From: Candidatus Woesearchaeota archaeon | GTDB taxonomy: Archaea; Nanobdellota; Nanobdellia; Woesearchaeales; JACJVV01 | Direction: 5' to 3' | NCBI GenBank assembly: GCA_020637495.1 | Contig: JACJVV010000002.1 | Location: 64,089 to 128,088, forward strand | Length of the DNA stretch: 64,000 nt | Shown: positions 1-64,000 of the stretch, piece by piece | How the letters are laid out: each line of letters starts with the position of its first letter | Position numbering within the stretch: position 1 is the stretch's first letter | The notes under the pieces: generated by a model | Told to the model about the DNA's origin: nothing | Seen by the model: the letters and a program-made list of their open reading frames with translations, nothing else | Databases searched by the model: none | Translations under genes and position numbers: made by a program

Positions 1-57
1 CATAGAGAAAGGCATAAGACTGAGAGAAAGCAGCTCAAAGCTCAACCAATAGCATAA

Positions 58-68
58 GTTTATATACT
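58..68 (+). promoter_or_regulatory. TATA-like box (gtttatatact) about 25 bp upstream of the ATG at 88
   Basis: AT-rich TATA-like element at the spacing expected for an archaeal promoter. Sequence inspection only. Confidence 0.25.
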
Positions 69-87
69 CACTCTGCTTAGTCGATTT

Positions 88-435
88 ATGCCATTCGACA
101 GAAGGAAAAGATTCAGTGAACCTAAGAGAAGCAGGGAAGTCAGGCCTAAGAAAGGTCAGAGAAGCAGCAATGCACGTAATTTTCTTATCAAATCTCGTGG
201 TAGGGGCGACAGGGTCCGTCTGCCTATGGTCAAAGCTGTATGCGACAGCTGCGGTAAAGAATGTGAATTGCCTTTCAAGCCGACTGCAGGAAAACCTGTC
301 TATTGCAGTGACTGCTTCAAGAGCAAAGGTGGCGATAGTAGAAGCAGCGATAATAGGGGTTCCAAGAATAGTGACTTATCGAGAATTGAAGAAAAGTTGG
401 ATAGAATTCTGAAAATATTAGAGAAAAGCGATTAA
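88..435 (+). CDS. Small basic zinc-ribbon protein (CxxC-x17-CxxC), likely nucleic-acid binding
   Basis: 115 aa, Arg/Lys-rich. Motif CDSCGKEC...YCSDCF forms a four-cysteine ribbon, with an acidic/Ser-rich tail. Confidence 0.5.
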   Translation: MPFDRRKRFSEPKRSREVRPKKGQRSSNARNFLIKSRGRGDRVRLPMVKAVCDSCGKECELPFKPTAGKPVYCSDCFKSKGGDSRSSDNRGSKNSDLSRIEEKLDRILKILEKSD

Positions 436-459
436 TCTCGGTCAAGATAATCATTGTAA

Positions 460-993
460 TTAATGCCTTTCCATAATAGAGCTTATACTATTTCTAAAGT
501 CAGAATAAATTAGTAATTTCCATTTGATATTATCAGTGTGTGCTGGGTCAATATTTAGTTCAGGTGCTACTGCTGCTAATTCTTTCAATTCATTGATCCC
601 TACATCACTTAAAACTTGTTCTCTGTAGAGATGCTGGGAATACTCAATTATGCTATTAGTTAGTTTTCTTAGAATATCGTAAGTTCTGCCTTGTTTCACA
701 TCGCTTAAAGCCTGTTGTAGATATATATCTCTATCTTCAACATATCTTGACCATTTATCTTGATTTGAATATATCTCAGTCAGCATATCAACTCCTGATT
801 GGATATGGCCAGGCTGAACAAAATATTGTGATTGTCTTGCAAAATAACTATTGATCATGTCCACAAATTCTTGTTCTGATCTAAATTCAAGGACAAAGTC
901 AAATTCATTAAATACTCTATTATGATTAGCATCAACTCTATCAGCTATTGTCTGATCTGAAAGTTGCTCTAATATCTCATCTAATCTGCTCAT
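460..993 (-). CDS. Hypothetical protein
   Basis: 177-aa intact ORF with no recognisable motif. Confidence 0.35.
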   Translation of the reverse strand: MSRLDEILEQLSDQTIADRVDANHNRVFNEFDFVLEFRSEQEFVDMINSYFARQSQYFVQPGHIQSGVDMLTEIYSNQDKWSRYVEDRDIYLQQALSDVKQGRTYDILRKLTNSIIEYSQHLYREQVLSDVGINELKELAAVAPELNIDPAHTDNIKWKLLIYSDFRNSISSIMERH

Positions 994-1056
994 ATAACTG
1001 AAATTCTTGTTTCTATTTTAAATATTTTGTAAACAAAAAGCTAATTGTCTAACTTG

Positions 1057-1860
1057 TCATATCATCCTCTTTATGTCCTCAATCCTCTCAAACTCATCCT
1101 CTCTGACAATCTTCAGCTGTTTGGAATTATTCTTCAAGACATTCCTTATTTTCTTCCTAAGCAATCTACCTACCACATTATCACTCTTGACCCTTTGAGT
1201 CTTCTTGAATACACTAAAGTAGAACACAGCTATGACAATTGTTGCAAAGATGAAGAGAGGCCATGAAAAGACAACACCTTTCTGCAGGAGATTATCAAAA
1301 AAATCTCCGAATATCTTGGCATAGAATCCGTTGATGATAAATATCGTAGGTACGTTTATCATTATGAGTATAAATTGTTGGTAAATATTCGCCCATGACT
1401 GCGGCCAGAATATGAGATCAAGTGGTTGCCAGAGCACTGCCCTTATTATAGTGAATATCAGCATGCTCATAAGTATGTCTCCTGTCATGGAATGTATCCA
1501 AGGGATCATCAATGCAACCAATGTCATTGATACAGTGTCTGTTATCACAGCACCCCACGGCGGATGTATGCCGCATAGCCTTGGCCAAAGGTTGTCGAAG
1601 ATTATCAAAGCGATACCAGGGATGGGGCCAAGATTTATTGTTATTATCAACGCAAAAAGATCGACAAGGTCTGTATTGTATAACAGGAAAAAAGGATGTA
1701 CTATCCCTACACCAGGCAATCTGCTCCAGAACCCGATCAATGTGAAAAGGAATATTGTTGCATATATGGTATTGAACGGCAATGCAACTATGGTCAACAC
1801 ATACAATACTGCAGTTGTAACCAAGACAATGACCCAGTTTATTGACAACATATATATCAA
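1057..1860 (-). CDS. Multipass membrane protein, paralog family copy 1 (uncharacterised)
   Basis: 267 aa with several hydrophobic segments. Shares TTAVLYVLTI..LPFN, SRLPG, FYAKIFGDFFDNLL and a charged C-tail with the ORFs at 26872..27669 and 30480..31295. Confidence 0.55.
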   Translation of the reverse strand: MIYMLSINWVIVLVTTAVLYVLTIVALPFNTIYATIFLFTLIGFWSRLPGVGIVHPFFLLYNTDLVDLFALIITINLGPIPGIALIIFDNLWPRLCGIHPPWGAVITDTVSMTLVALMIPWIHSMTGDILMSMLIFTIIRAVLWQPLDLIFWPQSWANIYQQFILIMINVPTIFIINGFYAKIFGDFFDNLLQKGVVFSWPLFIFATIVIAVFYFSVFKKTQRVKSDNVVGRLLRKKIRNVLKNNSKQLKIVREDEFERIEDIKRMI

Positions 1861-1909
1861 CCCCCTGTAGAGTGGTAATAATCAGAAGTATTTATTTATA
1901 GGTGTCCTT

Positions 1910-2719
1910 ATGCAGGACTACTTTAGAAAAGTTTATATATCTAGTAAAGAATTGCCATTCATGGCATTGGACCAGCTCAGGCAGATCGGACTTACTGAAG
2001 GGGAGATAAGTGTATATGAAGCTCTTCTCATAATTGGTGAATGCACAAAGACAAAGCTTGCCAAGGAATCAGGCATATCACCATCTAATATCTATGACGT
2101 GACAAACAGGCTTGTGGAGAAAGGCCTGATCTCAAAATTAGAGAAGAATGGTATACTTCATTTCAGCCCAGCAAACCCAAACAAGCTCAAGCTTTTCTTA
2201 GAGCAGAAGAAGAGAGAGATAGAAAAGGAAGAGAGTATTGTTAGCAATATTCTCCCGACCCTTCTAGCTGAATACCAGAATGTAAAAGATAATTCCAATG
2301 TTGAAGTATTTCAGGGATGGAATGGCATGAAGACGATCTTCGAGGATATGATAGAAGATTGTAAAAGGAATGATAGATGCTATGTTTTCGGTGCAAGCAA
2401 AGGAGAAAGCGAAGAATCAGCAGATAGATTCTTTCTAAAGTATTCAGAGCAGAGAGAGAAGAGAGGGATAATTACAGATATTGTATTCAATGAAGAATTG
2501 CGGAGACGAAAGAAAAGGATCGATTTCTTTCTGAAAGCAAAAAATCATAATGTTCGTTTCTTTATGCAATCAACTCCTGCAGAGATAATGCTATACAAGG
2601 ATAAGGCTTGCATATTGATATTGACTAAAGAGCCTTTGGTAATAAGGATAACATCCAAGGAAGTAATGGAATCATTCAAGCAGTATTTCGATGTCATGTG
2701 GCAGTTGGCAAAACCTTGA
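1910..2719 (+). CDS. TrmB-family transcriptional regulator (N-terminal wHTH plus C-terminal domain). Probable true start at the ATG at 1961
   Basis: N-terminus LTEGEISVYEALLIIGECTKTKLAKESGISPSNIYDVTNRLVEKGLI matches the TrmB HTH. Divergently paired with the membrane paralog at 1057..1860. Confidence 0.55.
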   Translation: MQDYFRKVYISSKELPFMALDQLRQIGLTEGEISVYEALLIIGECTKTKLAKESGISPSNIYDVTNRLVEKGLISKLEKNGILHFSPANPNKLKLFLEQKKREIEKEESIVSNILPTLLAEYQNVKDNSNVEVFQGWNGMKTIFEDMIEDCKRNDRCYVFGASKGESEESADRFFLKYSEQREKRGIITDIVFNEELRRRKKRIDFFLKAKNHNVRFFMQSTPAEIMLYKDKACILILTKEPLVIRITSKEVMESFKQYFDVMWQLAKP

Positions 2720-2778
2720 TTTAATTATCTATATTTCTTATCATCTATACTTCCCTTAGTATATATTAGGAATGTCAT

Positions 2779-4038
2779 ATGAAGCAGATTTCATACAAAA
2801 CCCTTTTAAAAAAATATGCTATCAAGCAGAATATGAAGCTTTTAGAGCATGTTGGCAAAGATATTTTCAAAGAGAATGGCATTGATATCCCAGTAGGAAT
2901 TATACTATCAAAAGACTTTGATACAAAAGATCTTGGGAGATTTCTAAACACTATAAAGGATGGAAAAGTGATAATCAAAGCTCAAGTCATAGGTGGTAAG
3001 AGAAAGAAGTCAGGGCTTGTTGAGAAGGCTGAAAGTTTTGATGAAGCTATTGAGAAGATCAATGATATATTTAGCAAGAGGTACAATAATTCCCTGATCA
3101 AGAAGGTGCTTGTAGAGGAGATGCTGGATATTGAAGCAGAATATTTCCTTTCGATACTTTATGACACTGAGTCAAGGAAACCGATGATACTATTCTCGAA
3201 ATCAGGAGGAATAGATATCGAGGAGAATGAAAAGCCAGAAAGCATCACTGTTGATATACTCGAAGGATTGCAAGATAAAGACATACAAAAGCTTGTAGAG
3301 GGATCAGGTCTGGATTGTGATGCTAAGCTTGTTGAGATGATAAAAAGATCATATCTATGCTTTATAGATAATGATTGCAGAAATCTTGAGATAAACCCTA
3401 TAATCAGGACAAGCTCAGGAGATTACATTGCTGCAGATGCTAAAGTCACAATAGATGACAGCGGGATCCTTAGACAGGAGAAGTTCAAGGATATTGAAGA
3501 AGATGAATCAAGCCTGAATGATCGTGAGAAAGCTGCAAGAAGGATAGATCAGGAAGGCGATAAATCCCACAGGGGAAGTACAGGCAAGACATACATCGAC
3601 ATTGAAGGAGGGGAAATTGCTGTCCTTGCATCAGGTGGAGGTGCATCTCTTGTTGCCATGGACGCGATCATTGAAGCAGGGGGAAAGCCTGCTAATTATA
3701 CAGAATACAGTGGAAATCCATCACGAGAGAAAGTAAGGAGGTTGACCGAGCTTACATTATCTAAGGAAGGACTTAAGGGATGCCTTGTTATAGGCGGAAA
3801 AGCTAATTTCACTGATATCTTTGAGACACTAAGCGGTTTTATGGATGTGATCATGGAAATTAAGCCAAGATACCCTATAGTGATAAGACGTGCTGGTCCT
3901 CGTGACAAGGAAGCATTTGAGATGATAAGGAAGGTTGCAGATGAGCAAGGATTTGACATAACCTTGTATGGTGAGGAGATACCGATGAGCAAGGCAGCCC
4001 ATATCATGGTTCAGAAGATAGGTGATGCCAATGCATGA
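2779..4038 (+). CDS. SucC/AclB-like ATP-grasp subunit (citryl-CoA/succinyl-CoA synthetase beta-type)
   Basis: KAQVIGGKRKKSGLV, EINPI and LASGGGASLVAMDAI resemble succinyl-CoA synthetase beta and the ATP-citrate lyase small subunit. Confidence 0.65.
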   Translation: MKQISYKTLLKKYAIKQNMKLLEHVGKDIFKENGIDIPVGIILSKDFDTKDLGRFLNTIKDGKVIIKAQVIGGKRKKSGLVEKAESFDEAIEKINDIFSKRYNNSLIKKVLVEEMLDIEAEYFLSILYDTESRKPMILFSKSGGIDIEENEKPESITVDILEGLQDKDIQKLVEGSGLDCDAKLVEMIKRSYLCFIDNDCRNLEINPIIRTSSGDYIAADAKVTIDDSGILRQEKFKDIEEDESSLNDREKAARRIDQEGDKSHRGSTGKTYIDIEGGEIAVLASGGGASLVAMDAIIEAGGKPANYTEYSGNPSREKVRRLTELTLSKEGLKGCLVIGGKANFTDIFETLSGFMDVIMEIKPRYPIVIRRAGPRDKEAFEMIRKVADEQGFDITLYGEEIPMSKAAHIMVQKIGDANA

Positions 4039-4933
4039 ACCTTTCCTGACAGGAGATAGTGTTGTCATGGTGCAAGGCATTACTGGCAAGGAGGGCACAA
4101 GCTCAACTATTAGTATGATTGATTCAGGAGTCAATGTAGCATGTGGTGTGACGCCTAAGAAAGGTGGCCAGCTAGTAGAAGGTAAACCAGTCTTTGACAC
4201 AGTCAAGGAAGCTGTTGAATTCAATCAGCATATATCGATAAGCGTGATATATGTGCCTCCATTATTCACATGGAACGCTGTAAAAGAGGCAATTGATGCA
4301 GGGATAAAGAAGATAGTCATAATTGCAGAGAATGTTCCGATAAAGGACACAGCAAAGATTATAACATATGCAAGAAAGCACAATGTGGATGTTCTTGGTC
4401 CTGCTTCTGTAGGCTATCTTGATACGATGGTAGGGAAAATAGGAAGCATAGGCCATAAGGCTCCTGCCTACACAAAAGGGAATGTCGCAATCATCTCAAA
4501 GAGCGGTGGCATGTGTTCAGAGACAGCGTCGATATTATCGCAGAGCGGGTTCGGCCAGAGCATAGTAGTCGGCATAGGTGGAGACCCATTGATAGGAACA
4601 ACCTATTCAGATCTGTTTGCAATGCTCGAGAGGGATGATAGGACCGAGGCAATTGTCTTGTACTGTGAGATAGGTGGAACATATGAAGAGGAAGCTGCAA
4701 GAGCTATCAAGGAAGGAAATCTTACGAAACCTGTTATTGCTTATGTATCAGGGCTTTTTGCAGAATCACTTGGGAGAAGCGTAGCATTAGGCCATGCAGG
4801 TGCAATAATTGAGGGAGGACGGGGAACTGCAGTCTCCAAGAAGAAAGTCCTTCGTGATGCAGGAGTAATAGTAGCAGATTATCATTATGAGATCCCAGAA
4901 TTGGTGAGGAAGGTGTTGAAAGATGAGATTTAA
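4022..4933 (+). CDS. SucD/AclA-N-like CoA-binding subunit with phosphohistidine loop
   Basis: QGITGKEG, SKSGGMCSE, GIGGDP and GHAGAII are hallmarks of the succinyl-CoA ligase alpha family. Overlaps the upstream gene, consistent with an operon. Confidence 0.7.
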   Translation: MMPMHEPFLTGDSVVMVQGITGKEGTSSTISMIDSGVNVACGVTPKKGGQLVEGKPVFDTVKEAVEFNQHISISVIYVPPLFTWNAVKEAIDAGIKKIVIIAENVPIKDTAKIITYARKHNVDVLGPASVGYLDTMVGKIGSIGHKAPAYTKGNVAIISKSGGMCSETASILSQSGFGQSIVVGIGGDPLIGTTYSDLFAMLERDDRTEAIVLYCEIGGTYEEEAARAIKEGNLTKPVIAYVSGLFAESLGRSVALGHAGAIIEGGRGTAVSKKKVLRDAGVIVADYHYEIPELVRKVLKDEI

Positions 4934-5639
4934 GACTTCAGTAAGCAAGATAAAGGAGAATGACATAATAATAAGAGGAGAGAATCTATCAGGACTTGTT
5001 GAAGGTTCAAGTTTTTCAGACTCTATCTTCCTGATATTGCGAAACAGGAAACCAAGCAAGAAGGAATCACGTGTCTTCAACGCAATACTAGTCTCATGCA
5101 TTGATCATGGCATGGGGACACTCTCTGCATTGACGACGAGATTTGCTATGTCAGGCACTCATCAGCTGAATACAGCTGTCGCTGCAGGGCTTTGCTCTAT
5201 AGGGAAATTCCATGGTGGAGCAATAGAAAATTGCATGCAGCAACTTACCTCTGTAAAAGATGTCAAACAATTTGTATCTGACTCTTTATCTGCTAAGAAA
5301 GTGATATTTGGTTTCGGACACAAAGTATACAAGAAAGAAGATCCTCGTGCACAGCAGATTCTCAAGATCTGCAAAGAAGAGGGCTTCTCATCAGAATACA
5401 TTGATGCTGCTCTTGATATGGAGAAAGAGATAGAGAAGCAGAAAGGCAAGAAGCTTGTACTTAATATTGACGGTCTGATAGCTGCAATACTTCTTGAGAT
5501 GGGTTTTGCTCCTGAAGAAGGAAACGGAATATTCATAATTGCTCGTCTTCCAGGGCTTATCGCTCATGCAAATGAAGAGCGTCTGAAGGAGAAACCTGTA
5601 AGAAGATTAGAAGAAGACGAGATAGAATATGAAGGGTGA
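4923..5639 (+). CDS. Citrate-synthase-like small protein (citryl-CoA lyase-like)
   Basis: Carries the GFGHKVYK citrate-synthase signature. Its 238-aa length matches standalone citryl-CoA lyases. Overlaps the SucD-like gene. Confidence 0.6.
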   Translation: MRFKTSVSKIKENDIIIRGENLSGLVEGSSFSDSIFLILRNRKPSKKESRVFNAILVSCIDHGMGTLSALTTRFAMSGTHQLNTAVAAGLCSIGKFHGGAIENCMQQLTSVKDVKQFVSDSLSAKKVIFGFGHKVYKKEDPRAQQILKICKEEGFSSEYIDAALDMEKEIEKQKGKKLVLNIDGLIAAILLEMGFAPEEGNGIFIIARLPGLIAHANEERLKEKPVRRLEEDEIEYEG

Positions 5640-5650
5640 AAGGGATTAAT

Positions 5651-5899
5651 ATGGCAGAAAAAATCTTATCAGGGACAGTCCACAAGCTACCTGCAGATTT
5701 GAAGAAAGAGATATCATCATCAAAAGAGACTTTAGAGAAATGGAATTCTCTTACTCCATTAGGGAGGAATGAGTATATCTGTTGGATAACATCTGCAAAG
5801 AAGGATGAGACAAGGATGAAAAGGATTGATTGGATGAGAACTGACATTCTAAAGGGCAAACGCAGGCCTTGCTGTTGGCCAGGCTGCAGTCATAGGTGA
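5651..5899 (+). CDS. YdeI/OmpD-associated family small protein
   Basis: Pattern W..L.P..R.EYI.WI.SAKK.ETR..RI is typical of this family. Confidence 0.4.
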   Translation: MAEKILSGTVHKLPADLKKEISSSKETLEKWNSLTPLGRNEYICWITSAKKDETRMKRIDWMRTDILKGKRRPCCWPGCSHR

Positions 5900-5969
5900 T
5901 ATTTCACCGAAAGTATAAGTATTTGCCTAATTTATTACGAATTACGTAAGATAAGACTAACTTTTCATA

Positions 5970-5982
5970 AAGCTTTATAAGG
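5970..5982 (+). promoter_or_regulatory. TATA-like box (ctttataagg) about 28 bp upstream of the ATG at 6004
   Basis: Spacing is consistent with an archaeal promoter serving a leaderless or short-leader mRNA. Confidence 0.25.
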
Positions 5983-6003
5983 CATATCGTAATCAGCAGA
6001 AAC

Positions 6004-7908
6004 ATGGTAAAATCATCAAAGAAGATAAAATGGAAGAATCTTTTGCTGTCAAAGGAATTGATAGAACTATTCTCAAAAGCTAAATCTGCAGAAGTTATTC
6101 ATGAGAGGGCAAAGCTCCAGGACTTGTCTGTACCCTGTGATAAATCTCAGGCATATGATGTTTCTTATGAGCTTCCGAATGGCAAGACAGTCAGAGAAGC
6201 TTCTGTTGCAGATGTCAAGAATGGCATTTCAGCAAACTATATCGAGGATTACATGAGAAGACGTGACCCGGAGACGATGCTGATCGCTGATGATCTTCCA
6301 ACAGACAAGCAGACATATAAGAAGAAGTTCAAGAAAAGCTTTGATGGGCTGAGGAAAGATACATTGGACTGGATAAGAAAACAAGACCTATTGATTGTCC
6401 CGTTCATAGCTGGTAATGATGAATATGGGGTGCATTCTATTGCAATAGTCCCTAAGAATGCTGCATTCTTTGCATTCGGGATCTCTCTTCTTCAAGGCAG
6501 CGTCGATCCTGCAAAGATAAAGGATTTTGAGCCTAGATGCTTCCTCTATATTGCTCCTCCTTTCAGACACACTCATTTCGATGGCAAGCAAGCTGTCGTA
6601 CATAATAGGCTTAAGGATAATTATGAGATATTCGCATACAACCTGTATCCTGGCCCTAGTGCAAAGAAAGGGATATATGGTGTTCTGATACATTTTGGTG
6701 AGCTTGAGAATTTCCTTACGAACCATTGTGCAGTCGTTGAGGTGATAACACCTTATGGCAATAAGATAAGCATAATGCATGAAGGCGCTTCAGGCGGTGG
6801 AAAAAGTGAGATGAACCAGCATGTCCAGCGTGAGTGGGATGGTTCAATAGTTCTTGGACGAAACAAGGTTACCGGAGAGAAGAGGCAGATGACATTGCCT
6901 AGAGGATGCACGATAAATCCTGTAGTGGATGACATGGGTTCATGCTATAGCCAGATACAGAAGGATAACGGAAAGATAGGTGTAATCGACGCTGAAAGCG
7001 GATGGTTCATACGTGTCAATCACATCGAGAACTATGGCACTGATTTTGACATTGAATCAGCTACTATACATCCTAAGCAGCCTTTGCTTTTCCTAAATAT
7101 TGATGCGCAACCAGGAAGCACAGCGCTTCTCTGGGAGCATACTATCGATTCAAACAAGAAGCCATGCCCTAATCCAAGGGTCGTGATACCAAAGGAAGAC
7201 TTTCCTCAGATATCTACGAGACACACATATGTAGACGTCAGGAGTTTTGGGATAAGGACACCTCCTTGCACCAAGAAGAATCCATCTTACGGTGTTATAG
7301 GGCTTTTCCAGGTCATACCACCTGCAGTAGCGTGGCTTTGGAGGCTTGTCTCACCACGAGGTTTTGCAAATCCTAGCATAATCGATACTGAAGGAATGAG
7401 CTCTGAAGGAGTTGGCTCCTATTGGCCTTTCGCTACAGGCAAGAAGGTTGTACAGGCAAACATGCTCCTGAAGCAGATAATCGATAATCCTAAAGTGCAT
7501 TATGCATTATGCCCAGTAGGAAATCTTGGGGCATGGGAAGTGGGTTTCATGCCTGAATGGATAATGCGTGAATATCTTTCTCGACGTGGAGGGATACGTT
7601 TCATGGATTCTGATCTTTCTGAATCAAATTCAGTGTTGCTGGGTTACTCTATGAATAGGCTGGTCATAGAGGGCCAGACTATACCTGAGCATTTCCTAAA
7701 GCCTCAGCTTCAGCCAGAAGTTGGAAATGAGGCACATAAGAAAGGTTGCAGGATACTTGAGGATTATTTCAAGAGTGAACTTAAACAATTTCTCTCTCCT
7801 GAGCTTGATCCATTAGGGAAGAAGATAATAAATTTGTTCATGAAAGGCGGCAAGCTCCAGGATTTTGAGAAGCTCATTCCAGGAGAGAGCATATTCATAG
7901 ATGAATGA
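6004..7908 (+). CDS. Divergent PEP carboxykinase (ATP)-like protein (PEPCK/HprK P-loop fold)
   Basis: YPGPSAKKGIYG aligns with PckA YGGEMKKGMFS. HEGASGGGKSEM aligns with the kinase-1a loop FFGLSGTGKTTLS. DDMGSCY aligns with EGGCYAK. Confidence 0.4.
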   Translation: MVKSSKKIKWKNLLLSKELIELFSKAKSAEVIHERAKLQDLSVPCDKSQAYDVSYELPNGKTVREASVADVKNGISANYIEDYMRRRDPETMLIADDLPTDKQTYKKKFKKSFDGLRKDTLDWIRKQDLLIVPFIAGNDEYGVHSIAIVPKNAAFFAFGISLLQGSVDPAKIKDFEPRCFLYIAPPFRHTHFDGKQAVVHNRLKDNYEIFAYNLYPGPSAKKGIYGVLIHFGELENFLTNHCAVVEVITPYGNKISIMHEGASGGGKSEMNQHVQREWDGSIVLGRNKVTGEKRQMTLPRGCTINPVVDDMGSCYSQIQKDNGKIGVIDAESGWFIRVNHIENYGTDFDIESATIHPKQPLLFLNIDAQPGSTALLWEHTIDSNKKPCPNPRVVIPKEDFPQISTRHTYVDVRSFGIRTPPCTKKNPSYGVIGLFQVIPPAVAWLWRLVSPRGFANPSIIDTEGMSSEGVGSYWPFATGKKVVQANMLLKQIIDNPKVHYALCPVGNLGAWEVGFMPEWIMREYLSRRGGIRFMDSDLSESNSVLLGYSMNRLVIEGQTIPEHFLKPQLQPEVGNEAHKKGCRILEDYFKSELKQFLSPELDPLGKKIINLFMKGGKLQDFEKLIPGESIFIDE

Positions 7909-7923
7909 TTGGAAATGGATATT

Positions 7924-8199
7924 CTAAGCAGTCCTTTTTATGATATGGAATCCAAATCTTGTAGGGACTATCCCTGATACTGCACCAACTTCTAAATTAA
8001 ATGCTGCTTTCTCAAAATCAGGTACCATCTGACCTTTTCCAAATGAACCAAGGTCTCCCCCATTCTTACCTGAAGGACATGTTGAATGTTTCTTTGCTAA
8101 AGCTTCAAAGCTTTCACCATTATTTATTTTTTCAAGTAATTCTTTTGCAAAATTCTCATCTTCAACTAAAATGTGTGAAGCAGTTATCTGTTCTGACAT
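7924..8199 (-). CDS. Parvulin-type peptidyl-prolyl cis-trans isomerase (PpiC family)
   Basis: HILV...FE.LAKKHSTCPSGKNGGDLGSFGKGQMVPDFEKAAF...GFHIIK. Confidence 0.65.
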   Translation of the reverse strand: MSEQITASHILVEDENFAKELLEKINNGESFEALAKKHSTCPSGKNGGDLGSFGKGQMVPDFEKAAFNLEVGAVSGIVPTRFGFHIIKRTA

Positions 8200-8260
8200 A
8201 TTATCACCTAGCATGTCTAAAGTTAACCTTTTTTTAAAAGTTGTGTAAGAAAAAGAAGCA

Positions 8261-8271
8261 AGCCCCTGCTG
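8261..8271. repeat. Direct repeat copy A (gcccctgctgc) at the left edge of the island
   Basis: A GC-rich 11-mer in AT-rich DNA, related to the copies at 11363-11376 and 19207-19219. Confidence 0.4.
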
Positions 8272-10595
8272 CTACAAGAAATTTGTAATTATTACAAATA
8301 ATTTATAAGTTTGCGAATATCTATATCCCATATGATAAAATTATTAATTTCATTTACTCACAATCCTCGAGAAGTTTAGTAGGATTGAATTTGAAATGAG
8401 GTTGAAACAGAAATAAGTGAACTAAGATAATATTCAGAATAATGGTAAATGAAAGCTTGAAGAGATTTTGAAAGCAAAAAAATTGTCTGAGAATAAATAA
8501 AGCACCTAGTTATTTATGATGAATTTTGTAGTCCTGTATTAACCACATGTTATGACATTTGCATTTTCTTTTTTCATCTTTTACTCCATTTTTATCAACA
8601 CAATATAATCTACAAGGTAAGTTCCTTCTCTTCCAATTCCAATTGTTCAAGATTCGGCTAAAATTGCTACCAACTACTGTCATAATATCGTCAATATCAA
8701 ACTCTCAATATACGAAAATTTTTCTTCCTTTATTAAAATATAGGGATTTCATTAGATACTTTATCAGGGAAGCATTTTCTATATCTTTAAAGTATCAAAA
8801 ATAACCAGAAATGATTGTCCTCAAAATAATATTACTGGTCTGTAACTTTCTCCTCAGTGTAATTTAAAAAATGGTATAATCTATATAACCATTTTGTATT
8901 TTCTCCTACTTGAACCCACCCAGCTTGTTTCTTTCAATATCTCTTTGTCAATAGTAAGTTTTGAATTCTTCATCAATTTTGGCTTAAATCAAAACATTTG
9001 CACCTACTTGAAATTATAATCCCATATTGCTCATCAGTTGACTTGTAGGTATTTCCCCCATATGACAAGCAATTATGAATTTATTGCCAAGTAAGTTATA
9101 AACCTCTTCCTTACATTCATTAGGACAATAGCTTTACTTTTCAAGTATCTTCTCTTTGTTAATTGTAGGCATCTTGATTCCCTAAATTACCTATTTCATT
9201 AATATTTATCTCTGAACAACCTATTTTGTTAGAATTACAGGAGGGTAAGTATTATTATACAATTTTACAATTTGCTTCATTTTTGTTACTCTATATTTAT
9301 ATTTATAAAATGATTAAGCATCTTTTTGCAGGATAAAGGATTGCCAATGCAAGAATCCTAAATAGAGCCACATTTCAGGTATTATTCTATTACAACTAAA
9401 GGTAAGAAAATAATACAATAGTTGTCTATTCACTTGTCTTTTTTTAAGATTCTTCTTTAAGTTTTTTATTTAACCTTCTGTAATAATTTTCGTAATCTCA
9501 TTTGTTCTTCTAGGTAATTCACTATTGTTTAATAATTACTAAAGAAACAAAATGCTATAAATCAACAACTATTAGAATGTAAAAAGTAGAATAGAAAATC
9601 CCCTATCAATCAATCCCCTGATTAAAGATATGATAAACACGATCTCTGATTTTATTATGATAATATATAAGAGACAATGATTTTGCATACTTGATTTATT
9701 TTCCTTTCTGAATTTTTCAACAATTGTTTTGGCAGGTTTATATTAATAATAATCTTCACAATAAGATACCATTAGAGTGAAGCTTAGATTTACATACTGA
9801 ACAATTACCCATATGAATACTTAAATTGATTTTAGCAAATATAAATCTTTCTAGAATTATAAGCTTCCTTGTCTAGAAACTCCAAGCTTTTGTATTATAG
9901 GGTGATGACATGTAGAGATAGAATATCTAAAAATAAAAAGAAGTCCTTATTTTGGTAGTATGCAAAAATTAATTTCACCGGTTATCATTCTAGTCTTCAT
10001 TTTTTCTATTAGTTCTAATGAGTTTTTCTTACCACATCTATAGATTTTACATACTAGTATTGTCTAAATGTTATATTCTCTTTATTATGCATATTTCTTA
10101 TATGATTTTATTGAAATAGATCCAAATATGAATTATACTGTTTTATACATGATTTAACTTTTTTTTATAGGTTCTATTATCATATAGTCATATTATACAT
10201 TGTAAAAAAATAATAACTCAGAGATATCATTAACAATTGGATTTGGAATAGCTATAATTTGCAGTAATTAGGTTCATTAAGAGTTTTTTACAAAAAAGAA
10301 GATATAAATTTGATAGATATAATTTTGGTCGTACAGTAGATGCAATTACAGGATTCTTTGTAGGGTTAATCTTTATTCTATGTTTATCAATAGTCACTAA
10401 AGGATACATGCTTACTAATTTAGATAAGGAAATTCGTTTTTTATTTATAGTCTGAGCTTAATCTTTGGTATTTGGATTTTCAGGAAAGTGGATATACATA
10501 TTTGTGAGTATGAAAAGAAGAGATTATGATTTGCTTTTGACCGAGATAATGGAGTGTTCAGCTATTCTAAATTCCCTAATCTATTGTCCAGTAAT

Positions 10596-10835
10596 TTAGT
10601 ACATTCTATCAGCCATCTTCTCTTTGTCCAGATAATTTCTATTACCCACTGTAACAGGAACACGACCTTTGGTGAAATCAGCTACTCCTGCAGTATGCTT
10701 CAGTTCAAACATCGGCTGTAAAAACCACTTACGTATATACTTAGCCCAACCACTCTGCTTGTATCTGTTAGCTAAGAACCCTTTGTAATCTGCTATCAGT
10801 AAACACTTCAGGCACAAATACATAGTCCCTGGCAA
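10596..10835 (-). pseudogene. Gene fragment, possibly TnpB-N-terminal-like or other mobile-element protein
   Basis: 79-aa ORF with non-random composition (SGWAKYIRKWFLQPMFELKHTAGVADFTKGRVPV). Translation of the flanks continues but is broken by stops. Confidence 0.2.
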
Positions 10836-11362
10836 GTAAGCATGTAATAAACACTCTTTTTGTATTTCTGAATAAGTTTAGCAATACTTTCTGTATCCTT
10901 GCTTTTGACAACCTTGATTGTATTAGCATTGTTCATGTAATAGACTAATCTAGTAATCCTTACCCTGAATATACTAGTCCTATGGTATTGAACAACTGTC
11001 TATCCTTTTGCTTTACATTTGCAAACTCTTGTTAATTCAGAATCAGTAGGAGTATAAAAATGTCACAGCCATCTTTAGGTTTCTTTGTACTCTTCTTATC
11101 TTAGTTAACTCTGCATTATTTCTTCATTATCTATATGCTTCTTCTAGGTAATTGCTATGCCTCTTACTGTTTTGAAGAATTGGTCATTAGCATATTTCGA
11201 ACGACATTTCCTTTTATTCTTCATAGTGCTGAAATAATACACACTTTTGTTAGTTTTAGTAAAATTGCATAACTTTAAAGGTAGCTCTTGAGAAGTTTAG
11301 GCCTTAACCCAGTCGACAATGCATTGTACCTTTTACTCAAACACAAACTCAGAACTAAAAAA

Positions 11363-11376
11363 GAGCCCCTGCTGGA
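11363..11376. repeat. Direct repeat copy B (gagcccctgctgga), internal to the island
   Basis: Shares the exact 10-mer ccctgctgga with copy C. Confidence 0.4.
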
Positions 11377-11859
11377 GTGAGTGATATTGGTACATATCCC
11401 CTTTTATTACTTTTAGGAATAAAAAGGTCTCTAAAATAGTTATTTAAAACAATTATGTATATAACAGATTAACTTTATTAAGCTCGTAGCTGACTCTTAT
11501 GGATCAGATACGCAAAGCTATCGTGAATGATTCACCCTCAACAGTGTATCATGTCTAATTGGTATTTATATATTTTACAATTGATCTTATCACGATAAAG
11601 CTACAATTTCATTGGAGTGTGTAAATGGAAAATTATGAGCTTACTTTGATTTGTATATAATTGTTGTGAATTGTTGGCGGTATAGCCACAATGACGTGTA
11701 AAAGTTATTCAAATAAGCAAAAGCAGAGATAAGTATGGGATGTCTTTGACATCCCTACACCTCTAACATAATCATGCCATTGACAGCTATAAGCAAAAAA
11801 CATATATATATGTATGATTTATAAATAATATAAATAGGAAAAGAGGGATAATGGATCAA

Positions 11860-12700
11860 ATTTCAATAATGAGACTTATATGAAGATTAAATTAGATAGA
11901 AGAACTTTATATAATCTTCCATACAAAGATAAAATTATTAAAAGAATTATTGAACAAATAGATCTTCAAGATACTGAAATTAATGAAAAACACATTAGGT
12001 GTTCTTTTTGAGAACCTAACAAGAAACGAAGAGAAAAGAATATAATAATTTTATACCCCAAAGATATTGTTAATTATATGATTGAGTATTTAGACATAAA
12101 AAAGGATCAAATATTCTTAGACCCAATATGTGATGGGGTATTTCTTGTTTCAATATACAATTATCTTAAAAAGACTAATCAGGATATATTGAACAGTTTA
12201 TATGGAAAAGGATCTTAATAACTACAAGAATAACAAGACTTAATTTATGGTTATCAGATAAAAGAAACTGTGAAACATTAAAACATTGAGAAGAATATTT
12301 TAGTTGGGAATACTTTCAATATCTGATAAGAAATTCTAATTCTAAAGCTATTAATTGGAAGAAAGAATTCGCTATAATACAAAATGGTGGCTTTACTATA
12401 TTATTGAAATCCACCTTTATGTTACATTAAAAAAAATGAAGATTTTAAAGTAGATGAAGGTAATTTCTAAGGAAATTATTACTGACAAATAAATGTTGCT
12501 TCATTAGTAATAATGAGACTGTTTGAAGTATTAAAAGATGGTGAATGTTGGCATTTGTTTTACCAAAACAATGTTATGAGTTGTTAATCTGTTATTTAAA
12601 TTAAGAAGGCTTATCCTTAATAATTCAAGGATAACATTGTTGATTTAGGAACTGGATTTAAAGGAGTGAGGGTGAACAAATAATATTATTCCTAAAAAAT
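11860..12700 (+). pseudogene. Decayed gamma-class N6-adenine DNA methyltransferase (Type IIG/Eco57I-like)
   Basis: Remnant motif I LDPICDGVFL (about 12117-12146) and ARITRLNLWL (compare AKLRLWL). LPKQCYELL...DLGTGFKGVRVNQ matches the post-NPPY VLPKSFL...GVF..V.V region. Multiple in-frame stops and frameshifts. Confidence 0.5.
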
Positions 12701-13339
12701 AATAATATAAAAAATAATTTGGCTAACAAATACACTTGTAACTGTTATTAAAGATAAAAAATAACCAATTAAGAATCAAAAAAGTTTTTATGTAAAGCAA
12801 GCAATTAACATTTCATAAATATAATAATTTCTTATTATTTGATAGAGAAGAATATTATAATATTTTAGAAAAATTTCTAACCAAGGAACGCCTTTTAAGT
12901 GAATATGCTGAAATATTTAGGTGATATCGCTAAAAAAGGAAATTATAATTAAAGCGACCAAGGAAATACCATTAATAACTGGCAAGATATATCAAAGTTT
13001 TCATGTATTAGTAAGATCTAATATTAATGAAAGTTTAAGAATATGATAAAAATAACTCGTTTAAATTCAGATAAAGATAATCTTCTACAAAATATATTCT
13101 CCTTGAGGCTGGTATAATATCAGTAGATAATAATAAATTATATCACAAAATGATACTGTAACAAATATAGTATTGAAAATGAATCATAGATCTTAAATAT
13201 CTATTCGGATTGTTAAATTTAAAATTAATTAACTTTTTAATGTATGCATATATAACAAATCAAACTTAACTAAGCATACTGATGGTGTATATCTTGTAAA
13301 ATACCTATTATGGTTAATAAGCAATTAAAAAACGAATTA

Positions 13340-13800
13340 CATCTATAGACTGGCAAGTAACTCACCTGATTTTAAATTAATATTATCAAAGTTAGATACA
13401 GAAGTTTATAAGTTATATATTACTGATTCTGAAATACAATTAATTGAAGAAGGAGTAAGAGAAATATTATCAAAGAAAAGTATGTGGTAGATATGGCAGA
13501 AAGAATGAACAATTTAACTGGTAAAGAAATGGCTCCAAAATCATTTAGTATTTGAGAGAAATAAGAGTATCAATGAAGAGAATAAAACTAAAACATTCCT
13601 GCAATGTTCCTTTCAATGTTATGTAAAAAAATTAATTAATATTTATACAAAAGAAATTGGTGATGTCATTTTAGATCCTTTTATGGGTGTAGGTCAATAA
13701 TTTATTGTCAAAAGAATTCATAAAAGGGTGGGAATATCAAAAAGAATTCTTTGAGATTAAGTTAAAAGAGATTAGGTCAACAAAATTGCTCTAAAAAAAT
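13340..13800 (+). pseudogene. Decayed beta-class DNA methyltransferase (motif IV SPDF, C-terminal motif I DPFMGVG)
   Basis: IYRLASNSPDF (compare DLIFTSPPY), then IGDVILDPFMGVGQ*FIVKRIHKRVGISKRIL (compare PGDLVLDPFAGSGTT..AAKKLGRRFIGIE). TAG, TGA and TAA stops all occur in-frame. Confidence 0.5.
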
Positions 13801-16800
13801 CTAATGAAAATTAAGGCCAGAAATTTATTTAGAGACCTAAAAGTATTAAAAAAATAAGATCAGAGAGTGTTGATCTGTGTATAAATTTCCACCCATGACA
13901 TATTAAACCAACGTAGAAGTGTTGATAATAAAGATTCTATTAATTATTCTAATCAATAAAAAGATATAGGAAATACACTTTATAATTTATTTTTAGATAA
14001 CTAAAAAGAGATATATTCAGTAGTTTTCAGAGTTCAAAACCAAATAAAAGATGCTGTGTTGTGGTACGGATATAAGAGAAAGACAATTTTCCCATTACAT
14101 ATAGATATTACTAAATTAATGTAAAGAAATTGCCTTTGAACTTGAAGAATTTGTAATCTGGGGATGACAACACATGAGTATAATAATATGAAGACATTAG
14201 GATATCCATGGGTATTGCCCAATAAAGCAATATATGTGTTTATTGGAAAGATCTAAATAAATTAATTTTATAAAGCATCGAGGATTACAAAATGTAGAAT
14301 ATTGATTTAGTTTTGTTTACTTGTATGATTGTTTGCAAGGTGAAATTATTAGAGGAAAACTCTAAACAGAAATTATACTAGTATTCCACACAAATTTAGA
14401 GACAGAAGGAGAAAATACACAACAATCCATTAAATCAAGTTTATTAGATAATAAATAAGATTAAAGAATTAATTGGTATAGGGATCATGCTATGATGTAG
14501 AAAAATAAAAATGTTGTTGTATATTGCTCCTGAACCAAATGGCGATTTTCTAATGGAAGTATACCTTCCATTAGTTGGTCTTAAAATCAGTTGGCGGATA
14601 TTAGGATACCTAATAAATATTTGAAGTAGATCAAAATGTAAATTAGAATTCTTATATAGGCTTTTGAGATGTTACAGTCACATAAGAAAAGTAATTGTAG
14701 ATTTCTTAAGATTATGAAATAGAGTTTATATAGAAATAATGGATAATTGGGATATGGTTATAGATATAGTAAATTTGTTAAAATCTTTAGATGTAATTAG
14801 TACTATAAGATGGGCACATCCTAATTTTGTAAGATCCAAAAGCATTCAATATCATAAAGGCAACTCTAACTATATGACATCAAATCAAAATATGGGCGGA
14901 TGAGTATGAAAATAGGTTTTAATATAGAACATAAAAATAGACTCTTGAAAAATATTCTCTATAAATAAAAAGAATGGATGATTATTATAGGATCAAATCA
15001 GCTCAAGCTTAAAAACATTGATTGCGTAAAAGGGAATTATGCTAAAAGAATTGGACATATTGAATTATCACATCATTTATTTTTTTGAAGGAAAAGCAGA
15101 ATAAAATCAAAGAAATCCATCCTTGATGAAGCAAATCATAAAATACATCCTAAAATAAGAGTAAACATTTTAATAATTGGACAGAAATTGCTTGGAGTTA
15201 GGTTATCATGGAGTAAAGAAGAAGAAAAATTATATCCTTTATAGAAGATTGGTTAAAGAAATATTTAACTTGAAAAGTATAAAGCGTTATGATAATAAAT
15301 AAATTTCATGCAAGTTCTCGAAGATATTTAGATGTGTGTTATGAATATAATATTTTATGTGAGGCTGCGATTGGTCTAAAATAAAAAGTAGATATTGCAG
15401 AATTTCTTACAAAAAGGAGATTCATATAAATTAGCATTTGTTGAAGTCAAAGATACTGGACTTAACTCCCTAAGGATTTAGGGTCAATTATGGGGTTATA
15501 CACAATTAATTGATCCTATTGAATCTTTTCAATTACATCCAAGGGATTAGGTACTTATCAAAATTATTTAACATTTGTAATAGAGGAGACCTTTAAGATA
15601 TGGAATAAAGATTCAATAAACATATGAAATTAGCCAAATGACCATAGTAGAAATACCATCATGTGGGATTCAATAATCCCAAAACTATGATTCATCTGTT
15701 CTGTTGTTACCTGATGGTTGTTTCTGGAAAAAATCCCGAGCGAATCTCATATATTAAATTTAGTAGTAGTGAAGAACATTGGACTGAACTGTCATAATTT
15801 AAATAAAGAGATTTATAGCCAGGCACAACTGAACTAGCAGATCAGGATAGTGATCTAATGAAGGAATCTGTTCTTGGAGGGACAACGAAGGTTTAAAGCT
15901 TTGAAAATCTATTCTGGAAAAGTTATCTAATCTAACTTAAACATTTTCTCATAAGTTTTTGAACAATCTCTAAAATCTTCAATATTCCATCTTTGATGTC
16001 AACTGATGATCTTGGTGAATAAGTCATATCTAATGTCATAATAATATTTAATTTTAGACATATCTTTCTTTGAGATTGTAACATACTTTTTTACTTGTAT
16101 GAACTTTATGACGTGCACTAAAATATCCAAAGTTGTTATCACTATAATGCACATTACTTTATTTACCAAGAATCTTTAAATGCAATTTCTAACGTACTAT
16201 CTATAAGTAACACTATTAAAGCAACTCTATTTTTTGCTGTCAAACTCTTCTTATAAATACATCTGTGGCAACTATTCCAATCAACTAACTTTTGTCCGGG
16301 TTGCTTTTGATACAATTTTTCTTATTAAATGATGATACTTTTATCCTCATATCTTTAATTTTGATTAGCAGGCGGTAGGTATAACTTCTTACAGTTCCAA
16401 ATTCATTCGTTCGCTAATCCTTTCCTTTTATCATACTTATGATTCCATCATCCCATTTTCCTTGTGTAAAGAACGAGAGAAACCTTGGCATATGGGTTTT
16501 ACAACCTCTATTAATTTAGGTTGATATTTTCATTCTAAATATCTTCTTATTATAATTAATAGCCAATTTACTACTATTCCCAAGGCATTAATTGAGCACT
16601 TCCTTTCATTGATACTAAAACCCTCACTAATGAAAAATGTTAGTGTGGTTAATTTGCCAAATTAGTTCCAAAACAACATCAAATGTCTTTACAGCACGAT
16701 CTATAAGTCTACACATAATAAAATATAATCATACTGCCCACCAAAGGGCTTGTTTCATTAGATAGTCCCCTTAATACTAACTTCTATCTTATTTTTTCCA

Positions 16801-17998
16801 TCTAATTTTACTGTGCCAGTATATTCTTTGGTTTATAATTAGTGGAAATGACCATTGTAGGTGATGGGCATTATTTTGTTTCCATTCACATTAATTTCTA
16901 TTTTATTATTCAAGAAATTAAAGTATACCCTACCAACACATGTTTTTCAAGGTATTTTACAGAACTGTCTTCAATTTTAAACCTTAATTTATTTAGAAAT
17001 ATTTGTGTTGAACCTCAATAATATCATCAGTTTCTATAATAAGGGAGATGCCAACATCATTTCTTAACCAAGAGTCGTCAAATCTAATAAGATAAGTTTA
17101 TTATTTTTATATCTGATATTATTTTACTTCTTGAGAAAGTGTACCACTGCTCTTTTTGTACCAACACCAAAAGTCCAATGACTTCTTTTTCTGGATCATT
17201 TGCTATCTCCTAATTGATTAGAACTTTAGATTTTCCTTCACACCACCAGCATTATCACTAACTTTAATTATTTGTTGATCCAATGATGTTTATATCTATT
17301 CTCATCTCTTTTGTTTTAGATGATTGTAAACACCAGTTATCAATGCTATTATCGATAAGTTCTTGCAAATTGTTTATAAATCATAATCAGAAATAATTGA
17401 TAAATAATCTTTTGCAGAGTCCCATCAAGTTTTTTACAAATTTCCCCTAATTTATTAGTGAAATACGATGTAAATTAATATATTTTACGTAAAAATCAAG
17501 GGTTTATCATATTTTTGTTAGAAAATGCGATAGCTATTTTCGTTATAATAAAAAAATAAGGTAATAATTGTAGTGGCTACAAATATATCACGCTGACGAT
17601 AAAACCCATCAAAATGGCCAATTTTTAACGAAGCGCTAAAGGTATTCAAACCTTGTTAAACTATTTTGATAGGTTAATTCAAAAGAAAATATTTTATGAG
17701 ATTCTGAAATTACGCTTAAACCTTGTTTCTATATTACTATACTGATTACATATTATTATTGTATTAACTATTATTATATGTTAATATGGCCATACTTGAT
17801 AAGGAGCACTCAGACAAATTATATTCAAATGGACAAAATCTAACTTCTTTAGTAATTTCTTTAAAGACCTCTTTTTATTTTTCCTTTTACTTTTGAGTGT
17901 ATAATATTCTATATTTTTCAGTCTCAATCACATCTGTTATAGTAAAGTCCTTAATGCCTGCCTTTCCAGAATACTCATGATATTTACCAGCTTTATCT

Positions 17999-18700
17999 TC
18001 AAATATTGTTTATCAAGTCTGGGTGTGTTTCTTCCATATTAGCAAGTCTATCTTCGTTCTTCTTATTCTGTAAATATTTCGCTTTTGCCTCAGCAGTAAG
18101 TGGAATCCACACTGCTGACAGTAATCGCATCCTTCTATATTGTTGAATGAGCATTTGTTCACAACAGTATTTGTAACTTTTAGCTTTTGTTTCATGGCCA
18201 TATATCTTTACGTAGTCTATCACATCATCTTTTAACACCTAATCTACCATAGGTCTCTTGCATAATGCTTACTGAATGTCCATGCCTTTAGCTGCAAAAT
18301 TGTAGGGATAATTCTCAACTTTATCCAAATAACAACTATGTCTTAAATTGTAGGCTCAAAGGTTTCTTGAGTTTAGCCTTGTTCTTCAAAATAGATAATC
18401 TTTTCTGATAGCTTGATAGTTTAATGTTTTTTATGCTATCTTTTCTTCTTCATTTTAGTTTTATTTGTTTTGTTCAAACCATAATAGATCAAGAGGTTTT
18501 TAGAAGGATGCTGGATTATACCATCTTTTGTATATAAGGCGCACACCGACACAGGCTACGCTTTCTTTTCCCCTGGTTCTTCCTTTCTTTACTTTGATAT
18601 GAACTATATGTTCATCAAAGGATATGCAGCCAAGTGTTAAATCTACAAATTCTCCCACGTAGTCCTGCATCTAATTGTAGGCCATAACTATGGTTTTTTG
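17999..18700 (-). pseudogene. Decayed IS200/IS605-family TnpB/OrfB-like gene
   Basis: Minus-strand translation GLQLDAGLRGRICRFNTW (compare GIDLGLKDFAVLSDGTKI) and a C-terminal zinc-finger remnant CDYCQQCGF, with about 20 in-frame stops and frameshifts. Confidence 0.4.
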
Positions 18701-19189
18701 TTTGAAGATTAGTAGTTTTCGTAATTAACTTTTCCTTTCTTCCAAGAGATCACATCTTCTTCATTTAAGTCTCTCATACAGTCTTTTTCTCCTTTGGTGA
18801 CTTTAATATCCTTGAACTTTAGAGTTCATATCATTTAACCATCTGAAATAATCTTGAACATTTATCAGTCTTATATGAAGAATTATTTGGTATTTTGTCT
18901 GTATTTTAGCAAATATTTGTTTATGGTATCTCATTTACCATCTCTTTCTTTATGTCCTACTATGTCTTAAAGAATTTGAATCTATCTAAAAAAAGATAGA
19001 AAAGTCTTGAAGGTTCATTTGAATTTCTATATGAAACTAAAATTTCTTAATGGTTTTATTTTCATTTGTAATATCATTAGAACTAAAAAGTCTTTTTTCG
19101 TAAGCTTCACAGCGCTGGGGAAAAAATCTGTAGTGGGGTATTAAATACTATTAAAATTAGGTAATATATAAATATTTTGATGGGGATAT

Positions 19190-19490
19190 GTACTTCAAAG
19201 GGTATTGCTCCCTGCTGGATGTGCGCCCAGGACCTCTACCCTTTAATTTGTAAGTTCATTTTCGTTTCCCACTGACAATTCTGAGCTTGTCTGTAAACTC
19301 ACAAAGTACCAAGGTAGTGCAATGGCTACTATGCTACAGGGCATTTGTTTTATAGTCTGCCAGACTTATGTTCATTGATTTGCATTTCAGGGTTTAGCAA
19401 AAGGCTGCTACCATACAGGGCACTGTTATGCTTCTGGAGTAAGGACACATGAAATAAGTCCTGTACTACAGGCATAATGGAAATATTTTC
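19190..19490. ncRNA. Candidate structured non-coding RNA (GC-rich island with three imperfect repeats of ctac.a..cagggca). Identity unknown
   Basis: No ORF in any frame. GC is clearly higher than in the flanks. Island repeat copy C lies at its left end (19207-19219). Confidence 0.15.
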
Positions 19491-19533
19491 CTGAACCATA
19501 TATAAACATTACCCCACATAACAATATAAATGG

Positions 19534-20289
19534 ATGAATAACTTCATCAATATGCAATCGCATAACAGCAACTTGAGTTTCATGAAGAGATCAGAGAAGC
19601 TCAAAGGCACAGCAATAATAGTCTCAAAATATAAGGGATATGATAACCTGTTTCTTGGTCTTTATTATTCAAACGATATTAGTATTGTCGATAGGATGAA
19701 ATCAACACCTATTATGAAGAGGAAGCTGGAATTGGCAAAAGAATCCTTACAAGCGCAGAACCCTGGTGTCAATATCAATGTCAGCATAGCCTCAATCGGT
19801 GTCTGGCTGACAGAATCAGCAGCATATTCAGCCAATGAGGATATAATATTTACAGGTCTTTCCTCAGATAGCCCTAAAGACATCTATGCAGAGAGCTATG
19901 TCCATCTCGCAAGATACTTGAAGATGATGGACCTTAATGATCTTCAGAGAGTTGAATTCCCTATATTGGAGACTCATGACACATTCTACTCAAACTTTAT
20001 TGGAGATCTTCCAAGATACTTATCGCACGTCTTCATCTCACCTATGAAATATGCAATGACGTTAGATGATGGACAGGTGATGTTCGATAGCATATCAAGA
20101 GAATTGATGAGATTTACAGATGCAGAGCCTGTCAATAGATACGCAATGGAATTATCCGATGTTATCCGAAATGACCCTTCGAATATAAGGCTTGAACTCC
20201 AATATATACAACTGATAGATTCACTATATACTGAGAATTATGAGCGAGCTGCCAAGTGCAGGGATGCAATAGCCATTCTTAATGGATGA
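19534..20289 (+). CDS. Hypothetical protein
   Basis: 251-aa intact ORF with no motif recognised. Confidence 0.35.
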   Translation: MNNFINMQSHNSNLSFMKRSEKLKGTAIIVSKYKGYDNLFLGLYYSNDISIVDRMKSTPIMKRKLELAKESLQAQNPGVNINVSIASIGVWLTESAAYSANEDIIFTGLSSDSPKDIYAESYVHLARYLKMMDLNDLQRVEFPILETHDTFYSNFIGDLPRYLSHVFISPMKYAMTLDDGQVMFDSISRELMRFTDAEPVNRYAMELSDVIRNDPSNIRLELQYIQLIDSLYTENYERAAKCRDAIAILNG

Positions 20290-20290
20290 T

Positions 20291-20497
20291 CTATCTTACA
20301 AGAAAGAACCATACGACAGCTACTATGATTGCTATGATAGCAAGTAACCATATGAACACATGTGACTTCTCTTCAAAACCTTCTTTTTTCATGATCTTCG
20401 ATTCCTCTTTTCCAATCTTTCTCAATTCAGCATCATGGTATCTGCTTTTCTTCCTGAGCTCTCTTACCTTAGCCTTGTTTGCAGTATCCTTGCGCAT
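20291..20497 (-). CDS. Small tail-anchored membrane protein (basic N-terminus, single C-terminal TM helix)
   Basis: 68 aa, KR-rich, followed by IWLLAIIAIIVAVVWFFLV. Confidence 0.3.
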   Translation of the reverse strand: MRKDTANKAKVRELRKKSRYHDAELRKIGKEESKIMKKEGFEEKSHVFIWLLAIIAIIVAVVWFFLVR

Positions 20498-20587
20498 ACA
20501 ATGGTTATTATTATATTCCTTTATATACTTTAGTTATCATTATAGAATTAAAAAAAGTCACTACTCCTCTTGTCGCTATCCTTGTCT

Positions 20588-20698
20588 CTATTGATACATA
20601 TTGCTAATATGTATTCTAAGTTCCTCTATCTCCCAAGGTGAAAGATCATCAACCTCCTCTGGGTTCAAAAGGTTTCCGAATTTGTCTTCGTATAGCAT
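20588..20698 (-). CDS. Small conserved ORF (36 aa), copy 1 of a duplicated element
   Basis: MLYEDKFGNLLNPEEVDDLSPWEIEELRIHISNMYQ. About 75% nucleotide identity to 61306-61418. Confidence 0.25.
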   Translation of the reverse strand: MLYEDKFGNLLNPEEVDDLSPWEIEELRIHISNMYQ

Positions 20699-20964
20699 CT
20701 TTGCCACCTCCTTAGGGATGTTACTGCTTCACTGCAATCCTCAACATGCGTTACCCCTTGCTATTATCGTAGTTTTTCCGGGTTATATTTCTTATGGGAA
20801 TATTATATGCATGTATATGTATAAATAGTCACAATATCTATATTTTAGTAAATTATATATATTTAAGGCATTTTACTTAATTGGGGGCTTAAATATGTAC
20901 AGAAGCATTCCTAATGCTGATAGTATATATTCGCAGTAAATAAGCACCATGGGGCAAGGTACAT

Positions 20965-21900
20965 ATGAAACGTAGCATAGTGAAGCATGGGCCATCTTCT
21001 TTTATAGTCTCATTGCCATTGAGATGGATCAAGGAGCATAACCTGAATAAAGGCGATGAAGTTGATGTAGAAGAAGTAGGCCAGGACGTAATCATCTCTG
21101 CGTCTTTTAAGGAGACAAGCGAGAATGCCGAACTCCATATCAAGGATACAAAGGATATGACTCAGCAGGTGATATCAGCATTATACAAGCGTGGAATTGA
21201 CGAGATACGGATATATTATGATAATCAAACAGACTTTCAACTGATACTTAACAGCATATCTCAGGAAGCATTGGGCTATGAGATCGTGGAGACTAATGAT
21301 AAGGTATGCATAGTAAGGAACATAACAAAACTAACTAAAGAATTTGACACGATCCTAAGAAGGATATTTCTCGTGACACTCTCGTTGGCAGATGAAGGCA
21401 TTAAGCTGCTGCAGAGCAGGAATTTTGATGCTCTTGAATCAATAGTTTTCCTTGAGAAATCAAATAACAAGTTTACGACTTTCTGTAGGCGTTATCTTAA
21501 CAAATATAGTTCTGATTCATTTGACAAGTTAGGTCCGATATATTTCATAGTTGAGCTTCTTGAGAAGATTGCAGATCAATACAAGTATCTTTTTGAGGAT
21601 ATGAGGAAACATAAGAGCAATAAGAACGGCAAGAATAATAATAAGAATTACAAGAAGATGCTATCATATCTTAGCAAGACAAGGGACATGCTGAGGACCT
21701 ACTATGAATGCTTCTATAAGTTTGATATGGTCAAGATCAGGCAGATTGAGGCTGAATGGAAAGCGATGGATGAATCTTTGGCACAAGCTTATAAGGGCCT
21801 GAATCACCCGATGGAATACTGCCTATATCATCATGCACGATCTTTGCTAGAGAAGACATTTGCATTGGTTGATCCGTTGCTTGTTCTGAAGAGACACTAA
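20965..21900 (+). CDS. AbrB/SpoVT-domain plus PhoU-like regulator (archaeal phosphate-uptake-regulator type)
   Basis: N-terminal swapped-hairpin (HGPSSFIVSLPLRWIKEHNLNKGDEVDVE), then a helical PhoU-like region. Confidence 0.45.
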   Translation: MKRSIVKHGPSSFIVSLPLRWIKEHNLNKGDEVDVEEVGQDVIISASFKETSENAELHIKDTKDMTQQVISALYKRGIDEIRIYYDNQTDFQLILNSISQEALGYEIVETNDKVCIVRNITKLTKEFDTILRRIFLVTLSLADEGIKLLQSRNFDALESIVFLEKSNNKFTTFCRRYLNKYSSDSFDKLGPIYFIVELLEKIADQYKYLFEDMRKHKSNKNGKNNNKNYKKMLSYLSKTRDMLRTYYECFYKFDMVKIRQIEAEWKAMDESLAQAYKGLNHPMEYCLYHHARSLLEKTFALVDPLLVLKRH

Positions 21901-23816
21901 TTTGCTATTGCAGATTTTCGTATTGCGTCTGCAACCTTTGCAGGCTTGCAATTATTAAGCCTGTCAAGTATCTTTCTCCATCTGTAGCCGAAGCTTCCTC
22001 CAGGATGGAAATGCCTGAAGAAGAAGTAATGATCAAAATCTGCTTTCTTGTTATGATAATTATCCTGTATCTGGGCAATCGTCCTCTCTACAGAAGAACA
22101 ATAAGCCTCTATGCATGCTTCATAATCATGCAGATGCTTTCTCCTGTTCTTCAATGGTGCAGAAAATAGATGTGCTGTATCTTCCATGTTCTTCTTGTAC
22201 TCTGCAAAAAGCCCTTCAATATTTATTACCTTCATATCTGTCACAACCTCATCATCAAGGAATACAACCTCATTCCCTTTATCGAAGAATGAATTCATAG
22301 AGTTGTCTCTTCTGCCTGCAACAATATCATATGCTGCCAAGTCACCAAGCATGGTGAAGAACTTGATGTCAAATTCTGGCCTGCCGAAATAAGTGGGTGA
22401 GACTTTATGGGTTGCAACCGCATAGATATAATCCAGTTCCATGTATCCCATCCCTATCTCAACATCGTCGACAAGTGCTGTTATCTCTTTGAAATCATGG
22501 TTTACTATAGGGGCTCCCAATTTCTTTATTCCTTTATATTTGTCTTTTGTATGCCTTCTGTAATCGCCTGCAAGGCTCTTTGCTTCATGCAATTCCTTGC
22601 CCTGCATGAAATAATGTGGAACGTCCCATTTGAGCATCCTGATGACTTTAACGATTGGCTCTTCTCTGCCATGCACCCTAATCTCTGCAAGCAATGTTTC
22701 TTTCATTCCTTCTGTAGGCTTAATGGATACGCCCTGCCCGACTTTTCCAATATTTATCTCTATTATCCTGCTGTATTCAGACCTGAAGTTATTTATGAAT
22801 TCAGGGACGCGTGCATCGCATAAGTCTTCAAGCCCTTCTGGGTTGTCTTCATATTCTATTAGTATTGGATCAGTCTCTATATCTCCCTCGCTTATCCTTG
22901 CTCCTGGAAGCCATTGAGTATGGTATTTGAAAGCGTCAAGACCAAGTTTCTCCTCTTCCAATACCTCATGCGGTTCTTCGGAATTCTCAGCCATCAATAG
23001 GGAGTACATCTTGTTCAGCCACTCTGTATTGCGGATATCATCGACCCTGAAGACATTCTTTGTGGTGCTCTCCATCAATTCCTTGAGGGCAGAATATTTC
23101 TCTCTTACCTCTCTTGGGTTCATATGCTCATACATCACGTTGAACTTCTCTGTCGGCATGTTCGACATGAAAAGCTCAAGCTCGACATTTCCTATCTTGT
23201 TCTCTTTTCCGATATAATCCCTGATGAATATCATATGCTGACGTAGCTCGTCATCATTCATACTCTCAAACTTTCCGAACTGTTCTAAGGTAAGAATCCT
23301 TGTTCCCGTCTCATAACAATAGTAGAATACTTTCTGGTCATCATATACTGACATCAATGATTGAGTCACACTGTTTCTTATATCTTCCAGTGTTTTTGGC
23401 TTAGGGCTTATCCTCCATAATTGTCCTCTGCTTTTTATGTAATCCCTTGCTTTATCATCGTGCACTCTTGTGAATTTAATGAATGGGAGCTTCCTGTATC
23501 CAAGCAATGTGCTTATCATCTCATCTGCCTTGAATACACTATCCATGTCATCAGTGCATCTTATGTAGACATTAGTGTTGTCCATGTTTATGTCAACTAC
23601 ATTGTCATACATCTCAGATATCTGGTCAGAACTCATCTTAGGTTTACCAATATCTGCTAGATGCTTATTATGTGCATCCATTATCTGCATTGCCAAGACA
23701 CCATGAGGCATGTTGCCTGTTATTATTGCATCTATAGAAGGGAATACGCAACCCACCTTTGCTGTTACATTTCCACTATTATCCTTTTCTAAAGGCTTAG
23801 GTCCGTAGATATTCAT
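21897..23816 (-). CDS. AceK-like (isocitrate dehydrogenase kinase/phosphatase family) protein
   Basis: C-terminal LGDLAAYDIVAGRRDNSMNSFF..GNEVVFLDDEVVTDMKVINIEG parallels AceK [44 protein letters not shown]. Length is similar to AceK. Confidence 0.35.
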   Translation of the reverse strand: MNIYGPKPLEKDNSGNVTAKVGCVFPSIDAIITGNMPHGVLAMQIMDAHNKHLADIGKPKMSSDQISEMYDNVVDINMDNTNVYIRCTDDMDSVFKADEMISTLLGYRKLPFIKFTRVHDDKARDYIKSRGQLWRISPKPKTLEDIRNSVTQSLMSVYDDQKVFYYCYETGTRILTLEQFGKFESMNDDELRQHMIFIRDYIGKENKIGNVELELFMSNMPTEKFNVMYEHMNPREVREKYSALKELMESTTKNVFRVDDIRNTEWLNKMYSLLMAENSEEPHEVLEEEKLGLDAFKYHTQWLPGARISEGDIETDPILIEYEDNPEGLEDLCDARVPEFINNFRSEYSRIIEINIGKVGQGVSIKPTEGMKETLLAEIRVHGREEPIVKVIRMLKWDVPHYFMQGKELHEAKSLAGDYRRHTKDKYKGIKKLGAPIVNHDFKEITALVDDVEIGMGYMELDYIYAVATHKVSPTYFGRPEFDIKFFTMLGDLAAYDIVAGRRDNSMNSFFDKGNEVVFLDDEVVTDMKVINIEGLFAEYKKNMEDTAHLFSAPLKNRRKHLHDYEACIEAYCSSVERTIAQIQDNYHNKKADFDHYFFFRHFHPGGSFGYRWRKILDRLNNCKPAKVADAIRKSAIAN

Positions 23817-23927
23817 GGATCAAGAAGTGATTATTATTGCCTTTTTATATATTATTGATACTGAGAATATGTTCGTTAATTCAACGGAAAAATAAAGAAA
23901 AAGGAATAAAAAAGAGTATTAAAATGA

Positions 23928-24539
23928 CTATTTACTACAGCATTCTTCACTCTTTTTAAGGTTGTGGTTCACCTGTTCCCAGTTTATTACGCTCCAGAAT
24001 GCCTCGATGTATTCTGGTCTTCTATTCTGGTATTTCAGGTAATATGCATGCTCCCATACATCTAATCCTAATATCGGCTCCATGCCTTGTGATATTGGTG
24101 AATCCTGATTAGGGGTCTGTATGATCTTCAGCTCATCGCCATCTTTGACAAGCCATGTCCATCCTGATCCGAATAACGTAGCAGCAGCATTGCTGAACTC
24201 TTCCTTGAATTTATCGAATGAACCCCACTTTGCTTCAATAGCATCCTTGATAGGTCCATCAAATGGGACATCTTTCTTCAGTAGCTTCCAGAAGAATTTG
24301 TGGTTTATCTGTCCACCACCATTATTCCTTACAGCTGCCCTTATGTTCTCTGGGACCTTGCTCAGGTCTCTCAATGCACAGCATGCGCATTTGCCTTCGA
24401 ATTCTGTCCCTTTTACAGCAGTAGCATATTTTGTCCTGTATCCGATGTAATGCTTATCGTGATGAACCTGCATCGTCTCCTTGTCGATGAACGGTTCCAA
24501 TGCGTCATATGCATATGGTAATTTAATTTCTTCTGTCAT
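23928..24539 (-). CDS. sodA: Fe/Mn superoxide dismutase
   Basis: [25 protein letters not shown] and [19 protein letters not shown] are canonical, with a Cys-containing insert. Confidence 0.85.
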
Positions 24540-24682
24540 AATTCATAACCTCCATTAGAATCTCATATGTTCTATGTATTTGTGTGCTTGTTGATTAAAT
24601 ATAAACTTTATGAATTTAACTTCCAGTTTTATTATAAAGTTCTCTTTGTTACCAATAGGATAGTTCGTATAGAGGTAGAACA

Positions 24683-25315
24683 ATGAAGAAGATAATAGTT
24701 GCTCCTGTAGGAGATTATATGGATGACCTTTTTGTAGGGATAAGGGAATTTGCGACAGAGAAGGTTATACTCCTTACTCCGAAGAAAAGGATCAAGGATG
24801 CTCAGGATGCCAAGGAAGCCCTTGATAAGTTCAAGATCCCAACTAAGATAGTGCATATTGGCGATCATGTCTGGGAAGAGATGTTCAAGGAGATAGCCAA
24901 CATAAGAAAAGTTGAGGGAGATGGCATAATGATAAATGTCTCAACAGGTGATCGTGACAGTAGATGCGCAGCGACATCAGCAGCATTTGTAAATGGTCTA
25001 AAGGCATTTTCTATAAGTGATAACCAGGCAATGATGCTTCCTGTGCTGAAATTCTCTTATTACAAGCTATTGACAGATAAGAAGATGGAGATATTGAAGA
25101 TACTCTACAACGACAAGACTTGCTGTTCCTCTTTGGATGAGCTCAGCAAGAAGACAAGGATGTCATTGCCATTGTTGTCATATCATATCAACGGCACGAC
25201 TAAAAGCCAAGGCTTGAAGCAGATGGAGCTTGTTTCAAGCATGGAAGAGAAAGGGAAGATAAAGGTTAATCTGACATTCTTGGGAAGGATGCTGATAAAA
25301 GGGTATATTGAGTGA
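24683..25315 (+). CDS. Csa3-like CARF plus wHTH regulator (orphan, no CRISPR nearby)
   Basis: N-terminal Rossmann-like MKKIIVAPVG...KVILLTPKK and C-terminal KILYNDK..SLDELSKKT, similar to Csa3 architecture (LLNVLYETKG..ITELAKML). Confidence 0.35.
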   Translation: MKKIIVAPVGDYMDDLFVGIREFATEKVILLTPKKRIKDAQDAKEALDKFKIPTKIVHIGDHVWEEMFKEIANIRKVEGDGIMINVSTGDRDSRCAATSAAFVNGLKAFSISDNQAMMLPVLKFSYYKLLTDKKMEILKILYNDKTCCSSLDELSKKTRMSLPLLSYHINGTTKSQGLKQMELVSSMEEKGKIKVNLTFLGRMLIKGYIE

Positions 25316-25354
25316 TTTATTTGTCGTAGATATCATAGGATTTATTCTTTATTC

Positions 25355-26407
25355 TCATCTGCTTGCAGCCTCGATAGCAGCAGCGATCTCATCTTTTCTT
25401 GGATCGCCTGTGCTTGCAATCCCATTTGATGAAGGTTTCTTCTTCTCGATCTTCTCAGACATTATCTCAGCTTCTCGTCTGATCTCTATGGTCTCCATCT
25501 TCTTCTCTTCTTTTAGATTAACTATGTATGTCTCATCAGCGATCTTTGCTGCGACTTTCTTGTTGTCTGGCTTGCTTGACATTGGCTTTCCTGTCAATTC
25601 AAGTCCGTCGTCCTGCTTTCTTGGCAGTATGTGGATGCTGACCTTGCCATCATTATCGCCTGAATGTCCAGTCTTGAGTATTATGTTTGATCCTTGTGCA
25701 CCTAATCCTTCAAAGACAGCAGTCGCACAGATTGATGCAGCATAGAAAATATGTGCAGAATCCATCTCATTCATATCCTCAAAATCCTTGACATCTTTAG
25801 GTATGACTTCTAAGTGTCCTACGCATTGAGGATTCAAAGGAAGTGTGCATATGACCTTCTCATCCTCATAGAGATGTTTGGTATTCCTGAAATCCTGCTT
25901 TCGCCATTCAGCAGGATTCTTCTGGAAATGATTGTTCATCATTATCGGAAGGTTCTGTGCAAGCATGTGGACTGCTTGTTTCAATTGTGAATCATCAATC
26001 TCTTTTTTCTTTCCAAAGCCATACAAGTCCAATTTATCTCCGCTTTCACGAGGAAGGACGTGGATAAGAAAATGTGGGCTTTGTTGTCCTGCGACTGCTC
26101 CATTTGCAATGACTACATTTGCACCGGTAGAGAGCATTGCTTTTTTTAGAGCCTTCACGAATTTAGGCAATTTTCCGAAAAGATGCTTGAAATCTTCAGC
26201 AGGGATATAGGGCATGATTGGATAATGCTCTTTTGGCATCAATAGCACATGACCTTTCACCCAAGGATTTATGTCAAGGACACCATGTATCTTGTCATCA
26301 GAATATACTTTCTCAGCAGGTATGTCTCCTGCGATTATCTTACAGAATGGGCATTGCTTCTTTGCTTCATCAAGCTGCTTCCTGACTTCTGGTGTAATCT
26401 CTACCAT
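25355..26407 (-). CDS. GalT-like tandem HIT-fold nucleotidyltransferase/phosphorylase
   Basis: N-terminal CPFC zinc motif and two HIT-like halves (PHFLIHVLPR and KVSIHILPRK). Basic C-terminal tail. Confidence 0.45.
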   Translation of the reverse strand: MVEITPEVRKQLDEAKKQCPFCKIIAGDIPAEKVYSDDKIHGVLDINPWVKGHVLLMPKEHYPIMPYIPAEDFKHLFGKLPKFVKALKKAMLSTGANVVIANGAVAGQQSPHFLIHVLPRESGDKLDLYGFGKKKEIDDSQLKQAVHMLAQNLPIMMNNHFQKNPAEWRKQDFRNTKHLYEDEKVICTLPLNPQCVGHLEVIPKDVKDFEDMNEMDSAHIFYAASICATAVFEGLGAQGSNIILKTGHSGDNDGKVSIHILPRKQDDGLELTGKPMSSKPDNKKVAAKIADETYIVNLKEEKKMETIEIRREAEIMSEKIEKKKPSSNGIASTGDPRKDEIAAAIEAASR

Positions 26408-26470
26408 GAATTTATTACCTGAACCATCATTTATAAACTTTTCGTTTATTTACTACTAAAAGGTGACAAA

Positions 26471-26830
26471 TTAAACTCTATTTAGAAGATCTGTAATAGT
26501 TGCATATTTCTTGTAGGTCATCCTTAGCTGGGTATTGCCATCACCAACTATGCTTACATGGCTATTGAAACCTGCTTTCATACCCTCAAAGACTTGTTTT
26601 TCAAACTCTTGCTTATCTGTGAACTTTCCTCTATGATCCCAGTATTCAATAGCTCCAATTCCGTTTGTAAGCATGAACTCAGCTGCAGCAAGTGTATAGG
26701 CTGTCCCGTTATCATCACGTGATCTGATATGGGATTGAGCTTTTTCCATCTTGACTTTGTCGATGACATCATCAAGCATTGTTGTAGTGTATATCTCTTC
26801 CCCTTTCTGAAGTATTGAATATATTGTCAT
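26471..26830 (-). CDS. Hypothetical protein
   Basis: 119-aa ORF downstream of the HIT gene. Confidence 0.3.
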   Translation of the reverse strand: MTIYSILQKGEEIYTTTMLDDVIDKVKMEKAQSHIRSRDDNGTAYTLAAAEFMLTNGIGAIEYWDHRGKFTDKQEFEKQVFEGMKAGFNSHVSIVGDGNTQLRMTYKKYATITDLLNRV

Positions 26831-26871
26831 GTTGATAAGAATGCTTGACCTTATTTAAATCTAACTGATGT

Positions 26872-27669
26872 TCATCTGATCTTTTTCAAAGATTCTTTCA
26901 CGAAGCTAATCTCTTTTTGTTCATCATCTGATGGTTCATCTTTCCTTTTCTTGACAGGCACATTTTTCTTCACGATCTTTACAGCAGCCTTGCTGATGTT
27001 TCTTGTAGCTTTTGTAAAAGAGAATCCTAGCACGGTGACAGAGAATATCACGATGACTACAGTGGCTATCAGGAATAGCATCCAGCTGAATGTGCCTGTT
27101 GCAAGAAGATTATCGAAGAAATCCCCGAAGAATTTAGTATAGAATGCATTGATGAGCAACACTGACCCACCTGCTGCAAAACAGTGGAAGACCTGTTCTG
27201 GGAATGACCTATGCGGAAGTATAAGGCTTATCAGGATATATCCAGGTATCCTTAGGATTGAATAGATAACAACGACTGCAAATATGTTTCCTCCTGTCAA
27301 CGCATACATCAAAGGGACAAACAATGCCAATATCGCCTGAAGCAATGCATCCTTGAAGACGGCAATCCATGGCAGATATGCTCCGCATAACCTTGGATAC
27401 ATGTTCCAGAATAATGTAAAAGCCACTGCTTCAAATGGTCCTATATGCACAGCTATGAAAACAGTGAATATGTCTACAAAATCAAGCATGTAGAGGAACC
27501 GAATCGGTTCCATTATGCAGAATCCTGGAAGATTTGTCCAGAAAGCTATCAATGAGAAAAGCATGATTGTCGCGAAGAGAGGGCTGAATGGCAATGCTAA
27601 TATCGTAAGGACGTAGAGCACTGCTGTAGTCGCTATTATCAATGGCCAATTGAATGAAAACATATCCAA
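26872..27669 (-). CDS. Multipass membrane protein, paralog family copy 2
   Basis: TTAVLYVLTILALPFS, TNLPG, FYTKFFGDFFDNLL and a KK-rich tail. Confidence 0.55.
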   Translation of the reverse strand: MDMFSFNWPLIIATTAVLYVLTILALPFSPLFATIMLFSLIAFWTNLPGFCIMEPIRFLYMLDFVDIFTVFIAVHIGPFEAVAFTLFWNMYPRLCGAYLPWIAVFKDALLQAILALFVPLMYALTGGNIFAVVVIYSILRIPGYILISLILPHRSFPEQVFHCFAAGGSVLLINAFYTKFFGDFFDNLLATGTFSWMLFLIATVVIVIFSVTVLGFSFTKATRNISKAAVKIVKKNVPVKKRKDEPSDDEQKEISFVKESLKKIR

Positions 27670-27702
27670 GAAAATTAGTTTTGCAGATATAAAGTTATCG
27701 CA

Positions 27703-28554
27703 TTGTTTTATATATTCAGCAGTGTTCTCCTTGCTATGAAACTCAAAGAGATAATAGCAGCGACACTCCTGACATCTTTAACATTGAATGCTCAACAAAT
27801 AAGTCCTATTAATTTAGCAATTAATCCTTTCTCATTTAATGACAAGCATAAAATGGAATATGCAGGTGATCATGACGCTGCAATTGCTCATATTTATCAA
27901 GATGTAGATTTCAATATACCTTCAGAGAGGGGTTTCTTGTATGATTTCGGTTCACAAGGACTTTATGATATAACTGAGACTTCAGCATTGAACATCTCTG
28001 GAAATATAATCTTGTCTATTGATTTTGATGTTTTTACAGATCTCATCAAAGGTTTTGATAAGGTTATACTGTATCACACACATCCGAATGATACTCAAAA
28101 AGAACAGGAGTTCATGAGTACTGCGACTACAGATGGACAAAAAGCTGTTGTGCAGAAATATTTTGCATGTAATCCACTTCCTTCATTGGAAGATCTTGAT
28201 TTTATGAAGACTTGGTACGGCTATTCACAATCAACTAACCAAGACATAGAACTTATTTTCGGGATAATATCTCAAGATTATGTAATATATTTTGGCATAT
28301 CAGAAGAATTCCGAGAGAAGTTTGCTAGGATGAATTCAGTTGATTCTTCGACTGATTTTATGGGAACAATATCAGCGCTCAACTCAGCTACTTCTATACA
28401 TATGATGCATAGATCGCAGAAGATAAGGTATGAAAGCATACTTTCTGATGCTATCATGAATGGAGAATATAGCTCCGACTGGATTCCTGAATTATGCAGA
28501 AGGCTAAGTAATGAGTATTTTTTGATTGAGGCAAAACCACGTTCAGAATTTTAA
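27703..28554 (+). CDS. Hypothetical secreted protein (possible start at the ATG at 27736). Carries an HTHP motif
   Basis: N-terminal hydrophobic signal-like segment. The YHTHPN motif is reminiscent of a JAMM site but the S-x2-D spacing is non-canonical. Confidence 0.3.
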   Translation: MFYIFSSVLLAMKLKEIIAATLLTSLTLNAQQISPINLAINPFSFNDKHKMEYAGDHDAAIAHIYQDVDFNIPSERGFLYDFGSQGLYDITETSALNISGNIILSIDFDVFTDLIKGFDKVILYHTHPNDTQKEQEFMSTATTDGQKAVVQKYFACNPLPSLEDLDFMKTWYGYSQSTNQDIELIFGIISQDYVIYFGISEEFREKFARMNSVDSSTDFMGTISALNSATSIHMMHRSQKIRYESILSDAIMNGEYSSDWIPELCRRLSNEYFLIEAKPRSEF

Positions 28555-29163
28555 TTTGCTCTTAGGAATATTTTGAAATTTAAGTATATCTTCCTTCTCC
28601 TTGAACCCTTTCTCAGAAAGCATGTCAACCATGTTGTTGAATATTCCGACTGTTGCATGGACATCGGCCATCGCTCTATGCGCTTGTATATTCTGTACGC
28701 CAAAATGTTCGCAAAGGCATCCTAGTTTCTTGCTCCGTAGATCAGGCAATAACCTGTTTGCAATCTTTCTTGTACAGATGCGTTCATTCCCTAGCTGTAT
28801 ATTATTTGTCAATGCATTATGGCTAAGGAAACCATAGTCAAATGCTGCATTATGCGCAACAAGAACATTATCTCCTAAGAAATCAGCGAATTTAGGGATC
28901 ACATCTTCAATCCTAGGGGCATCCTTTACCATCTCATCATCTATCCCTGTAAGTCTTGTGATAAAACCAGGGATCCTGACACCGGGATTGACTAATGTCT
29001 GGAACTCATCAACGATTTTGCCATCCTCGATTCTTGCTGCAGCAATCTCAGTTATCCTATGCCTATGCTTTGAAAGCCCTGTCGTCTCAATGTCAACTAC
29101 TGTATACACCATCTTGAATATATCCCAAGAGCAATTATTTAAAACATTTTCCAAGAACAGCAT
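28543..29163 (-). CDS. DnaQ-like 3'-5' exonuclease (DEDDh)
   Basis: Exo I VVDIETTG, Exo II LVAHNAAFD and Exo III HRAMADVHAT. Confidence 0.7.
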   Translation of the reverse strand: MLFLENVLNNCSWDIFKMVYTVVDIETTGLSKHRHRITEIAAARIEDGKIVDEFQTLVNPGVRIPGFITRLTGIDDEMVKDAPRIEDVIPKFADFLGDNVLVAHNAAFDYGFLSHNALTNNIQLGNERICTRKIANRLLPDLRSKKLGCLCEHFGVQNIQAHRAMADVHATVGIFNNMVDMLSEKGFKEKEDILKFQNIPKSKLKF

Positions 29164-29203
29164 TACAATAATATTTTTATATCACAGGCATCCGCAATTT
29201 AAT

Positions 29204-30463
29204 ATGGCAGAGAATAACACAACTAAAGATATCAAACGAATAGGCATAATAACCTCAGGCGGAGATTGTGGTGGCCTTAATGCGGTGATCAAAGGAGTTG
29301 CATCAATGGCAAATGCGCTTGGAATCGTCCCATTAGTCATACCTAATGGTTATGCTGGATTATATAACCTGATTGATCTTCCTGACGACAAGCTTACAGT
29401 ATTGTCAAATAAGAGGCTTAGTGTTTTCAGCGCGACTGTTGCAGGCTCTGAAGCAGGCCATTCACGTGTCAAGATTTCAAAGATAAAGGATGAGAATAAA
29501 TATGATAGGATAAAACAGGGGCTTGCAAAGCATAAGATCGATGCATTGGTAGTATCTGGAGGAGATGACAGCGGAAGTGTTGTTGTTGATCTTTGTGATA
29601 ATGGCATTCCAACAAACCACGCTCCAAAGACAATGGACCTTGACCTTCAGACATACAGCGTTGGTGGAGATTCTACCCTTAACAACATCGCAAGGGCTAT
29701 TGAGGATCTCAAGACGACAGCTAAGACACATAACAGGATAATGGTCCTCGAAGTCTTCGGAAGATATGTGGGGCATTCAGCTTTCAGAGGCGGTGTTGCA
29801 GGAGATGCAGACTGCATACTCATACCTGAGATAGTCCCTGATTTTGATGTCATATATGATCATATGTCTAAAGCATTCACTGAAAGAGTATTGCATAGTG
29901 ATGTCCACACTGGTAACTATATGATTGTTGCAGCAGAAGCTATGAAAGGCGATCCAGAGAAAGATGATGTAAATGAGGAAGGTTTCCTAGTCGACAAAAC
30001 AGCAGATCCTGATGCTTTCGGGCATTATCCATTGGTCGGTGCAGGAAAGAAAGTTGAGAAAGAGCTAAAAGCAAGGCTTAAGAAGGATGAAAGGATGAAG
30101 ATGTTCATGAAACAGGCAGGCATGTATGTTGAAGGCCAGTATGAGATTCCTGAAGTGAGGGTGATCAGACCTACTCATCTGATGAGATGCGGAGACAGCA
30201 GCGCTTTTGACGTGAATTTTGGCAGAGAAGCAGGTGCTGGAGCAGTCTATCTTCTGACACAAGGCATTTATGGGATTACATGTGCAGGCGTAAGCAATGG
30301 CATGATCCAATACCTCCCTACGAAAGAGGCGATAAAGCAGAATCCGGTGAATCTTGATCAGGTATCCTTGTTCGAGATGCAGGGAATATGTTTTGGCAGG
30401 AAGCCGCAAGGATTCAATCCAGGATTGACAGAACTGAAAGGCAAGATATTAAGACATATCTAG
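29204..30463 (+). CDS. pfk: 6-phosphofructokinase (PFK-A family, ATP- or PPi-dependent)
   Basis: IGIITSGGDCGGLNAVI, LVVSGGDDS and MVLEVFGR. Start chosen at the first in-frame ATG before the conserved N-terminus. Confidence 0.7.
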   Translation: MAENNTTKDIKRIGIITSGGDCGGLNAVIKGVASMANALGIVPLVIPNGYAGLYNLIDLPDDKLTVLSNKRLSVFSATVAGSEAGHSRVKISKIKDENKYDRIKQGLAKHKIDALVVSGGDDSGSVVVDLCDNGIPTNHAPKTMDLDLQTYSVGGDSTLNNIARAIEDLKTTAKTHNRIMVLEVFGRYVGHSAFRGGVAGDADCILIPEIVPDFDVIYDHMSKAFTERVLHSDVHTGNYMIVAAEAMKGDPEKDDVNEEGFLVDKTADPDAFGHYPLVGAGKKVEKELKARLKKDERMKMFMKQAGMYVEGQYEIPEVRVIRPTHLMRCGDSSAFDVNFGREAGAGAVYLLTQGIYGITCAGVSNGMIQYLPTKEAIKQNPVNLDQVSLFEMQGICFGRKPQGFNPGLTELKGKILRHI

Positions 30464-30479
30464 GCTGTGGTGATTTCTC

Positions 30480-31295
30480 TCAGATTATTCTTTTTATATT
30501 GAGCAGTATATCATTATCAGATATCGACTCCTCGTTCCCTTTCTTCTTCTCGTCATTGCCAGAAAATATATTCAGCACTTTTCTTAACAGATATCCCTGG
30601 TGCATGTATTTGCTTGATTTTTTCCCAGTCAATCCAAGGTAAAGCAAAGCTACGACTATTGTTGCAAAGATGAAAAGAGGCCAACTGAATTTTGCACCGC
30701 CACTAAGCAATCCATCGAAGAAAGGACCAAAGTATTTTGCATAGAAACCATTGACTGCTAAGGTGACAAAAGTTACACCAGTCCACATGACTGCAAACTG
30801 GAATGGTCCTGGTACAGGATATACAAACCATAATATTATGAAACCAATCCTTCTTATTATCGTGAATATCATCATGCACAGGAATATATCCTGGCCAGAT
30901 AATGCATATATCCAAGGGACAAACAGGCAGATTACTGCCATTATTATGCCATCTTTCACAACACCGCTGAAGTAGGGGGTTATTCCTGCAACCCTTGACC
31001 ATATGTTTCCGAAGAGCGAGAAGACAGCTCCTGTAAATGGATCGATATGTATCGCAATGAGCATGCTGAGTATGTCGACGACGTCCATCTGGTATAGTAT
31101 GAAGAATGGGGATGGGATTCCACACCCAGGGAGTCTGCTCCAGTATGCGATCAGTGCAAACAGGAATATTGTGCTGAATTCTCTATTGAAAGGAAATGTG
31201 ATCAATATGAGTGCATACAATACTGCTGTCGTCGCAAGTACAAAAGGCCAATGCAGTCCAATCATCTTGCTCATCTTTTCATCACGTCCAGCCAT
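30480..31295 (-). CDS. Multipass membrane protein, paralog family copy 3
   Basis: ATTAVLYALILITFPFN, SRLPG, FYAKYFGPFFDGLL and a charged tail. Confidence 0.55.
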   Translation of the reverse strand: MAGRDEKMSKMIGLHWPFVLATTAVLYALILITFPFNREFSTIFLFALIAYWSRLPGCGIPSPFFILYQMDVVDILSMLIAIHIDPFTGAVFSLFGNIWSRVAGITPYFSGVVKDGIIMAVICLFVPWIYALSGQDIFLCMMIFTIIRRIGFIILWFVYPVPGPFQFAVMWTGVTFVTLAVNGFYAKYFGPFFDGLLSGGAKFSWPLFIFATIVVALLYLGLTGKKSSKYMHQGYLLRKVLNIFSGNDEKKKGNEESISDNDILLNIKRII

Positions 31296-31404
31296 CTGCT
31301 GTAGAATCCATTTGGAGCAAGAATCACGAGATTAGCCAAGCAATTTTCACAGAAATTATCTTCACCTAAGTTCTTATGCTTGCATCTTGGACAGGTTGTG
31401 TGTC

Positions 31405-32142
31405 TCATCTTAAGTCCTCCAGAAGAATTACCTTGAAATGATATCTAGTAGAATCCTTTGCAATGCTCTGAAGACCATATCCTGTATCCTGCAACAGCCT
31501 CCTCTCAGTCTTCCAACTATATCTTGGTCCAAGAGACTCAGGATCATTCTCATGTCCTGCAAAATCCCAATGACATACTGCCATCCTTGGAGAATATTCC
31601 TTAGCTATCCTGTAAAGTTCTTTGGCTTTCTCTTCACCGAAGCACATTGTTCTTGAGATTGGTTCATCAGCTAATGGATCTCCTGGGAAGAATGGGGGAT
31701 TTGCGATTATCAAATCAGCTTTCTCTTTTACGTTGCTGAAAAGATCGCTCTGTATTATCTCTGCTCTATTTTCAAGGCCATATTGCCTGATATTCTCTGC
31801 TGTATTCTGGCAAGCCTCACGAGAGGAATCAACAAAGGTTACATATCCTGCTCCGCTCAAGAGAGCTACAATGCCTTGGATACCTCCCCCGCAGCACATA
31901 TCGATGACATGCTTCTTTTGATACTCGCAATTATTATATCTCACCCATCTTGCAAACTCTACTGCAGTCATCTTATCCGATTGGAAGACATCTTTATTGA
32001 GGATATAATCCTTCAATACAAATTCAGGAGTTAAGTGGATATCAGTAATCTTGCTAATATCTTGCTGAAACCTTTCCTTGAAAGATCTTATCTGCAATCT
32101 GACCTGCTCTTGCTTCTTTACATCCATTTCATTGAATCTCAT
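31405..32142 (-). CDS. Class I SAM methyltransferase with NPPF motif (HemK/Mtq2-like N5-glutamine or N6-adenine type)
   Basis: VIDMCCGGGIQGI (motif I) and LIIANPPFFPGDP (motif IV). Confidence 0.55.
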   Translation of the reverse strand: MRFNEMDVKKQEQVRLQIRSFKERFQQDISKITDIHLTPEFVLKDYILNKDVFQSDKMTAVEFARWVRYNNCEYQKKHVIDMCCGGGIQGIVALLSGAGYVTFVDSSREACQNTAENIRQYGLENRAEIIQSDLFSNVKEKADLIIANPPFFPGDPLADEPISRTMCFGEEKAKELYRIAKEYSPRMAVCHWDFAGHENDPESLGPRYSWKTERRLLQDTGYGLQSIAKDSTRYHFKVILLEDLR

Positions 32143-32262
32143 AGTATCACCCCATTGACTAATTATTACTACTCTAAAGTGAATTTAATATTTATTAATT
32201 ATGTACTACCTAGGGGGTCTATAATTAGTAATATTTATATATCAAAGAAAGACACAGTAAGC

Positions 32263-33009
32263 ATGGAACCAAGATTGCTTGAGGGCATCGGACTGACTGA
32301 AGCAGAAACAAGGGTATATCTGGCATTGGCAGAGCTAGGCTCAACAAAGACTGGTCCTCTATCGACAAGAAGCAAGGTTTCCTATTCAAAGATCTATAAG
32401 ATTCTATATCGATTAGAGCAGAAAGGACTTGTCGGACATATTGTCAAAGGGAAAGTAAAGTTCTTCAAGGCAATGGAACCTTCAAGGATTCTAGATTATG
32501 TCGATGAGAAATCAAGAACATTAGAACAACAAAGGGCAGAGATAGAGAAAGCGCTTCCAGAACTTGAAAGCATAATACCTTCTGATGATACCCCTGAATC
32601 AATAACTTATTATGGCTTCAAGGCAATTAAGAACCTATTGTTAAGCATGATCGAGGAATTGAAAGGTGGTGGAGAGTATTATGTTTTAGGTGCAATGTAT
32701 GGAGAGGTCATAGGTGTGAGGCCATTCTACAAGGACTTCCATAGCAGAAGGACTGAAAAGAGGATCAAAGTAAAGATGCTTGCAAATCCTAACGTAAGGG
32801 GGAGCATTGAACCTGAGACACTTAAGGATGCAAGCATAAGATATATGCCAACTGACCTAATAACCAATATGAACACTTACTTCTATAATGATATTGCCAT
32901 CATAATTCTTTGGATCAAGGAACCTATAGCATTTTATATGAAGAGCAGGGATGCAGTGAGGAGTTTTCGAACTTACTTTGACACCTTCTGGAAGATCTCA
33001 AAGGTATGA
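32263..33009 (+). CDS. TrmB-family transcriptional regulator (second copy)
   Basis: MEPRLLEGIGLTEAETRVYLALAELGSTKTGPLSTRSKVSYSKIYKILYRLEQKGLV. The track ORF begins upstream at 32035, but the start should be at the conserved Met. Confidence 0.55.
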   Translation: MEPRLLEGIGLTEAETRVYLALAELGSTKTGPLSTRSKVSYSKIYKILYRLEQKGLVGHIVKGKVKFFKAMEPSRILDYVDEKSRTLEQQRAEIEKALPELESIIPSDDTPESITYYGFKAIKNLLLSMIEELKGGGEYYVLGAMYGEVIGVRPFYKDFHSRRTEKRIKVKMLANPNVRGSIEPETLKDASIRYMPTDLITNMNTYFYNDIAIIILWIKEPIAFYMKSRDAVRSFRTYFDTFWKISKV

Positions 33010-33328
33010 TATCTAAAGGGACATCTATCTTTATTTAGCCATCACAAGATTTAAATACTGGATAATACTATCTTGATGGCAATGGCTGGACATTTGATAA
33101 AAAAGCCATATGAGGAAAAAAGACAAAACTGTCGACTGATTCTAACGATTCACTTGAACTAGCTATATGACGACAGATCCTATTTCTATGAGGTCACGAT
33201 GAGCGAACTGAAGAAGAAGATATCATCTATTGAATGGGACATAGAGCATATGGAAGATAAAGGCATGAGGGCTCGTAAGATAGAGCTTCTCAAGACTCTA
33301 AAAGAACAGCTCAGACTGGAGGAGCAAG

Positions 33329-33529
33329 ATGGGAAGAATTAAGACTTTGCAGATAAAGAGGGCAACACACAATATCCTTAAGAAGCATGATGACAAGTTC
33401 TCTGATAATTTTGAGCAGAACAAGCAGACATTGCTTTCAATGTATAATATCCAATCTAAAAAGATAAGGAATGTTATTGCAGGATATATCACAAGGATAG
33501 TAAGAAAGGGAAAAAATCTTGATTTATGA
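33329..33529 (+). CDS. rps17e: Ribosomal protein S17e
   Basis: MGRIKTLQIKRA...SKKIRNVIAGYITR matches the eS17 consensus MGRVRTKTVKKA...SKKLRNKIAGYVT. Confidence 0.8.
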   Translation: MGRIKTLQIKRATHNILKKHDDKFSDNFEQNKQTLLSMYNIQSKKIRNVIAGYITRIVRKGKNLDL

Positions 33530-33688
33530 AATATAGGGCTGTTTCAGTCGCATAATTAATAAGTTTAGGAGGGGCAAAATGTCAGACTACGAAGACGATG
33601 ATTTCGACTACGATCATGATGAAGATGAGGATTAGGTAGAAAACTAATTTTTTCTTTTAATTATTATTCTTATTTCTTAGAAAGTAAA

Positions 33689-33726
33689 GTGTGAGAGAGG
33701 GGATTCTTTGTGAATGTAATGAACAA
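33689..33726 (-). repeat. Degenerate duplicate of the tRNA-Leu 3' end plus trailer (about 38 bp)
   Basis: gtgtgagagaggggattc is identical to 33803-33820. The flanking ttatttct..gaaa..a is also shared. Confidence 0.45.
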
Positions 33727-33803
33727 AGTTCAGAACGAAGCAAAGCATAGTGACAGAACGTTCGAATTCCTGACTCCATTTTTATTTCTGCAAGAAATAA
33801 GAG

Positions 33804-33937
33804 TGTGAGAGAGGGGATTCGAACCCCCGAACCCACTAAGAGACAGGATATCTTCCAAAGGAAGACTGCCCTTTGCATAAAGGGTATCTCATCGTGACTT
33901 AAGTCCTGCGCATTTGACCAGGCTTTGCTACTCTCAC
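33804..33937 (-). tRNA. tRNA-Leu (anticodon TAA) with a 48-nt intron at the canonical 37/38 position
   Basis: Acceptor stem GTGAGAG/CTCTCAC, D-arm GCAAAGCCTGGTCAAATGC, anticodon stem CAGGA/TCCTG with loop CTTAAG plus intron, long variable arm, T-arm GGGGGTTCGAATCCCCT and discriminator A. Confidence 0.6.
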
Positions 33938-34019
33938 ATTAATAGCATAGAATTCTCAAAGTTCTTTTATAACTTTTTGCATATAAAAGCATTTAAGTCA
34001 ATTATCCTCAGAGCATGGC

Positions 34020-34670
34020 ATGAGGAAGCTTGCAGCAATAGTAGTTGCTTCATACATTGTTGGTACAGCATGCGCTAGTCAGGAGCAGGCAGATGCACTG
34101 CATAATGAGAGATCAGTGCATATAGTCCAGACGAACAGGATTGATGTGCCATATCCATTATATGAGTATATTGCTTTGAGGCCAAAGCTTTCAACAGAGC
34201 TGGCAAAAGAGTTCAGCGATTCTAAGTATGAGATACATGATTATACGAACGATACTTTCAATATGACTTCTAAGGCTGATCTGGAAGCTACATTAGAGAT
34301 ATTATCAAAGACAGATAACATGGAAGACTGTTCGATAAGGTATTATCTTAATGGTTCTGTACGCCCAATGCTTTTCAGGATAAATTTTGAGCTTGATCTT
34401 AATATCAGTTCAACCAATGCTTATCCTGGAGCAGAATATCGCGTAGAAATATACACCCTTCCAAAAAAAAGATGGCTCACTTGGTTGATGAAGATGTTTG
34501 ATGGGCACATAGCTTCAAGCCTTGAGGAGATAACAGATTCAGTGAATAAGATAGCATATGCGATGACTAACGATTCTTCAAATACTCTAGAGAGATTGGA
34601 TGCAATGTTCAAAGAAGAAAGGATAGAGACTAATGATTATTATTTCCTCAAAGGACTTATAACTTACTGA
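34020..34670 (+). CDS. Hypothetical secreted protein (signal peptide MRKLAAIVVASYIVGTACA)
   Basis: N-terminal signal-like sequence. Contains an A8 homopolymer at about 34463. Confidence 0.35.
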   Translation: MRKLAAIVVASYIVGTACASQEQADALHNERSVHIVQTNRIDVPYPLYEYIALRPKLSTELAKEFSDSKYEIHDYTNDTFNMTSKADLEATLEILSKTDNMEDCSIRYYLNGSVRPMLFRINFELDLNISSTNAYPGAEYRVEIYTLPKKRWLTWLMKMFDGHIASSLEEITDSVNKIAYAMTNDSSNTLERLDAMFKEERIETNDYYFLKGLITY

Positions 34671-35503
34671 AGTTCTAAATCCATAGCAAGATCTTTTAGC
34701 ATCTTAAAGCTAGTATCTGCAGTACTGAGGACATGCCTTACAAAGCTGGTATAATCTGCTTCCATCAAATATCCAGCTATTGCTCCTTGTTTCTCATACA
34801 TCAGGTTAGAAAGCTCCTGATCGAATGGATCAATTGTTGAGAATGGTGCCCCAACAACCCATCGGAATGTATCCTTAGCTGAGACAATATCTACTCCTTT
34901 AGTATAATCAGTTGGATCAACTAACATGCCATATAGGCAAAGTATTGTTTCAGAATAACCGACATTCAGATTCCTTTTTCCGTTCCCAGTTCTGCTTGGG
35001 AATCTTGGAAGAACATTGACCCTTAATTTCATATCAGCAAGATCCATCCCATGCTTGACTTTCTTTGTAGGACATTTCAGTTCACTGTAATTGCCAGTTC
35101 TCACTTCATCAGTGATGATATGTCTCAATTCTTTTCCTAATGCTCTATACTGTTCCACAACCCCTTTTGCACAATTTAATGTTTTAGTATTGTATTCTCT
35201 TGCTAGTTCTTCAAGGTAGATTACTCTCATGCACATTCCGTCGAATGCATCCAGCTCATCCTGCAATTCATCTGGTTGCATGCCTTCAAGGCAGCATCTT
35301 TCAAGGTTATGAGCAACGCCCTCAAGCCTTATGCTTTGTAGTTCTCTGGTCTTTACAAAGTCCTCAACATCATCAAAATCGCAATCAGAACATCCATTAG
35401 CCATTTGTACAAGCCTTTCCACAGCAGCATATTCCCTCTGCAAAGTCTCCTGGAACTGGCTCAATATTACGCTTGTTGGATCAATCTGTCTATTTCCATT
35501 CAT
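34664..35503 (-). CDS. Hypothetical protein
   Basis: 279-aa intact ORF. Confidence 0.3.
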   Translation of the reverse strand: MNGNRQIDPTSVILSQFQETLQREYAAVERLVQMANGCSDCDFDDVEDFVKTRELQSIRLEGVAHNLERCCLEGMQPDELQDELDAFDGMCMRVIYLEELAREYNTKTLNCAKGVVEQYRALGKELRHIITDEVRTGNYSELKCPTKKVKHGMDLADMKLRVNVLPRFPSRTGNGKRNLNVGYSETILCLYGMLVDPTDYTKGVDIVSAKDTFRWVVGAPFSTIDPFDQELSNLMYEKQGAIAGYLMEADYTSFVRHVLSTADTSFKMLKDLAMDLELQ

Positions 35504-35670
35504 TTTACTATCACTATATTGTAACCGAGACGTAGCTCTTTATCCCTTTATATATATTACTGATAGTATATTTGGGACGATGGATTTTGAACCATCATTC
35601 CTCTTAACTTCCATAACTTATTTATATTAGTTATATATTACGTATAATTAATTAGACATAAGGTGATACT

Positions 35671-35868
35671 ATGATAATTGAAGCAAAACTCAAGCAATGG
35701 GGAAATTCATTTGGTATAGTCATACCTAAAGAAATCATTAAAGAGAATCAATTTGATACAGGGGATACTATAAAGGTAGAGATTATGAGACGACGCATGG
35801 ATGGATTTGGAATGTTTCCAGAGTTAGGGAAATTTGAGGAAGAAGACTTAGTACACGAGGAGTTATAA
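35671..35868 (+). CDS. vapB: AbrB/MazE-type antitoxin (VapB-like)
   Basis: Its stop overlaps the start of the PIN gene (ATAATG). The segment LKQWGNSFGIVIPKEI is a swapped-hairpin. Confidence 0.5.
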   Translation: MIIEAKLKQWGNSFGIVIPKEIIKENQFDTGDTIKVEIMRRRMDGFGMFPELGKFEEEDLVHEEL

Positions 35869-36254
35869 TGTTTATAGTAGATTCTCATGCATGGATCTCG
35901 TATTTTAAGGGAGATGTCTCTGCAGAAATTTTAGGAGATTTAATTAACAATCGTAAAAGGTTGATAACTATTGAATGTTGCTTGTCTGAAATAAAATGCA
36001 TTGCATTAAGAGATTGGTCTGATTTCAAGAGAATGAAAGCAATAATTGCTGCTAATTCAACTATTCTTCCAGTTTTGCAGGAAAATTGGCTTGGAGCAGC
36101 ACAGATAAGACATGACATACGTAAGACGGTGCAAAGATTTGGTCTAATTGATGCAATCCTTGTTTCTCGACAAAAAGATTTGAAATGCAAGATACTTACA
36201 GGCAATCCTCATTTTAAGAAAATGAAGAATGTTTTATATATAGGACCAAAATGA
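35868..36254 (+). CDS. vapC: PIN-domain ribonuclease toxin (VapC)
   Basis: N-terminal FIVDSHAWI acidic residue, plus conserved D/E positions in the core of PIN. Confidence 0.55.
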   Translation: MFIVDSHAWISYFKGDVSAEILGDLINNRKRLITIECCLSEIKCIALRDWSDFKRMKAIIAANSTILPVLQENWLGAAQIRHDIRKTVQRFGLIDAILVSRQKDLKCKILTGNPHFKKMKNVLYIGPK

Positions 36255-37963
36255 CTTCTGATATGGAAAATTCAATATTGAAATACGCTTTGGAGAATGC
36301 TGTAAAGTTCAAGGGAAAGGCAAATCCAGGAGCAGTAGTAGGAAAGATACTTGGAGAATTTCCTGATGCAAAGAATGATATGAAAGCCACTTCTCAGTTG
36401 ATTAACAATATCATAAAAGAAGTCAATGGCATGTCTTTAGAAGACCAAGAAAAGAAGCTTCTTGAGATTGATCCTGATTATTTTGAGAACCAGAAAGAGC
36501 AGAAACAGCAAAGACAGGAGCAAAGGAAAGAACTCCCAGAGCTGAAGAATGCAGAAGAAGGGAAAGTTGTCACAAGGATTGCGCCTGAGCCATCAAAATA
36601 TAATCATATCGGACACGCGATGTCATTCCTCTTGAATTATATGTATTCAATCAAGTACAAAGGCAGATGCATACTAAGATTTGATGACACGAATCCAGAG
36701 ATGTCAAAACAGGAATATGTGGATGCAATGCAATCTGATGTATTGGAATATCTTGACATTAAGACAGCAAAAGTAGTTTTTGCATCAGATCATATGGATG
36801 ATTTCATCGTAAAGGCTGAACAATTGATCGATGAAGGAAAAGCATATACCTCTGATCAGCCTTCAGAGGAGATATCAAAATATAGACGAGATATGAAGGA
36901 TCACCCTAACAGGGATAAGGAAATCTCCATAGTCAAGAAAGAGTGGGGAGAGATGAAGAAAGCCAATCCAGATTATCTAGCATATTCTTTAAGGCTCAAG
37001 ATCAGCATGCAGCATAAGAATGCAGTGATGCGTGATCCTGTGATATTCAGGATAATAACAGACGAGCATTATCGTCATGGGGACAAGTATAAGGTATGGC
37101 CTATGTATGATTTTGAATGTGCAGTCATGGAAGGCATCCTTGGTGTAACTCATGTATTGAGAAGCAATGAGTTTGACAGCAGGATAGAACTGCAGGATCA
37201 CATACGCTCTTTGTTCAATCTTACAAATCCTACTATAAGGCAATATGCAAGGACAAATGTGAAGGATGCAACAACAAAAGGAAGAGAGATACGTGAGCTG
37301 ATCAAGACAGGGGAATACATAGGATGGGATGACCCAAGACTGATAACTTTGAGGGCATTGAAAAGACGAGGCATTGTCAAGGAAGCATACTATGAGCTTG
37401 CAAAAGTCATCGGGATGTCAAAGACGACATCAGAGCTTGATTTCAGAGTCATTGCAGCCATAAACAGGCAGCTTCTCGACGAGAGTGCACAACGTTTCTT
37501 TGCAATAGTTGACCCAATGGAAATAACTATAGAAGGTGCTCCAGAACAAGAATTAGCATTGAAATATCATCAGCACAAGGAAGATCGCGGAAGGAAGTTC
37601 AAGACCAATGATAAGTTCTTGGTAGAGAAAGAGGATCTTGAGAAGATAAAGGATGGCGAATTGATAAGGCTGATGGATTGCCTGAATTTCAAGAAATCAG
37701 GGGATAAATTCATCTTCACATCAACGGACTTGGAAGAGTATAAGAAAGATGGGAAAGCAATAATTCATTGGCTGCCTGCAGATGATTGTATAGACATTGA
37801 GATCCTTATGCCAGATTGCAAGACAAAGAAAGCAAAAGCGGAAACAAGTATCTCACAACTCAAAGAAGGAGCAGTCATCCAGTTCGAAAGATATGCATTC
37901 TGCAGACTGGATTCAATTGACAAGGATAAAGGCATGTACAAATTCTGGTACAGTCATGATTAA
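36251..37963 (+). CDS. gltX: Glutamyl-tRNA synthetase (archaeal/eukaryal type)
   Basis: HIGH-type motif PSKYNHIGHAMS with a class I Rossmann fold. Its start overlaps the vapC stop (ATGA). Confidence 0.8.
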   Translation: MTSDMENSILKYALENAVKFKGKANPGAVVGKILGEFPDAKNDMKATSQLINNIIKEVNGMSLEDQEKKLLEIDPDYFENQKEQKQQRQEQRKELPELKNAEEGKVVTRIAPEPSKYNHIGHAMSFLLNYMYSIKYKGRCILRFDDTNPEMSKQEYVDAMQSDVLEYLDIKTAKVVFASDHMDDFIVKAEQLIDEGKAYTSDQPSEEISKYRRDMKDHPNRDKEISIVKKEWGEMKKANPDYLAYSLRLKISMQHKNAVMRDPVIFRIITDEHYRHGDKYKVWPMYDFECAVMEGILGVTHVLRSNEFDSRIELQDHIRSLFNLTNPTIRQYARTNVKDATTKGREIRELIKTGEYIGWDDPRLITLRALKRRGIVKEAYYELAKVIGMSKTTSELDFRVIAAINRQLLDESAQRFFAIVDPMEITIEGAPEQELALKYHQHKEDRGRKFKTNDKFLVEKEDLEKIKDGELIRLMDCLNFKKSGDKFIFTSTDLEEYKKDGKAIIHWLPADDCIDIEILMPDCKTKKAKAETSISQLKEGAVIQFERYAFCRLDSIDKDKGMYKFWYSHD

Positions 37964-38024
37964 GATCTATATTTATATTCAATATCATGCAAATCTTTAA
38001 AACCACTAAAGCAATCTGTTTATC

Positions 38025-38699
38025 ATGGCAACATTATATGATCAATTAGTATTCTTTGAGAATTTCAACAATACTCAATGGTTCAAGGTTACAGAACATA
38101 TCAAAGAGATAGACAAAGCTCTTGCAGAACTGGAGATAAGGTCTCCTATGGTGAGGCGTATCGGATCTTTGCATGCACCTGGATTGTTTGATTATCACGA
38201 GATTGATGCAGCAAAATACCAGGATGAGCTCATAGAATCATGGTCAAGGAGTAATTTCATATTGAGCGAGATTATAAACAAACGCATCAACGGCATAGAT
38301 GAAGGTCTTGAGTATAGGATAAATATCCTGGCTCATGACAATAAAGGTAAAGATAGATTCCTTCCAAGAGGCAGAGATGCAGATCTCAATCATGAGATTG
38401 CTGAGATGGAAAAGCTTGTTGGTGACATGAGTTATCTTAAGCATAATGGGATCTGGTATCCTGATAATCCTCTGACTGCCTTTGTAGAGTTTGCAATCGG
38501 AGCATATGCTGTATGTTCATTGCCAGGTTTTATATTTCCTGCTCTTGCATCAAAGCTTGGTATCTCAGGTGGATCAGCTGCAATTACATCAAGCTTATTT
38601 GGTATAAGACCTTCAAATTCAGAGCTTCCTCTGGACAAGGCAAGATATATTGATGAGAAAGTGTTCAAATATTCTGATAATCTAGAACCAGGAAATTAA
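38025..38699 (+). CDS. Hypothetical protein
   Basis: 224-aa ORF. Confidence 0.3.
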   Translation: MATLYDQLVFFENFNNTQWFKVTEHIKEIDKALAELEIRSPMVRRIGSLHAPGLFDYHEIDAAKYQDELIESWSRSNFILSEIINKRINGIDEGLEYRINILAHDNKGKDRFLPRGRDADLNHEIAEMEKLVGDMSYLKHNGIWYPDNPLTAFVEFAIGAYAVCSLPGFIFPALASKLGISGGSAAITSSLFGIRPSNSELPLDKARYIDEKVFKYSDNLEPGN

Positions 38700-39940
38700 T
38701 TCCAATCAATCAACTCTTCTTCCTTCCTCTTAAACATCCCAAACTTTTTCTTACCTTTGTATTTCTGCCAATGGTTCCTGTTCCTCTCAAATATATCAAA
38801 TAATACAGAAGTGTTCAATCCATTATTTGTCTCTTTCTGCTTCTTTGCAACAAGTTCAAGGATGTTAGAACGATCCTCGACAATAATATCAAATTTCTTT
38901 ATCTCAATTCCAGCAGCTTTAGCTATCTTAGCTCGAAGACGACTAGGAATCTTAGTTTTAATTGTTCGACCGGCTTTAGCATCATAAGCATAGATCTGGT
39001 TGAAGCTTACTTGGTCTCCTGCCATAACCTCAATCTCAGTTATCTCAGAGATTATTCTCTTCTCCCTGCCATTCTGATTGATCTTTTCCAAGACAATAAT
39101 CAGATCCAAGTCACGAACCATGTTAACAGGGACACTCAATGGTTCATTCGTAACTCTTGTTAATGTCTCCCTTGCATTCCTTGCATGCAATGTCCCCATG
39201 CATCCGTTGTGTCCAGTGTTCATTGCATTGAACAATGTTCTAGCTTCCACTCCACGAACTTCACCCACGATTATCCTATCAGGTCTCATACGCAATGCGT
39301 TCTGCAGCAATGAATCCATGCTTGCATTCTTTCCAGAGAACATAGGGACTTTATTGTTCTGTAATATTCGTAATTCAGCCGTATCCTCGATTGTTATGAC
39401 TCTCTCTGTCTGTGGTATCAAGACGCTCAATGCATTGAGGAACGTTGTCTTTCCTGATGCTGTCCCTCCTACTACTAAGATGTTAGTCGAGAGATGCCCT
39501 AATCCTTCAACAACGCTCCATAGGAAAGCTCCTGTATAGCAATCGACTACTCCTTCATTTATCATGTCGACTATTGTTATGACTTTCCTTGAAAATTTCC
39601 TTATCGTGAAAGTTATTGTCGGTGTTGCAGGAGGAATTGTGACATTTATCCTGCTTCCATCAAACAGCACGCCATCCATAGTGGGGCTTTTCTCACCCAA
39701 GAATTTTTTGTTGGTTGTTGCGACATCAAGAGCAAACTTCTGTGCTTGGCTGTCATTCAGGTAGACATTTGTGCTTATCATATGCATCCTGTTGTGGATG
39801 ATCTTGATAGGCACTTTAGGGCCATTATACATTATTTCCTCTATATCCTCATCTTTCATGAGCTCATCCAGAGGATTTCCATGATCAAAATCTATCTGTA
39901 CTTTGTATACATATGTTCCGTTCTCTTCTATTATTCCCAT
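38696..39940 (-). CDS. Type IV pilus/secretion ATPase (TadA/CpaF/FlaI family)
   Basis: Walker A VGGTASGKTTFLNAL, Asp box and His box. Confidence 0.7.
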   Translation of the reverse strand: MGIIEENGTYVYKVQIDFDHGNPLDELMKDEDIEEIMYNGPKVPIKIIHNRMHMISTNVYLNDSQAQKFALDVATTNKKFLGEKSPTMDGVLFDGSRINVTIPPATPTITFTIRKFSRKVITIVDMINEGVVDCYTGAFLWSVVEGLGHLSTNILVVGGTASGKTTFLNALSVLIPQTERVITIEDTAELRILQNNKVPMFSGKNASMDSLLQNALRMRPDRIIVGEVRGVEARTLFNAMNTGHNGCMGTLHARNARETLTRVTNEPLSVPVNMVRDLDLIIVLEKINQNGREKRIISEITEIEVMAGDQVSFNQIYAYDAKAGRTIKTKIPSRLRAKIAKAAGIEIKKFDIIVEDRSNILELVAKKQKETNNGLNTSVLFDIFERNRNHWQKYKGKKKFGMFKRKEEELIDWN

Positions 39941-39943
39941 TTT

Positions 39944-40615
39944 CTAAAACAACCCATACAGCAAAGGCCCTAATGATAATATGTATAGTGCATAAAGCAC
40001 TGCACTGAATGGAAGCACTATCATGCTTCCTTTTAGGTCCTTGAATATAATATAATTAAGCATTGTAAATACTAGCATCATGAAACCGAGATATATCTGC
40101 ATTGTCAAGTCTACCTGAACAAGCCATTCCTCTGTAGACAGTATCCCTGCTAGAAAATAGAATATTGCCGGCATCACTGCTATTCCCATCACCTGAAGTG
40201 TTGTTATTGCAGCACTCGCTTTCTCGTCTATCCTTTTCTGTAGATGATTTACTTCCCATAATTTATTTGACAATCTGTTTAAAGAGACTATGATGTTTCC
40301 TTTAGAAGATACAGTGAGGCTAATGACATCTGCGATGTACATGAGAACTTTATCATTTTTTGCAGCATCCTTCAATGCCATGTCTATTGTCATTCCTGAA
40401 TTCATAAGTTCCAAGACTTTAGTAAAATAGTTGCAATCCACTTTTGTCATCGCTGTCTCAAGACTATCGCCGCTCATCATGCTTTGAGCGATCTGTTTCA
40501 TTGAATCGATTACCTTCTCCTGCTGTCTCGCTCTAGAACCAGAGACGCTCATGTGATAGATGATTATGGCTAATGTTGCAGCAAGCAATGGATATAGAAT
40601 AAGTTCAATCTTCAT
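39944..40615 (-). CDS. TadC/FlaJ-like pilus platform membrane protein
   Basis: Polytopic T2SSF-like protein immediately downstream of the ATPase. Confidence 0.4.
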   Translation of the reverse strand: MKIELILYPLLAATLAIIIYHMSVSGSRARQQEKVIDSMKQIAQSMMSGDSLETAMTKVDCNYFTKVLELMNSGMTIDMALKDAAKNDKVLMYIADVISLTVSSKGNIIVSLNRLSNKLWEVNHLQKRIDEKASAAITTLQVMGIAVMPAIFYFLAGILSTEEWLVQVDLTMQIYLGFMMLVFTMLNYIIFKDLKGSMIVLPFSAVLYALYILSLGPLLYGLF

Positions 40616-41147
40616 TGTACCTGCTCCTTAAGAGTATTATAATCAATAGGACTACAGTTACGCCATACAAAAGATAATCTAGTTCAGGTCTTGGGATGAA
40701 AATCATCTCTTCAAGACTGTTCTGCAGCAGTATTACGAAGAATATGAATATCGGGATAGCGCTTATAGTCATGCTTTTCTGCAGTTTTGATGTTAGGTTA
40801 TCGACTAATGTCTCTGCACTCAGGTTCTTCTGTTTCATCACCTGATCGCTCAGATCATTTAGCATAGGTCTGATATCAGAATTCTGGTCAGAATTGAATA
40901 TCGATATGAATCTTTTCATGCTGCTATGTCTCTCTCTATTTTGCTGTAGAAGCAATGCATCTTGATAGCTTGATCCTTTATTTATCGATCTTAGGCTCTT
41001 GTTCGCAAAGCTGCTTATCTTGCCAAAACTCTTGCCTGCAAGATTTGAGAGTATGTTCTCCCTGCTGTATCCAGAATCCAGAAGTATCACAGAATATTCA
41101 ATTGCAAATAAGATATTTGTATTGAGGTTATGCGATATCAGAGCCAT
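40605..41147 (-). CDS. TadB/FlaJ-like pilus platform membrane protein
   Basis: Overlaps the previous gene. T2SSF-like cytoplasmic domain plus TM helices. Confidence 0.35.
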   Translation of the reverse strand: MALISHNLNTNILFAIEYSVILLDSGYSRENILSNLAGKSFGKISSFANKSLRSINKGSSYQDALLLQQNRERHSSMKRFISIFNSDQNSDIRPMLNDLSDQVMKQKNLSAETLVDNLTSKLQKSMTISAIPIFIFFVILLQNSLEEMIFIPRPELDYLLYGVTVVLLIIILLRSRYNED

Positions 41148-41245
41148 ACTTATATATTCAAATTAGGGATTTATATATTTAATCCAAAATTTATACTAAG
41201 AAGTGACTATTCTCTATTGCCTAGAAATAAAACTATTTAGTTCTA

Positions 41246-41872
41246 TTACTGAGTTCCATCCCTGAAGAAAGTCTGTATGATCAAACTTGCCACAGCATCA
41301 GCTGTATATTCACCAGTCACAACTGTAAAATCAGTAACTTTTCGATAGATCTCATGTCTTTTGGATAGTATCTCCAAAGCCTGTTGATACTTTCCTTGAG
41401 GATTATCCAGGAAACCATCTATAAGATTTGGCCTGTTCTTTGCTGAAGTCTCATCCGCAATCACTCTTTCTGATAATATCCTGGCACTCCTGTCAATGTC
41501 CAGGTAAGGTATCATGTAGATAGATCTACCCATATTTCTTATATTCTTGATATTCTGGAACCTATAATATGTCCCTTGATCATGAGCTACTGCTCCGCCT
41601 CCTGTCGCCAATACAAAATTCTTATTCTTGTATTCACCATGGAGATGCCTATCCATGAGCTGTTTTATTACATATGACTCAACACGTCTGAATATTACCC
41701 ATCCTTCCCAATCGACAAGATCTGCTATATCTTTGTATATGGTCTCACTTGTTAAGTAGTTGTTTATCATTGTATCTGCATCAAAGAAATCAATCCCTAG
41801 CCTATCAGCTATTATCCTTCCTGTTCTTGTCTTTCCGCTTCCTTGAGGACCAGTCAATATCAGATTTTGCAT
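41246..41872 (-). CDS. Shikimate kinase-like P-loop kinase (AroK type) with C-terminal extension
   Basis: LTGPQGSGKTRTGRIIADRLGIDFFDAD and ATGGGAV. Adjacent to aroA. Confidence 0.5.
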   Translation of the reverse strand: MQNLILTGPQGSGKTRTGRIIADRLGIDFFDADTMINNYLTSETIYKDIADLVDWEGWVIFRRVESYVIKQLMDRHLHGEYKNKNFVLATGGGAVAHDQGTYYRFQNIKNIRNMGRSIYMIPYLDIDRSARILSERVIADETSAKNRPNLIDGFLDNPQGKYQQALEILSKRHEIYRKVTDFTVVTGEYTADAVASLIIQTFFRDGTQ

Positions 41873-41944
41873 ATCTCTTGTGATTCAACCTTCATTTTTA
41901 AAGGTTGTTGATTTTACTCACTTATAAAAGACAACAGAATCAAA

Positions 41945-43285
41945 ATGCTTAAAAATCCAGTTTCATTTGTGAATCTAATGGATCTTATCGAGATAATACC
42001 TTGGGAGAAAGGAAGAGATAATAAGGTAGAAGTTCCTGGGTCAAAAAGCCATACTCAACGGGAACTTATAGTATCTGCACTCTCAAATGGACAATCCAAG
42101 ATAAGTAACCTCCTTGAGTGTGATGATTCTGAAGTCATGATAGATGCGCTGATGAAGTCGGGTGTTTTCATATCGCCTGACATGGATTCATATGTTGTGT
42201 GTCCTTTGAAGAGCGAGAAGCATAATGGTGAGATATATACAGGTGCAGCAGGGACAAGCATGCGTTTTCTGACTTCATATTTTGCAGCCCTGAAAGGAAA
42301 GACAATAATCTCAGGGACTGGAAGGATGCATCAGCGTCCTATCGATGATCTCGTAGATGCTTTGAATAATATAGTGGATGGGAACATCTCAACGATGAAT
42401 GCCAATTCAGAAGGAAGAGGATGTCCGCCTGTTGCGATAGATACATATGGTATTAGAGGAGGCAGAACATCATTGAAAGGAGACACTAGCAGCCAATATC
42501 TAAGTTCAATGATGATGGTTGCTCCACTAGCTAAGGAGGATGTAGAGATAGATATCATCGGAAAACTTACATCAAAGCCTTATGTTGATATGACTATTGC
42601 TGTAATGCAGAATCATGGCGTAGGTGTAGAGAATCAAGGTTACAGGAAATTCATCATTAGAGGAAATCAGCGATATGAATCAGCTGACTCAATTATTGAG
42701 ACAGATGCAAGCTCATTATCATATGTCCTTGAAGCAGCTATGCTGACAGGCACGACATGGGAATCAAAGCTGACAATGGACCTGAGAAGTTCCATACAAG
42801 GTGATTCAAAGTTCATGCAGGTTATGGACGTATTGGGCGGAAAGAATCTCGGCTCATATAATGACATAATATACAAAGGACCTAACTCAATGTCGAACAT
42901 AAGGAAGATTGATATGAATTCGATGACAGATTGTGTCCAGACATTTGGAGTGATAGCAGCTTGCACGCCTGGCATAACCGAGATATACAATGTTGCAAAT
43001 ATTGAACATAAAGAAAGCAAGCGACTCACTACACTGAAAGCTGAGCTTGAGAAAGTTGACATTAATAGTGAACTTACTTCTGATGGCATCATAATTTATG
43101 GAAGAAGAATCAATGAGCTTTGCGATGCAGAGATAGATACTCATCATGACCACAGGCTTGCTTTGTCATTCTCTATTCTTGGCCTTGCAGTCCCTGGAAT
43201 CAGGATAAAGGATCCTGGTGTGATCACAAAATCTTGGCCAACATTCTTCGAAGACATGGGAATAACCTATAGGGTGATAAGGTGA
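41945..43285 (+). CDS. aroA: 3-phosphoshikimate 1-carboxyvinyltransferase (EPSP synthase)
   Basis: VPGSKSHTQRELIVSAL. Length and domain pattern typical. Confidence 0.8.
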   Translation: MLKNPVSFVNLMDLIEIIPWEKGRDNKVEVPGSKSHTQRELIVSALSNGQSKISNLLECDDSEVMIDALMKSGVFISPDMDSYVVCPLKSEKHNGEIYTGAAGTSMRFLTSYFAALKGKTIISGTGRMHQRPIDDLVDALNNIVDGNISTMNANSEGRGCPPVAIDTYGIRGGRTSLKGDTSSQYLSSMMMVAPLAKEDVEIDIIGKLTSKPYVDMTIAVMQNHGVGVENQGYRKFIIRGNQRYESADSIIETDASSLSYVLEAAMLTGTTWESKLTMDLRSSIQGDSKFMQVMDVLGGKNLGSYNDIIYKGPNSMSNIRKIDMNSMTDCVQTFGVIAACTPGITEIYNVANIEHKESKRLTTLKAELEKVDINSELTSDGIIIYGRRINELCDAEIDTHHDHRLALSFSILGLAVPGIRIKDPGVITKSWPTFFEDMGITYRVIR

Positions 43286-43698
43286 TGCCTGGAGTTATAG
43301 GGTATATAGCTGATAATGAAATGGCTGTCAAGGAGGATCAACAGCACAAACGTCTGCTTGATGATATAGTTGATGGACTTTCTGCATTGAGGATACCAGA
43401 AGATGCAACGATATACAGGGAAGTGCAAGTCCCTCATGGAAGAGTCGATCTAATAGCAGTAGCTGATAAAATATATCTGATTGAGGCAAAAGTCCTAAGA
43501 AGCCATTCCTCAAAAGGAAGCAATGTAGGTGAGATTAATGCACAACTCAAGAATGCATACAATTTCTTCTTAGAGAATTATGAGGTATCATGCTGCATGA
43601 TCGGTGTCTACAGGAATAAGAAGGGTGCAAAGTTCCATTCATACCAAGTAGAAGCGCCAATAGAACATCTGATTCATTCTTCAAATTTCACGACATGA
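43282..43698 (+). CDS. PD-(D/E)xK nuclease-fold protein (hypothetical)
   Basis: GRVDLIAVADKIYLIEAKV fits the D...EAK catalytic motif. Confidence 0.3.
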   Translation: MMPGVIGYIADNEMAVKEDQQHKRLLDDIVDGLSALRIPEDATIYREVQVPHGRVDLIAVADKIYLIEAKVLRSHSSKGSNVGEINAQLKNAYNFFLENYEVSCCMIGVYRNKKGAKFHSYQVEAPIEHLIHSSNFTT

Positions 43699-44216
43699 TA
43701 AGTCTCGAAGTTGAGATTCCCTTTCTTCCATTCATCTGCATCCAAGCTTGCTTTAAGACAGAGATGTGAGAGGAATTCCTCTTTATCAGGAAGCTGTTCC
43801 CATACTTGAGGAAGGAATGTAGCATGTATTGGTCCTTTCTTCAGGATGACTCCTTCATCACCTTTTAATTTCCCAAGAAGATTATTAACCTCCTTATATT
43901 CTAGTGGTTCAGGTTTTGTCAATATAGATATCTCGATATGCAGTTTCTTTATCTCATCCTCGTCGACAGGAGGGAACCTCGGATCACGGTATGCAGCAGA
44001 ATAAGCGCAATCATTAACAGCCTCATAAATGGCCATTATAGGTTCGATAAAACCAATGCACCCTCTTAATTCTCCATCTATATCGAGAGTGACAAATACG
44101 CCTCTCTTCTCTTCAAGAGCATCAGAAGGCGGACTGAGATTGTCTAGCTTTGACTCAATGATTGATTTCCTAGCTAATTCAAGAAGATATCTTTTCTCTT
44201 TATCATTAAGTTCCAT
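43674..44216 (-). CDS. AMMECR1-domain protein (AmmeMemoRadiSam system protein A)
   Basis: Contains the LRGCIGF motif. Confidence 0.7.
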   Translation of the reverse strand: MELNDKEKRYLLELARKSIIESKLDNLSPPSDALEEKRGVFVTLDIDGELRGCIGFIEPIMAIYEAVNDCAYSAAYRDPRFPPVDEDEIKKLHIEISILTKPEPLEYKEVNNLLGKLKGDEGVILKKGPIHATFLPQVWEQLPDKEEFLSHLCLKASLDADEWKKGNLNFETYHVVKFEE

Positions 44217-44269
44217 TTTATCTTATTGTTGTATCTGATTTTTTTAATTCTTTATGGACATAATATGCT

Positions 44270-44851
44270 TCATGGAGCATTATCCTTAAACTTACCTTCA
44301 CAGATGATTTCACTAACTTTTCTCCTATCAGATGGGACTTCACGGTCAATAAATTCAGATGGCAAATTCTCCTTTTTTCCAGGTTTGCCTACAACAACCA
44401 TGCATTGTATTTCCCAGTTGTCATTAATCTTTAACATTTCACGAGCAGCATCCCTGTCGAAACCCCCCATAGGATGTGCAACTAATTTCCTTGATGTTGC
44501 TTCAAGGAGCAGATTCTGCATTGCAGCTCCAGCTTCAAAAGCATGTGTCCTATGTGGTTTATCTTTATAGAATGAAATCTTTCTAGACAAAATAATGATT
44601 AAAACAGCTCCATCTTTGCACCAAACTTTATTCCCTTCCATAAGGAGATCAAAGTATTTCTGCCAATGTTCAGTATCACGCTTTGCATATGAAAACTGCC
44701 ATAATTGGTTATTCATTGCAGATGGAGCCCATCTTGCAGCCTCAAACAATGGCATGATATCTTCATCAGTCATCGTCTCACCAGACATTGCTCTTCTTGA
44801 CCATCTATTCAAAATCATGTCATTTATATCATAATCTGATATTCTCATCAT
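44270..44851 (-). CDS. Nitroreductase family protein
   Basis: RWSRRAMSGE...AARWAPSAMNNQLWQF. Confidence 0.65.
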   Translation of the reverse strand: MMRISDYDINDMILNRWSRRAMSGETMTDEDIMPLFEAARWAPSAMNNQLWQFSYAKRDTEHWQKYFDLLMEGNKVWCKDGAVLIIILSRKISFYKDKPHRTHAFEAGAAMQNLLLEATSRKLVAHPMGGFDRDAAREMLKINDNWEIQCMVVVGKPGKKENLPSEFIDREVPSDRRKVSEIICEGKFKDNAP

Positions 44852-44912
44852 ACCACCAATATGTATTTAGAATTAATCATTAATAAATTTTAGGGAATAA
44901 TGATCAGTTTTA

Positions 44913-46496
44913 CTAGATGAACCCAACAAGAATCATTCCTACAACACCAATGATCAAAGCATAGATCAATGAAGGTATTATCGTGACACGGAGTATCTTG
45001 CTTTCCTGTCCTGCAATACCAACAGTTGAACATCCAGCAACTATATTATGGATGCATATCATGTTTCCTATAGCACCGCCAACTGCCTGCAATGCGAGAA
45101 GCAATGCAAGGTTCTTACCAAGATCCGAAGCAATCCCTTCATGTAGTGCAGAGAACAGGATATTTGATACTGTATTGCTTCCTGATATGAAGCTTCCTAA
45201 GCTTCCTATGAATGGAGCAAATGCATACCACAGGTTCCCTACAACGCCTGCCAACGCCTCAGCAGGGAGTATGAGCATACTCTTCATATCTGCTGATCCT
45301 GAATTGAGCAATACTTTTACCAGGATTATTGTGAACACGAGCGCAATGATTGCTGGAACAAGCTTCTTAATTGTATCTGTAAATGCACTGAAGAATTCCT
45401 CTTTTTTCATGCCAAAGATTATCGCACATATCACTGCGACAAATATGAATATTGTTCCCGGATTATATAAAATGGGGTTACTATAGCCTGCTGTAGTTCC
45501 AAACATATTGCTCCATGATATGACAACACTCCTTACAAGATCCTGCACACCTAATTCTTTTATCCTTGTCACGACAAGTATTATTGCGACAAGTCCATAA
45601 GGTAACCATGCATTCATAGTCTGCACTTTTGTTACATGCATGTCTTTTCCTTCTATCTTCTTGAAATGCCATTCCTCTTTTGGCACAAGCCATCTCTTCT
45701 TCGCAAATGTTATGGTTATTATCAACGCTATTATTGAACCGACTATGCTTGGAAGTTCTGGACCTATGAAAATAGCAGTGAGTAGGTATGGTACTATGAA
45801 TGATATGCTGCCAAGCAATGCGAATCTCCATGCTTTTAATCCTAGCATCCATGATTTCTCCTTTGTGAAGAATCTTGTCAATATCAATAGTGCAGCAAGT
45901 GGAAGAACTAATGCGACAATGCTGTGCAGGAAAGCAGAATATATGGCTACCTGTTGCAACGTTGCATCAGATATTCCAGGGATTGCTGTAGGGATCCCAT
46001 AATTTACAGGCACTCCGACAGCGCCGAATGTTGTTGGCACAGTATCAAACATTAGCGGTATTGCTACAGCTGCAATTGTTGGGTATCCTAGAGCGACAAG
46101 CAATGGTGCTACAATTGCAGTAGGTGTGCCGAATCCTGCAATTCCTTCAAGGAAGCATACGAAGACCCATCCTATAATCACAAGCTCAACTCTGCTGTCC
46201 CCGCTGATGCTCTTCAGATTTGAAATGATTATATCAATGCGCTTGCTTTTCTGCATGACTTCAATGAGAAGAAGCGCTCCTAAAACTATAAGTATGATAT
46301 CTAATGCAGTCAGGACTCCACCAGCTATTGATGCATACAGCCAATTGCTTGGCATGTCCCAGAAGAATATCGCAATTATTATGGCAACTATTGCCGCAAT
46401 AGGCATGACTTTCTTTGCAGCCATGTTGAATACTCCCATCAAGACGAGAACTAATACTATTGGAAAAAGCCCTAGTATTGTCAATAATACATCCAT
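44913..46496 (-). CDS. L-lactate permease (LctP family)
   Basis: 527 aa with about 12-14 TM helices. N-terminal pattern typical of LctP. Confidence 0.6.
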   Translation of the reverse strand: MDVLLTILGLFPIVLVLVLMGVFNMAAKKVMPIAAIVAIIIAIFFWDMPSNWLYASIAGGVLTALDIILIVLGALLLIEVMQKSKRIDIIISNLKSISGDSRVELVIIGWVFVCFLEGIAGFGTPTAIVAPLLVALGYPTIAAVAIPLMFDTVPTTFGAVGVPVNYGIPTAIPGISDATLQQVAIYSAFLHSIVALVLPLAALLILTRFFTKEKSWMLGLKAWRFALLGSISFIVPYLLTAIFIGPELPSIVGSIIALIITITFAKKRWLVPKEEWHFKKIEGKDMHVTKVQTMNAWLPYGLVAIILVVTRIKELGVQDLVRSVVISWSNMFGTTAGYSNPILYNPGTIFIFVAVICAIIFGMKKEEFFSAFTDTIKKLVPAIIALVFTIILVKVLLNSGSADMKSMLILPAEALAGVVGNLWYAFAPFIGSLGSFISGSNTVSNILFSALHEGIASDLGKNLALLLALQAVGGAIGNMICIHNIVAGCSTVGIAGQESKILRVTIIPSLIYALIIGVVGMILVGFI

Positions 46497-46567
46497 CTTC
46501 AGTATCTAAAATATACTATATATAAAGCTTGTGGACTACTTTAGAATGATCTTATCCCTCAATCATT

Positions 46568-46897
46568 ATGATTAACAACATTACATTAAAAGGAGTAAGC
46601 ATTCCATATGTCATGCCAACACTTGATGTAAAGCTTGAACATGCAAGACTAAATCCATTAAGCCAAGGCTTCTCATGCACTAGAGATACAGAAAGCAGCC
46701 AGGATGAAGTGGAACTTGATCTGGATACATTCAAGGAGTTGTGGGATATTGCAAATTCAGGTTACATCAACAATATAGGATCACATATCAATCACTGGAA
46801 GCATTTAATATTCTATGAGGGAGTTGCTTATACAACTGCAACAGATCACATGCTAAGACTGAAAGTTAATGGTGAATATCCTAAGTATACATGGTAA
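46568..46897 (+). CDS. Hypothetical protein
   Basis: 109-aa ORF. Confidence 0.25.
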   Translation: MINNITLKGVSIPYVMPTLDVKLEHARLNPLSQGFSCTRDTESSQDEVELDLDTFKELWDIANSGYINNIGSHINHWKHLIFYEGVAYTTATDHMLRLKVNGEYPKYTW

Positions 46898-46952
46898 TCT
46901 TTATATATTCTAAATTCCAAGATCTATAAATTAAATATTAAGGGGTGTTCAA

Positions 46953-47189
46953 ATGAAGGATCAAGTAATAGAGAAATTGGCTGCATTGATAACAGCAGCA
47001 TTTGGTTTGGTTGCAGCTTTGGCATGGAATGACGCGATCAAGGCATTATTCATTGGACCATGTGGTTCTGAAGGTGCAGGAGCATTGTGTGCTTTGTCAT
47101 CAGGAGGTCCATGGGTTTATGCAATAATTGTGACCATTCTTGCAGTAATTGCAACGATATGGATCGCTAAGGTTGCAGAGAAGAAGTGA
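46953..47189 (+). CDS. Small membrane protein
   Basis: Two hydrophobic helices with a Gly/Ala-rich middle. Confidence 0.3.
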   Translation: MKDQVIEKLAALITAAFGLVAALAWNDAIKALFIGPCGSEGAGALCALSSGGPWVYAIIVTILAVIATIWIAKVAEKK

Positions 47190-47198
47190 TTGGTATCA

Positions 47199-47414
47199 TC
47201 AATCTATCTTTTCAAATCTTTTTATTTTCTTTCCATCTTTTTCTATTATATCATTGAATTCTGTAGCAGGTCTCACCCATAACTCAACATCACTGTCATA
47301 TAATGGTTTGTATAATATCATATCCTTCAAGGTTTCAGAATGCTTGACTACTCCTATAACTTCATATTCTTTGCCTTTGAAATGCTTGTATTTTCCTTTC
47401 TTAATCTCAATCAT
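47199..47414 (-). CDS. DUF1653-like small protein
   Basis: Contains YKHFKGKEYEVIGV. Confidence 0.4.
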   Translation of the reverse strand: MIEIKKGKYKHFKGKEYEVIGVVKHSETLKDMILYKPLYDSDVELWVRPATEFNDIIEKDGKKIKRFEKID

Positions 47415-47440
47415 AATTATTCACTGGTATTTTTCATGTT

Positions 47441-47464
47441 ATTATTATTATTATTATTATTATT
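47441..47464. repeat. (ATT)8 microsatellite
   Basis: Perfect trinucleotide repeat between the memo stop and the small-gene start. It produces the spurious poly-Tyr ORF at 47149..47487. Confidence 0.9.
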
Positions 47465-48232
47465 TTATTCATAGATCACAAAACTAGCATATCCGACAAC
47501 CCTGTTCATCTCACCTGAGACTTCACTTGAGTTCTTATAGCATAATTTCTTGATCTTCCATCCTTTCTTCTTTGCGATGCTTATTGCAGCCATGATCGGT
47601 ATTGCACCACAAGCTTCCCCAACACTCGAAGCATCCAGTGAAGAGATTGCATCAACAGTCTTGCCATCAAGTTCCCTGCAAGTCTCATCGTCATGGAAAT
47701 GGCTCAGATCCGAGCTTATAACAAGCAATGTATCATCATCTAACGCTTTCTCCAGAGCATCACTAACTTCCTTAGGATTTGCATCACCGACAACCAAAGG
47801 GATTATCTTGAATCCTTTGTCTAGTACAGTCTGCAGGAAAGGTAATTGAACTTCAAGACAATGCTCTTCTGTATGCGCATCACTCATCTCCTCAAAATTT
47901 GCAGCAGTGTTATCATCAATATCTACAATACCTATTGGTGTCTCCCAGCTATGACTACCATCGACGACTGGAGATGTCATGTATGCAGTATGCGCAGGAC
48001 CTATGATGATTGCTTTATTCCATCTGACTTGTGATATTGATACAAGCTTGTATGCATATGCAGCAACCTCCCCACTGTAGACATATCCTGCATGAGGGAC
48101 AATGATTGCCCTTATTCTTCCATCTATCTTTGTTATCGGTACGCGACTGAGAAGACCTTCTACAGTATACTTGAGTTCTTCATCATCTTCAGGATAGAAC
48201 ATCCCTGCAACAGCTGGTTTCCTTACGCTCAT
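47465..48232 (-). CDS. MEMO1-family protein (AmmeMemoRadiSam system protein B)
   Basis: AVAGMFYP and VPHAGYVYSG. Confidence 0.75.
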   Translation of the reverse strand: MSVRKPAVAGMFYPEDDEELKYTVEGLLSRVPITKIDGRIRAIIVPHAGYVYSGEVAAYAYKLVSISQVRWNKAIIIGPAHTAYMTSPVVDGSHSWETPIGIVDIDDNTAANFEEMSDAHTEEHCLEVQLPFLQTVLDKGFKIIPLVVGDANPKEVSDALEKALDDDTLLVISSDLSHFHDDETCRELDGKTVDAISSLDASSVGEACGAIPIMAAISIAKKKGWKIKKLCYKNSSEVSGEMNRVVGYASFVIYE

Positions 48233-48252
48233 CTTTGTTCACTCACACTCTG

Positions 48253-49317
48253 TCATTCCCATATGCCTGCAATCTTTTCATTGCATGAACTGCATCTCCC
48301 ATCCTTGAAGTTCACCATCTCGCTGGAGAAACCATTCCTCCTTATGACAATTGCTCCGCATTTAGGACAATAAGTGGAACTTCTCTTCTCATCCATTACA
48401 TTACCTATATATACATTATGCAACCCAGCTCTCTTCCCTATCTCATAAGCTCTCTCAAGCGATTCTTTTCTTGTTGCTGGAATATCTTTCATCTTGTACA
48501 TTGGATGGAACGCGCTTATGTGCCATGGTATATCAGTATTAATTGAAGCTATGAATTCAGCAATGTCTTTGAATTCCTCGTCGCTATCATTATGTCCTGG
48601 AATTACCAATGTTGTAATCTCTATCCATATGCCAAGCTTGTGGCACTCTTTTATTGTATCAAGGACTGGTTGAAGCCTTGCATGGCATACCTTTCTGTAG
48701 AAATCATCATTGAATGATTTCAGATCGATGTTGATTGCATCCACCTTTCCTTTCATCTTCCCTATTACTTCAATAGATTCATATCCATTGCTGACAAAAA
48801 CATTCCTGATGCCTGTCTTCTTGTCTTTTGTCCTCATTATAGTATCATATGCATACTCGAAGAATACTGTCGGCTCATTGTAAGTATAAGCGATGATAGG
48901 GATTTTCTTTATCCTGCATTCATCGACGATCATGTTAGGGCTCATGCTATATCCGAATTCTCCAATCTCATAATCAAGTTCATGAAGCCTTTTCTCCTTC
49001 TGCAATTGTTCTCTTATCATCTTCGATTGTTGAGACATGTCCCAGTTCTGACAGAATAGACATTCAAAGTTGCATCCTAATGTACCAAATGATAAAGATT
49101 GCTTTCCTGGCATGAAATGATAGAATGGTTTCTTCTCGATGGGATCAATTGCAACACCAACAGCATTCCCATAAGCGAGCAGCATGAGCTTTCCATCGAC
49201 ATTCTGTCTCACGCTGCATATCCCTGTATCTCCTTCCTTGATCACACAATATTGGTTGCAGGCCGTGCACTGTAGAGATTTGTCATTTAATCTCTTGTAG
49301 AATTTTGCTTCTTGCAT
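48253..49317 (-). CDS. AmmeMemoRadiSam system radical SAM enzyme
   Basis: CNFECLFCQN radical-SAM cluster motif plus an N-terminal Cys cluster. Confidence 0.75.
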   Translation of the reverse strand: MQEAKFYKRLNDKSLQCTACNQYCVIKEGDTGICSVRQNVDGKLMLLAYGNAVGVAIDPIEKKPFYHFMPGKQSLSFGTLGCNFECLFCQNWDMSQQSKMIREQLQKEKRLHELDYEIGEFGYSMSPNMIVDECRIKKIPIIAYTYNEPTVFFEYAYDTIMRTKDKKTGIRNVFVSNGYESIEVIGKMKGKVDAINIDLKSFNDDFYRKVCHARLQPVLDTIKECHKLGIWIEITTLVIPGHNDSDEEFKDIAEFIASINTDIPWHISAFHPMYKMKDIPATRKESLERAYEIGKRAGLHNVYIGNVMDEKRSSTYCPKCGAIVIRRNGFSSEMVNFKDGRCSSCNEKIAGIWE

Positions 49318-49372
49318 TTTATTAATTGTAGATCTGATAAATAAAAACCTTTCTGCATATTATGCATTAATG

Positions 49373-49909
49373 TTAATCGTATATCTCTTCTGAAATGAAT
49401 CTTGCCATAGCAAGTATTGCCGCATGCGTGATGAAGTCTTTTCTCTTGATCTTTCCTTTTGTGACGATACCTACCATCCCATCCTTATGCTTCACTTTAT
49501 CGATACCTGTTACTTTGTCCATGACAGGACCAAGTTCTCCACCATTCCTTATCTCATTAGCCACCTTATCTGGCAGAAGAATTCTTCCTTCGCATGATTT
49601 TCCTATCCTTCCATCCCTTCCTATCATCACAATCCATCCGGTTGTATACATGTCACCTTCTATCTCGACGCAGAAATCCTCTAGCCCAATCCCAAAATCA
49701 ACATCTTCCTCACTGTGCAAAGCTCCTTTCGCTCTTGCCAATGCACCTTTATACCCTTCTTCATCACCGATTGGCTGATGATCAACAGTGCTATCGATCT
49801 CAATTCCAGAAACTTCAGCATCTTTCCAGAATTCTTGCACAGCTTCCTTGATTGCTGCAACTTTTACTGGATTCTTAGAACCGACTATTATTTTCATGAT
49901 CTTTCTCAT
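49373..49909 (-). CDS. Inosine/xanthosine triphosphatase (YjjX family)
   Basis: N-terminus IIVGSKNPVKVAAIKEA. Confidence 0.55.
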   Translation of the reverse strand: MRKIMKIIVGSKNPVKVAAIKEAVQEFWKDAEVSGIEIDSTVDHQPIGDEEGYKGALARAKGALHSEEDVDFGIGLEDFCVEIEGDMYTTGWIVMIGRDGRIGKSCEGRILLPDKVANEIRNGGELGPVMDKVTGIDKVKHKDGMVGIVTKGKIKRKDFITHAAILAMARFISEEIYD

Positions 49910-50056
49910 TGTGCTTTATCTATAAATATTGCGTTTAATTTAGTTTTTATATAGAAAAGAAAAGAAAGATTTATATATTGGTATACAAATAAGTATACTA
50001 ATTGCTAGATATTGTGCTCTCAATATCAGTATAAAATATATTCATCCCTCATCAAA

Positions 50057-51139
50057 ATGCCAGAAGACTACTCTAAGATAGATCAGAACCTGCACACGAT
50101 TTCTAATCATCTAGCTAAACTACCTTGTCTGCCGAGCAATCTGGAAGAGGAGAAAGAGAAATTCTTCAGAAGTGATACATACAATCCTAATTTCAAGTAT
50201 ATGCCAGATAATGAACCTTTAGATAGGATAGAGAATATTCTATCTGATATGAAAATCGATAATTCAGGTATTGGCATTATCTTCGAGAGCAAACGTAAGG
50301 AATTGTTCAACATAGTACAAATGTTAAAATCTATGGGTACTAGGAAATTCACAGAGTACTCTAAGGCATTATACGGTGAACCAGATGACAAGCTTGTGCA
50401 GCTTGCATGGAAGCTTATAACATTGCATGATGAACCTGAGAACACTTTTATCTCAACCTCGCAAGTATTGATAAGATTAGAGCATGCAATGCAAAAATAT
50501 GGTTTTGACTGGAAAGTAAAAGAGAAAGAGATGGCATCTCGTGCATGTGTCAGCATCAAGAGTAAGACACTAATGATAAAGAAGGATTCTTTCTTCACGT
50601 CAAAATTCGTCAACAGGCTTATTGTCCATGAGATTGGAACACATATAATGCGGCATGAGAATGGAATGCAACAGCCATACAAGATATTCTCTGATGGTAC
50701 TAATGGCTATCTCACTACAGAAGAAGGCCTTGCAGTGCTCAATGAGGAATTGCATAATTGCCTTACAAAAGCTACATTGAAGACATATGCAGCAAGGGTA
50801 ATAGCTGTCCACAAAGCGATGAAATGCACATTCAGGGAGACATACAACTATCTAGTTCCATATGTTGGCAAGCATAATGCTTTCGAGATAACATTGCGAG
50901 CAAAACGAGGACTTGGAAATACTTTCTTTCCAGGAGGATTCACTAAGGACCATCTTTATCTGAAAGGATACTGTGAAGTGAAACGATATCTTAACAGTGG
51001 TGGTTCATTGCAGAGATTATACTATGGCAAGATAGGTCTGAAAGACATAGAGACAGTTGAGAAGATACCTGATGTAATCAATCCTATCTTCATGTCAAAG
51101 ATGAAGTATTACACTGATGTAGTCAATTACAAGAGATAA
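50057..51139 (+). CDS. DUF1704/QEGLA-motif putative metallocarboxypeptidase (MATCAP-like)
   Basis: HEIGTHIMRHENG (HExxH) and TTEEGLAVLNEE (QEGLA-like). Confidence 0.5.
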   Translation: MPEDYSKIDQNLHTISNHLAKLPCLPSNLEEEKEKFFRSDTYNPNFKYMPDNEPLDRIENILSDMKIDNSGIGIIFESKRKELFNIVQMLKSMGTRKFTEYSKALYGEPDDKLVQLAWKLITLHDEPENTFISTSQVLIRLEHAMQKYGFDWKVKEKEMASRACVSIKSKTLMIKKDSFFTSKFVNRLIVHEIGTHIMRHENGMQQPYKIFSDGTNGYLTTEEGLAVLNEELHNCLTKATLKTYAARVIAVHKAMKCTFRETYNYLVPYVGKHNAFEITLRAKRGLGNTFFPGGFTKDHLYLKGYCEVKRYLNSGGSLQRLYYGKIGLKDIETVEKIPDVINPIFMSKMKYYTDVVNYKR

Positions 51140-51635
51140 TCTTCTCCCAGAAATTCTTATAGATATATTCTGCGGTTTTTTTCATGTCATTGTTATTCAT
51201 AAAATTATCAATATCATCTATATCAATAAATTTTCCTTCAGCAATCTCCTCTTTCTGTATGTTTATATTATCATCAGAAATGCAGACAAATATCTTCCCA
51301 AAGCATTTATCTTCTGAAGTATCATACTTAAAATAAGCTATCTCGGAAATATCCTCATCAATCCCAGACTCTTCTCTTAGTTCCCTGATTGCCGTATCTT
51401 CATAACTCTCCTCTGGACGTCCACCACCACCAAATGCTATATCCCATACGCCTGGCTCATATTTCTTATCATCTGATCTTCTATGTATATAGATCTGTCT
51501 CTTTGAATTCAATAGTATTATGAAGGATGCTCTATGCCATATATTAGTATCTGCTAATTTCTTAGGCATTGCTTTGACAAAATTATCATTCTCATCCACA
51601 ATTGCTGCCATCTCTTCTTTATTTTCGTCTTTCAT
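51123..51635 (-). CDS. NUDIX hydrolase
   Basis: Nudix box GGGGRPEESYEDTAIRELREESGI. Confidence 0.65.
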   Translation of the reverse strand: MKDENKEEMAAIVDENDNFVKAMPKKLADTNIWHRASFIILLNSKRQIYIHRRSDDKKYEPGVWDIAFGGGGRPEESYEDTAIRELREESGIDEDISEIAYFKYDTSEDKCFGKIFVCISDDNINIQKEEIAEGKFIDIDDIDNFMNNNDMKKTAEYIYKNFWEKIISCN

Positions 51636-51643
51636 CTTTTACT

Positions 51644-52747
51644 TTATTTAGAGAACATATCTCCTGTCATCTTATTCTTGAATATCCCAAAGCCTAGTTT
51701 CCAAAGCTTGGCTTCTTTCATAAGAAGCTGCACGACAAATTTAGACGGAAAATTCCTGTCTGATTCTGATAATATCTTATTGTTGCTCTTTTTCTGGAAT
51801 ATGTCGATCATCTCGTCAGCTTGTTTGTCAGTCATAGAATTCATCATATCTCTCATCTTAAGGCTTATCCATAGATCTTTTGACAGCTTCTTGTTGACAT
51901 TCTTGATAAATCTTGACTTGTCGTCAGCTAGGTAATTTCCAGCGATCATGCCATATATTATCCCGCCATATGTTGTAGCCTTAACATGAGTGGCAGCATC
52001 ACCAAGAAGATATACCTCTTCTCTTGGAGCTTTTAATTTCTGACGAGGATTGTACAAAGGAATCAAACCGGATTGATCCTCAATGATTTTGCTATTTCCT
52101 AACAATCTCTTATAGTCCTCTCGAAGTTTCTTACCATTAACTCCAATTACGCCAACTCTTGCAATATTGTTGTCTTCAGGGACTATCCAGGAGAATTCTC
52201 CGCAATCCAGATGCACAACAGTAACTCCCTCTTCAAGATCAGGATATCTGCACCTTGCCTGATACCCCATGACGAATCTCCTCTCTCCATAGATCCCTGC
52301 TGCCTTTGCAACACTACTTTTAGGACCGTCAGCACCTACAATCATTGAAGTATCATACGTCTTCTTACTTGTCTTAACTTGATACATTCCATTTTTAATT
52401 TTTTTATATCCAATGAATCTCTCACCAAGATTAACTTTAGTACCATTATCAACTGCAAGTTGAGATACATATCTGTCAAAACCTGCCCTGTCCAGTATAT
52501 AATTTGTCTTCTTGTTGTCGATATAGATGCTCTGTCCATTTGGAGCGATCAGCTTGAATTTCTTTATCTTGCTGATTACCAATTCTTTAGGTATCCTGAC
52601 AAATTGCTTTACTGCATCAGTAAGGATTCCAGTGCATGCTACAGGATTTCCAATCTCTTTATGCTCTTCGAATATTGTTACATCTTCATCCTTCACTTTA
52701 GATGCGTAGAAGCTTCCTGCTGGACCTCCTCCTATAGTTGATATCAT
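51644..52747 (-). CDS. Geranylgeranyl reductase family FAD-dependent oxidoreductase
   Basis: GGGPAG FAD motif and VACTGIL. Confidence 0.7.
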   Translation of the reverse strand: MISTIGGGPAGSFYASKVKDEDVTIFEEHKEIGNPVACTGILTDAVKQFVRIPKELVISKIKKFKLIAPNGQSIYIDNKKTNYILDRAGFDRYVSQLAVDNGTKVNLGERFIGYKKIKNGMYQVKTSKKTYDTSMIVGADGPKSSVAKAAGIYGERRFVMGYQARCRYPDLEEGVTVVHLDCGEFSWIVPEDNNIARVGVIGVNGKKLREDYKRLLGNSKIIEDQSGLIPLYNPRQKLKAPREEVYLLGDAATHVKATTYGGIIYGMIAGNYLADDKSRFIKNVNKKLSKDLWISLKMRDMMNSMTDKQADEMIDIFQKKSNNKILSESDRNFPSKFVVQLLMKEAKLWKLGFGIFKNKMTGDMFSK

Positions 52748-52816
52748 AATGAGAAGTCAATCATGAGCGTTTAAAAAATTAATGTAAAAGAAAAGAATAA
52801 GGCTGATTGAGATTGA

Positions 52817-53797
52817 TCATAGTTTGAACTCCTCAATCAATGGTCTTATGCTTCTTAGTTCATCTCTTTCTGAATCCCACAATGAAAGAACATGGTCGTA
52901 ATTCCTATCTTTTCCCTCTAGCCTCAATATGAGGGCAGGATCAGGATCAACTCTCTGGGGCCTGATGATTTTTACTGGTTTTGGTTCTACTATCTCTAAT
53001 GAATTTGGTGCATATACTGCATCACTGCTTGATGAGGCTATTATATCTCCTACCTTTGGAATCCATGCGATGTACATCTCTGGCATAGGCAATGGTCTGA
53101 ATCCTTCTTTCTGAGCACAGCCTAATTCAGTAAAGTATCTGATCATTGATTCATTGAGCTCTGCTCTGACTTCTTCGGGGATATCTGGACTTTTTGCATA
53201 GCATTCATTTATACGTCCACCATATACCCATCTCATATTGATACTGCAATCAAGATGTCCATTGACTGATGAATTGAGTCTTATTATTCCACCCTCTTTT
53301 TTGTATTTATCATTATGTAAACTTTCCCTTTCTCCAACTTCGATCTGCAATTGCTCTTTTACTCTGTTAAGTCTTAGACTGACATCAAACTCAACATTGC
53401 CTTCAACTCTCAAAGGGATGCTTTTGGGATCATCATATTTGCTAACGACAATGAGTGGGATTTTAGTATCGATGCTGGGCTCTCCAAGGTCAAGCTTGTT
53501 GGCCTCGTTGAAGATTCCTCTGGCATACATTGCTCTGTCAAAGCTTTGCATTATATGATCTGCATTCGCTGGAACAATAGTTATACTTCGTTTCAGGTTA
53601 TAGATCTCAGGAGAGAGGAGTGGAAAAACTCTCTTCAGTCTGTTTGATACATACTCTGCAGTCTGATCTTTGGTTTTTGGATTAATCTCGCTATGATCTA
53701 TATTATCAATCAATATTCTCTCAAGGTATAACGCTTCATCGCTTGCTTGGGTTTTAATTTCTTCTTTTGGTCTTTTTCTGATAAGTTGGCTTAGCAT
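52817..53797 (-). CDS. Hypothetical protein
   Basis: 326-aa ORF. Confidence 0.3.
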   Translation of the reverse strand: MLSQLIRKRPKEEIKTQASDEALYLERILIDNIDHSEINPKTKDQTAEYVSNRLKRVFPLLSPEIYNLKRSITIVPANADHIMQSFDRAMYARGIFNEANKLDLGEPSIDTKIPLIVVSKYDDPKSIPLRVEGNVEFDVSLRLNRVKEQLQIEVGERESLHNDKYKKEGGIIRLNSSVNGHLDCSINMRWVYGGRINECYAKSPDIPEEVRAELNESMIRYFTELGCAQKEGFRPLPMPEMYIAWIPKVGDIIASSSSDAVYAPNSLEIVEPKPVKIIRPQRVDPDPALILRLEGKDRNYDHVLSLWDSERDELRSIRPLIEEFKL

Positions 53798-53947
53798 AAC
53801 ACTCCCTCCAAAACTGAAAATAAAGAATGATTTTACCTATATATTAATATTTAATCAAATTTAGCGAAAATGAATATTATTCTTTTATATTTTACTCATT
53901 ATATCTAATATAGTAATATTTATTAATGCACTAATAATCCTTAATTT

Positions 53948-54895
53948 ATGAAGCTAGAAAGCACAGACATCAAACTATTGCATGAACTATCAAAGAACTG
54001 CAGAAGTTCTGTGACGACCTTGGCAAAGAATGTAAGGGTTTCAAAGAGTACAATACTTTACAAGATAAAAAGACTTGAAAGCTTAGGTATAATCAAAGGA
54101 TACCAGACTATAGTTGATAACTCAAGGCTAGGAAATATCTATGGTAGGATTACATTGAAGATAAATAACATTGATGAGAAAAGTAATACCAAGATTATCT
54201 CATTCCTAAAGCTTCACAAAAGCATCACATGGTTTGCAACGGTGCATGGTATAGCTGATTTTGCAATTGCTTTGCGTTGTGATTCTATAAACCAATTTAA
54301 CAGCATTGTGCATGAGATACATAAAGAGATAGGGAAATATATCGAATCACAAGAGATAAGCATTGCGTACAAGATTTATCATTGTGCTGCAAACATCATT
54401 ATTGGAAAACCTTTGGTCCCAGCTGTGTGTTCTACTCATGATTCTTCTAGAGAAGATCTCAACGAGACAGAAAATAGGATACTCGAGGCTTTGATCAATG
54501 ACCCTACAATCTCGATCATCAACCTAGCAAAAAGATGCAGCTGCACAACAAAGACAGCTTTGGCAAAGAAGCGTTCTCTGGAGAAAAAAGAGATAATAAT
54601 GAGATACCAGGTTATTCTCAATACTGAGATGTTAGGATATGAGACATATCATGTTTTCTGGAAGTTCAAGGATTATGATGCAAGAAATCTTCTGGCATTC
54701 AAGGAGAATCTGCTTCAGATGAAAGAGACATTGTATGTGGATGAATCTCTAAGTAGGTCTTACATTGAATCTGAGTTTTTGGTGCATAATCAAAGAGAGC
54801 TATACAAACTTGTAGACGATTTAAGAAACAAATTCCCAAATACGATCAGGGATTATGATATACTATTGATCTACGAGATCCATAAGGACATTTGA
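53948..54895 (+). CDS. Tandem Lrp/AsnC-family transcriptional regulator
   Basis: Two HTH_AsnC-type repeats (DIKLLHELSKNCRSSVTTLAKNVRVSKSTI and ENRILEALINDPTISIINLAKRCS), each followed by a RAM-like domain. Confidence 0.6.
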   Translation: MKLESTDIKLLHELSKNCRSSVTTLAKNVRVSKSTILYKIKRLESLGIIKGYQTIVDNSRLGNIYGRITLKINNIDEKSNTKIISFLKLHKSITWFATVHGIADFAIALRCDSINQFNSIVHEIHKEIGKYIESQEISIAYKIYHCAANIIIGKPLVPAVCSTHDSSREDLNETENRILEALINDPTISIINLAKRCSCTTKTALAKKRSLEKKEIIMRYQVILNTEMLGYETYHVFWKFKDYDARNLLAFKENLLQMKETLYVDESLSRSYIESEFLVHNQRELYKLVDDLRNKFPNTIRDYDILLIYEIHKDI

Positions 54896-55657
54896 TCAAG
54901 GTTTGATGTAAAGTGCAACGCTTCCTGGCATACCATCAATACTTAGTACGTCAGCACCAGCCATATCAGCCATGATGCTTATGTCACGTTCTGAATATCT
55001 ATAGCTTCTGTGCAGGGTCATTCTTATCCCTTTTGGAATTGTTGCATTCCTCATGCAATATTGATCTGCAATCTCCACTTCCCTCTCAGTCTTGAATCCA
55101 ATCTCATATGCATAGCTCCCTGAATCATTAAGGACTACCGGATCACAGAACATGCTGAAGTCTTGTTGCTGTCTCTTATCAAGCAACAATATCTCAGAGA
55201 GGAAATGATAAAGGAATGGACAGTCCATCTGATTGTAATGATTTTCTCCTGTTGTATTGTCGACAGTAGCGACTGTATAGAACAATGCTGCATTCTTTAT
55301 ATCTGAGATCTGTTTCATCTCAGCCATGACAGAATCATATGGCTGGCATGCAATCCCATTTGCCTTGACTATGATATTTTCATCCTTCATCCTTGTCATA
55401 AGATAATCGCCTAGTGAAGCACCATCAAGATTTGCAGCTGAAAGCGTGCCTTTACTGTCTGGCCAGAACATCCTTAGCAATGATAACGATGTAAGGGAAG
55501 AATCTGCACTCAGGACATCAAGATGATCTTGTCCTATGCTTTTTGCAATTGATTTCTGCCAGCTCATCTCATTGAATGATGAACCGCCGTAAAGTATTAT
55601 GAGTAATGGATTTACTTCCATGTTGAAAAATATCCCTTCAAAATAATGCCTTCTCAA
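54896..55657 (-). CDS. Hypothetical protein
   Basis: 253-aa ORF. Confidence 0.3.
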   Translation of the reverse strand: MRRHYFEGIFFNMEVNPLLIILYGGSSFNEMSWQKSIAKSIGQDHLDVLSADSSLTSLSLLRMFWPDSKGTLSAANLDGASLGDYLMTRMKDENIIVKANGIACQPYDSVMAEMKQISDIKNAALFYTVATVDNTTGENHYNQMDCPFLYHFLSEILLLDKRQQQDFSMFCDPVVLNDSGSYAYEIGFKTEREVEIADQYCMRNATIPKGIRMTLHRSYRYSERDISIMADMAGADVLSIDGMPGSVALYIKP

Positions 55658-56076
55658 AGACTCATTTCAGCTAATTATATAGAATAGCTTGAGAGTGTTT
55701 AAAGTAGCAGCATACATCAGTTGCTTGTACGACAGTCGGCATGGTGAATGCTACTTCATGATTATAGACTTATTCTTGTTTTCTTAATGATTCAAGGCTT
55801 GCTTCTATCACGTATCTTCTTGCTTGCGTCGTGGCATGAACCTAGAAAATGCGCAAATGTGATATCATCTGGATCGATATATCCCTGCATAGTTTGAGCA
55901 TCCTCAGGGTAATGTTAATTTTTTATAATAATTGCGCTAGTTCGGTGATTATCGGAAAGGGTGTTTCCGGTACACAATTCATGTGAAAGAGATCTTGTTC
56001 AAAGGATTGGTATATTCTCGAGTCGCATATCATCAATATTACTTCGATCAGTCATCACTTCCTTCGAAAGTTTTTC

Positions 56077-56262
56077 TTACGTTGATAATAGCTCTCTGGC
56101 TCTTCCATAATATGCAACTTTCTCGATATCTTCATATCCTCCAGAACCATCTGATCTGAATCCCTTATCTTTTGAAAAGTCAGGATTCTCAACAAGAAAT
56201 CTTCTCAATGCCTCTCCTAGAGAATTATCGAACTTCCTGTCTTTTCTCAATACTATAGTCAT
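56077..56262 (-). CDS. Small hypothetical protein
   Basis: 61-aa ORF at the end of a 420-bp ORF-free intergenic region. Confidence 0.2.
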   Translation of the reverse strand: MTIVLRKDRKFDNSLGEALRRFLVENPDFSKDKGFRSDGSGGYEDIEKVAYYGRARELLST

Positions 56263-56322
56263 ACATCTGTAGTCATAATATTATTTATAAATATTATCTT
56301 CACTAATGAGTAGTCAACTTTA

Positions 56323-56727
56323 TTATCTGTTGTTCATCAATATCTCTTCAACAATGCTTTCATAATCAATAGGCTTCCTGAATACATGTTCTGCTCCTCT
56401 TTTAAGGAATTCCTGTTTATAGCAGTCTTCGATGCATGCAATTACTCCAACTCTTTGTTCAGGGTTTGCATCCATGATCTGCTCAAGTGTAACAATTGCA
56501 GTCTCTATACCATCAAATCTCATATACTTATAGAGGTCAGTATAATTATAGGTCATGTCTATAACTTCATCAATTAATATGTAATCCATCTCTTTTGCTT
56601 CTGCATGTTGTATTGCAGATATGGAATATTTTGTGTACGTAGAAAGAATAGGTGCGTTGAACTCCATCGCTCTAGAAAGATGTTTCGCTAAGAAATCATC
56701 ATTGCTTACTACAAGTACATTCTGCAT
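56323..56727 (-). CDS. CheY-like receiver-domain protein (atypical)
   Basis: Beta-alpha pattern with LVVSND, ILIDEV and RKPIDYESIV at the positions expected for a receiver domain. Confidence 0.4.
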   Translation of the reverse strand: MQNVLVVSNDDFLAKHLSRAMEFNAPILSTYTKYSISAIQHAEAKEMDYILIDEVIDMTYNYTDLYKYMRFDGIETAIVTLEQIMDANPEQRVGVIACIEDCYKQEFLKRGAEHVFRKPIDYESIVEEILMNNR

Positions 56728-56778
56728 ACAGATTGGAATATTGTACCAATTTTAAACCTTGCCCTCATTTGGTAAGCT

Positions 56779-57102
56779 TTGGTAAGTTTTATATATGCTT
56801 CCAGACCCCAATATAACATGAATTATGACCTAGAACTAGAAAAGCTAAAATCTTATCTCAAAGAGCATAATTGCAAGACTATTGTTTTGCAATTCCCTGA
56901 TGGGCTGAAAGTGTTTGCAGACAAGGTAATAGATGAGCTTGACAAGATGAATCAAGAAGAAGGGACAGATGTAATGCCTATAATTTGGTTCGGTACATGT
57001 TTTGGTGCATGCGATATCCCTCTAGGACTAAACCAGTTCAAGACAGATCTTTTTGTACAGTGGGGACACAATGTTTTCAACAGGGTTGAGGGGTGGAAAT
57101 AG
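56779..57102 (+). CDS. dph2: Diphthamide synthesis Dph2, N-terminal part (ends at an in-frame TAG)
   Basis: KTIVLQFPDGL and FGACD match the Dph2 N-terminus. Confidence 0.6.
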   Translation: MVSFIYASRPQYNMNYDLELEKLKSYLKEHNCKTIVLQFPDGLKVFADKVIDELDKMNQEEGTDVMPIIWFGTCFGACDIPLGLNQFKTDLFVQWGHNVFNRVEGWK

Positions 57103-57843
57103 ATGAAATCACTTCTCATAGATGCAAGGTACAATAAGCCATTGAAGATCAATCAGGATACTCTGGATGAGATAAAGAAGCATAAGCGAGTGGCACTATA
57201 TGCTGCAGTACAGTTCATTCATCTTCTTCCAGATATAAAGAAACAATTGGAGACTGTTGAAGGGGTTGAAGTAGTTACATCCAAACCTGATCGCACAGAT
57301 GCTAATTACCAGATCCTAGGTTGTGACTGCTATTGGCAGAATTACCAATTTGCAGATGATATCGATGCTTTTGTCTATATCGGTGATGGTTTCTTCCATC
57401 CATTGGCCATGGCTTTAGCTCAAAGGGATACTGCTAAATATCGTCCTGTTATAATATATGATCCGAAAGATGACAAGAAAATATTGATCGATCTGGAACG
57501 TATTGCTCCTATCCTGAGAAGATATCGTTCATCGTTGATGAAATTCAAGAATGCAGATATAGTTGGAGTCTTCGTAACGACTAAACCTGGTCAGCAGCAA
57601 TATAAGATGAGCCTCAAGCTCAAGGAGAAGTTTCCAGATAAGAAATTCTATTATTTTGCAGGCGATAATTTCGATTATGCCAAGACTGAAGAGTTCCCTT
57701 TCTGCAAGTTCTGGATAAATACTGCATGTCCAAGGATCGGCCTTGATGATCAGGTGAATTACAAGGTAGATACAATAAATCTTATGGATGCATTTGATGT
57801 TGATAAGATACTTTCTAAAGATTGCCTACTTACAAGAATATAA
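57103..57843 (+). CDS. dph2: Diphthamide synthesis Dph2, C-terminal part (same frame, begins right after the TAG)
   Basis: ILGCDCY, IGDGFFHPLAMA and ACPRIGLDD match Dph2. Confidence 0.6.
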   Translation: MKSLLIDARYNKPLKINQDTLDEIKKHKRVALYAAVQFIHLLPDIKKQLETVEGVEVVTSKPDRTDANYQILGCDCYWQNYQFADDIDAFVYIGDGFFHPLAMALAQRDTAKYRPVIIYDPKDDKKILIDLERIAPILRRYRSSLMKFKNADIVGVFVTTKPGQQQYKMSLKLKEKFPDKKFYYFAGDNFDYAKTEEFPFCKFWINTACPRIGLDDQVNYKVDTINLMDAFDVDKILSKDCLLTRI

Positions 57844-57897
57844 TTCTCGTATTATATCATTGAAGATACAAGGCAAACTAGATAATCTAAGATAACT

Positions 57898-58860
57898 ATG
57901 TTTTTAAAGCATCTAGGGCTAACTTTGCTTATGTCAGAAGCAGAAAATACAGATCCGGAAAAAAGTGATGAACGTCCGGGAATCCTACGGAGATTGTTAT
58001 CCAAGACATATGTGGGACAGCTTGAGGATAAAGTGCATAGGCTTGAAGATACTGTCAAGAATATGGAAGGAGCTAATCAGAAGAATGAGGATCTCCAGGA
58101 AGAACTGAAGCAAGCTGCAGCAGATCTGCGTGATGCATATACAACTATAGACACTCTGCAGAGCAAGATTGAAGGAATGAAAGATATGTTCCAGGATCTT
58201 GAAGTCCCCTATATGGAAATAGATAAGGGAGGTATAATAAAAGTTGTAAGTCCAAACATAGAGGACTGCTTCGGTTATAAGCCTGAAGATCTTATAAACA
58301 ATCATCTCAAGGATTATATGGTGGATGAGAAAGCGTCTCATTTCTTGGCATTTATACCTACTCTTGTAAAGATGGAATTTGAAGGAGCATCACATAGGGT
58401 AGAGATGAGAGCAGCAAAAGGGAAAAAGATAATGTATATCAGGATGAAGTATATTCAAGATGACAAAGGTGAGTATGCAGGCACCGTCGTATTTTTTGAG
58501 GAAAAATCACTTTTTAGAAGATGGCGATCAAACTATAAGAATGAGTACAATGAGGTTCTTCCTGAAGTGGCAGAAGATGATTATATGAAGAAGAGGATGG
58601 CAAGGATATTCTCTAACGCTGTAATACAAGATGTTGCAACGATTTATTTTGATGCATCAGGAGCCAAATCAATATCAGATAAGGTCGCAAATGCAATAGT
58701 AGCCTTAGCAGGAAGAAAGAATACAGAGGTATACATAAAGAGGCCTTCAGACGAGATTAGGCAGCAATTCATGTCACTTGGTTTCAGACCTGATCATTTT
58801 GAGCCATCACATATAGAAGAATATCTTCCTGAAGCAAAGCCTAATAATAATCCAGCTTAA
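57898..58860 (+). CDS. Coiled-coil plus PAS-like domain protein
   Basis: N-terminal coiled coil, then a PAS-like fold. Confidence 0.3.
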   Translation: MFLKHLGLTLLMSEAENTDPEKSDERPGILRRLLSKTYVGQLEDKVHRLEDTVKNMEGANQKNEDLQEELKQAAADLRDAYTTIDTLQSKIEGMKDMFQDLEVPYMEIDKGGIIKVVSPNIEDCFGYKPEDLINNHLKDYMVDEKASHFLAFIPTLVKMEFEGASHRVEMRAAKGKKIMYIRMKYIQDDKGEYAGTVVFFEEKSLFRRWRSNYKNEYNEVLPEVAEDDYMKKRMARIFSNAVIQDVATIYFDASGAKSISDKVANAIVALAGRKNTEVYIKRPSDEIRQQFMSLGFRPDHFEPSHIEEYLPEAKPNNNPA

Positions 58861-59921
58861 ACCCCAAACATGCACATTCTAGCATCATATTGCTGATAAC
58901 CAGCATCACATATTATGAAACATTCATTCCTGTCCTTGAAGCATTTGAAGCCTTCTTCACAATCATCATCGCTCTGACAGGCAGGCCCGATCCTGATAAC
59001 ATATTTATTTGCTGTGACTATAGTACCATATACTCCTAATTCTTTCATCAATTCAGCACCTTTCTCTCTTCCAAGCACAAAAACAGCAGTACTGATCGCA
59101 TCTGCATCCATAGCATTATCAGCGACGATGGTCACAGATATTAATTCTGTTGCGCTATATCCTGTCCTTGGATCGACAATATGGTGGAAGCTTTTATCCT
59201 CAGTGAAATATCTTTCATAATCTCCTGAAGTCACTACTGCATTACCATTGAGTTCAATGATATCGATGGTATTTTTCTTGTCACGTGGATCTGCAAGTGC
59301 AACGTTCCATTTCTCACCGTCTGGTTTAGTGCCTATTGTCATCATGTCACCGCCTGCATTGACGAGTGCACTCTGGATTCCCTTTCCTTGCAGAACTTCA
59401 ATTGCTTTATCAACAGCATAGCCTTTTGCAATCCCTCCAAGAGTTATCTTCTGTTTTGGATGTATTGCAATTATATCATCGCTATAGTTGATGTATCTGA
59501 AGTTCACCATTCCTAGCTTTTCTCTGATCTGATCATCGCTTGGAGGACCTCCTGCAGCGAAACTCTCAGAATATAAGTCTAGTATAGGTTGTACAGTTAT
59601 GTCAAATGAACCATTGCTTATCTTTGAATAGTATACAGACTTCTCGATATTTATCTTAAGGTCATCAGAGAATCCTGTTATATATTTCTGTGAATTCAGC
59701 AAGCTTACTTCTGAATCATTCTTGTAATTGCTCAGCAATGCATCAATCCTTATTATCTCATCAAAGGCATCCTCAACACTCTCCTTCAGGAATGCTTTAT
59801 CATCTCCATAAACTGTAATAGTTACTATCGTCCCCATAAGCTCTCTCGTCTCTTTGTACTCTGTAATCCCAGAACAGCCTACCAATAACGACAATATTAA
59901 TACAAATAAGATGTGCTTCAT
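58857..59921 (-). CDS. apbE: ApbE-family FAD:protein FMN transferase lipoprotein with Cys-rich C-terminal extension
   Basis: Lipoprotein signal LLVGCSG, GGIAKGYAVDKA, and a C-terminal CQSDDDCEEGFKCFKDRNECFIIC. Confidence 0.65.
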   Translation of the reverse strand: MKHILFVLILSLLVGCSGITEYKETRELMGTIVTITVYGDDKAFLKESVEDAFDEIIRIDALLSNYKNDSEVSLLNSQKYITGFSDDLKINIEKSVYYSKISNGSFDITVQPILDLYSESFAAGGPPSDDQIREKLGMVNFRYINYSDDIIAIHPKQKITLGGIAKGYAVDKAIEVLQGKGIQSALVNAGGDMMTIGTKPDGEKWNVALADPRDKKNTIDIIELNGNAVVTSGDYERYFTEDKSFHHIVDPRTGYSATELISVTIVADNAMDADAISTAVFVLGREKGAELMKELGVYGTIVTANKYVIRIGPACQSDDDCEEGFKCFKDRNECFIICDAGYQQYDARMCMFGV

Positions 59922-60045
59922 GATACTACTTGAATCTCTTTATTCTTAAACTTTACTCCCAAAAACCTTTATAAAGCCATATTCAATTACAACCAACAAG
60001 AGGTGAATATACCTCAGATTCATTTCTGAGAGTAGGGTATTTAAG

Positions 60046-60885
60046 ATGGGAGAATATACATTACTGTTCAGATGCAATGATAGGAAAGGAGTTCTAGATG
60101 AGATCACTAAATTTGTCACTGAAGAACATAATGGGAATTTTGGTGATGTCAGGGCAACACCTTGGGAGGGGCAATATGCAGTCAGGGCTGAATTTGAGTC
60201 CAATAGCACCCTCGAACAACTTACTTCAAATTTCGATGAATTTGTAGATGGAACTGATAGATGGGTTGATATTTCTGATAGGAATGTCAAGAAGAAAGTA
60301 GCAATATTAGTCTCAAAACAGATGCATTGCTTGAAATATCTTCTTAATAGCTGGGAAGAAGGAGATCTCAATATCGATGTCCCTTTGATAATAAGCAATC
60401 ATCCTGATGCTTCAAACATTGCTCATCGACATGGTATAAATTTTTTCTATGTCCCAGCTTCTCCAGAGAACAGAAAGGAAGCTGAAGCCAGGATATTGGA
60501 CCTAGTCAAGAGAGAGGATACGGATTTAATTGTCACAGCAAGATACATGCAGATAATCACAGCTAACATGTTGAATAATTTTGGAAAACCTTTCATTAAT
60601 GTGCATCATGGTAATGTTGCAGCATTCCCTGGGGCAAAACCATATCATCAGGCATATGCTAGAGGTGTTAAAGATTTACATCCTACAGCACATTACATGA
60701 TCGAAGAGGTTGATAAGGGTCCTATCATAATGACTGAAGAGATCCATGTAGAGGATACTGATACTGTGCAGGACTATATCCGGAAGGGGAAACAAGGAGA
60801 ATGCATAGCTCTACTCAGAGCAGTTGACTTGCATGCTAATAATAGGATTATCACTTATAACAATAAGACTTTAAGATTCCAATGA
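60046..60885 (+). CDS. purU: Formyltetrahydrofolate deformylase
   Basis: N-terminal ACT domain plus formyltransferase motifs (IISNHPD, TARYMQII, HHG). Confidence 0.7.
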   Translation: MGEYTLLFRCNDRKGVLDEITKFVTEEHNGNFGDVRATPWEGQYAVRAEFESNSTLEQLTSNFDEFVDGTDRWVDISDRNVKKKVAILVSKQMHCLKYLLNSWEEGDLNIDVPLIISNHPDASNIAHRHGINFFYVPASPENRKEAEARILDLVKREDTDLIVTARYMQIITANMLNNFGKPFINVHHGNVAAFPGAKPYHQAYARGVKDLHPTAHYMIEEVDKGPIIMTEEIHVEDTDTVQDYIRKGKQGECIALLRAVDLHANNRIITYNNKTLRFQ

Positions 60886-60968
60886 TTATGGATTTATTAC
60901 TCTTATTCTTCTTATTATCTCAAAGAAAGTATTCACATGATCTCTGACAATCTCTTTATTTCAAGCCA

Positions 60969-61300
60969 TTATACAATGCTTGTGAGCCAAGTCTTGCTTC
61001 GATAAAGATATAATGCCATTAACAAGCCTATAAGGTTTGAGATTGGATAGGCTATCCATATGCCTATTGCACCAAGCTTGAACACTATTGATAATAAAAA
61101 ACCTGCAATGAACAAAGATATTGTCTGAGTGAAAGAAAGGCTCATAGATAATGTTGTCTTCCCGGCTGCCTTAAGAGTCCCGCTGATTACCATCTGTATC
61201 CCTATGAATCCAAATGATAACGCCATTATACGGATGAATAATGCAGATGAGTTTATCACTTCAATCTCACCAGGAACAAAGAAACTTGAAATGGATGGAG
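60969..61300 (-). pseudogene. C-terminal fragment of a MATE-family efflux transporter (about 110 of 450 aa)
   Basis: Only the last 3-4 TM helices are present. The region where the N-terminus would be is occupied by the duplicated small-ORF element. Confidence 0.4.
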
Positions 61301-61305
61301 CGAAG

Positions 61306-61418
61306 ATGTTATATGAAGACAAAGAGGAAACCTTCTGATGCCTGAAGAGGTTGAGGAACTGTCTCCATGGGAGATTGAGGATCGAAGGATACATATAAGT
61401 GAAGATTATATGCTTTAG
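61306..61418 (+). CDS. Small conserved ORF element, copy 2
   Basis: MPEEVEELSPWEIEDRRIHISEDYML (26 aa from the internal ATG at 61338). A 1-nt deletion separates it from the upstream MLYEDK start. Confidence 0.25.
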
Positions 61419-61612
61419 GAGGAAAAATGTTTAGGAAAAAAGAAAAAGAGCAATGGATTGAGATGCAAGAGTATCTTGATGAATGGGAATTCCATAAGTT
61501 GTTGGCTGAGTTCAACTAGATCTCCAAAAGTATACTCATTCTCTCGTCGACATATGAACCAGGATTAATATGTTAAGGTAATCTTTATAAAAAACATAAC
61601 CTCATTTTTTCT

Positions 61613-62950
61613 ATGGGTCTTTTAAGCGCTTTCAGACAAGGCTTCAAGGGAGGGATACATCCCCATTACAGTAAGATCACTTCTAGATTCAAGATAGAGA
61701 AAGCAAAGATTCCAAGCAAGGTTATTCTTCCATTATCACAGCACATAGGTGTACCATGCTCACCTATCGTAAAAGTTGGTGATATTGTAAAAGCAGGCCA
61801 GGAGATCGCAAATTCAGATGCTTTTGTCTCTGCACCAATACATGCGTCAATCTCAGGAACGATCAAGGCGATTGAAGATTTCCCTCATCCAGTCTCAGGT
61901 GAGATGACAAGATCAATAATCATAGAATCTGATGGAAAAGATGAGAAGATCGAGACAAAGAGCCGTGATTGGAAATCAATGTCTCCAGAGGATATCAAGA
62001 GATACATAAGGGATGCAGGGGTTGTAGGCTTAGGGGGAGCAGCATTCCCTACTCATGTCAAATTATCTCCTCCAGAAGATAAGCATATAGATACTATAAT
62101 GATAAATGGAGCGGAATGTGAGCCTTATATCACGGCAGATCATCGTCTGATGCTTGAGAAGCCTGATCAGCTTATCGAAGGTGTAAGGATCCTGCAGAAA
62201 GTCTTGAATGTAAAGACAGCATATATCGGGATTGAAGATAATAAGATGGATGCGATACGTCTTCTTAAAAAGAAACTGAAGGACCAGAATGAGCATTCAA
62301 TTCATGTCAAGACAGTCCCTGCAAAATATCCGCAAGGTGCAGAGAAGACATTGATCTATGCGATCCTCAAGAAGAAAGTTCCAGCAGGAGGATTGCCCAT
62401 GGACATAGGAGTTGAAGTACAGAATGTTGGGACAACCATTGCAATCTATGAGGCAGTTGCTCATTCCAAACCACTATATGAGAAAGTCATGACGATAACT
62501 GGAAAAGTTAACACTCCAAAGAATCTTATGGTGCGCATGGGAACAATGATAACAGACCTCATTGAACAGGTCGATGGTTATAATGGAACACCTAAGAAAC
62601 TGATAAATGGCGGACCTATGATGGGATTTGCTCTGCCTACTGATGAGTTGCCTGTGGTAAAAGGGACAAGCAGCCTTGTGATATTCAACCAGAATGATAT
62701 CCATGAACGTGTTCCTATAGAATGTATCAGATGCGGGAAATGCCTCGAAGTTTGTCCAATGCATCTGAACCCTGCACTGATAGCGAAATATGCAGAGAAA
62801 GACAGGATAGAACAATCAAAGGAAATGTGTGCGATGGATTGCTTTGAATGCGGAGCATGCTCATTCATCTGTCCTAGCCAAATCCCTTTAGTGCATTGGA
62901 TAAGATATGCAAAAGCTCAGATAAAGAAAGAAGCAAGCGTGAAGAAATAA
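61613..62950 (+). CDS. rnfC: Rnf/Nqr complex subunit C
   Basis: GLGGAAFPTHVK, NGAECEPY, and two C-terminal CxxCxxCxxxCP ferredoxin motifs. Confidence 0.75.
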   Translation: MGLLSAFRQGFKGGIHPHYSKITSRFKIEKAKIPSKVILPLSQHIGVPCSPIVKVGDIVKAGQEIANSDAFVSAPIHASISGTIKAIEDFPHPVSGEMTRSIIIESDGKDEKIETKSRDWKSMSPEDIKRYIRDAGVVGLGGAAFPTHVKLSPPEDKHIDTIMINGAECEPYITADHRLMLEKPDQLIEGVRILQKVLNVKTAYIGIEDNKMDAIRLLKKKLKDQNEHSIHVKTVPAKYPQGAEKTLIYAILKKKVPAGGLPMDIGVEVQNVGTTIAIYEAVAHSKPLYEKVMTITGKVNTPKNLMVRMGTMITDLIEQVDGYNGTPKKLINGGPMMGFALPTDELPVVKGTSSLVIFNQNDIHERVPIECIRCGKCLEVCPMHLNPALIAKYAEKDRIEQSKEMCAMDCFECGACSFICPSQIPLVHWIRYAKAQIKKEASVKK

Positions 62951-62961
62951 GATTGATTAAA

Positions 62962-64000
62962 ATGGCAGAAGACTACGATATCGATAAGAAAGAACCTGGA
63001 CAGGCAAAACCTGTCCAGAGAGAGAAGCCAAAGTTCTTAGTAGAGCCTTCACCTCATGTATTTGCAACATTCAATAAGACAAAAGTCATGTGGCTTCTTA
63101 TTATCGCAATGCTGCCTGCTGCAGCTCTTGGTGTATTCAATTTTGGTCTTCATGCATTATATATAATATTGACTGGCATAGTATCAGCAGTCATAACTGA
63201 AATGATTTTCCTTGCAATACGGAAAAGGAATTTCAAGCCTATAATCCATGGCTCTGCTGTAACAACAGGACTTCTTATTGGTCTTATACTGCCACCTACT
63301 GTCCCACTCTGGATTCCTGCATTAGGAAGCTTTGTTGCATTAGCATTAGCAAAGCATGCATTCGGCGGTCCAGGAAACACAATATTCAATCCTGCATTGG
63401 TTGGAAGAGCATTTCTTGTTGCAGCATTCCCTGCAATGATGTCAAGATACATCTGGCCTGCAACAAATACAACTTCAATCGGTATAGATGCCATAACTTC
63501 CGCATCACCATTAAGCATGCTGTCAAATTCAGGATATGATGCGACAATTACTTTCATGGGAGGAAAGCTTCAGGCCTATTCCTCATTATTGATAGGGAAC
63601 ATCTCAGGATGCATAGGAGAGACATCAGCACTGGCATTATTGATTGGAGGACTTGCTCTCCTGATGTTCAGGATCATCGACTGGAGGATTCCAGTATATT
63701 ACATAGGTACAGTATTCATGCTATCTGCATTATTTGGCCAGGATCCAATTTTTCATATTCTTAGTGGAGGACTTTTCATAGGAGCATTCTTCATGGCAAC
63801 AGGATATGAAGGAATTCCGCTTACAAAATCAGGAAGAGTAATTTTTGGAATCGGTTGCGGTGTTATAGTTATTACAATCAGGTTGTGGGCAGGATTACCT
63901 GAAGGAGTTAATTATTCAATCTTATTGATGAACGCAGCTACGCCTTTCATTGAAAGGGTTACTGCAATAAAACCATTCGGTTTCGTAAAATCAAAGAGAA
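62962..64000 (+). CDS. rnfD: Rnf/Nqr complex subunit D, NqrB-like membrane protein (3' partial)
   Basis: Open frame from the ATG at 62962 to the end of the window. Polytopic, with motifs typical of RnfD/NqrB such as GGPG. Confidence 0.65.
   Translation, partial: MAEDYDIDKKEPGQAKPVQREKPKFLVEPSPHVFATFNKTKVMWLLIIAMLPAAALGVFNFGLHALYIILTGIVSAVITEMIFLAIRKRNFKPIIHGSAVTTGLLIGLILPPTVPLWIPALGSFVALALAKHAFGGPGNTIFNPALVGRAFLVAAFPAMMSRYIWPATNTTSIGIDAITSASPLSMLSNSGYDATITFMGGKLQAYSSLLIGNISGCIGETSALALLIGGLALLMFRIIDWRIPVYYIGTVFMLSALFGQDPIFHILSGGLFIGAFFMATGYEGIPLTKSGRVIFGIGCGVIVITIRLWAGLPEGVNYSILLMNAATPFIERVTAIKPFGFVKSKR

What the first reader, a model, noticed from the sequence alone, without database searches (positions are those of the whole stretch)
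8240..19530. ~11 kb ORF-free, extra-AT-rich gene graveyard inside an otherwise compact genome
Everywhere else in the window genes are packed at about 1 per kb, often overlapping. From about 8.24 to 19.53 kb the track's few short ORFs look spurious, so no ORF of 60 aa or more is supportable. Hand translation reveals unmistakable but wrecked homologues: a gamma-class N6-adenine methyltransferase, a beta-class methyltransferase and a TnpB/OrfB-like gene. All three stop codons (TAG, TGA, TAA) occur in-frame, so this is pseudogene decay rather than code reassignment. The content points to a dead restriction-modification or mobile-element island. Keeping so much junk is unusual in a streamlined archaeal genome, so the locus may be recent or may serve some other role, for example as a regulatory or recombination hotspot.
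Basis: seen in the sequence. Interest (0 to 1): 0.7.

Follow-up and report, generated by a model that had tools for sequence, protein, structure and literature searches.

The report
Uncorrected long-read patch, not gene graveyard
The 11 kb stretch with no genes is real in this record, but it is most likely an ordinary integrated mobile element (two integrases and a restriction-modification cassette) whose sequence was never error-corrected and is peppered with single-base insertions and deletions, not a graveyard of decayed genes.

Summary
Window 8240-19530 has no open frame of 90 codons or more except one at 10599-10877. GC is 0.28 against 0.39 in the flanks, and all three stop codons occur in all six frames. 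The content is also largely as read: an archaeal SSV-type integrase, a gamma-class and a beta-class DNA methyltransferase. It further holds two more cassette genes and probably a second tyrosine recombinase. TnpB is not supported.

The four cassette genes are collinear, full length and correctly spaced compared with intact cassettes on two DPANN contigs. The damage is not substitution decay. It is about 4-5 mostly single-base indels per 100 nt. They are evenly spread and not tied to homopolymers, there are no large deletions, and the mismatch level (0.29) barely exceeds that between two intact homologues (0.275). Correcting frameshifts, even without using homology, restores the proteins.

The flanks match short-read contigs almost exactly, and one such contig stops 128 nt inside the island. 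The record is an NCBI Woesearchaeota MAG. It is very probably HK-STAS-Nano-4, a 0.01%-abundance genome built with Flye plus Unicycler from Nanopore and Illumina reads.

Best explanation (about 0.8): an unpolished Nanopore-derived bridge over a real AT-rich mobile element. True pseudogene decay: about 0.15.

The parts
7924..8214 (-). Left flanking host gene, a PPIC-type peptidyl-prolyl isomerase. It is intact.
   Evidence: Pfam Rotamase E=3.9e-25. It is carried on the short-read Logan contig L014.
8215..8342 (.). First 128 nt beyond the PPIase gene. This is the only part of the AT-rich interval confirmed by an independent short-read contig.
   Evidence: L014 (SRR12358675) matches window 5660-8342 with 1 mismatch and 0 gaps, and ends at 8342.
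8343..19530 (.). AT-rich, ORF-free interval. The proposal is that it is uncorrected long-read (Nanopore) sequence bridging two short-read-accurate flanks. Underneath lies an integrated mobile element.
   Evidence: Searches show it is ORF-free and AT-rich. Searches show dense 1-nt indels throughout.
8343..10598 (-). Unidentified coding remains. The strand is inferred from purine skew and residual codon periodicity.
   Evidence: GC and AT skew are negative and frame signals favour the minus strand. Pfam, PHROGs and a frameshift-corrected Pfam scan found nothing.
10599..11293 (-). Archaeal SSV-type integrase gene (Pfam Phage_integr_3). It is full length but carries 9-16 frameshifts. Its C-terminal 79 codons are still open, and NCBI aa of them MCB9359074.1.
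   Evidence: Pfam E=2.3e-9. PHROG integrase 4e-10. Homologues P0003-P0015. tblastn splits across two frames. Frameshift-aware alignment covers residues 1-225 of 239 in P0005. NCBI name.
11886..13487 (+). Gamma-class N6-adenine DNA methyltransferase (N6_Mtase/Eco57I/TaqI_C/MmeI_Mtase family of about 566 aa). It is full length, with 39-41 in-frame stops in the nominal frame and 16-37 frameshifts.
   Evidence: establish homology. Searches give the frameshift-aware alignment: identity to the family consensus rises from 0.34 to 0.51-0.53 and stops fall to 1-10.
13484..14244 (+). Beta-class N6/N4 DNA methyltransferase (about 266-269 aa), with 11-17 frameshifts.
   Evidence: Pfam N6_N4_Mtase E=0.0028 on the raw frame. 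It is collinear with L018 2465-3265 and L021 11695-12504. The intact homologue scores as a type II MTase.
14292..15209 (+). Third cassette gene (302-304 aa, no known family; possibly the nuclease), with 10-27 frameshifts.
   Evidence: tblastn to the L021 and L018 homologues reaches 67% identity in one 39-aa segment, E=7e-36. Frameshift-aware alignment covers residues 1-301. The intact protein has no Pfam, PADLOC or NCBIfam match.
15212..15687 (+). Fourth cassette gene (160 aa, no known family), with 7-12 frameshifts.
   Evidence: After frameshift correction it is 58-59% identical to L018 and L021.
15690..18030 (-). Unidentified coding remains. The strand is inferred from skew.
   Evidence: Skew. 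No hit in Pfam, PDB or the 5.8e9-protein search.
18037..19083 (-). Probable second integrase, a tyrosine recombinase of the Phage_integrase type.
   Evidence: Frameshift-aware alignment to the integrases that sit beside the intact cassettes scores 101 (L018, 409 aa) and 85 (L021, 267 aa). Four shuffles of the same DNA per query give 37-45. Pfam Phage_integrase E=0.014 on the homology-blind corrected peptide. The evidence is moderate.
19534..20289 (+). Right flanking host gene (251 aa, no family). It is intact.

Best explanation
The interval is a sequence-quality artefact laid over a real but ordinary feature.

The real feature is an AT-rich integrated mobile element in a Woesearchaeales (DPANN) chromosome. 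It carries an SSV-type integrase, a four-gene type II restriction-modification cassette with two methyltransferases, a probable second tyrosine recombinase, and about 4.5 kb of unidentified genes.

The artefact is that in this record the element is represented by uncorrected Nanopore-derived sequence. The proposed sequence of events is as follows. The genome was assembled at very low coverage by a hybrid pipeline. The short-read graph broke just inside the AT-rich element. The assembler bridged the gap with a long-read consensus of about single-read quality. Short-read polishing did not repair it.

The resulting load is roughly 4-5% single-base indels plus a few percent substitutions. That load destroys every reading frame, so no ORF survives and stops of all three kinds appear 'in frame'.

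Shown here: the indel-dominated, evenly spread lesion pattern; full-length collinear genes; accurate flanks. Inferred: the assembly history, and that the element is intact in the cell.
For: 1. Gene architecture. All four cassette genes and the integrase are present full length, in order, with gene borders and overlaps preserved. The island cassette is 97-98% of the length of the intact L018 cassette.

2. Frameshift correction, gamma-MTase. Frameshift-aware alignment raises the gamma-MTase score from 272 to 565-834. Identity to the family consensus rises from 0.34 to 0.50-0.53. Stops fall from 39 to 1-10. The path uses 16-37 frameshifts, and the intact control needs none.

3. Homology-blind correction. 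A frameshift corrector that uses no homology raises the family-HMM score from 178 to 325 bits. It needs 64 shifts in the island cassette, against 4 in the intact L021 cassette and 3 in a host gene.

4. Nucleotide alignment. Island versus L021 cassette gives mismatch 0.290 and 5.3 gap events per 100 nt. Of 195 gap events, 122 are 1 nt. Bases are missing in the island in 115 events and extra in 80. The two intact homologues compared with each other give mismatch 0.275 and 0.8 gap events per 100 nt. The excess is therefore almost entirely indels.

5. Distribution of indels. They are evenly spread (dispersion 0.59). They are not enriched at homopolymers: 0.42 of sites against a null of 0.41. A slippage simulation gives 0.55-0.64 and a uniform-error simulation 0.44-0.51.

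6. Simulation. About 3-6% substitutions plus about 5% indels reproduces all alignment statistics. From my own knowledge, this is the profile of a 2018-2019 Nanopore raw read.

7. Flanks. They equal short-read Logan contigs, with 1 mismatch and 0 gaps in 2683 nt and in 2886 nt. The left contig ends 128 nt inside the island.

8. Provenance. The record is an NCBI 'Candidatus Woesearchaeota archaeon' MAG with a 323,473-bp contig. Of the five archaeal MAGs of Liu et al. 2021 (PMC8518188), only HK-STAS-Nano-4 has statistics that allow a 323,473-bp contig: 6 contigs, 1,322,844 bp, N50 712,229, N90 220,068, GC 0.378. Its relative abundance is 0.0103%. The workflow is Flye --nano-raw followed by per-bin Unicycler hybrid assembly, used 'to bridge the gaps'.

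9. GC content. The island's low GC matches that of the cassette's natural DPANN hosts (L021 0.285, L001 0.27). No decay towards AT is needed to explain it.
Against: No reads or quality values could be inspected, so the assembly history is inferred.

The link of this record to PRJNA648801 / HK-STAS-Nano-4 rests on contig-size arithmetic, GC, taxon name and dates. It does not rest on an accession match.

After frameshift correction, only 73-82% of columns that are at least 90% conserved in the family are retained. Real family members retain a median of 98% and a minimum of 83%. Some substitution-type damage therefore exists. Simulations fit 10% substitutions plus 2% indels nearly as well as 5% plus 5%.

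Island GC (0.283) is also close to the host's four-fold-site GC (0.26), as neutral decay would predict.

It is not explained why short reads that reach 128 nt into the island did not assemble or polish the rest.
Confidence: 0.8

Rival explanations
1. Genuine pseudogene decay. An integrated element with an integrase and a restriction-modification cassette lost function long ago. It has drifted neutrally in this lineage, accumulating AT-biased substitutions and small indels, and has not been deleted.
For: Island GC 0.283 is close to host four-fold-site GC 0.26. Conserved residues are lost even after frameshift correction, with 73-82% retained. A simulation with 10% substitutions plus 2-3% indels also fits the protein-level statistics. 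The few inferable single-step changes lean from GC to AT. PGAP found only a 38-aa gene here.
Against: Mismatches to L021 (0.29) barely exceed those between two intact homologues (0.275), while indels are about 6-7 times higher. That gives an indel-to-excess-substitution ratio near or above 1. From my knowledge of mutation-accumulation and pseudogene studies, natural spectra have substitutions several-fold in excess of indels.

Indels are not at homopolymers. There are no large deletions, and all gene borders are kept across 4.5 kb. Both points are unexpected under the deletion bias of prokaryotic genomes, especially in a 1.3-Mb DPANN genome.

The low GC is equally explained by the donor lineage.
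Confidence: 0.15
2. Alternative decoding. The island would be translated under a different genetic code, stop-codon readthrough or programmed frameshifting, so the genes would be functional as written.
For: Many stops lie in a frame that still aligns along a whole gene.
Against: Stops of all three kinds align with at least a dozen different residues. All six frames carry stops at near-random density. Dozens of irregularly placed +1 and -1 shifts per gene would be needed, with no shared slippery motif.
Confidence: 0.01
3. Targeted hypermutation of foreign DNA, deaminase-driven or RIP-like, produced the stops and the AT-richness quickly.
For: AT enrichment confined to a foreign island. Many stops.
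Against: Changes at conserved positions are not transition-dominated: 12 transitions against 33 transversions in the raw frame and about 5 against 9 in clean codons. Stops replace residues such as Gly, Lys and Glu, which need transversions. The main lesion is indels, not substitutions.
Confidence: 0.01
4. A non-coding structural locus: a CRISPR array, an rRNA or ncRNA cluster, or a centromere-like or origin-like AT-rich region.
For: It is long, ORF-free and AT-rich.
Against: There are no repeat families, tandem arrays, tRNAs or Rfam matches. About 6 kb is demonstrably homologous to protein-coding genes.
Confidence: 0.01

Closest known systems
Indel-rich, unpolished long-read segments in Nanopore or hybrid assemblies. 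These are known to create apparent frameshifted 'pseudogenes'. This is my own knowledge of the literature; the source paper itself notes the higher error rate of long-read contigs (PMC8518188).
   Same: Dense, mostly 1-nt indels with a deletion excess, evenly spread. Total error is about 8-10%. Flanks are accurate to short-read level. Frames are restored by frameshift correction. The genome was built at very low coverage by Flye plus Unicycler.
   Different: The patch is unusually long (11.2 kb) and coincides exactly with one AT-rich mobile element. Read-level proof is not available here.
Type II restriction-modification cassettes with two methyltransferases, as in type IIS systems of the Alw26I/Eco31I/Esp3I kind.
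   Same: A gamma-class adenine MTase is followed by an overlapping beta-class N6/N4 MTase and two further co-oriented genes. The intact homologue partly matches TIGR02987 (Alw26I family) and PADLOC MTase_II models.
   Different: Scores are far below the curated cut-offs (87 against 353 bits). The 302-aa and 160-aa partners match no known nuclease family. Specificity and cleavage are unknown.
Integrated elements of archaea bearing SSV-type (Pfam PF16795) or tyrosine-recombinase integrases.
   Same: A PF16795 integrase and a probable PF00589 integrase lie in a low-GC island between intact host genes. The same cassette sits beside integrases in L018 and L021.
   Different: No tRNA target and no convincing att repeats were found. 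The only candidate is a CCCTGCTG core at 8264, 11367 and 19210, and that motif is also frequent elsewhere in the window.
Pseudogene-rich 'graveyards' of reductive genomes such as Mycobacterium leprae and Rickettsia (my own knowledge).
   Same: Recognisable homologues with stops and frameshifts and no intact ORFs.
   Different: Here the damage is confined to one island. It is indel-dominated, not tied to homopolymers, and lacks deletions. The rest of the genome is compact and intact.

Membership tests
Uncorrected long-read (Nanopore) sequence in an assembly | Errors are dominated by short indels, with deletions outnumbering insertions, rather than by substitutions. | tested here: met
   5.3 gap events per 100 nt against 0.8 in the control. 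122 of 195 events are 1 nt. 115 are missing bases and 80 extra. Mismatch is 0.29 against 0.275.
Uncorrected long-read (Nanopore) sequence in an assembly | Errors are spread along the whole segment, and reading frames are restored by frameshift correction. | tested here: met
   Dispersion is 0.59 across 32 bins. HMM score rises from 178 to 325 bits after homology-blind correction. The island cassette needs 64 shifts and intact controls 3-4.
Uncorrected long-read (Nanopore) sequence in an assembly | Adjacent sequence is of short-read accuracy, with a boundary at a break in the short-read graph. | tested here: met
   L014 and L020 each show 1 mismatch and 0 gaps. L014 ends at 8342.
Uncorrected long-read (Nanopore) sequence in an assembly | The record was produced from long reads. 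| tested here: inconclusive
   It is an NCBI Woesearchaeota MAG with a 323,473-bp contig. Its statistics fit only HK-STAS-Nano-4 from a Flye plus Unicycler Nanopore/Illumina study. No accession link was verified.
Uncorrected long-read (Nanopore) sequence in an assembly | Reads disagree with the consensus, or short-read depth is low, over the segment. | not testable with these tools
Neutral pseudogene decay | Substitutions clearly outnumber indels. | tested here: not met
   Excess mismatch is about 1.5 percentage points. Excess indels are about 4.5 per 100 nt.
Neutral pseudogene decay | Small indels are concentrated in homopolymer or simple-repeat runs. | tested here: not met
   0.42 of frameshift sites lie near a run of 4 or more, against a null of 0.41. 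The slippage simulation gives 0.55-0.64.
Neutral pseudogene decay | Deletion bias, with larger deletions and loss of gene parts. | tested here: not met
   All five alignable genes are full length, borders are preserved, and cassette length is 97-98% of the intact cassette.
Neutral pseudogene decay | Composition drifts to the host's neutral-site composition. | tested here: inconclusive
   The island is 0.283 and host GC4 is 0.26. But intact cassettes in other hosts are 0.28-0.30.
Stop-codon reassignment | Each reassigned stop aligns consistently with one amino acid, and one stop codon remains in use. | tested here: not met
   Stops align with K, E, I, D, G, N, F, T, S, Y and L. All three kinds are present in all frames.
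TnpB/OrfB (IS200/IS605) gene | A detectable OrfB_IS605 / OrfB_Zn_ribbon (RuvC plus zinc-ribbon) domain. | tested here: not met
   No Pfam hit in any frame, in a hand-spliced composite, or in the frameshift-corrected peptide. No PDB or large-database hit. A recalled consensus scores within the shuffled range.
SSV-type archaeal integrase (Pfam PF16795) | A match to the catalytic C-terminal domain and a full-length alignment to family members. | tested here: met
   E=2.3e-9. Homologues reach 62% identity over 48 aa. Frameshift-aware alignment covers residues 1-225 of 239.
Type II restriction-modification system | Methyltransferase(s) plus a cognate restriction endonuclease. | tested here: inconclusive
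   Two MTases are identified. The 302-aa and 160-aa partners match no nuclease family.

The most novel reading that the evidence does not exclude
The deposited sequence is accurate. On that reading, a DPANN archaeon really carries an 11-kb integrated element inactivated by an indel-dominated, homopolymer-independent mutational process of about 4-5 single-base indels per 100 nt with few substitutions and no deletions. This would be a previously undescribed way of silencing or scrambling foreign DNA, with the scrambled DNA then retained.
Probability: 0.06. Interest if true: 0.8.

Novelty: not a real feature. Interest (0 to 1): 0.1.

Why it matters
Taken at face value, the finding would challenge the deletion bias and streamlining of DPANN genomes. 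The evidence says it should not be taken at face value.

The practical value is curation. About 11 kb of this public MAG contig is unpolished, and it hides a probably intact mobile element with two integrases and a two-methyltransferase restriction-modification cassette. Gene-content, pseudogene or coding-density statistics drawn from this record would be misled.

The case also shows a general trap for sequence-only scans of hybrid assemblies. An ORF-free, AT-rich patch with 'wrecked homologues' can be an error patch. A nucleotide alignment to an intact homologue separates the two readings quickly, because it shows whether the excess damage is indels or mismatches.

Tried and rejected
- CRISPR array, tandem repeats, tRNA and Rfam: nothing found.
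- Empty-site or intact-island comparison in related genomes: the closest relative of the flanking DUF4914 gene is only 73% identical and not syntenic. Metagenome contigs gave nothing close.
- Exact-protein look-ups for island ORFs and the right-flank genes: not on record.
- Single-frame Pfam and PHROGs scans of X-masked translations: only two weak or short hits. In hindsight this is because in-frame segments are only about 20 codons long.
- My first reading of 'substitution-only, indel-free decay', taken from a single-frame tblastn HSP: overturned by the frameshift-aware alignment.
- Deaminase or RIP-like hypermutation: rejected on the substitution spectrum.
- TnpB, tested with a hand-spliced composite, a PDB search, a 5.8e9-protein search and a recalled consensus: all negative.
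- att sites: a CCCTGCTG core occurs at 8264, 11367 and 19210, but also five times elsewhere in the window, and the contexts align poorly.
- Homopolymer-length distribution as a Nanopore signature: inconclusive. The island is at random expectation, while intact relatives are enriched in long runs.
- Literature search for the run accession: no hit.

Full report
**Observation.**
Between 8240 and 19530 there are only five ORFs of 60 aa or more, the longest 81 aa, in a window otherwise packed with genes. No stop-to-stop frame of 90 codons or more exists in 8272-10598 or in 10878-19521. Outside the island the largest such gap is 659 nt. GC falls to 0.24-0.32 from 0.35-0.43. TAA, TAG and TGA occur in every frame at close to random density. 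The interval holds no CRISPR array, tandem repeat, tRNA or Rfam family. GC and AT skew switch sign in three blocks: minus 8-11 kb, plus 12-16 kb, minus 16-19 kb. A weak codon periodicity persists. The DNA therefore is, or was, coding.

**Content: first hits.**
Single-frame scans of X-masked translations gave only an archaeal SSV-type integrase fragment (Pfam PF16795 E=2.3e-9; PHROG integrase 4e-10) and a weak N6_N4_Mtase hit. A search of 5.8e9 proteins with the hand-read remnants found one protein, P0001. It is a 568-aa gamma-class MTase (E=2.5e-15).

**Content: intact cassettes elsewhere.**
P0001's contig (L018) carries an intact four-gene cassette: the gamma MTase, an overlapping beta-class MTase of 266 aa, a 304-aa protein and a 160-aa protein. 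An integrase lies nearby. A second contig (L021, a DPANN genome with GC 0.285) has the same cassette next to a tyrosine recombinase.

**Content: mapping onto the island.**
The island at 11886-15687 is collinear with both cassettes, gene for gene. The PF16795 integrase is full length at 10599-11293 on the minus strand. A probable second integrase lies at about 18037-19083 on the minus strand. Frameshift-aware alignment there scores 101 and 85, against 37-45 for shuffled DNA, and Pfam gives E=0.014 on a corrected peptide. No test supported TnpB.

**Nature of the damage: an early misreading.**
A single tblastn HSP aligns the whole gamma MTase in one frame with about 40 stops. I first read this as substitution-only decay. 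That reading was wrong.

**Nature of the damage: frameshift-aware alignment.**
I wrote a frameshift-aware profile alignment, and it shows something else. The score rises from 272 to 565-834. Identity to the family consensus rises from 0.34 to 0.50-0.53. Stops fall from 39 to 1-10. The path uses 16-37 frameshifts in 1.6 kb. The intact control needs none. The other three cassette genes and the integrase behave the same way, with 7-27 frameshifts each. Starts, ends and gene overlaps are preserved.

**Nature of the damage: homology-blind correction.**
A Viterbi corrector that uses only codon usage and stops raises the family-HMM score from 178 to 325 bits. It needs 64 shifts in the island cassette, against 4 in the intact L021 cassette.

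**The decisive comparison is at nucleotide level.**
- Island versus L021 cassette: mismatch 0.290 and 5.3 gap events per 100 nt. Of 195 events, 122 are 1 nt. Bases are missing in 115 events and extra in 80.
- The two intact homologues against each other: mismatch 0.275 and 0.8 gap events per 100 nt.

The excess damage is thus almost entirely short indels. They are evenly distributed (dispersion 0.59). They show no preference for homopolymer runs: 0.42 of sites against a null of 0.41. A slippage simulation gives 0.55-0.64 and a uniform simulation 0.44-0.51. Simulated damage of about 3-6% substitutions plus about 5% indels reproduces the protein-level statistics. So does 10% plus 2%, so the protein level alone does not discriminate. 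The nucleotide alignment favours the indel-rich end.

**Why this is not natural decay.**
From established knowledge of mutation-accumulation and pseudogene studies, natural decay has four expected features:
- substitutions several-fold in excess of indels;
- small indels concentrated in runs;
- a deletion bias that removes gene parts;
- in some lineages, a GC-to-AT substitution bias.

The first three were tested and not met. The island's low GC need not reflect decay, because intact copies of the cassette in their DPANN hosts have GC 0.28-0.30.

Code reassignment is excluded because stops align with a dozen different residues. Deaminase-like hypermutation is excluded by a substitution spectrum poor in transitions and by the dominance of indels.

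**Provenance.**
Exact look-ups identify the record as an NCBI MAG, 'Candidatus Woesearchaeota archaeon'. Its proteins are MCB9359072-MCB9359080, its locus tags H6503_04035 and H6503_04065 were returned for two of them, and the contig is 323,473 bp. PGAP called only a 38-aa gene in the island.

Short-read Logan contigs from SRR12358675 and SRR12358676 match the flanks with 1 mismatch and no gaps over 2683 nt and over 2886 nt. The left contig stops 128 nt inside the island.

Liu et al. 2021 (PMC8518188) recovered five Nanoarchaeota MAGs from activated sludge. They used Flye --nano-raw followed by per-bin Unicycler hybrid assembly 'to bridge the gaps'. Of the five, only HK-STAS-Nano-4 has statistics that allow a 323,473-bp contig. 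It is assigned to Woesearchaeales and has 6 contigs, 1,322,844 bp, N50 712,229, N90 220,068, GC 0.378 and relative abundance 0.0103%. This link is an inference and was not verified by accession. If it is correct, long-read depth was only a few-fold, and a bridge of near single-read quality is plausible.

**Conclusion.**
The ORF-free interval is real in the record. Most likely (about 0.8) it is an unpolished Nanopore-derived bridge across a genuine AT-rich integrated element. That element carries two integrases and a two-methyltransferase type II restriction-modification cassette, and it is probably intact in the organism.

True pseudogene decay remains possible (about 0.15). The reasons are that some conserved residues are lost even after correction (73-82% retained, against at least 83% in real family members), and that no reads could be inspected.

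The decisive test is read mapping and re-polishing of 8.3-19.5 kb.

As a biological finding the interest is low. As a curation note it is useful.

Noticed in passing
L018:778-4660 and L021:10001-13893 (homologous to window 11886-15687): A conserved mobile four-gene cassette occurs in DPANN contigs: a gamma N6A MTase of about 566 aa, an overlapping beta N6/N4 MTase of about 268 aa, and proteins of about 303 aa and 160 aa. The last two match no Pfam, PADLOC or NCBIfam family. The cassette always sits near an integrase. About 90 family members of the large MTase exist in metagenomes. The two unknown proteins are candidate novel restriction components.
   Followed up: partly
window 2779-5639 (+): Three consecutive genes resemble a split citrate-cleavage system of the citryl-CoA synthetase/lyase or ATP-citrate-lyase type. 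They are ATP-grasp_2+Citrate_bind (419 aa), CoA_binding+Ligase_CoA (303 aa) and a Citrate_synt C-terminal domain (238 aa). This is notable in a DPANN (Woesearchaeales) genome.
   Followed up: no
window 50012-51139 (+): An archaeal protein matches Pfam MATCAP (microtubule-associated tyrosine carboxypeptidase) over nearly the full profile, E=8e-56.
   Followed up: no
window 33804-33937 (-): Rfam finds a 134-nt tRNA, presumably intron-containing. ARAGORN reported no tRNA in the window. It lies next to a 653-nt ORF-poor stretch at 33007-33659.
   Followed up: no
window 8264, 11367, 19210 (+), also 26197, 41060, 42246, 45260, 52295: The octamer CCCTGCTG occurs 8 times against about 1 expected. Three copies lie on the same strand near the island's left end, just upstream of the first integrase, and near the right end. 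They might be degenerate att cores or simply a genome-wide over-represented word.
   Followed up: partly
whole window: CpG is strongly depleted: odds ratio 0.45 in the flanks and 0.34 in the island. Long A/T runs are under-represented in the host flanks relative to random expectation.
   Followed up: no
window 55667-56325: A 659-nt stretch has no open frame of 90 codons or more and normal GC (0.36). Its content was not examined.
   Followed up: no
window 6004-7908 (+): The DUF4914 protein (weak PEPCK_ATP similarity) has its closest relatives, apart from one Woesearchaeota MAG at 73% identity, in Anaerolineae and Bacteroidales at about 50% identity. This suggests inter-domain transfer.
   Followed up: no

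Follow-up and report, generated by a model that had tools for sequence, protein, structure and literature searches.

The SSV-type (type I, "suicidal") elements are represented by SSV1 and SSV2 of Sulfolobus and by pTN3 and pT26-2 of Thermococcales (She et al. 2001 as cited in PMC7253208; PMC8371274). Their mode of integration, the pseudogenes that it produces and tandem integration at one tRNA gene are documented (PMC7253208, PMC8371274). Integrases of this type are listed only for Crenarchaeota and Euryarchaeota in a 2021 review (PMC8371274) and are described as encountered in geothermal habitats in a 2020 paper (PMC7253208). Tandem integrations have also been reported for the pNOB8-type (type II, lambda paradigm) integrases (PMC8371274). 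The locus described here resembles the SSV-type systems by the same catalytic domain family (PF16795, the SSV1 integrase being the best PDB match), by an attP that would lie inside the integrase reading frame, by a tRNA gene as target with flanking direct repeats of tRNA sequence, by an int(C) left beside an att copy and by trapped elements decayed to pseudogenes; successive integrations at one tRNA gene also belong to the published model. It differs from them by its host, a DPANN archaeon (Candidatus Woesearchaeota), by an apparently RHH-like N-terminal segment in the full-length integrase relatives, by a degenerate target tRNA, by one of two segments devoid of integrase and by a short core (10-13 nt), whereas the characterized SSV-type systems have longer cores (about 44 bp in SSV1). 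With the pNOB8-type systems it shares a tyrosine recombinase, tRNA targets and direct repeats; however, type II attP sites lie outside an intact integrase gene, whereas here the core is in the integrase frame and the integrase gene of the homologous element L029 is split.

The whole stretch of DNA analyzed (64 kb, hereafter the window) contains a low-GC block whose features are collected in Table 1. The GC content is 0.40 left of position 8214, 0.286 in 8272-11363, 0.276 in 11377-19206 and 0.41 in 19207-19533 (overall about 0.28 inside the block versus 0.39-0.41 outside, with the right-hand step up at about 19200). The core direct repeats (8261, 11364 and 19207) bound this DNA of composition unlike that of the host, and the GC content changes stepwise at cores 1 and 3, in agreement with the initial annotation, which had placed GC-rich motifs at the edges of a decayed island. 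The decay is likewise apparent: no ORF of the block exceeds 81 amino acids, the stop density is 6-9% in all six frames, close to our own estimate for random DNA of 28% GC, and none of the alternative stop-codon assignments tried on the block restores ORFs. We consider, with a probability of roughly 0.78, that the block from 8.26 to 19.22 kb consists of two or more decayed elements arranged in tandem, which an SSV-type integrase inserted into the 3' end of a tRNA-Thr(GGU) gene.

Table 1. Features of the low-GC block and of its flanks (window coordinates).
Position	Strand	Feature	Evidence or remark
7924..8214	-	Host parvulin-type peptidyl-prolyl isomerase gene, left flank of the array	Pfam Rotamase, E=3.9e-25
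8215..8260	-	Host intergenic DNA	Read directly from sequence
8261..8272	+	Site 1, distal att core copy AGCCCCTGCTGC	11-mer in common with site 2
8272..11363	-	Segment E1 (3.1 kb, 28.6% GC), what remains of at least one element with an integrase	Composition, stop density, integrase content
9347..9540	-	Possible further integrase fragment in a far more advanced state of decay, box-I region	Profile positions 73-159
10596..11296	-	SSV-type tyrosine integrase pseudogene, int(C) part	PF16795, family profile, tblastn with homologs, PDB
11364..11376	+	Site 2, internal att core AGCCCCTGCTGGA	Minus strand TCCAGCAGGGGCT, then T-run
11377..19206	.	Segment E2 (7.8 kb, 27.6% GC), decayed element	Composition, profile and Pfam scans
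11390..11401	+	Left 12-bp inverted-repeat arm (GTACATATCCCC)	13 nt from site 2 core
12012..12215	+	N6-adenine DNA methyltransferase remnant, motif I region (...DIVNYMIEYLD...FLDPICDG...)	Weak
13239..13718	+	Beta-class N4/N6 DNA methyltransferase remnant (...GDVILDPFMGVGQ...), broken by stops	
19182..19193	+	Right 12-bp inverted-repeat arm (GGGGATATGTAC)	13 nt from tRNA 3' end
19207..19219	+	Site 3, att core GCTCCCTGCTGGA	Sequence and tRNA alignment
19207..19343	-	Degenerate intron-containing tRNA-Thr(GGU)-like gene	Alignment to tRNA-Thr, cloverleaf pairing
19401..19425	-	Second, diverged copy of tRNA 5' half (GCCCTGTATGGTAGCAGCC...)	Local alignment to exon 1
19534..20289	+	First intact right-flank gene (251 aa)	No family match

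The three motifs of the initial annotation were all found where it had placed them, namely aGCCCCTGCTGc (8261-8271, site 1), gAGCCCCTGCTGGA (11363-11376, site 2) and gctCCCTGCTGGA (19207-19219, site 3), and the exact 10-mer that it attributed to sites 2 and 3 is CCCTGCTGGA. Beyond that claim, sites 1 and 2 have the 11-mer AGCCCCTGCTG in common; the longest string common to the three sites is only the 8-mer CCCTGCTG, and no further core copy with up to three mismatches occurs within the block. Read on the minus strand, site 1 is a partial copy of a tRNA 3' end (GCAGCAGGGGCT), cores 1 and 2 both display CAGCAGGGGCT followed by T-runs, as expected of a tRNA 3' end with its terminator, and site 3 makes up the final 13 nt of the tRNA-Thr-like gene (TCCAGCAGGGAGC). 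Judged by their sequence, the repeats are not arbitrary GC-rich motifs: they copy the final ~12 bases of a threonine tRNA gene. Left of site 1, the minus strand of the intergenic DNA contains a T-rich trailer such as normally follows a tRNA gene (GCTTCTTTTTCT) and then the A/T-rich upstream region of the parvulin gene, which would act as terminator and promoter, respectively. An independent Logan contig (L014) is identical to the window from the parvulin gene across site 1 and over roughly the first 70 nt of the island; the right junction is without confirmation from an independent assembly. The nearest genomes (71-74% identity in the flanking DUF4914 protein) are not syntenic, and the genome, metagenome and protein collections yielded no syntenic relative. 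For this reason, no example of the empty site that the initial annotation had proposed to look for in related strains came to light.

The tRNA-Thr-like gene, which probably represents the attB target, is composed of exon 1 (19343-19307), an intron of 65 nt (19306-19242) and exon 2 (19241-19207). The spliced sequence aligns end-to-end with the tRNA-Thr of the homologous loci L029 and L031 with scores of 68 and 61, respectively (shuffles 31 +/- 5, maximum 48; z about 7). Nineteen of the 21 cloverleaf pairs are able to form, the anticodon loop TTGGTA is canonical and the perfect anticodon stem is split by the intron at the canonical position. Both the D-loop, which has no GG, and the T-loop (CGCACA) are aberrant, and neither ARAGORN (introns enabled, relaxed thresholds) nor Rfam (E<=10) called a tRNA at 19207-19343. 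With the canonical loops and a detector call both lacking, this locus was filed as a tRNA-derived remnant and not as a functional tRNA gene; core 3 is part of this presumed tRNA-gene target, as the last 13 nt of a tRNA that is itself degenerate. The second copy of the 5' half aligns to exon 1 with a score of 26 (shuffles 13.9 +/- 2.8, maximum 28).

An integrase remnant, which the initial annotation had proposed to look for inside the island, is present in segment E1, where roughly 70 nt separate its 5' end from the internal repeat (site 2). This pseudogene matches PF16795 (E=7.1e-10, 39.5 bits for a gathering score of 27 bits) and a family profile built from nine homologs (E=6.9e-22, positions 48-273 of 283), and a second, frame-shifted stretch takes the profile match to position 41, at 11296. 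It is also recovered by tblastn with the homologs, and its best PDB matches correspond to the catalytic domain of the SSV1 integrase (3VCF/4DKS/3UXU, E=0.017). The final 93 codons are devoid of stops and include the R..W, GR and Y of the conserved catalytic set R...W...GR...Y, while the upstream two-thirds lie in another frame with about six stops; the tyrosine recombinase thus carries an SSV1-type catalytic domain (PF16795) but its gene is a pseudogene. The profile search detected no other clear integrase copy in the 64 kb window. Two colinear weak profile matches at 9347..9540, whose summed score is reached by 0.7% of shuffles, suggest that E1 may hold a second, more decayed integrase fragment.

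Core 2 is located 33 nt upstream of the conserved N-terminal motif (F)IDW(I/V)KA of the integrase, in the same reading frame and with one stop in between, and on the upstream side of the core this frame has about 30 codons free of stops. Such an int(N)-core-int(C)-like arrangement would be expected if a single composite element (e.g. a cointegrate formed before integration) had entered the tRNA gene once, its internal core being the attP within a complete or reconstituted integrase gene that it carried, and no scar of a second integration into the chromosome. In the published model, the junction of a tandem also recreates an integrase-like gene (PMC7253208, Fig. 8), and the same final topology therefore results from both histories. 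However, the full-length integrases of the relatives begin with an N-terminal segment (MPRPTK...ITLDKSVYKNLK...) that appears RHH-like, and the sequence upstream of core 2 displays no likeness to this domain; moreover, the attP flanks of E1 and E2 differ, the 12-bp arms being found in E2 only. We thus regard a single entry as unlikely, though it is the best placed of the alternatives. An int(N) remnant was found neither beside site 1 nor to the right of site 2.

Integration at a tRNA-Thr gene is in line with the layout of relatives in other DPANN genomes, where the integrase homologs adjoin tRNA-Thr genes. In L029 (assembly GCA_964598745.1, contig CAZRCV010000008.1), an 18-nt direct repeat (AAGCCCCTGATGGGATTT), identical to the 3' end of a tRNA-Thr(CGU), bounds a 7.8 kb element. 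The called int(C) starts 12 nt downstream of the core, the distal ORF of 67 aa (int(N)) shares 63% identity (E=3e-17) with the N-terminus of P0125, a full-length homolog, and joining int(N), core and int(C) in silico yields a single ORF of about 345 aa; this split, re-joinable integrase shows that the clade is SSV-type. The L029 integrase belongs to the same family as that of the window, with 50% identity to P0122, which of the full-length homologs is closest to the window pseudogene, and 58% identity by tblastx to the C-terminus of the window int(C). Both loci have the same architecture: the element of L029 is also AT-rich and also targets a tRNA-Thr 3' end, and its core AAGCCCCTGATGGGATTT closely resembles the window core AGCCCCTGCTGG, so that the repeat recurs in kind among relatives, where the initial annotation had advised to search for it. 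Unlike the window elements, L029 is intact, with open genes, a perfect 18-nt repeat and a recognizable int(N), and it has no other genes in common with them; its tRNA is antisense to the integrase, whereas the sense is the same in the window, L031 and L030. In L031, a tRNA-Thr(GGU) ends 27 nt upstream of the integrase, and in the viral-contig relatives L024-L028 a reverse-complemented fragment of a tRNA 3' end opens the contig, immediately upstream of the integrase; the geometry of core 2 and integrase in the window matches that of L029 and L031. The integrase pseudogene, the tRNA-Thr-like end at core 3 and the layout of the relatives all support the reading of the repeats as attL/attR. On the other hand, several observations count against our preferred reading: the shortness of the recognizable cores (10-13 nt versus 18 nt in L029 and more in SSV1), the failure of ARAGORN and Rfam to recognize the tRNA-Thr-like gene, the int(N) remnant and the E2 integrase that were looked for and not detected, the absence of genes common to E2 and the relatives' elements, the 12-bp inverted repeat of E2, and a right junction without support from a second assembly.

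Segment E2 contains no integrase according to the profile and Pfam scans, including next to site 3 where the geometry predicts one, and no genes common to E2 and the elements of the relatives were found. Its first methyltransferase remnant (12012..12215) has no Pfam match and a sole PDB match, the Type I R-M methyltransferase subunit 3UFB (E=0.058). The second (13239..13718) matches PF01555 below the gathering score (E=9.7e-4, 19.6 bits) and, in the PDB, DpnA (E=0.005), CcrM and N4 methyltransferases. The 12-bp inverted repeat of E2 is perfect and symmetric (P=0.0005 in shuffles). Neither L029 nor E1 has it in its attP, none of the viral contigs searched contains the attP(E2) signature, and the integration model leaves this symmetric repeat unaccounted for.

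This inverted repeat at both ends, together with the lack of a detected integrase, could suggest that E2 is a transposon-like element with terminal inverted repeats (11390-11401 and 19182-19193) which landed by an older att scar, the presence of CCCTGCTGGA at sites 2 and 3 being incidental. Yet no target-site duplication abuts the arms (flanks GTGAGTGATATTG versus TTCAAAGGGTATT), and the Pfam scans detected no transposase or casposase in the frames tested (in 11451-15999, plus frames only), so E2 was not retained as a transposon of this kind. Furthermore, a 10-mer direct repeat exactly 13 nt outside both arms is not expected of a chance landing, and site 3 is the 3' end of a tRNA, as site-specific integration predicts. 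A transposon-like origin of E2 therefore appears improbable, more so than a single composite entry.

How significant the repeats are varies with the DNA taken as reference. Across all 64 kb of the window, the 8-mer cannot be called rare, with 8 copies, of which 5 are outside the island, and the 9-mer CCCTGCTGG is present in 2 copies for 0.29 expected, a count reached by 5 of 100 shuffles. A second test covered the low-GC block with 100 nt on each side, using composition-preserving shuffles in 500-nt blocks and allowing for the fact that any GC-rich k-mer could have been picked afterwards. Of these shuffles, 2.9% contain a repeated 10-mer with 7 or more G+C, 0.2% contain two or more such repeated 10-mers (three are observed) and 0.4% contain a GC-rich 8-mer in three copies. 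The statement that a chance recurrence is unlikely consequently stands within the low-GC block (0.2-0.4% of shuffles), does not stand for the 8-mer over the whole window and is marginal for the 9-mer. A recurrence by chance or by codon or sequence bias, with an integrase pseudogene unrelated to the motifs, could draw on these whole-window values but is very improbable in view of the block shuffles, of the coincidence of the motifs with both composition boundaries, the integrase 5' end and the tRNA-Thr-like 3' end, and of their resemblance to the proven att core of a homologous element.

Under the tandem-array reading, the core sequence would be common to the tRNA gene and to the attP of the element, located inside the integrase ORF, and strand exchange would take place at each integration within this core of ~12 nt (T-stem end, acceptor 3' strand and discriminator: CCAGCAGGGGCT). 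Each integration would therefore leave one more copy of the core. Because attP is inside the integrase gene, integration would split and inactivate the integrase; the elements would therefore be trapped, and would then decay into AT-rich pseudogene DNA. On the minus strand, the array would begin with the tRNA-Thr-like gene (19343 to 19207) and its core copy 3, followed by E2, core copy 2, the int(C) pseudogene with the rest of E1, and core copy 1, and would end with the original T-rich tRNA trailer and the parvulin gene. Recombination at these exact positions is the probable source of the junctions, and E2 presumably entered by the same route as E1; the number and the order of the integration events are deduced from this arrangement. 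The two tandem insertions (about 3.1 and 7.8 kb) that had been proposed are upheld as a tandem array, two being a minimum in view of the possible second integrase fragment in E1. The locus would thus represent a known process, observed here in a little-studied group of tiny archaea.

The initial annotation had described three GC-rich strings that bracket a decayed island and divide it in two, and had read them as attL/attR repeats. All three strings were found at the positions it gave. An exact 10-mer, CCCTGCTGGA, occurs at both site 2 and site 3. The 11-mer AGCCCCTGCTG is common to sites 1 and 2 and exceeds what had been seen earlier; the att core motif of the window is CCAGCAGGGGCT. On the scale of the whole window, the 8-mer common to the three sites is unremarkable (eight copies, five of them outside the island) and the count of 9-mers is marginal, being reached in 5 of 100 shuffles. 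The significance of the repeats was evaluated in the frame of the 28%-GC block, by shuffling in 500-nt blocks, with every GC-rich k-mer allowed to count. Of these block shuffles, 0.2% yield two or more repeated 10-mers that contain 7 or more G+C (three are observed) and 0.4% yield a GC-rich 8-mer in three copies. No extra copy of the core was detected in the block at up to three mismatches. The block has sharp limits, with a GC content of 0.40 on its left, 0.286 and 0.276 within it and 0.41 over 330 nt on the right, where the step falls at about 19200. L014, a contig of an independent Logan assembly, reproduces the left junction up to site 1 and some 70 nt of the island beyond it. The bracketing of the island by the repeats is confirmed by the positions, the block shuffles and the GC boundaries. 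The reading as attL/attR is supported by an integrase remnant at the internal repeat, a tRNA-Thr-like 3' end at site 3 and a matching layout in relatives.

Coordinates of the features in the window and in three loci with integrase homologs from other DPANN genomes (L029, L030 and L031).
Sequence	Feature	Coordinates	Strand
Window	ATP-citrate-lyase-like genes, then DUF4914 gene	2779-7908	
Window	Site 1 (core 1)	8261-8272	
Window	E1, 3.1 kb segment	8272-11363	
Window	Weak colinear integrase-profile matches (box-I region)	9347-9540	-
Window	Further weak colinear integrase-profile matches	9672-9756	-
Window	Integrase pseudogene	10596-11296	-
Window	PF16795 match	10596-10757	-
Window	Integrase family profile match	10596-11276	-
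Window	Site 2 (core 2)	11364-11376	
Window	E2, 7.8 kb segment	11377-19206	
Window	Left arm of E2	11390-11401	
Window	Right arm of E2	19182-19193	
Window	Hairpin at site 3	19197-19247	-
Window	Site 3 (core 3)	19207-19219	
Window	tRNA-Thr-like sequence	19207-19343	-
Window	Diverged copy of tRNA-Thr 5' half	19401-19425	-
Window	Five right-flank ORFs	19534-23816	
Window	tRNA-Leu(UAA)	33803-33937	-
L029	Integrated element	9972-17852	
L030	LAGLIDADG endonuclease gene	8160-9338	
L030	tRNA-like sequence	9820-9990	
L031	Candidate distal att copy	18058	

Inside the block, the largest ORF does not exceed 81 aa and the stop density is of 6-9%, alike in the six frames. Alternative genetic codes, with TGA, TAG or TAA reassigned, do not restore long ORFs and were rejected. 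An origin by duplication of host DNA was also discarded, as neither tblastx nor blastn found a match of the island to the remaining window or within the island. No structured RNA was detected with Rfam in the island at the gathering threshold, at E<=5 in 7900-19700 or at E<=10 in 19100-19560. The folding of the three sites is ordinary, except for a minus-strand hairpin at site 3 (z=-2.4). In its 10-bp stem (UUAAAGGGUA / UACCCUUUGA), the beginning of exon 2 of the tRNA pairs with the initial bases of E2; 6 of 200 shuffles fold equally well. The interpretation of the block as an exotic non-coding feature or as a recoded region is displaced by an account in which it consists of trapped mobile elements.

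The integrase remnant that the initial annotation had proposed to look for in the island is present. A Pfam scan on stop-masked six-frame translations gave a match with PF16795 ("Archaeal phage integrase") in this remnant, which is next to the internal repeat; the match has E=7.1e-10 and a bit score of 39.5, the gathering score being 27 bits. The integrase fragment had no match in a word-index search of proteins; exhaustive searching with HMMER, the query being the stop-free stretch of 93 codons, recovered 13 homologs, nine of which were used to build a family profile. This profile matches the window at its positions 48-273 of 283 (E=6.9e-22), and a second, frame-shifted stretch carries the match to position 41 at 11296, giving the only clear integrase copy in the window by this profile. 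The catalytic residues R..W, GR and Y are kept in the C-terminal third, and the upstream part lies in a different frame with about 6 stops. The best matches among solved structures are the catalytic domains of the SSV1 integrase. The wider family contains entries named "integrase [Nanoarchaeota archaeon]", a Thermococcus integrase and the SSV integrases, the homologs being already labelled as integrases in databases. The gene is directed leftward, and its conserved N-terminal motif VQCIVDWVKA (compare ISQFIDWIKA in L029) begins 33 nt away from core 2, which is in frame with it. No significant remnant of int(N), the N-terminal part of a split integrase, was detected. In E1, the summed score of the weak colinear matches at 9347-9540 is exceeded by 0.7% of shuffles, and E1 may therefore be composite. 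Upstream of the weak profile matches are others, also weak, to the N-terminal motifs of the family. Taken together, these matches suggest a second and heavily decayed integrase inside E1.

Among the relatives, where a search for the repeat had also been proposed initially, L029 (GCA_964598745.1, an NCBI MAG) contains a complete and apparently intact integrated element of 7.8 kb. Its 18-nt att repeat AAGCCCCTGATGGGATTT is located 12 nt upstream of the called start of int(C), the C-terminal part of the integrase, and recurs 7.8 kb away as the 3' end of a tRNA-Thr(CGU); the window core AGCCCCTGCTGG is like AGCCCCTGATGG in L029. At the distal end, an ORF of 67 aa reads into the core and displays 63% identity (E=3e-17) with the N-terminus of the full-length homolog P0125. 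When the 67-aa int(N), the core and the 274-aa int(C) are joined in silico, they form one uninterrupted ORF of about 345 aa. Since the two parts rejoin across the core, this integrase clade is SSV-type, with the attP inside the gene and the gene split on integration, which is the definition of the type (PMC7253208, PMC8371274). In five viral contigs (L024-L028), the integrase lies 55-414 nt from the contig end, and recognisable reverse-complemented tRNA 3' fragments open four of them. In L031, the integrase is preceded at 27 nt by the end of an intron-containing tRNA-Thr(GGU) of the same sense; the only candidate for the distal att copy is the 10-mer GAGGAGGCTT, which alone is not significant. 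In L030, an intron-rich tRNA-like sequence occupies the equivalent position. This sequence lies just before the integrase, and its 5' part resembles exon 1 of the window tRNA-Thr; the sequence apparently contains several insertions, one of them in the T-loop (TTCAAAT[ATCAGAAATGATTGAAAG]TCTCAC), gives no ARAGORN call and is near a LAGLIDADG endonuclease gene. The integrase is the only element gene common to the window and the relatives.

Pieces resembling tRNA-Thr lie on the minus strand in the spacer of 40% GC to the right of site 3. The first of them reads (T)GCCCTG-TA-GCAT-AGTAGCCA-TTGC-A-CTACC-TTGGTA and is followed by 65 nt; the second reads G-GGTAG-AGGTC-CTGGG-CGCACA-TCCAG-CAGGGAG-C and ends exactly at site 3. 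After splicing, their end-to-end alignment scores 68 with the tRNA-Thr of L029 and 61 with that of L031, shuffles giving 31 +/- 5 with a maximum of 48. The anticodon is GGU and the intron is at the canonical 37/38 position, like in L031. Of the stem pairs, 19 of 21 are possible; the D-loop is without GG and the T-loop is aberrant. No tRNA was called at the sites by default ARAGORN, with introns enabled, with relaxed thresholds on the spliced sequence or by Rfam, and we treat the sequence as a degenerate tRNA gene. The minus strand of cores 1 and 2 is CAGCAGGGGCT, with T-runs after it, as expected of the 3' end of a tRNA and its terminator. If single-base indels are allowed, sites 2 and 3 are identical over CAC(A)TCCAGCAGGG(A)GC, which reaches into the odd T-loop; the 3' part that the tRNA has at present may therefore come from an element. 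A diverged second copy of the tRNA-Thr 5' half (acceptor and D-arm) lies some 60 nt upstream of the remnant and may be the trace of an older rearrangement or integration. Elsewhere in the window, a tRNA-Leu(UAA) with a 48-nt intron is recovered by Rfam (43.7 bits) and by intron-enabled ARAGORN, default ARAGORN giving no gene in the window. Default scans under-call the tRNA genes of this genome. Because default finders miss intron-containing tRNA genes and remnants in such genomes, tRNA-targeted islands look as if they had no target.

In the model, read on the minus strand, the array starts with the tRNA-Thr ending in core 3, followed by E2, core 2, int(C) with the rest of E1, and core 1. Beyond core 1, a T-rich trailer leads to the region upstream of the parvulin gene of the left flank. 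This geometry is the same-sense layout of L031 and L030 with a second element added. A published scheme has "suicidal" (type I) integrases inserting elements one after another at a single tRNA gene (PMC7253208, Fig. 8 and discussion), and the array of the window matches it.

E2 contains two methyltransferase remnants, one matching PF01555 (E about 1e-3) and the DpnA structure (E=0.005), the other with a motif I like that of the M subunit of Type I R-M systems (E=0.06). The strand-skew is minus at 8-11 kb, plus at 12-16 kb and minus at 16-19 kb, which fits how the integrase and the methyltransferases are oriented. No Pfam match to an integrase was obtained in E2 or beside site 3 in the six frames of 16000-19560 and the plus frames of 11400-16100, and the family profile gave none in all six frames of E2. 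No gene of E2 is shared with the relatives' elements, and its attP signature was not found in viral contigs. A perfect inverted repeat of 12 bp (arm GGGGATATGTAC) is present at the two ends of E2. Each arm is exactly 13 nt from the 13-nt core, giving a symmetric reconstructed attP (arm-13-core-13-arm), and an inverted match of this length occurs in 0.05% of shuffles. The attP of L029 and that of E1 have no such arms. A base-by-base comparison rejected one long TIR made of core, spacer and arm, as outside the arm only about 6 of 26 positions match and the inverted repeat is limited to 12 bp. The arms may be recombinase-binding arms or the mark of a different kind of element. We consider it rather unlikely that E2 is an integrase-less satellite-type element using a co-resident suicidal integrase, with an attP that mimics the tRNA-Thr core between symmetric putative binding arms, and that the SSV-type integrases constitute a tRNA-Thr-targeting DPANN clade.

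A TrmB regulator and an intron-containing tRNA are archaeal features of the window. Left of the island, the ATP-citrate-lyase-like genes (ATP-grasp/citrate-binding, CoA-ligase and citrate-synthase-like subunits) are followed by the DUF4914 gene, whose product has a weak PEPCK-like region and is identical to an NCBI protein encoded on a 323 kb contig of a Candidatus Woesearchaeota MAG. As the closest DUF4914 homologs outside Woesearchaeota are bacterial (Anaerolineae, Spirochaetes, Bacteroidales), an inter-domain transfer is hinted at for this gene. The five right-flank ORFs encode 251, 102, 75, 311 and 639 aa; PADLOC gave no match and Pfam/NCBIfam essentially nil, the sole family traces being an AbrB/MazE-like N-terminus and a faint PhoU trace in the 311-aa protein. 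The GC content is slightly lower in the first 2 kb (about 0.36), and this region may be lineage-specific or an older acquisition. The search for an empty site recovered none. No syntenic relative was found among genome contigs with DUF4914 as query (best match 73% identity), and the contigs of the closest protein homologs (71-74% identity) have no common gene order. Metagenome scans gave no match for the right-flank protein and at most 60% identity for DUF4914; exact-protein look-ups of the right-flank genes gave no records.

The mechanism of integration is textbook for archaeal type I integrases, and SSV-type suicidal integrases have so far been described from Crenarchaeota and hyperthermophilic Euryarchaeota. 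The novelty is the context, the mechanism itself being known. A review of 2021 lists type I integrases for Crenarchaeota and Euryarchaeota only, with no mention of DPANN (PMC8371274), DPANN are not mentioned in a paper of 2020 (PMC7253208), and our literature searches returned no report of SSV-type integration for Woesearchaeota. L029 represents a good intact reference for the integrase clade, with a split integrase that can be rejoined and a defined 18-nt att core, and is biochemically testable. The 11 kb ORF-free AT-rich block, in a genome otherwise densely coding, is probably a graveyard of trapped mobile elements. It would document SSV-type suicidal integration in DPANN/Woesearchaeota, with tandem occupancy of a single tRNA gene, and widen the range of this integrase type. 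If a tRNA-Thr-targeting DPANN clade does exist, the proposed link between SSV-type integrases and life at high temperature would be weaker.
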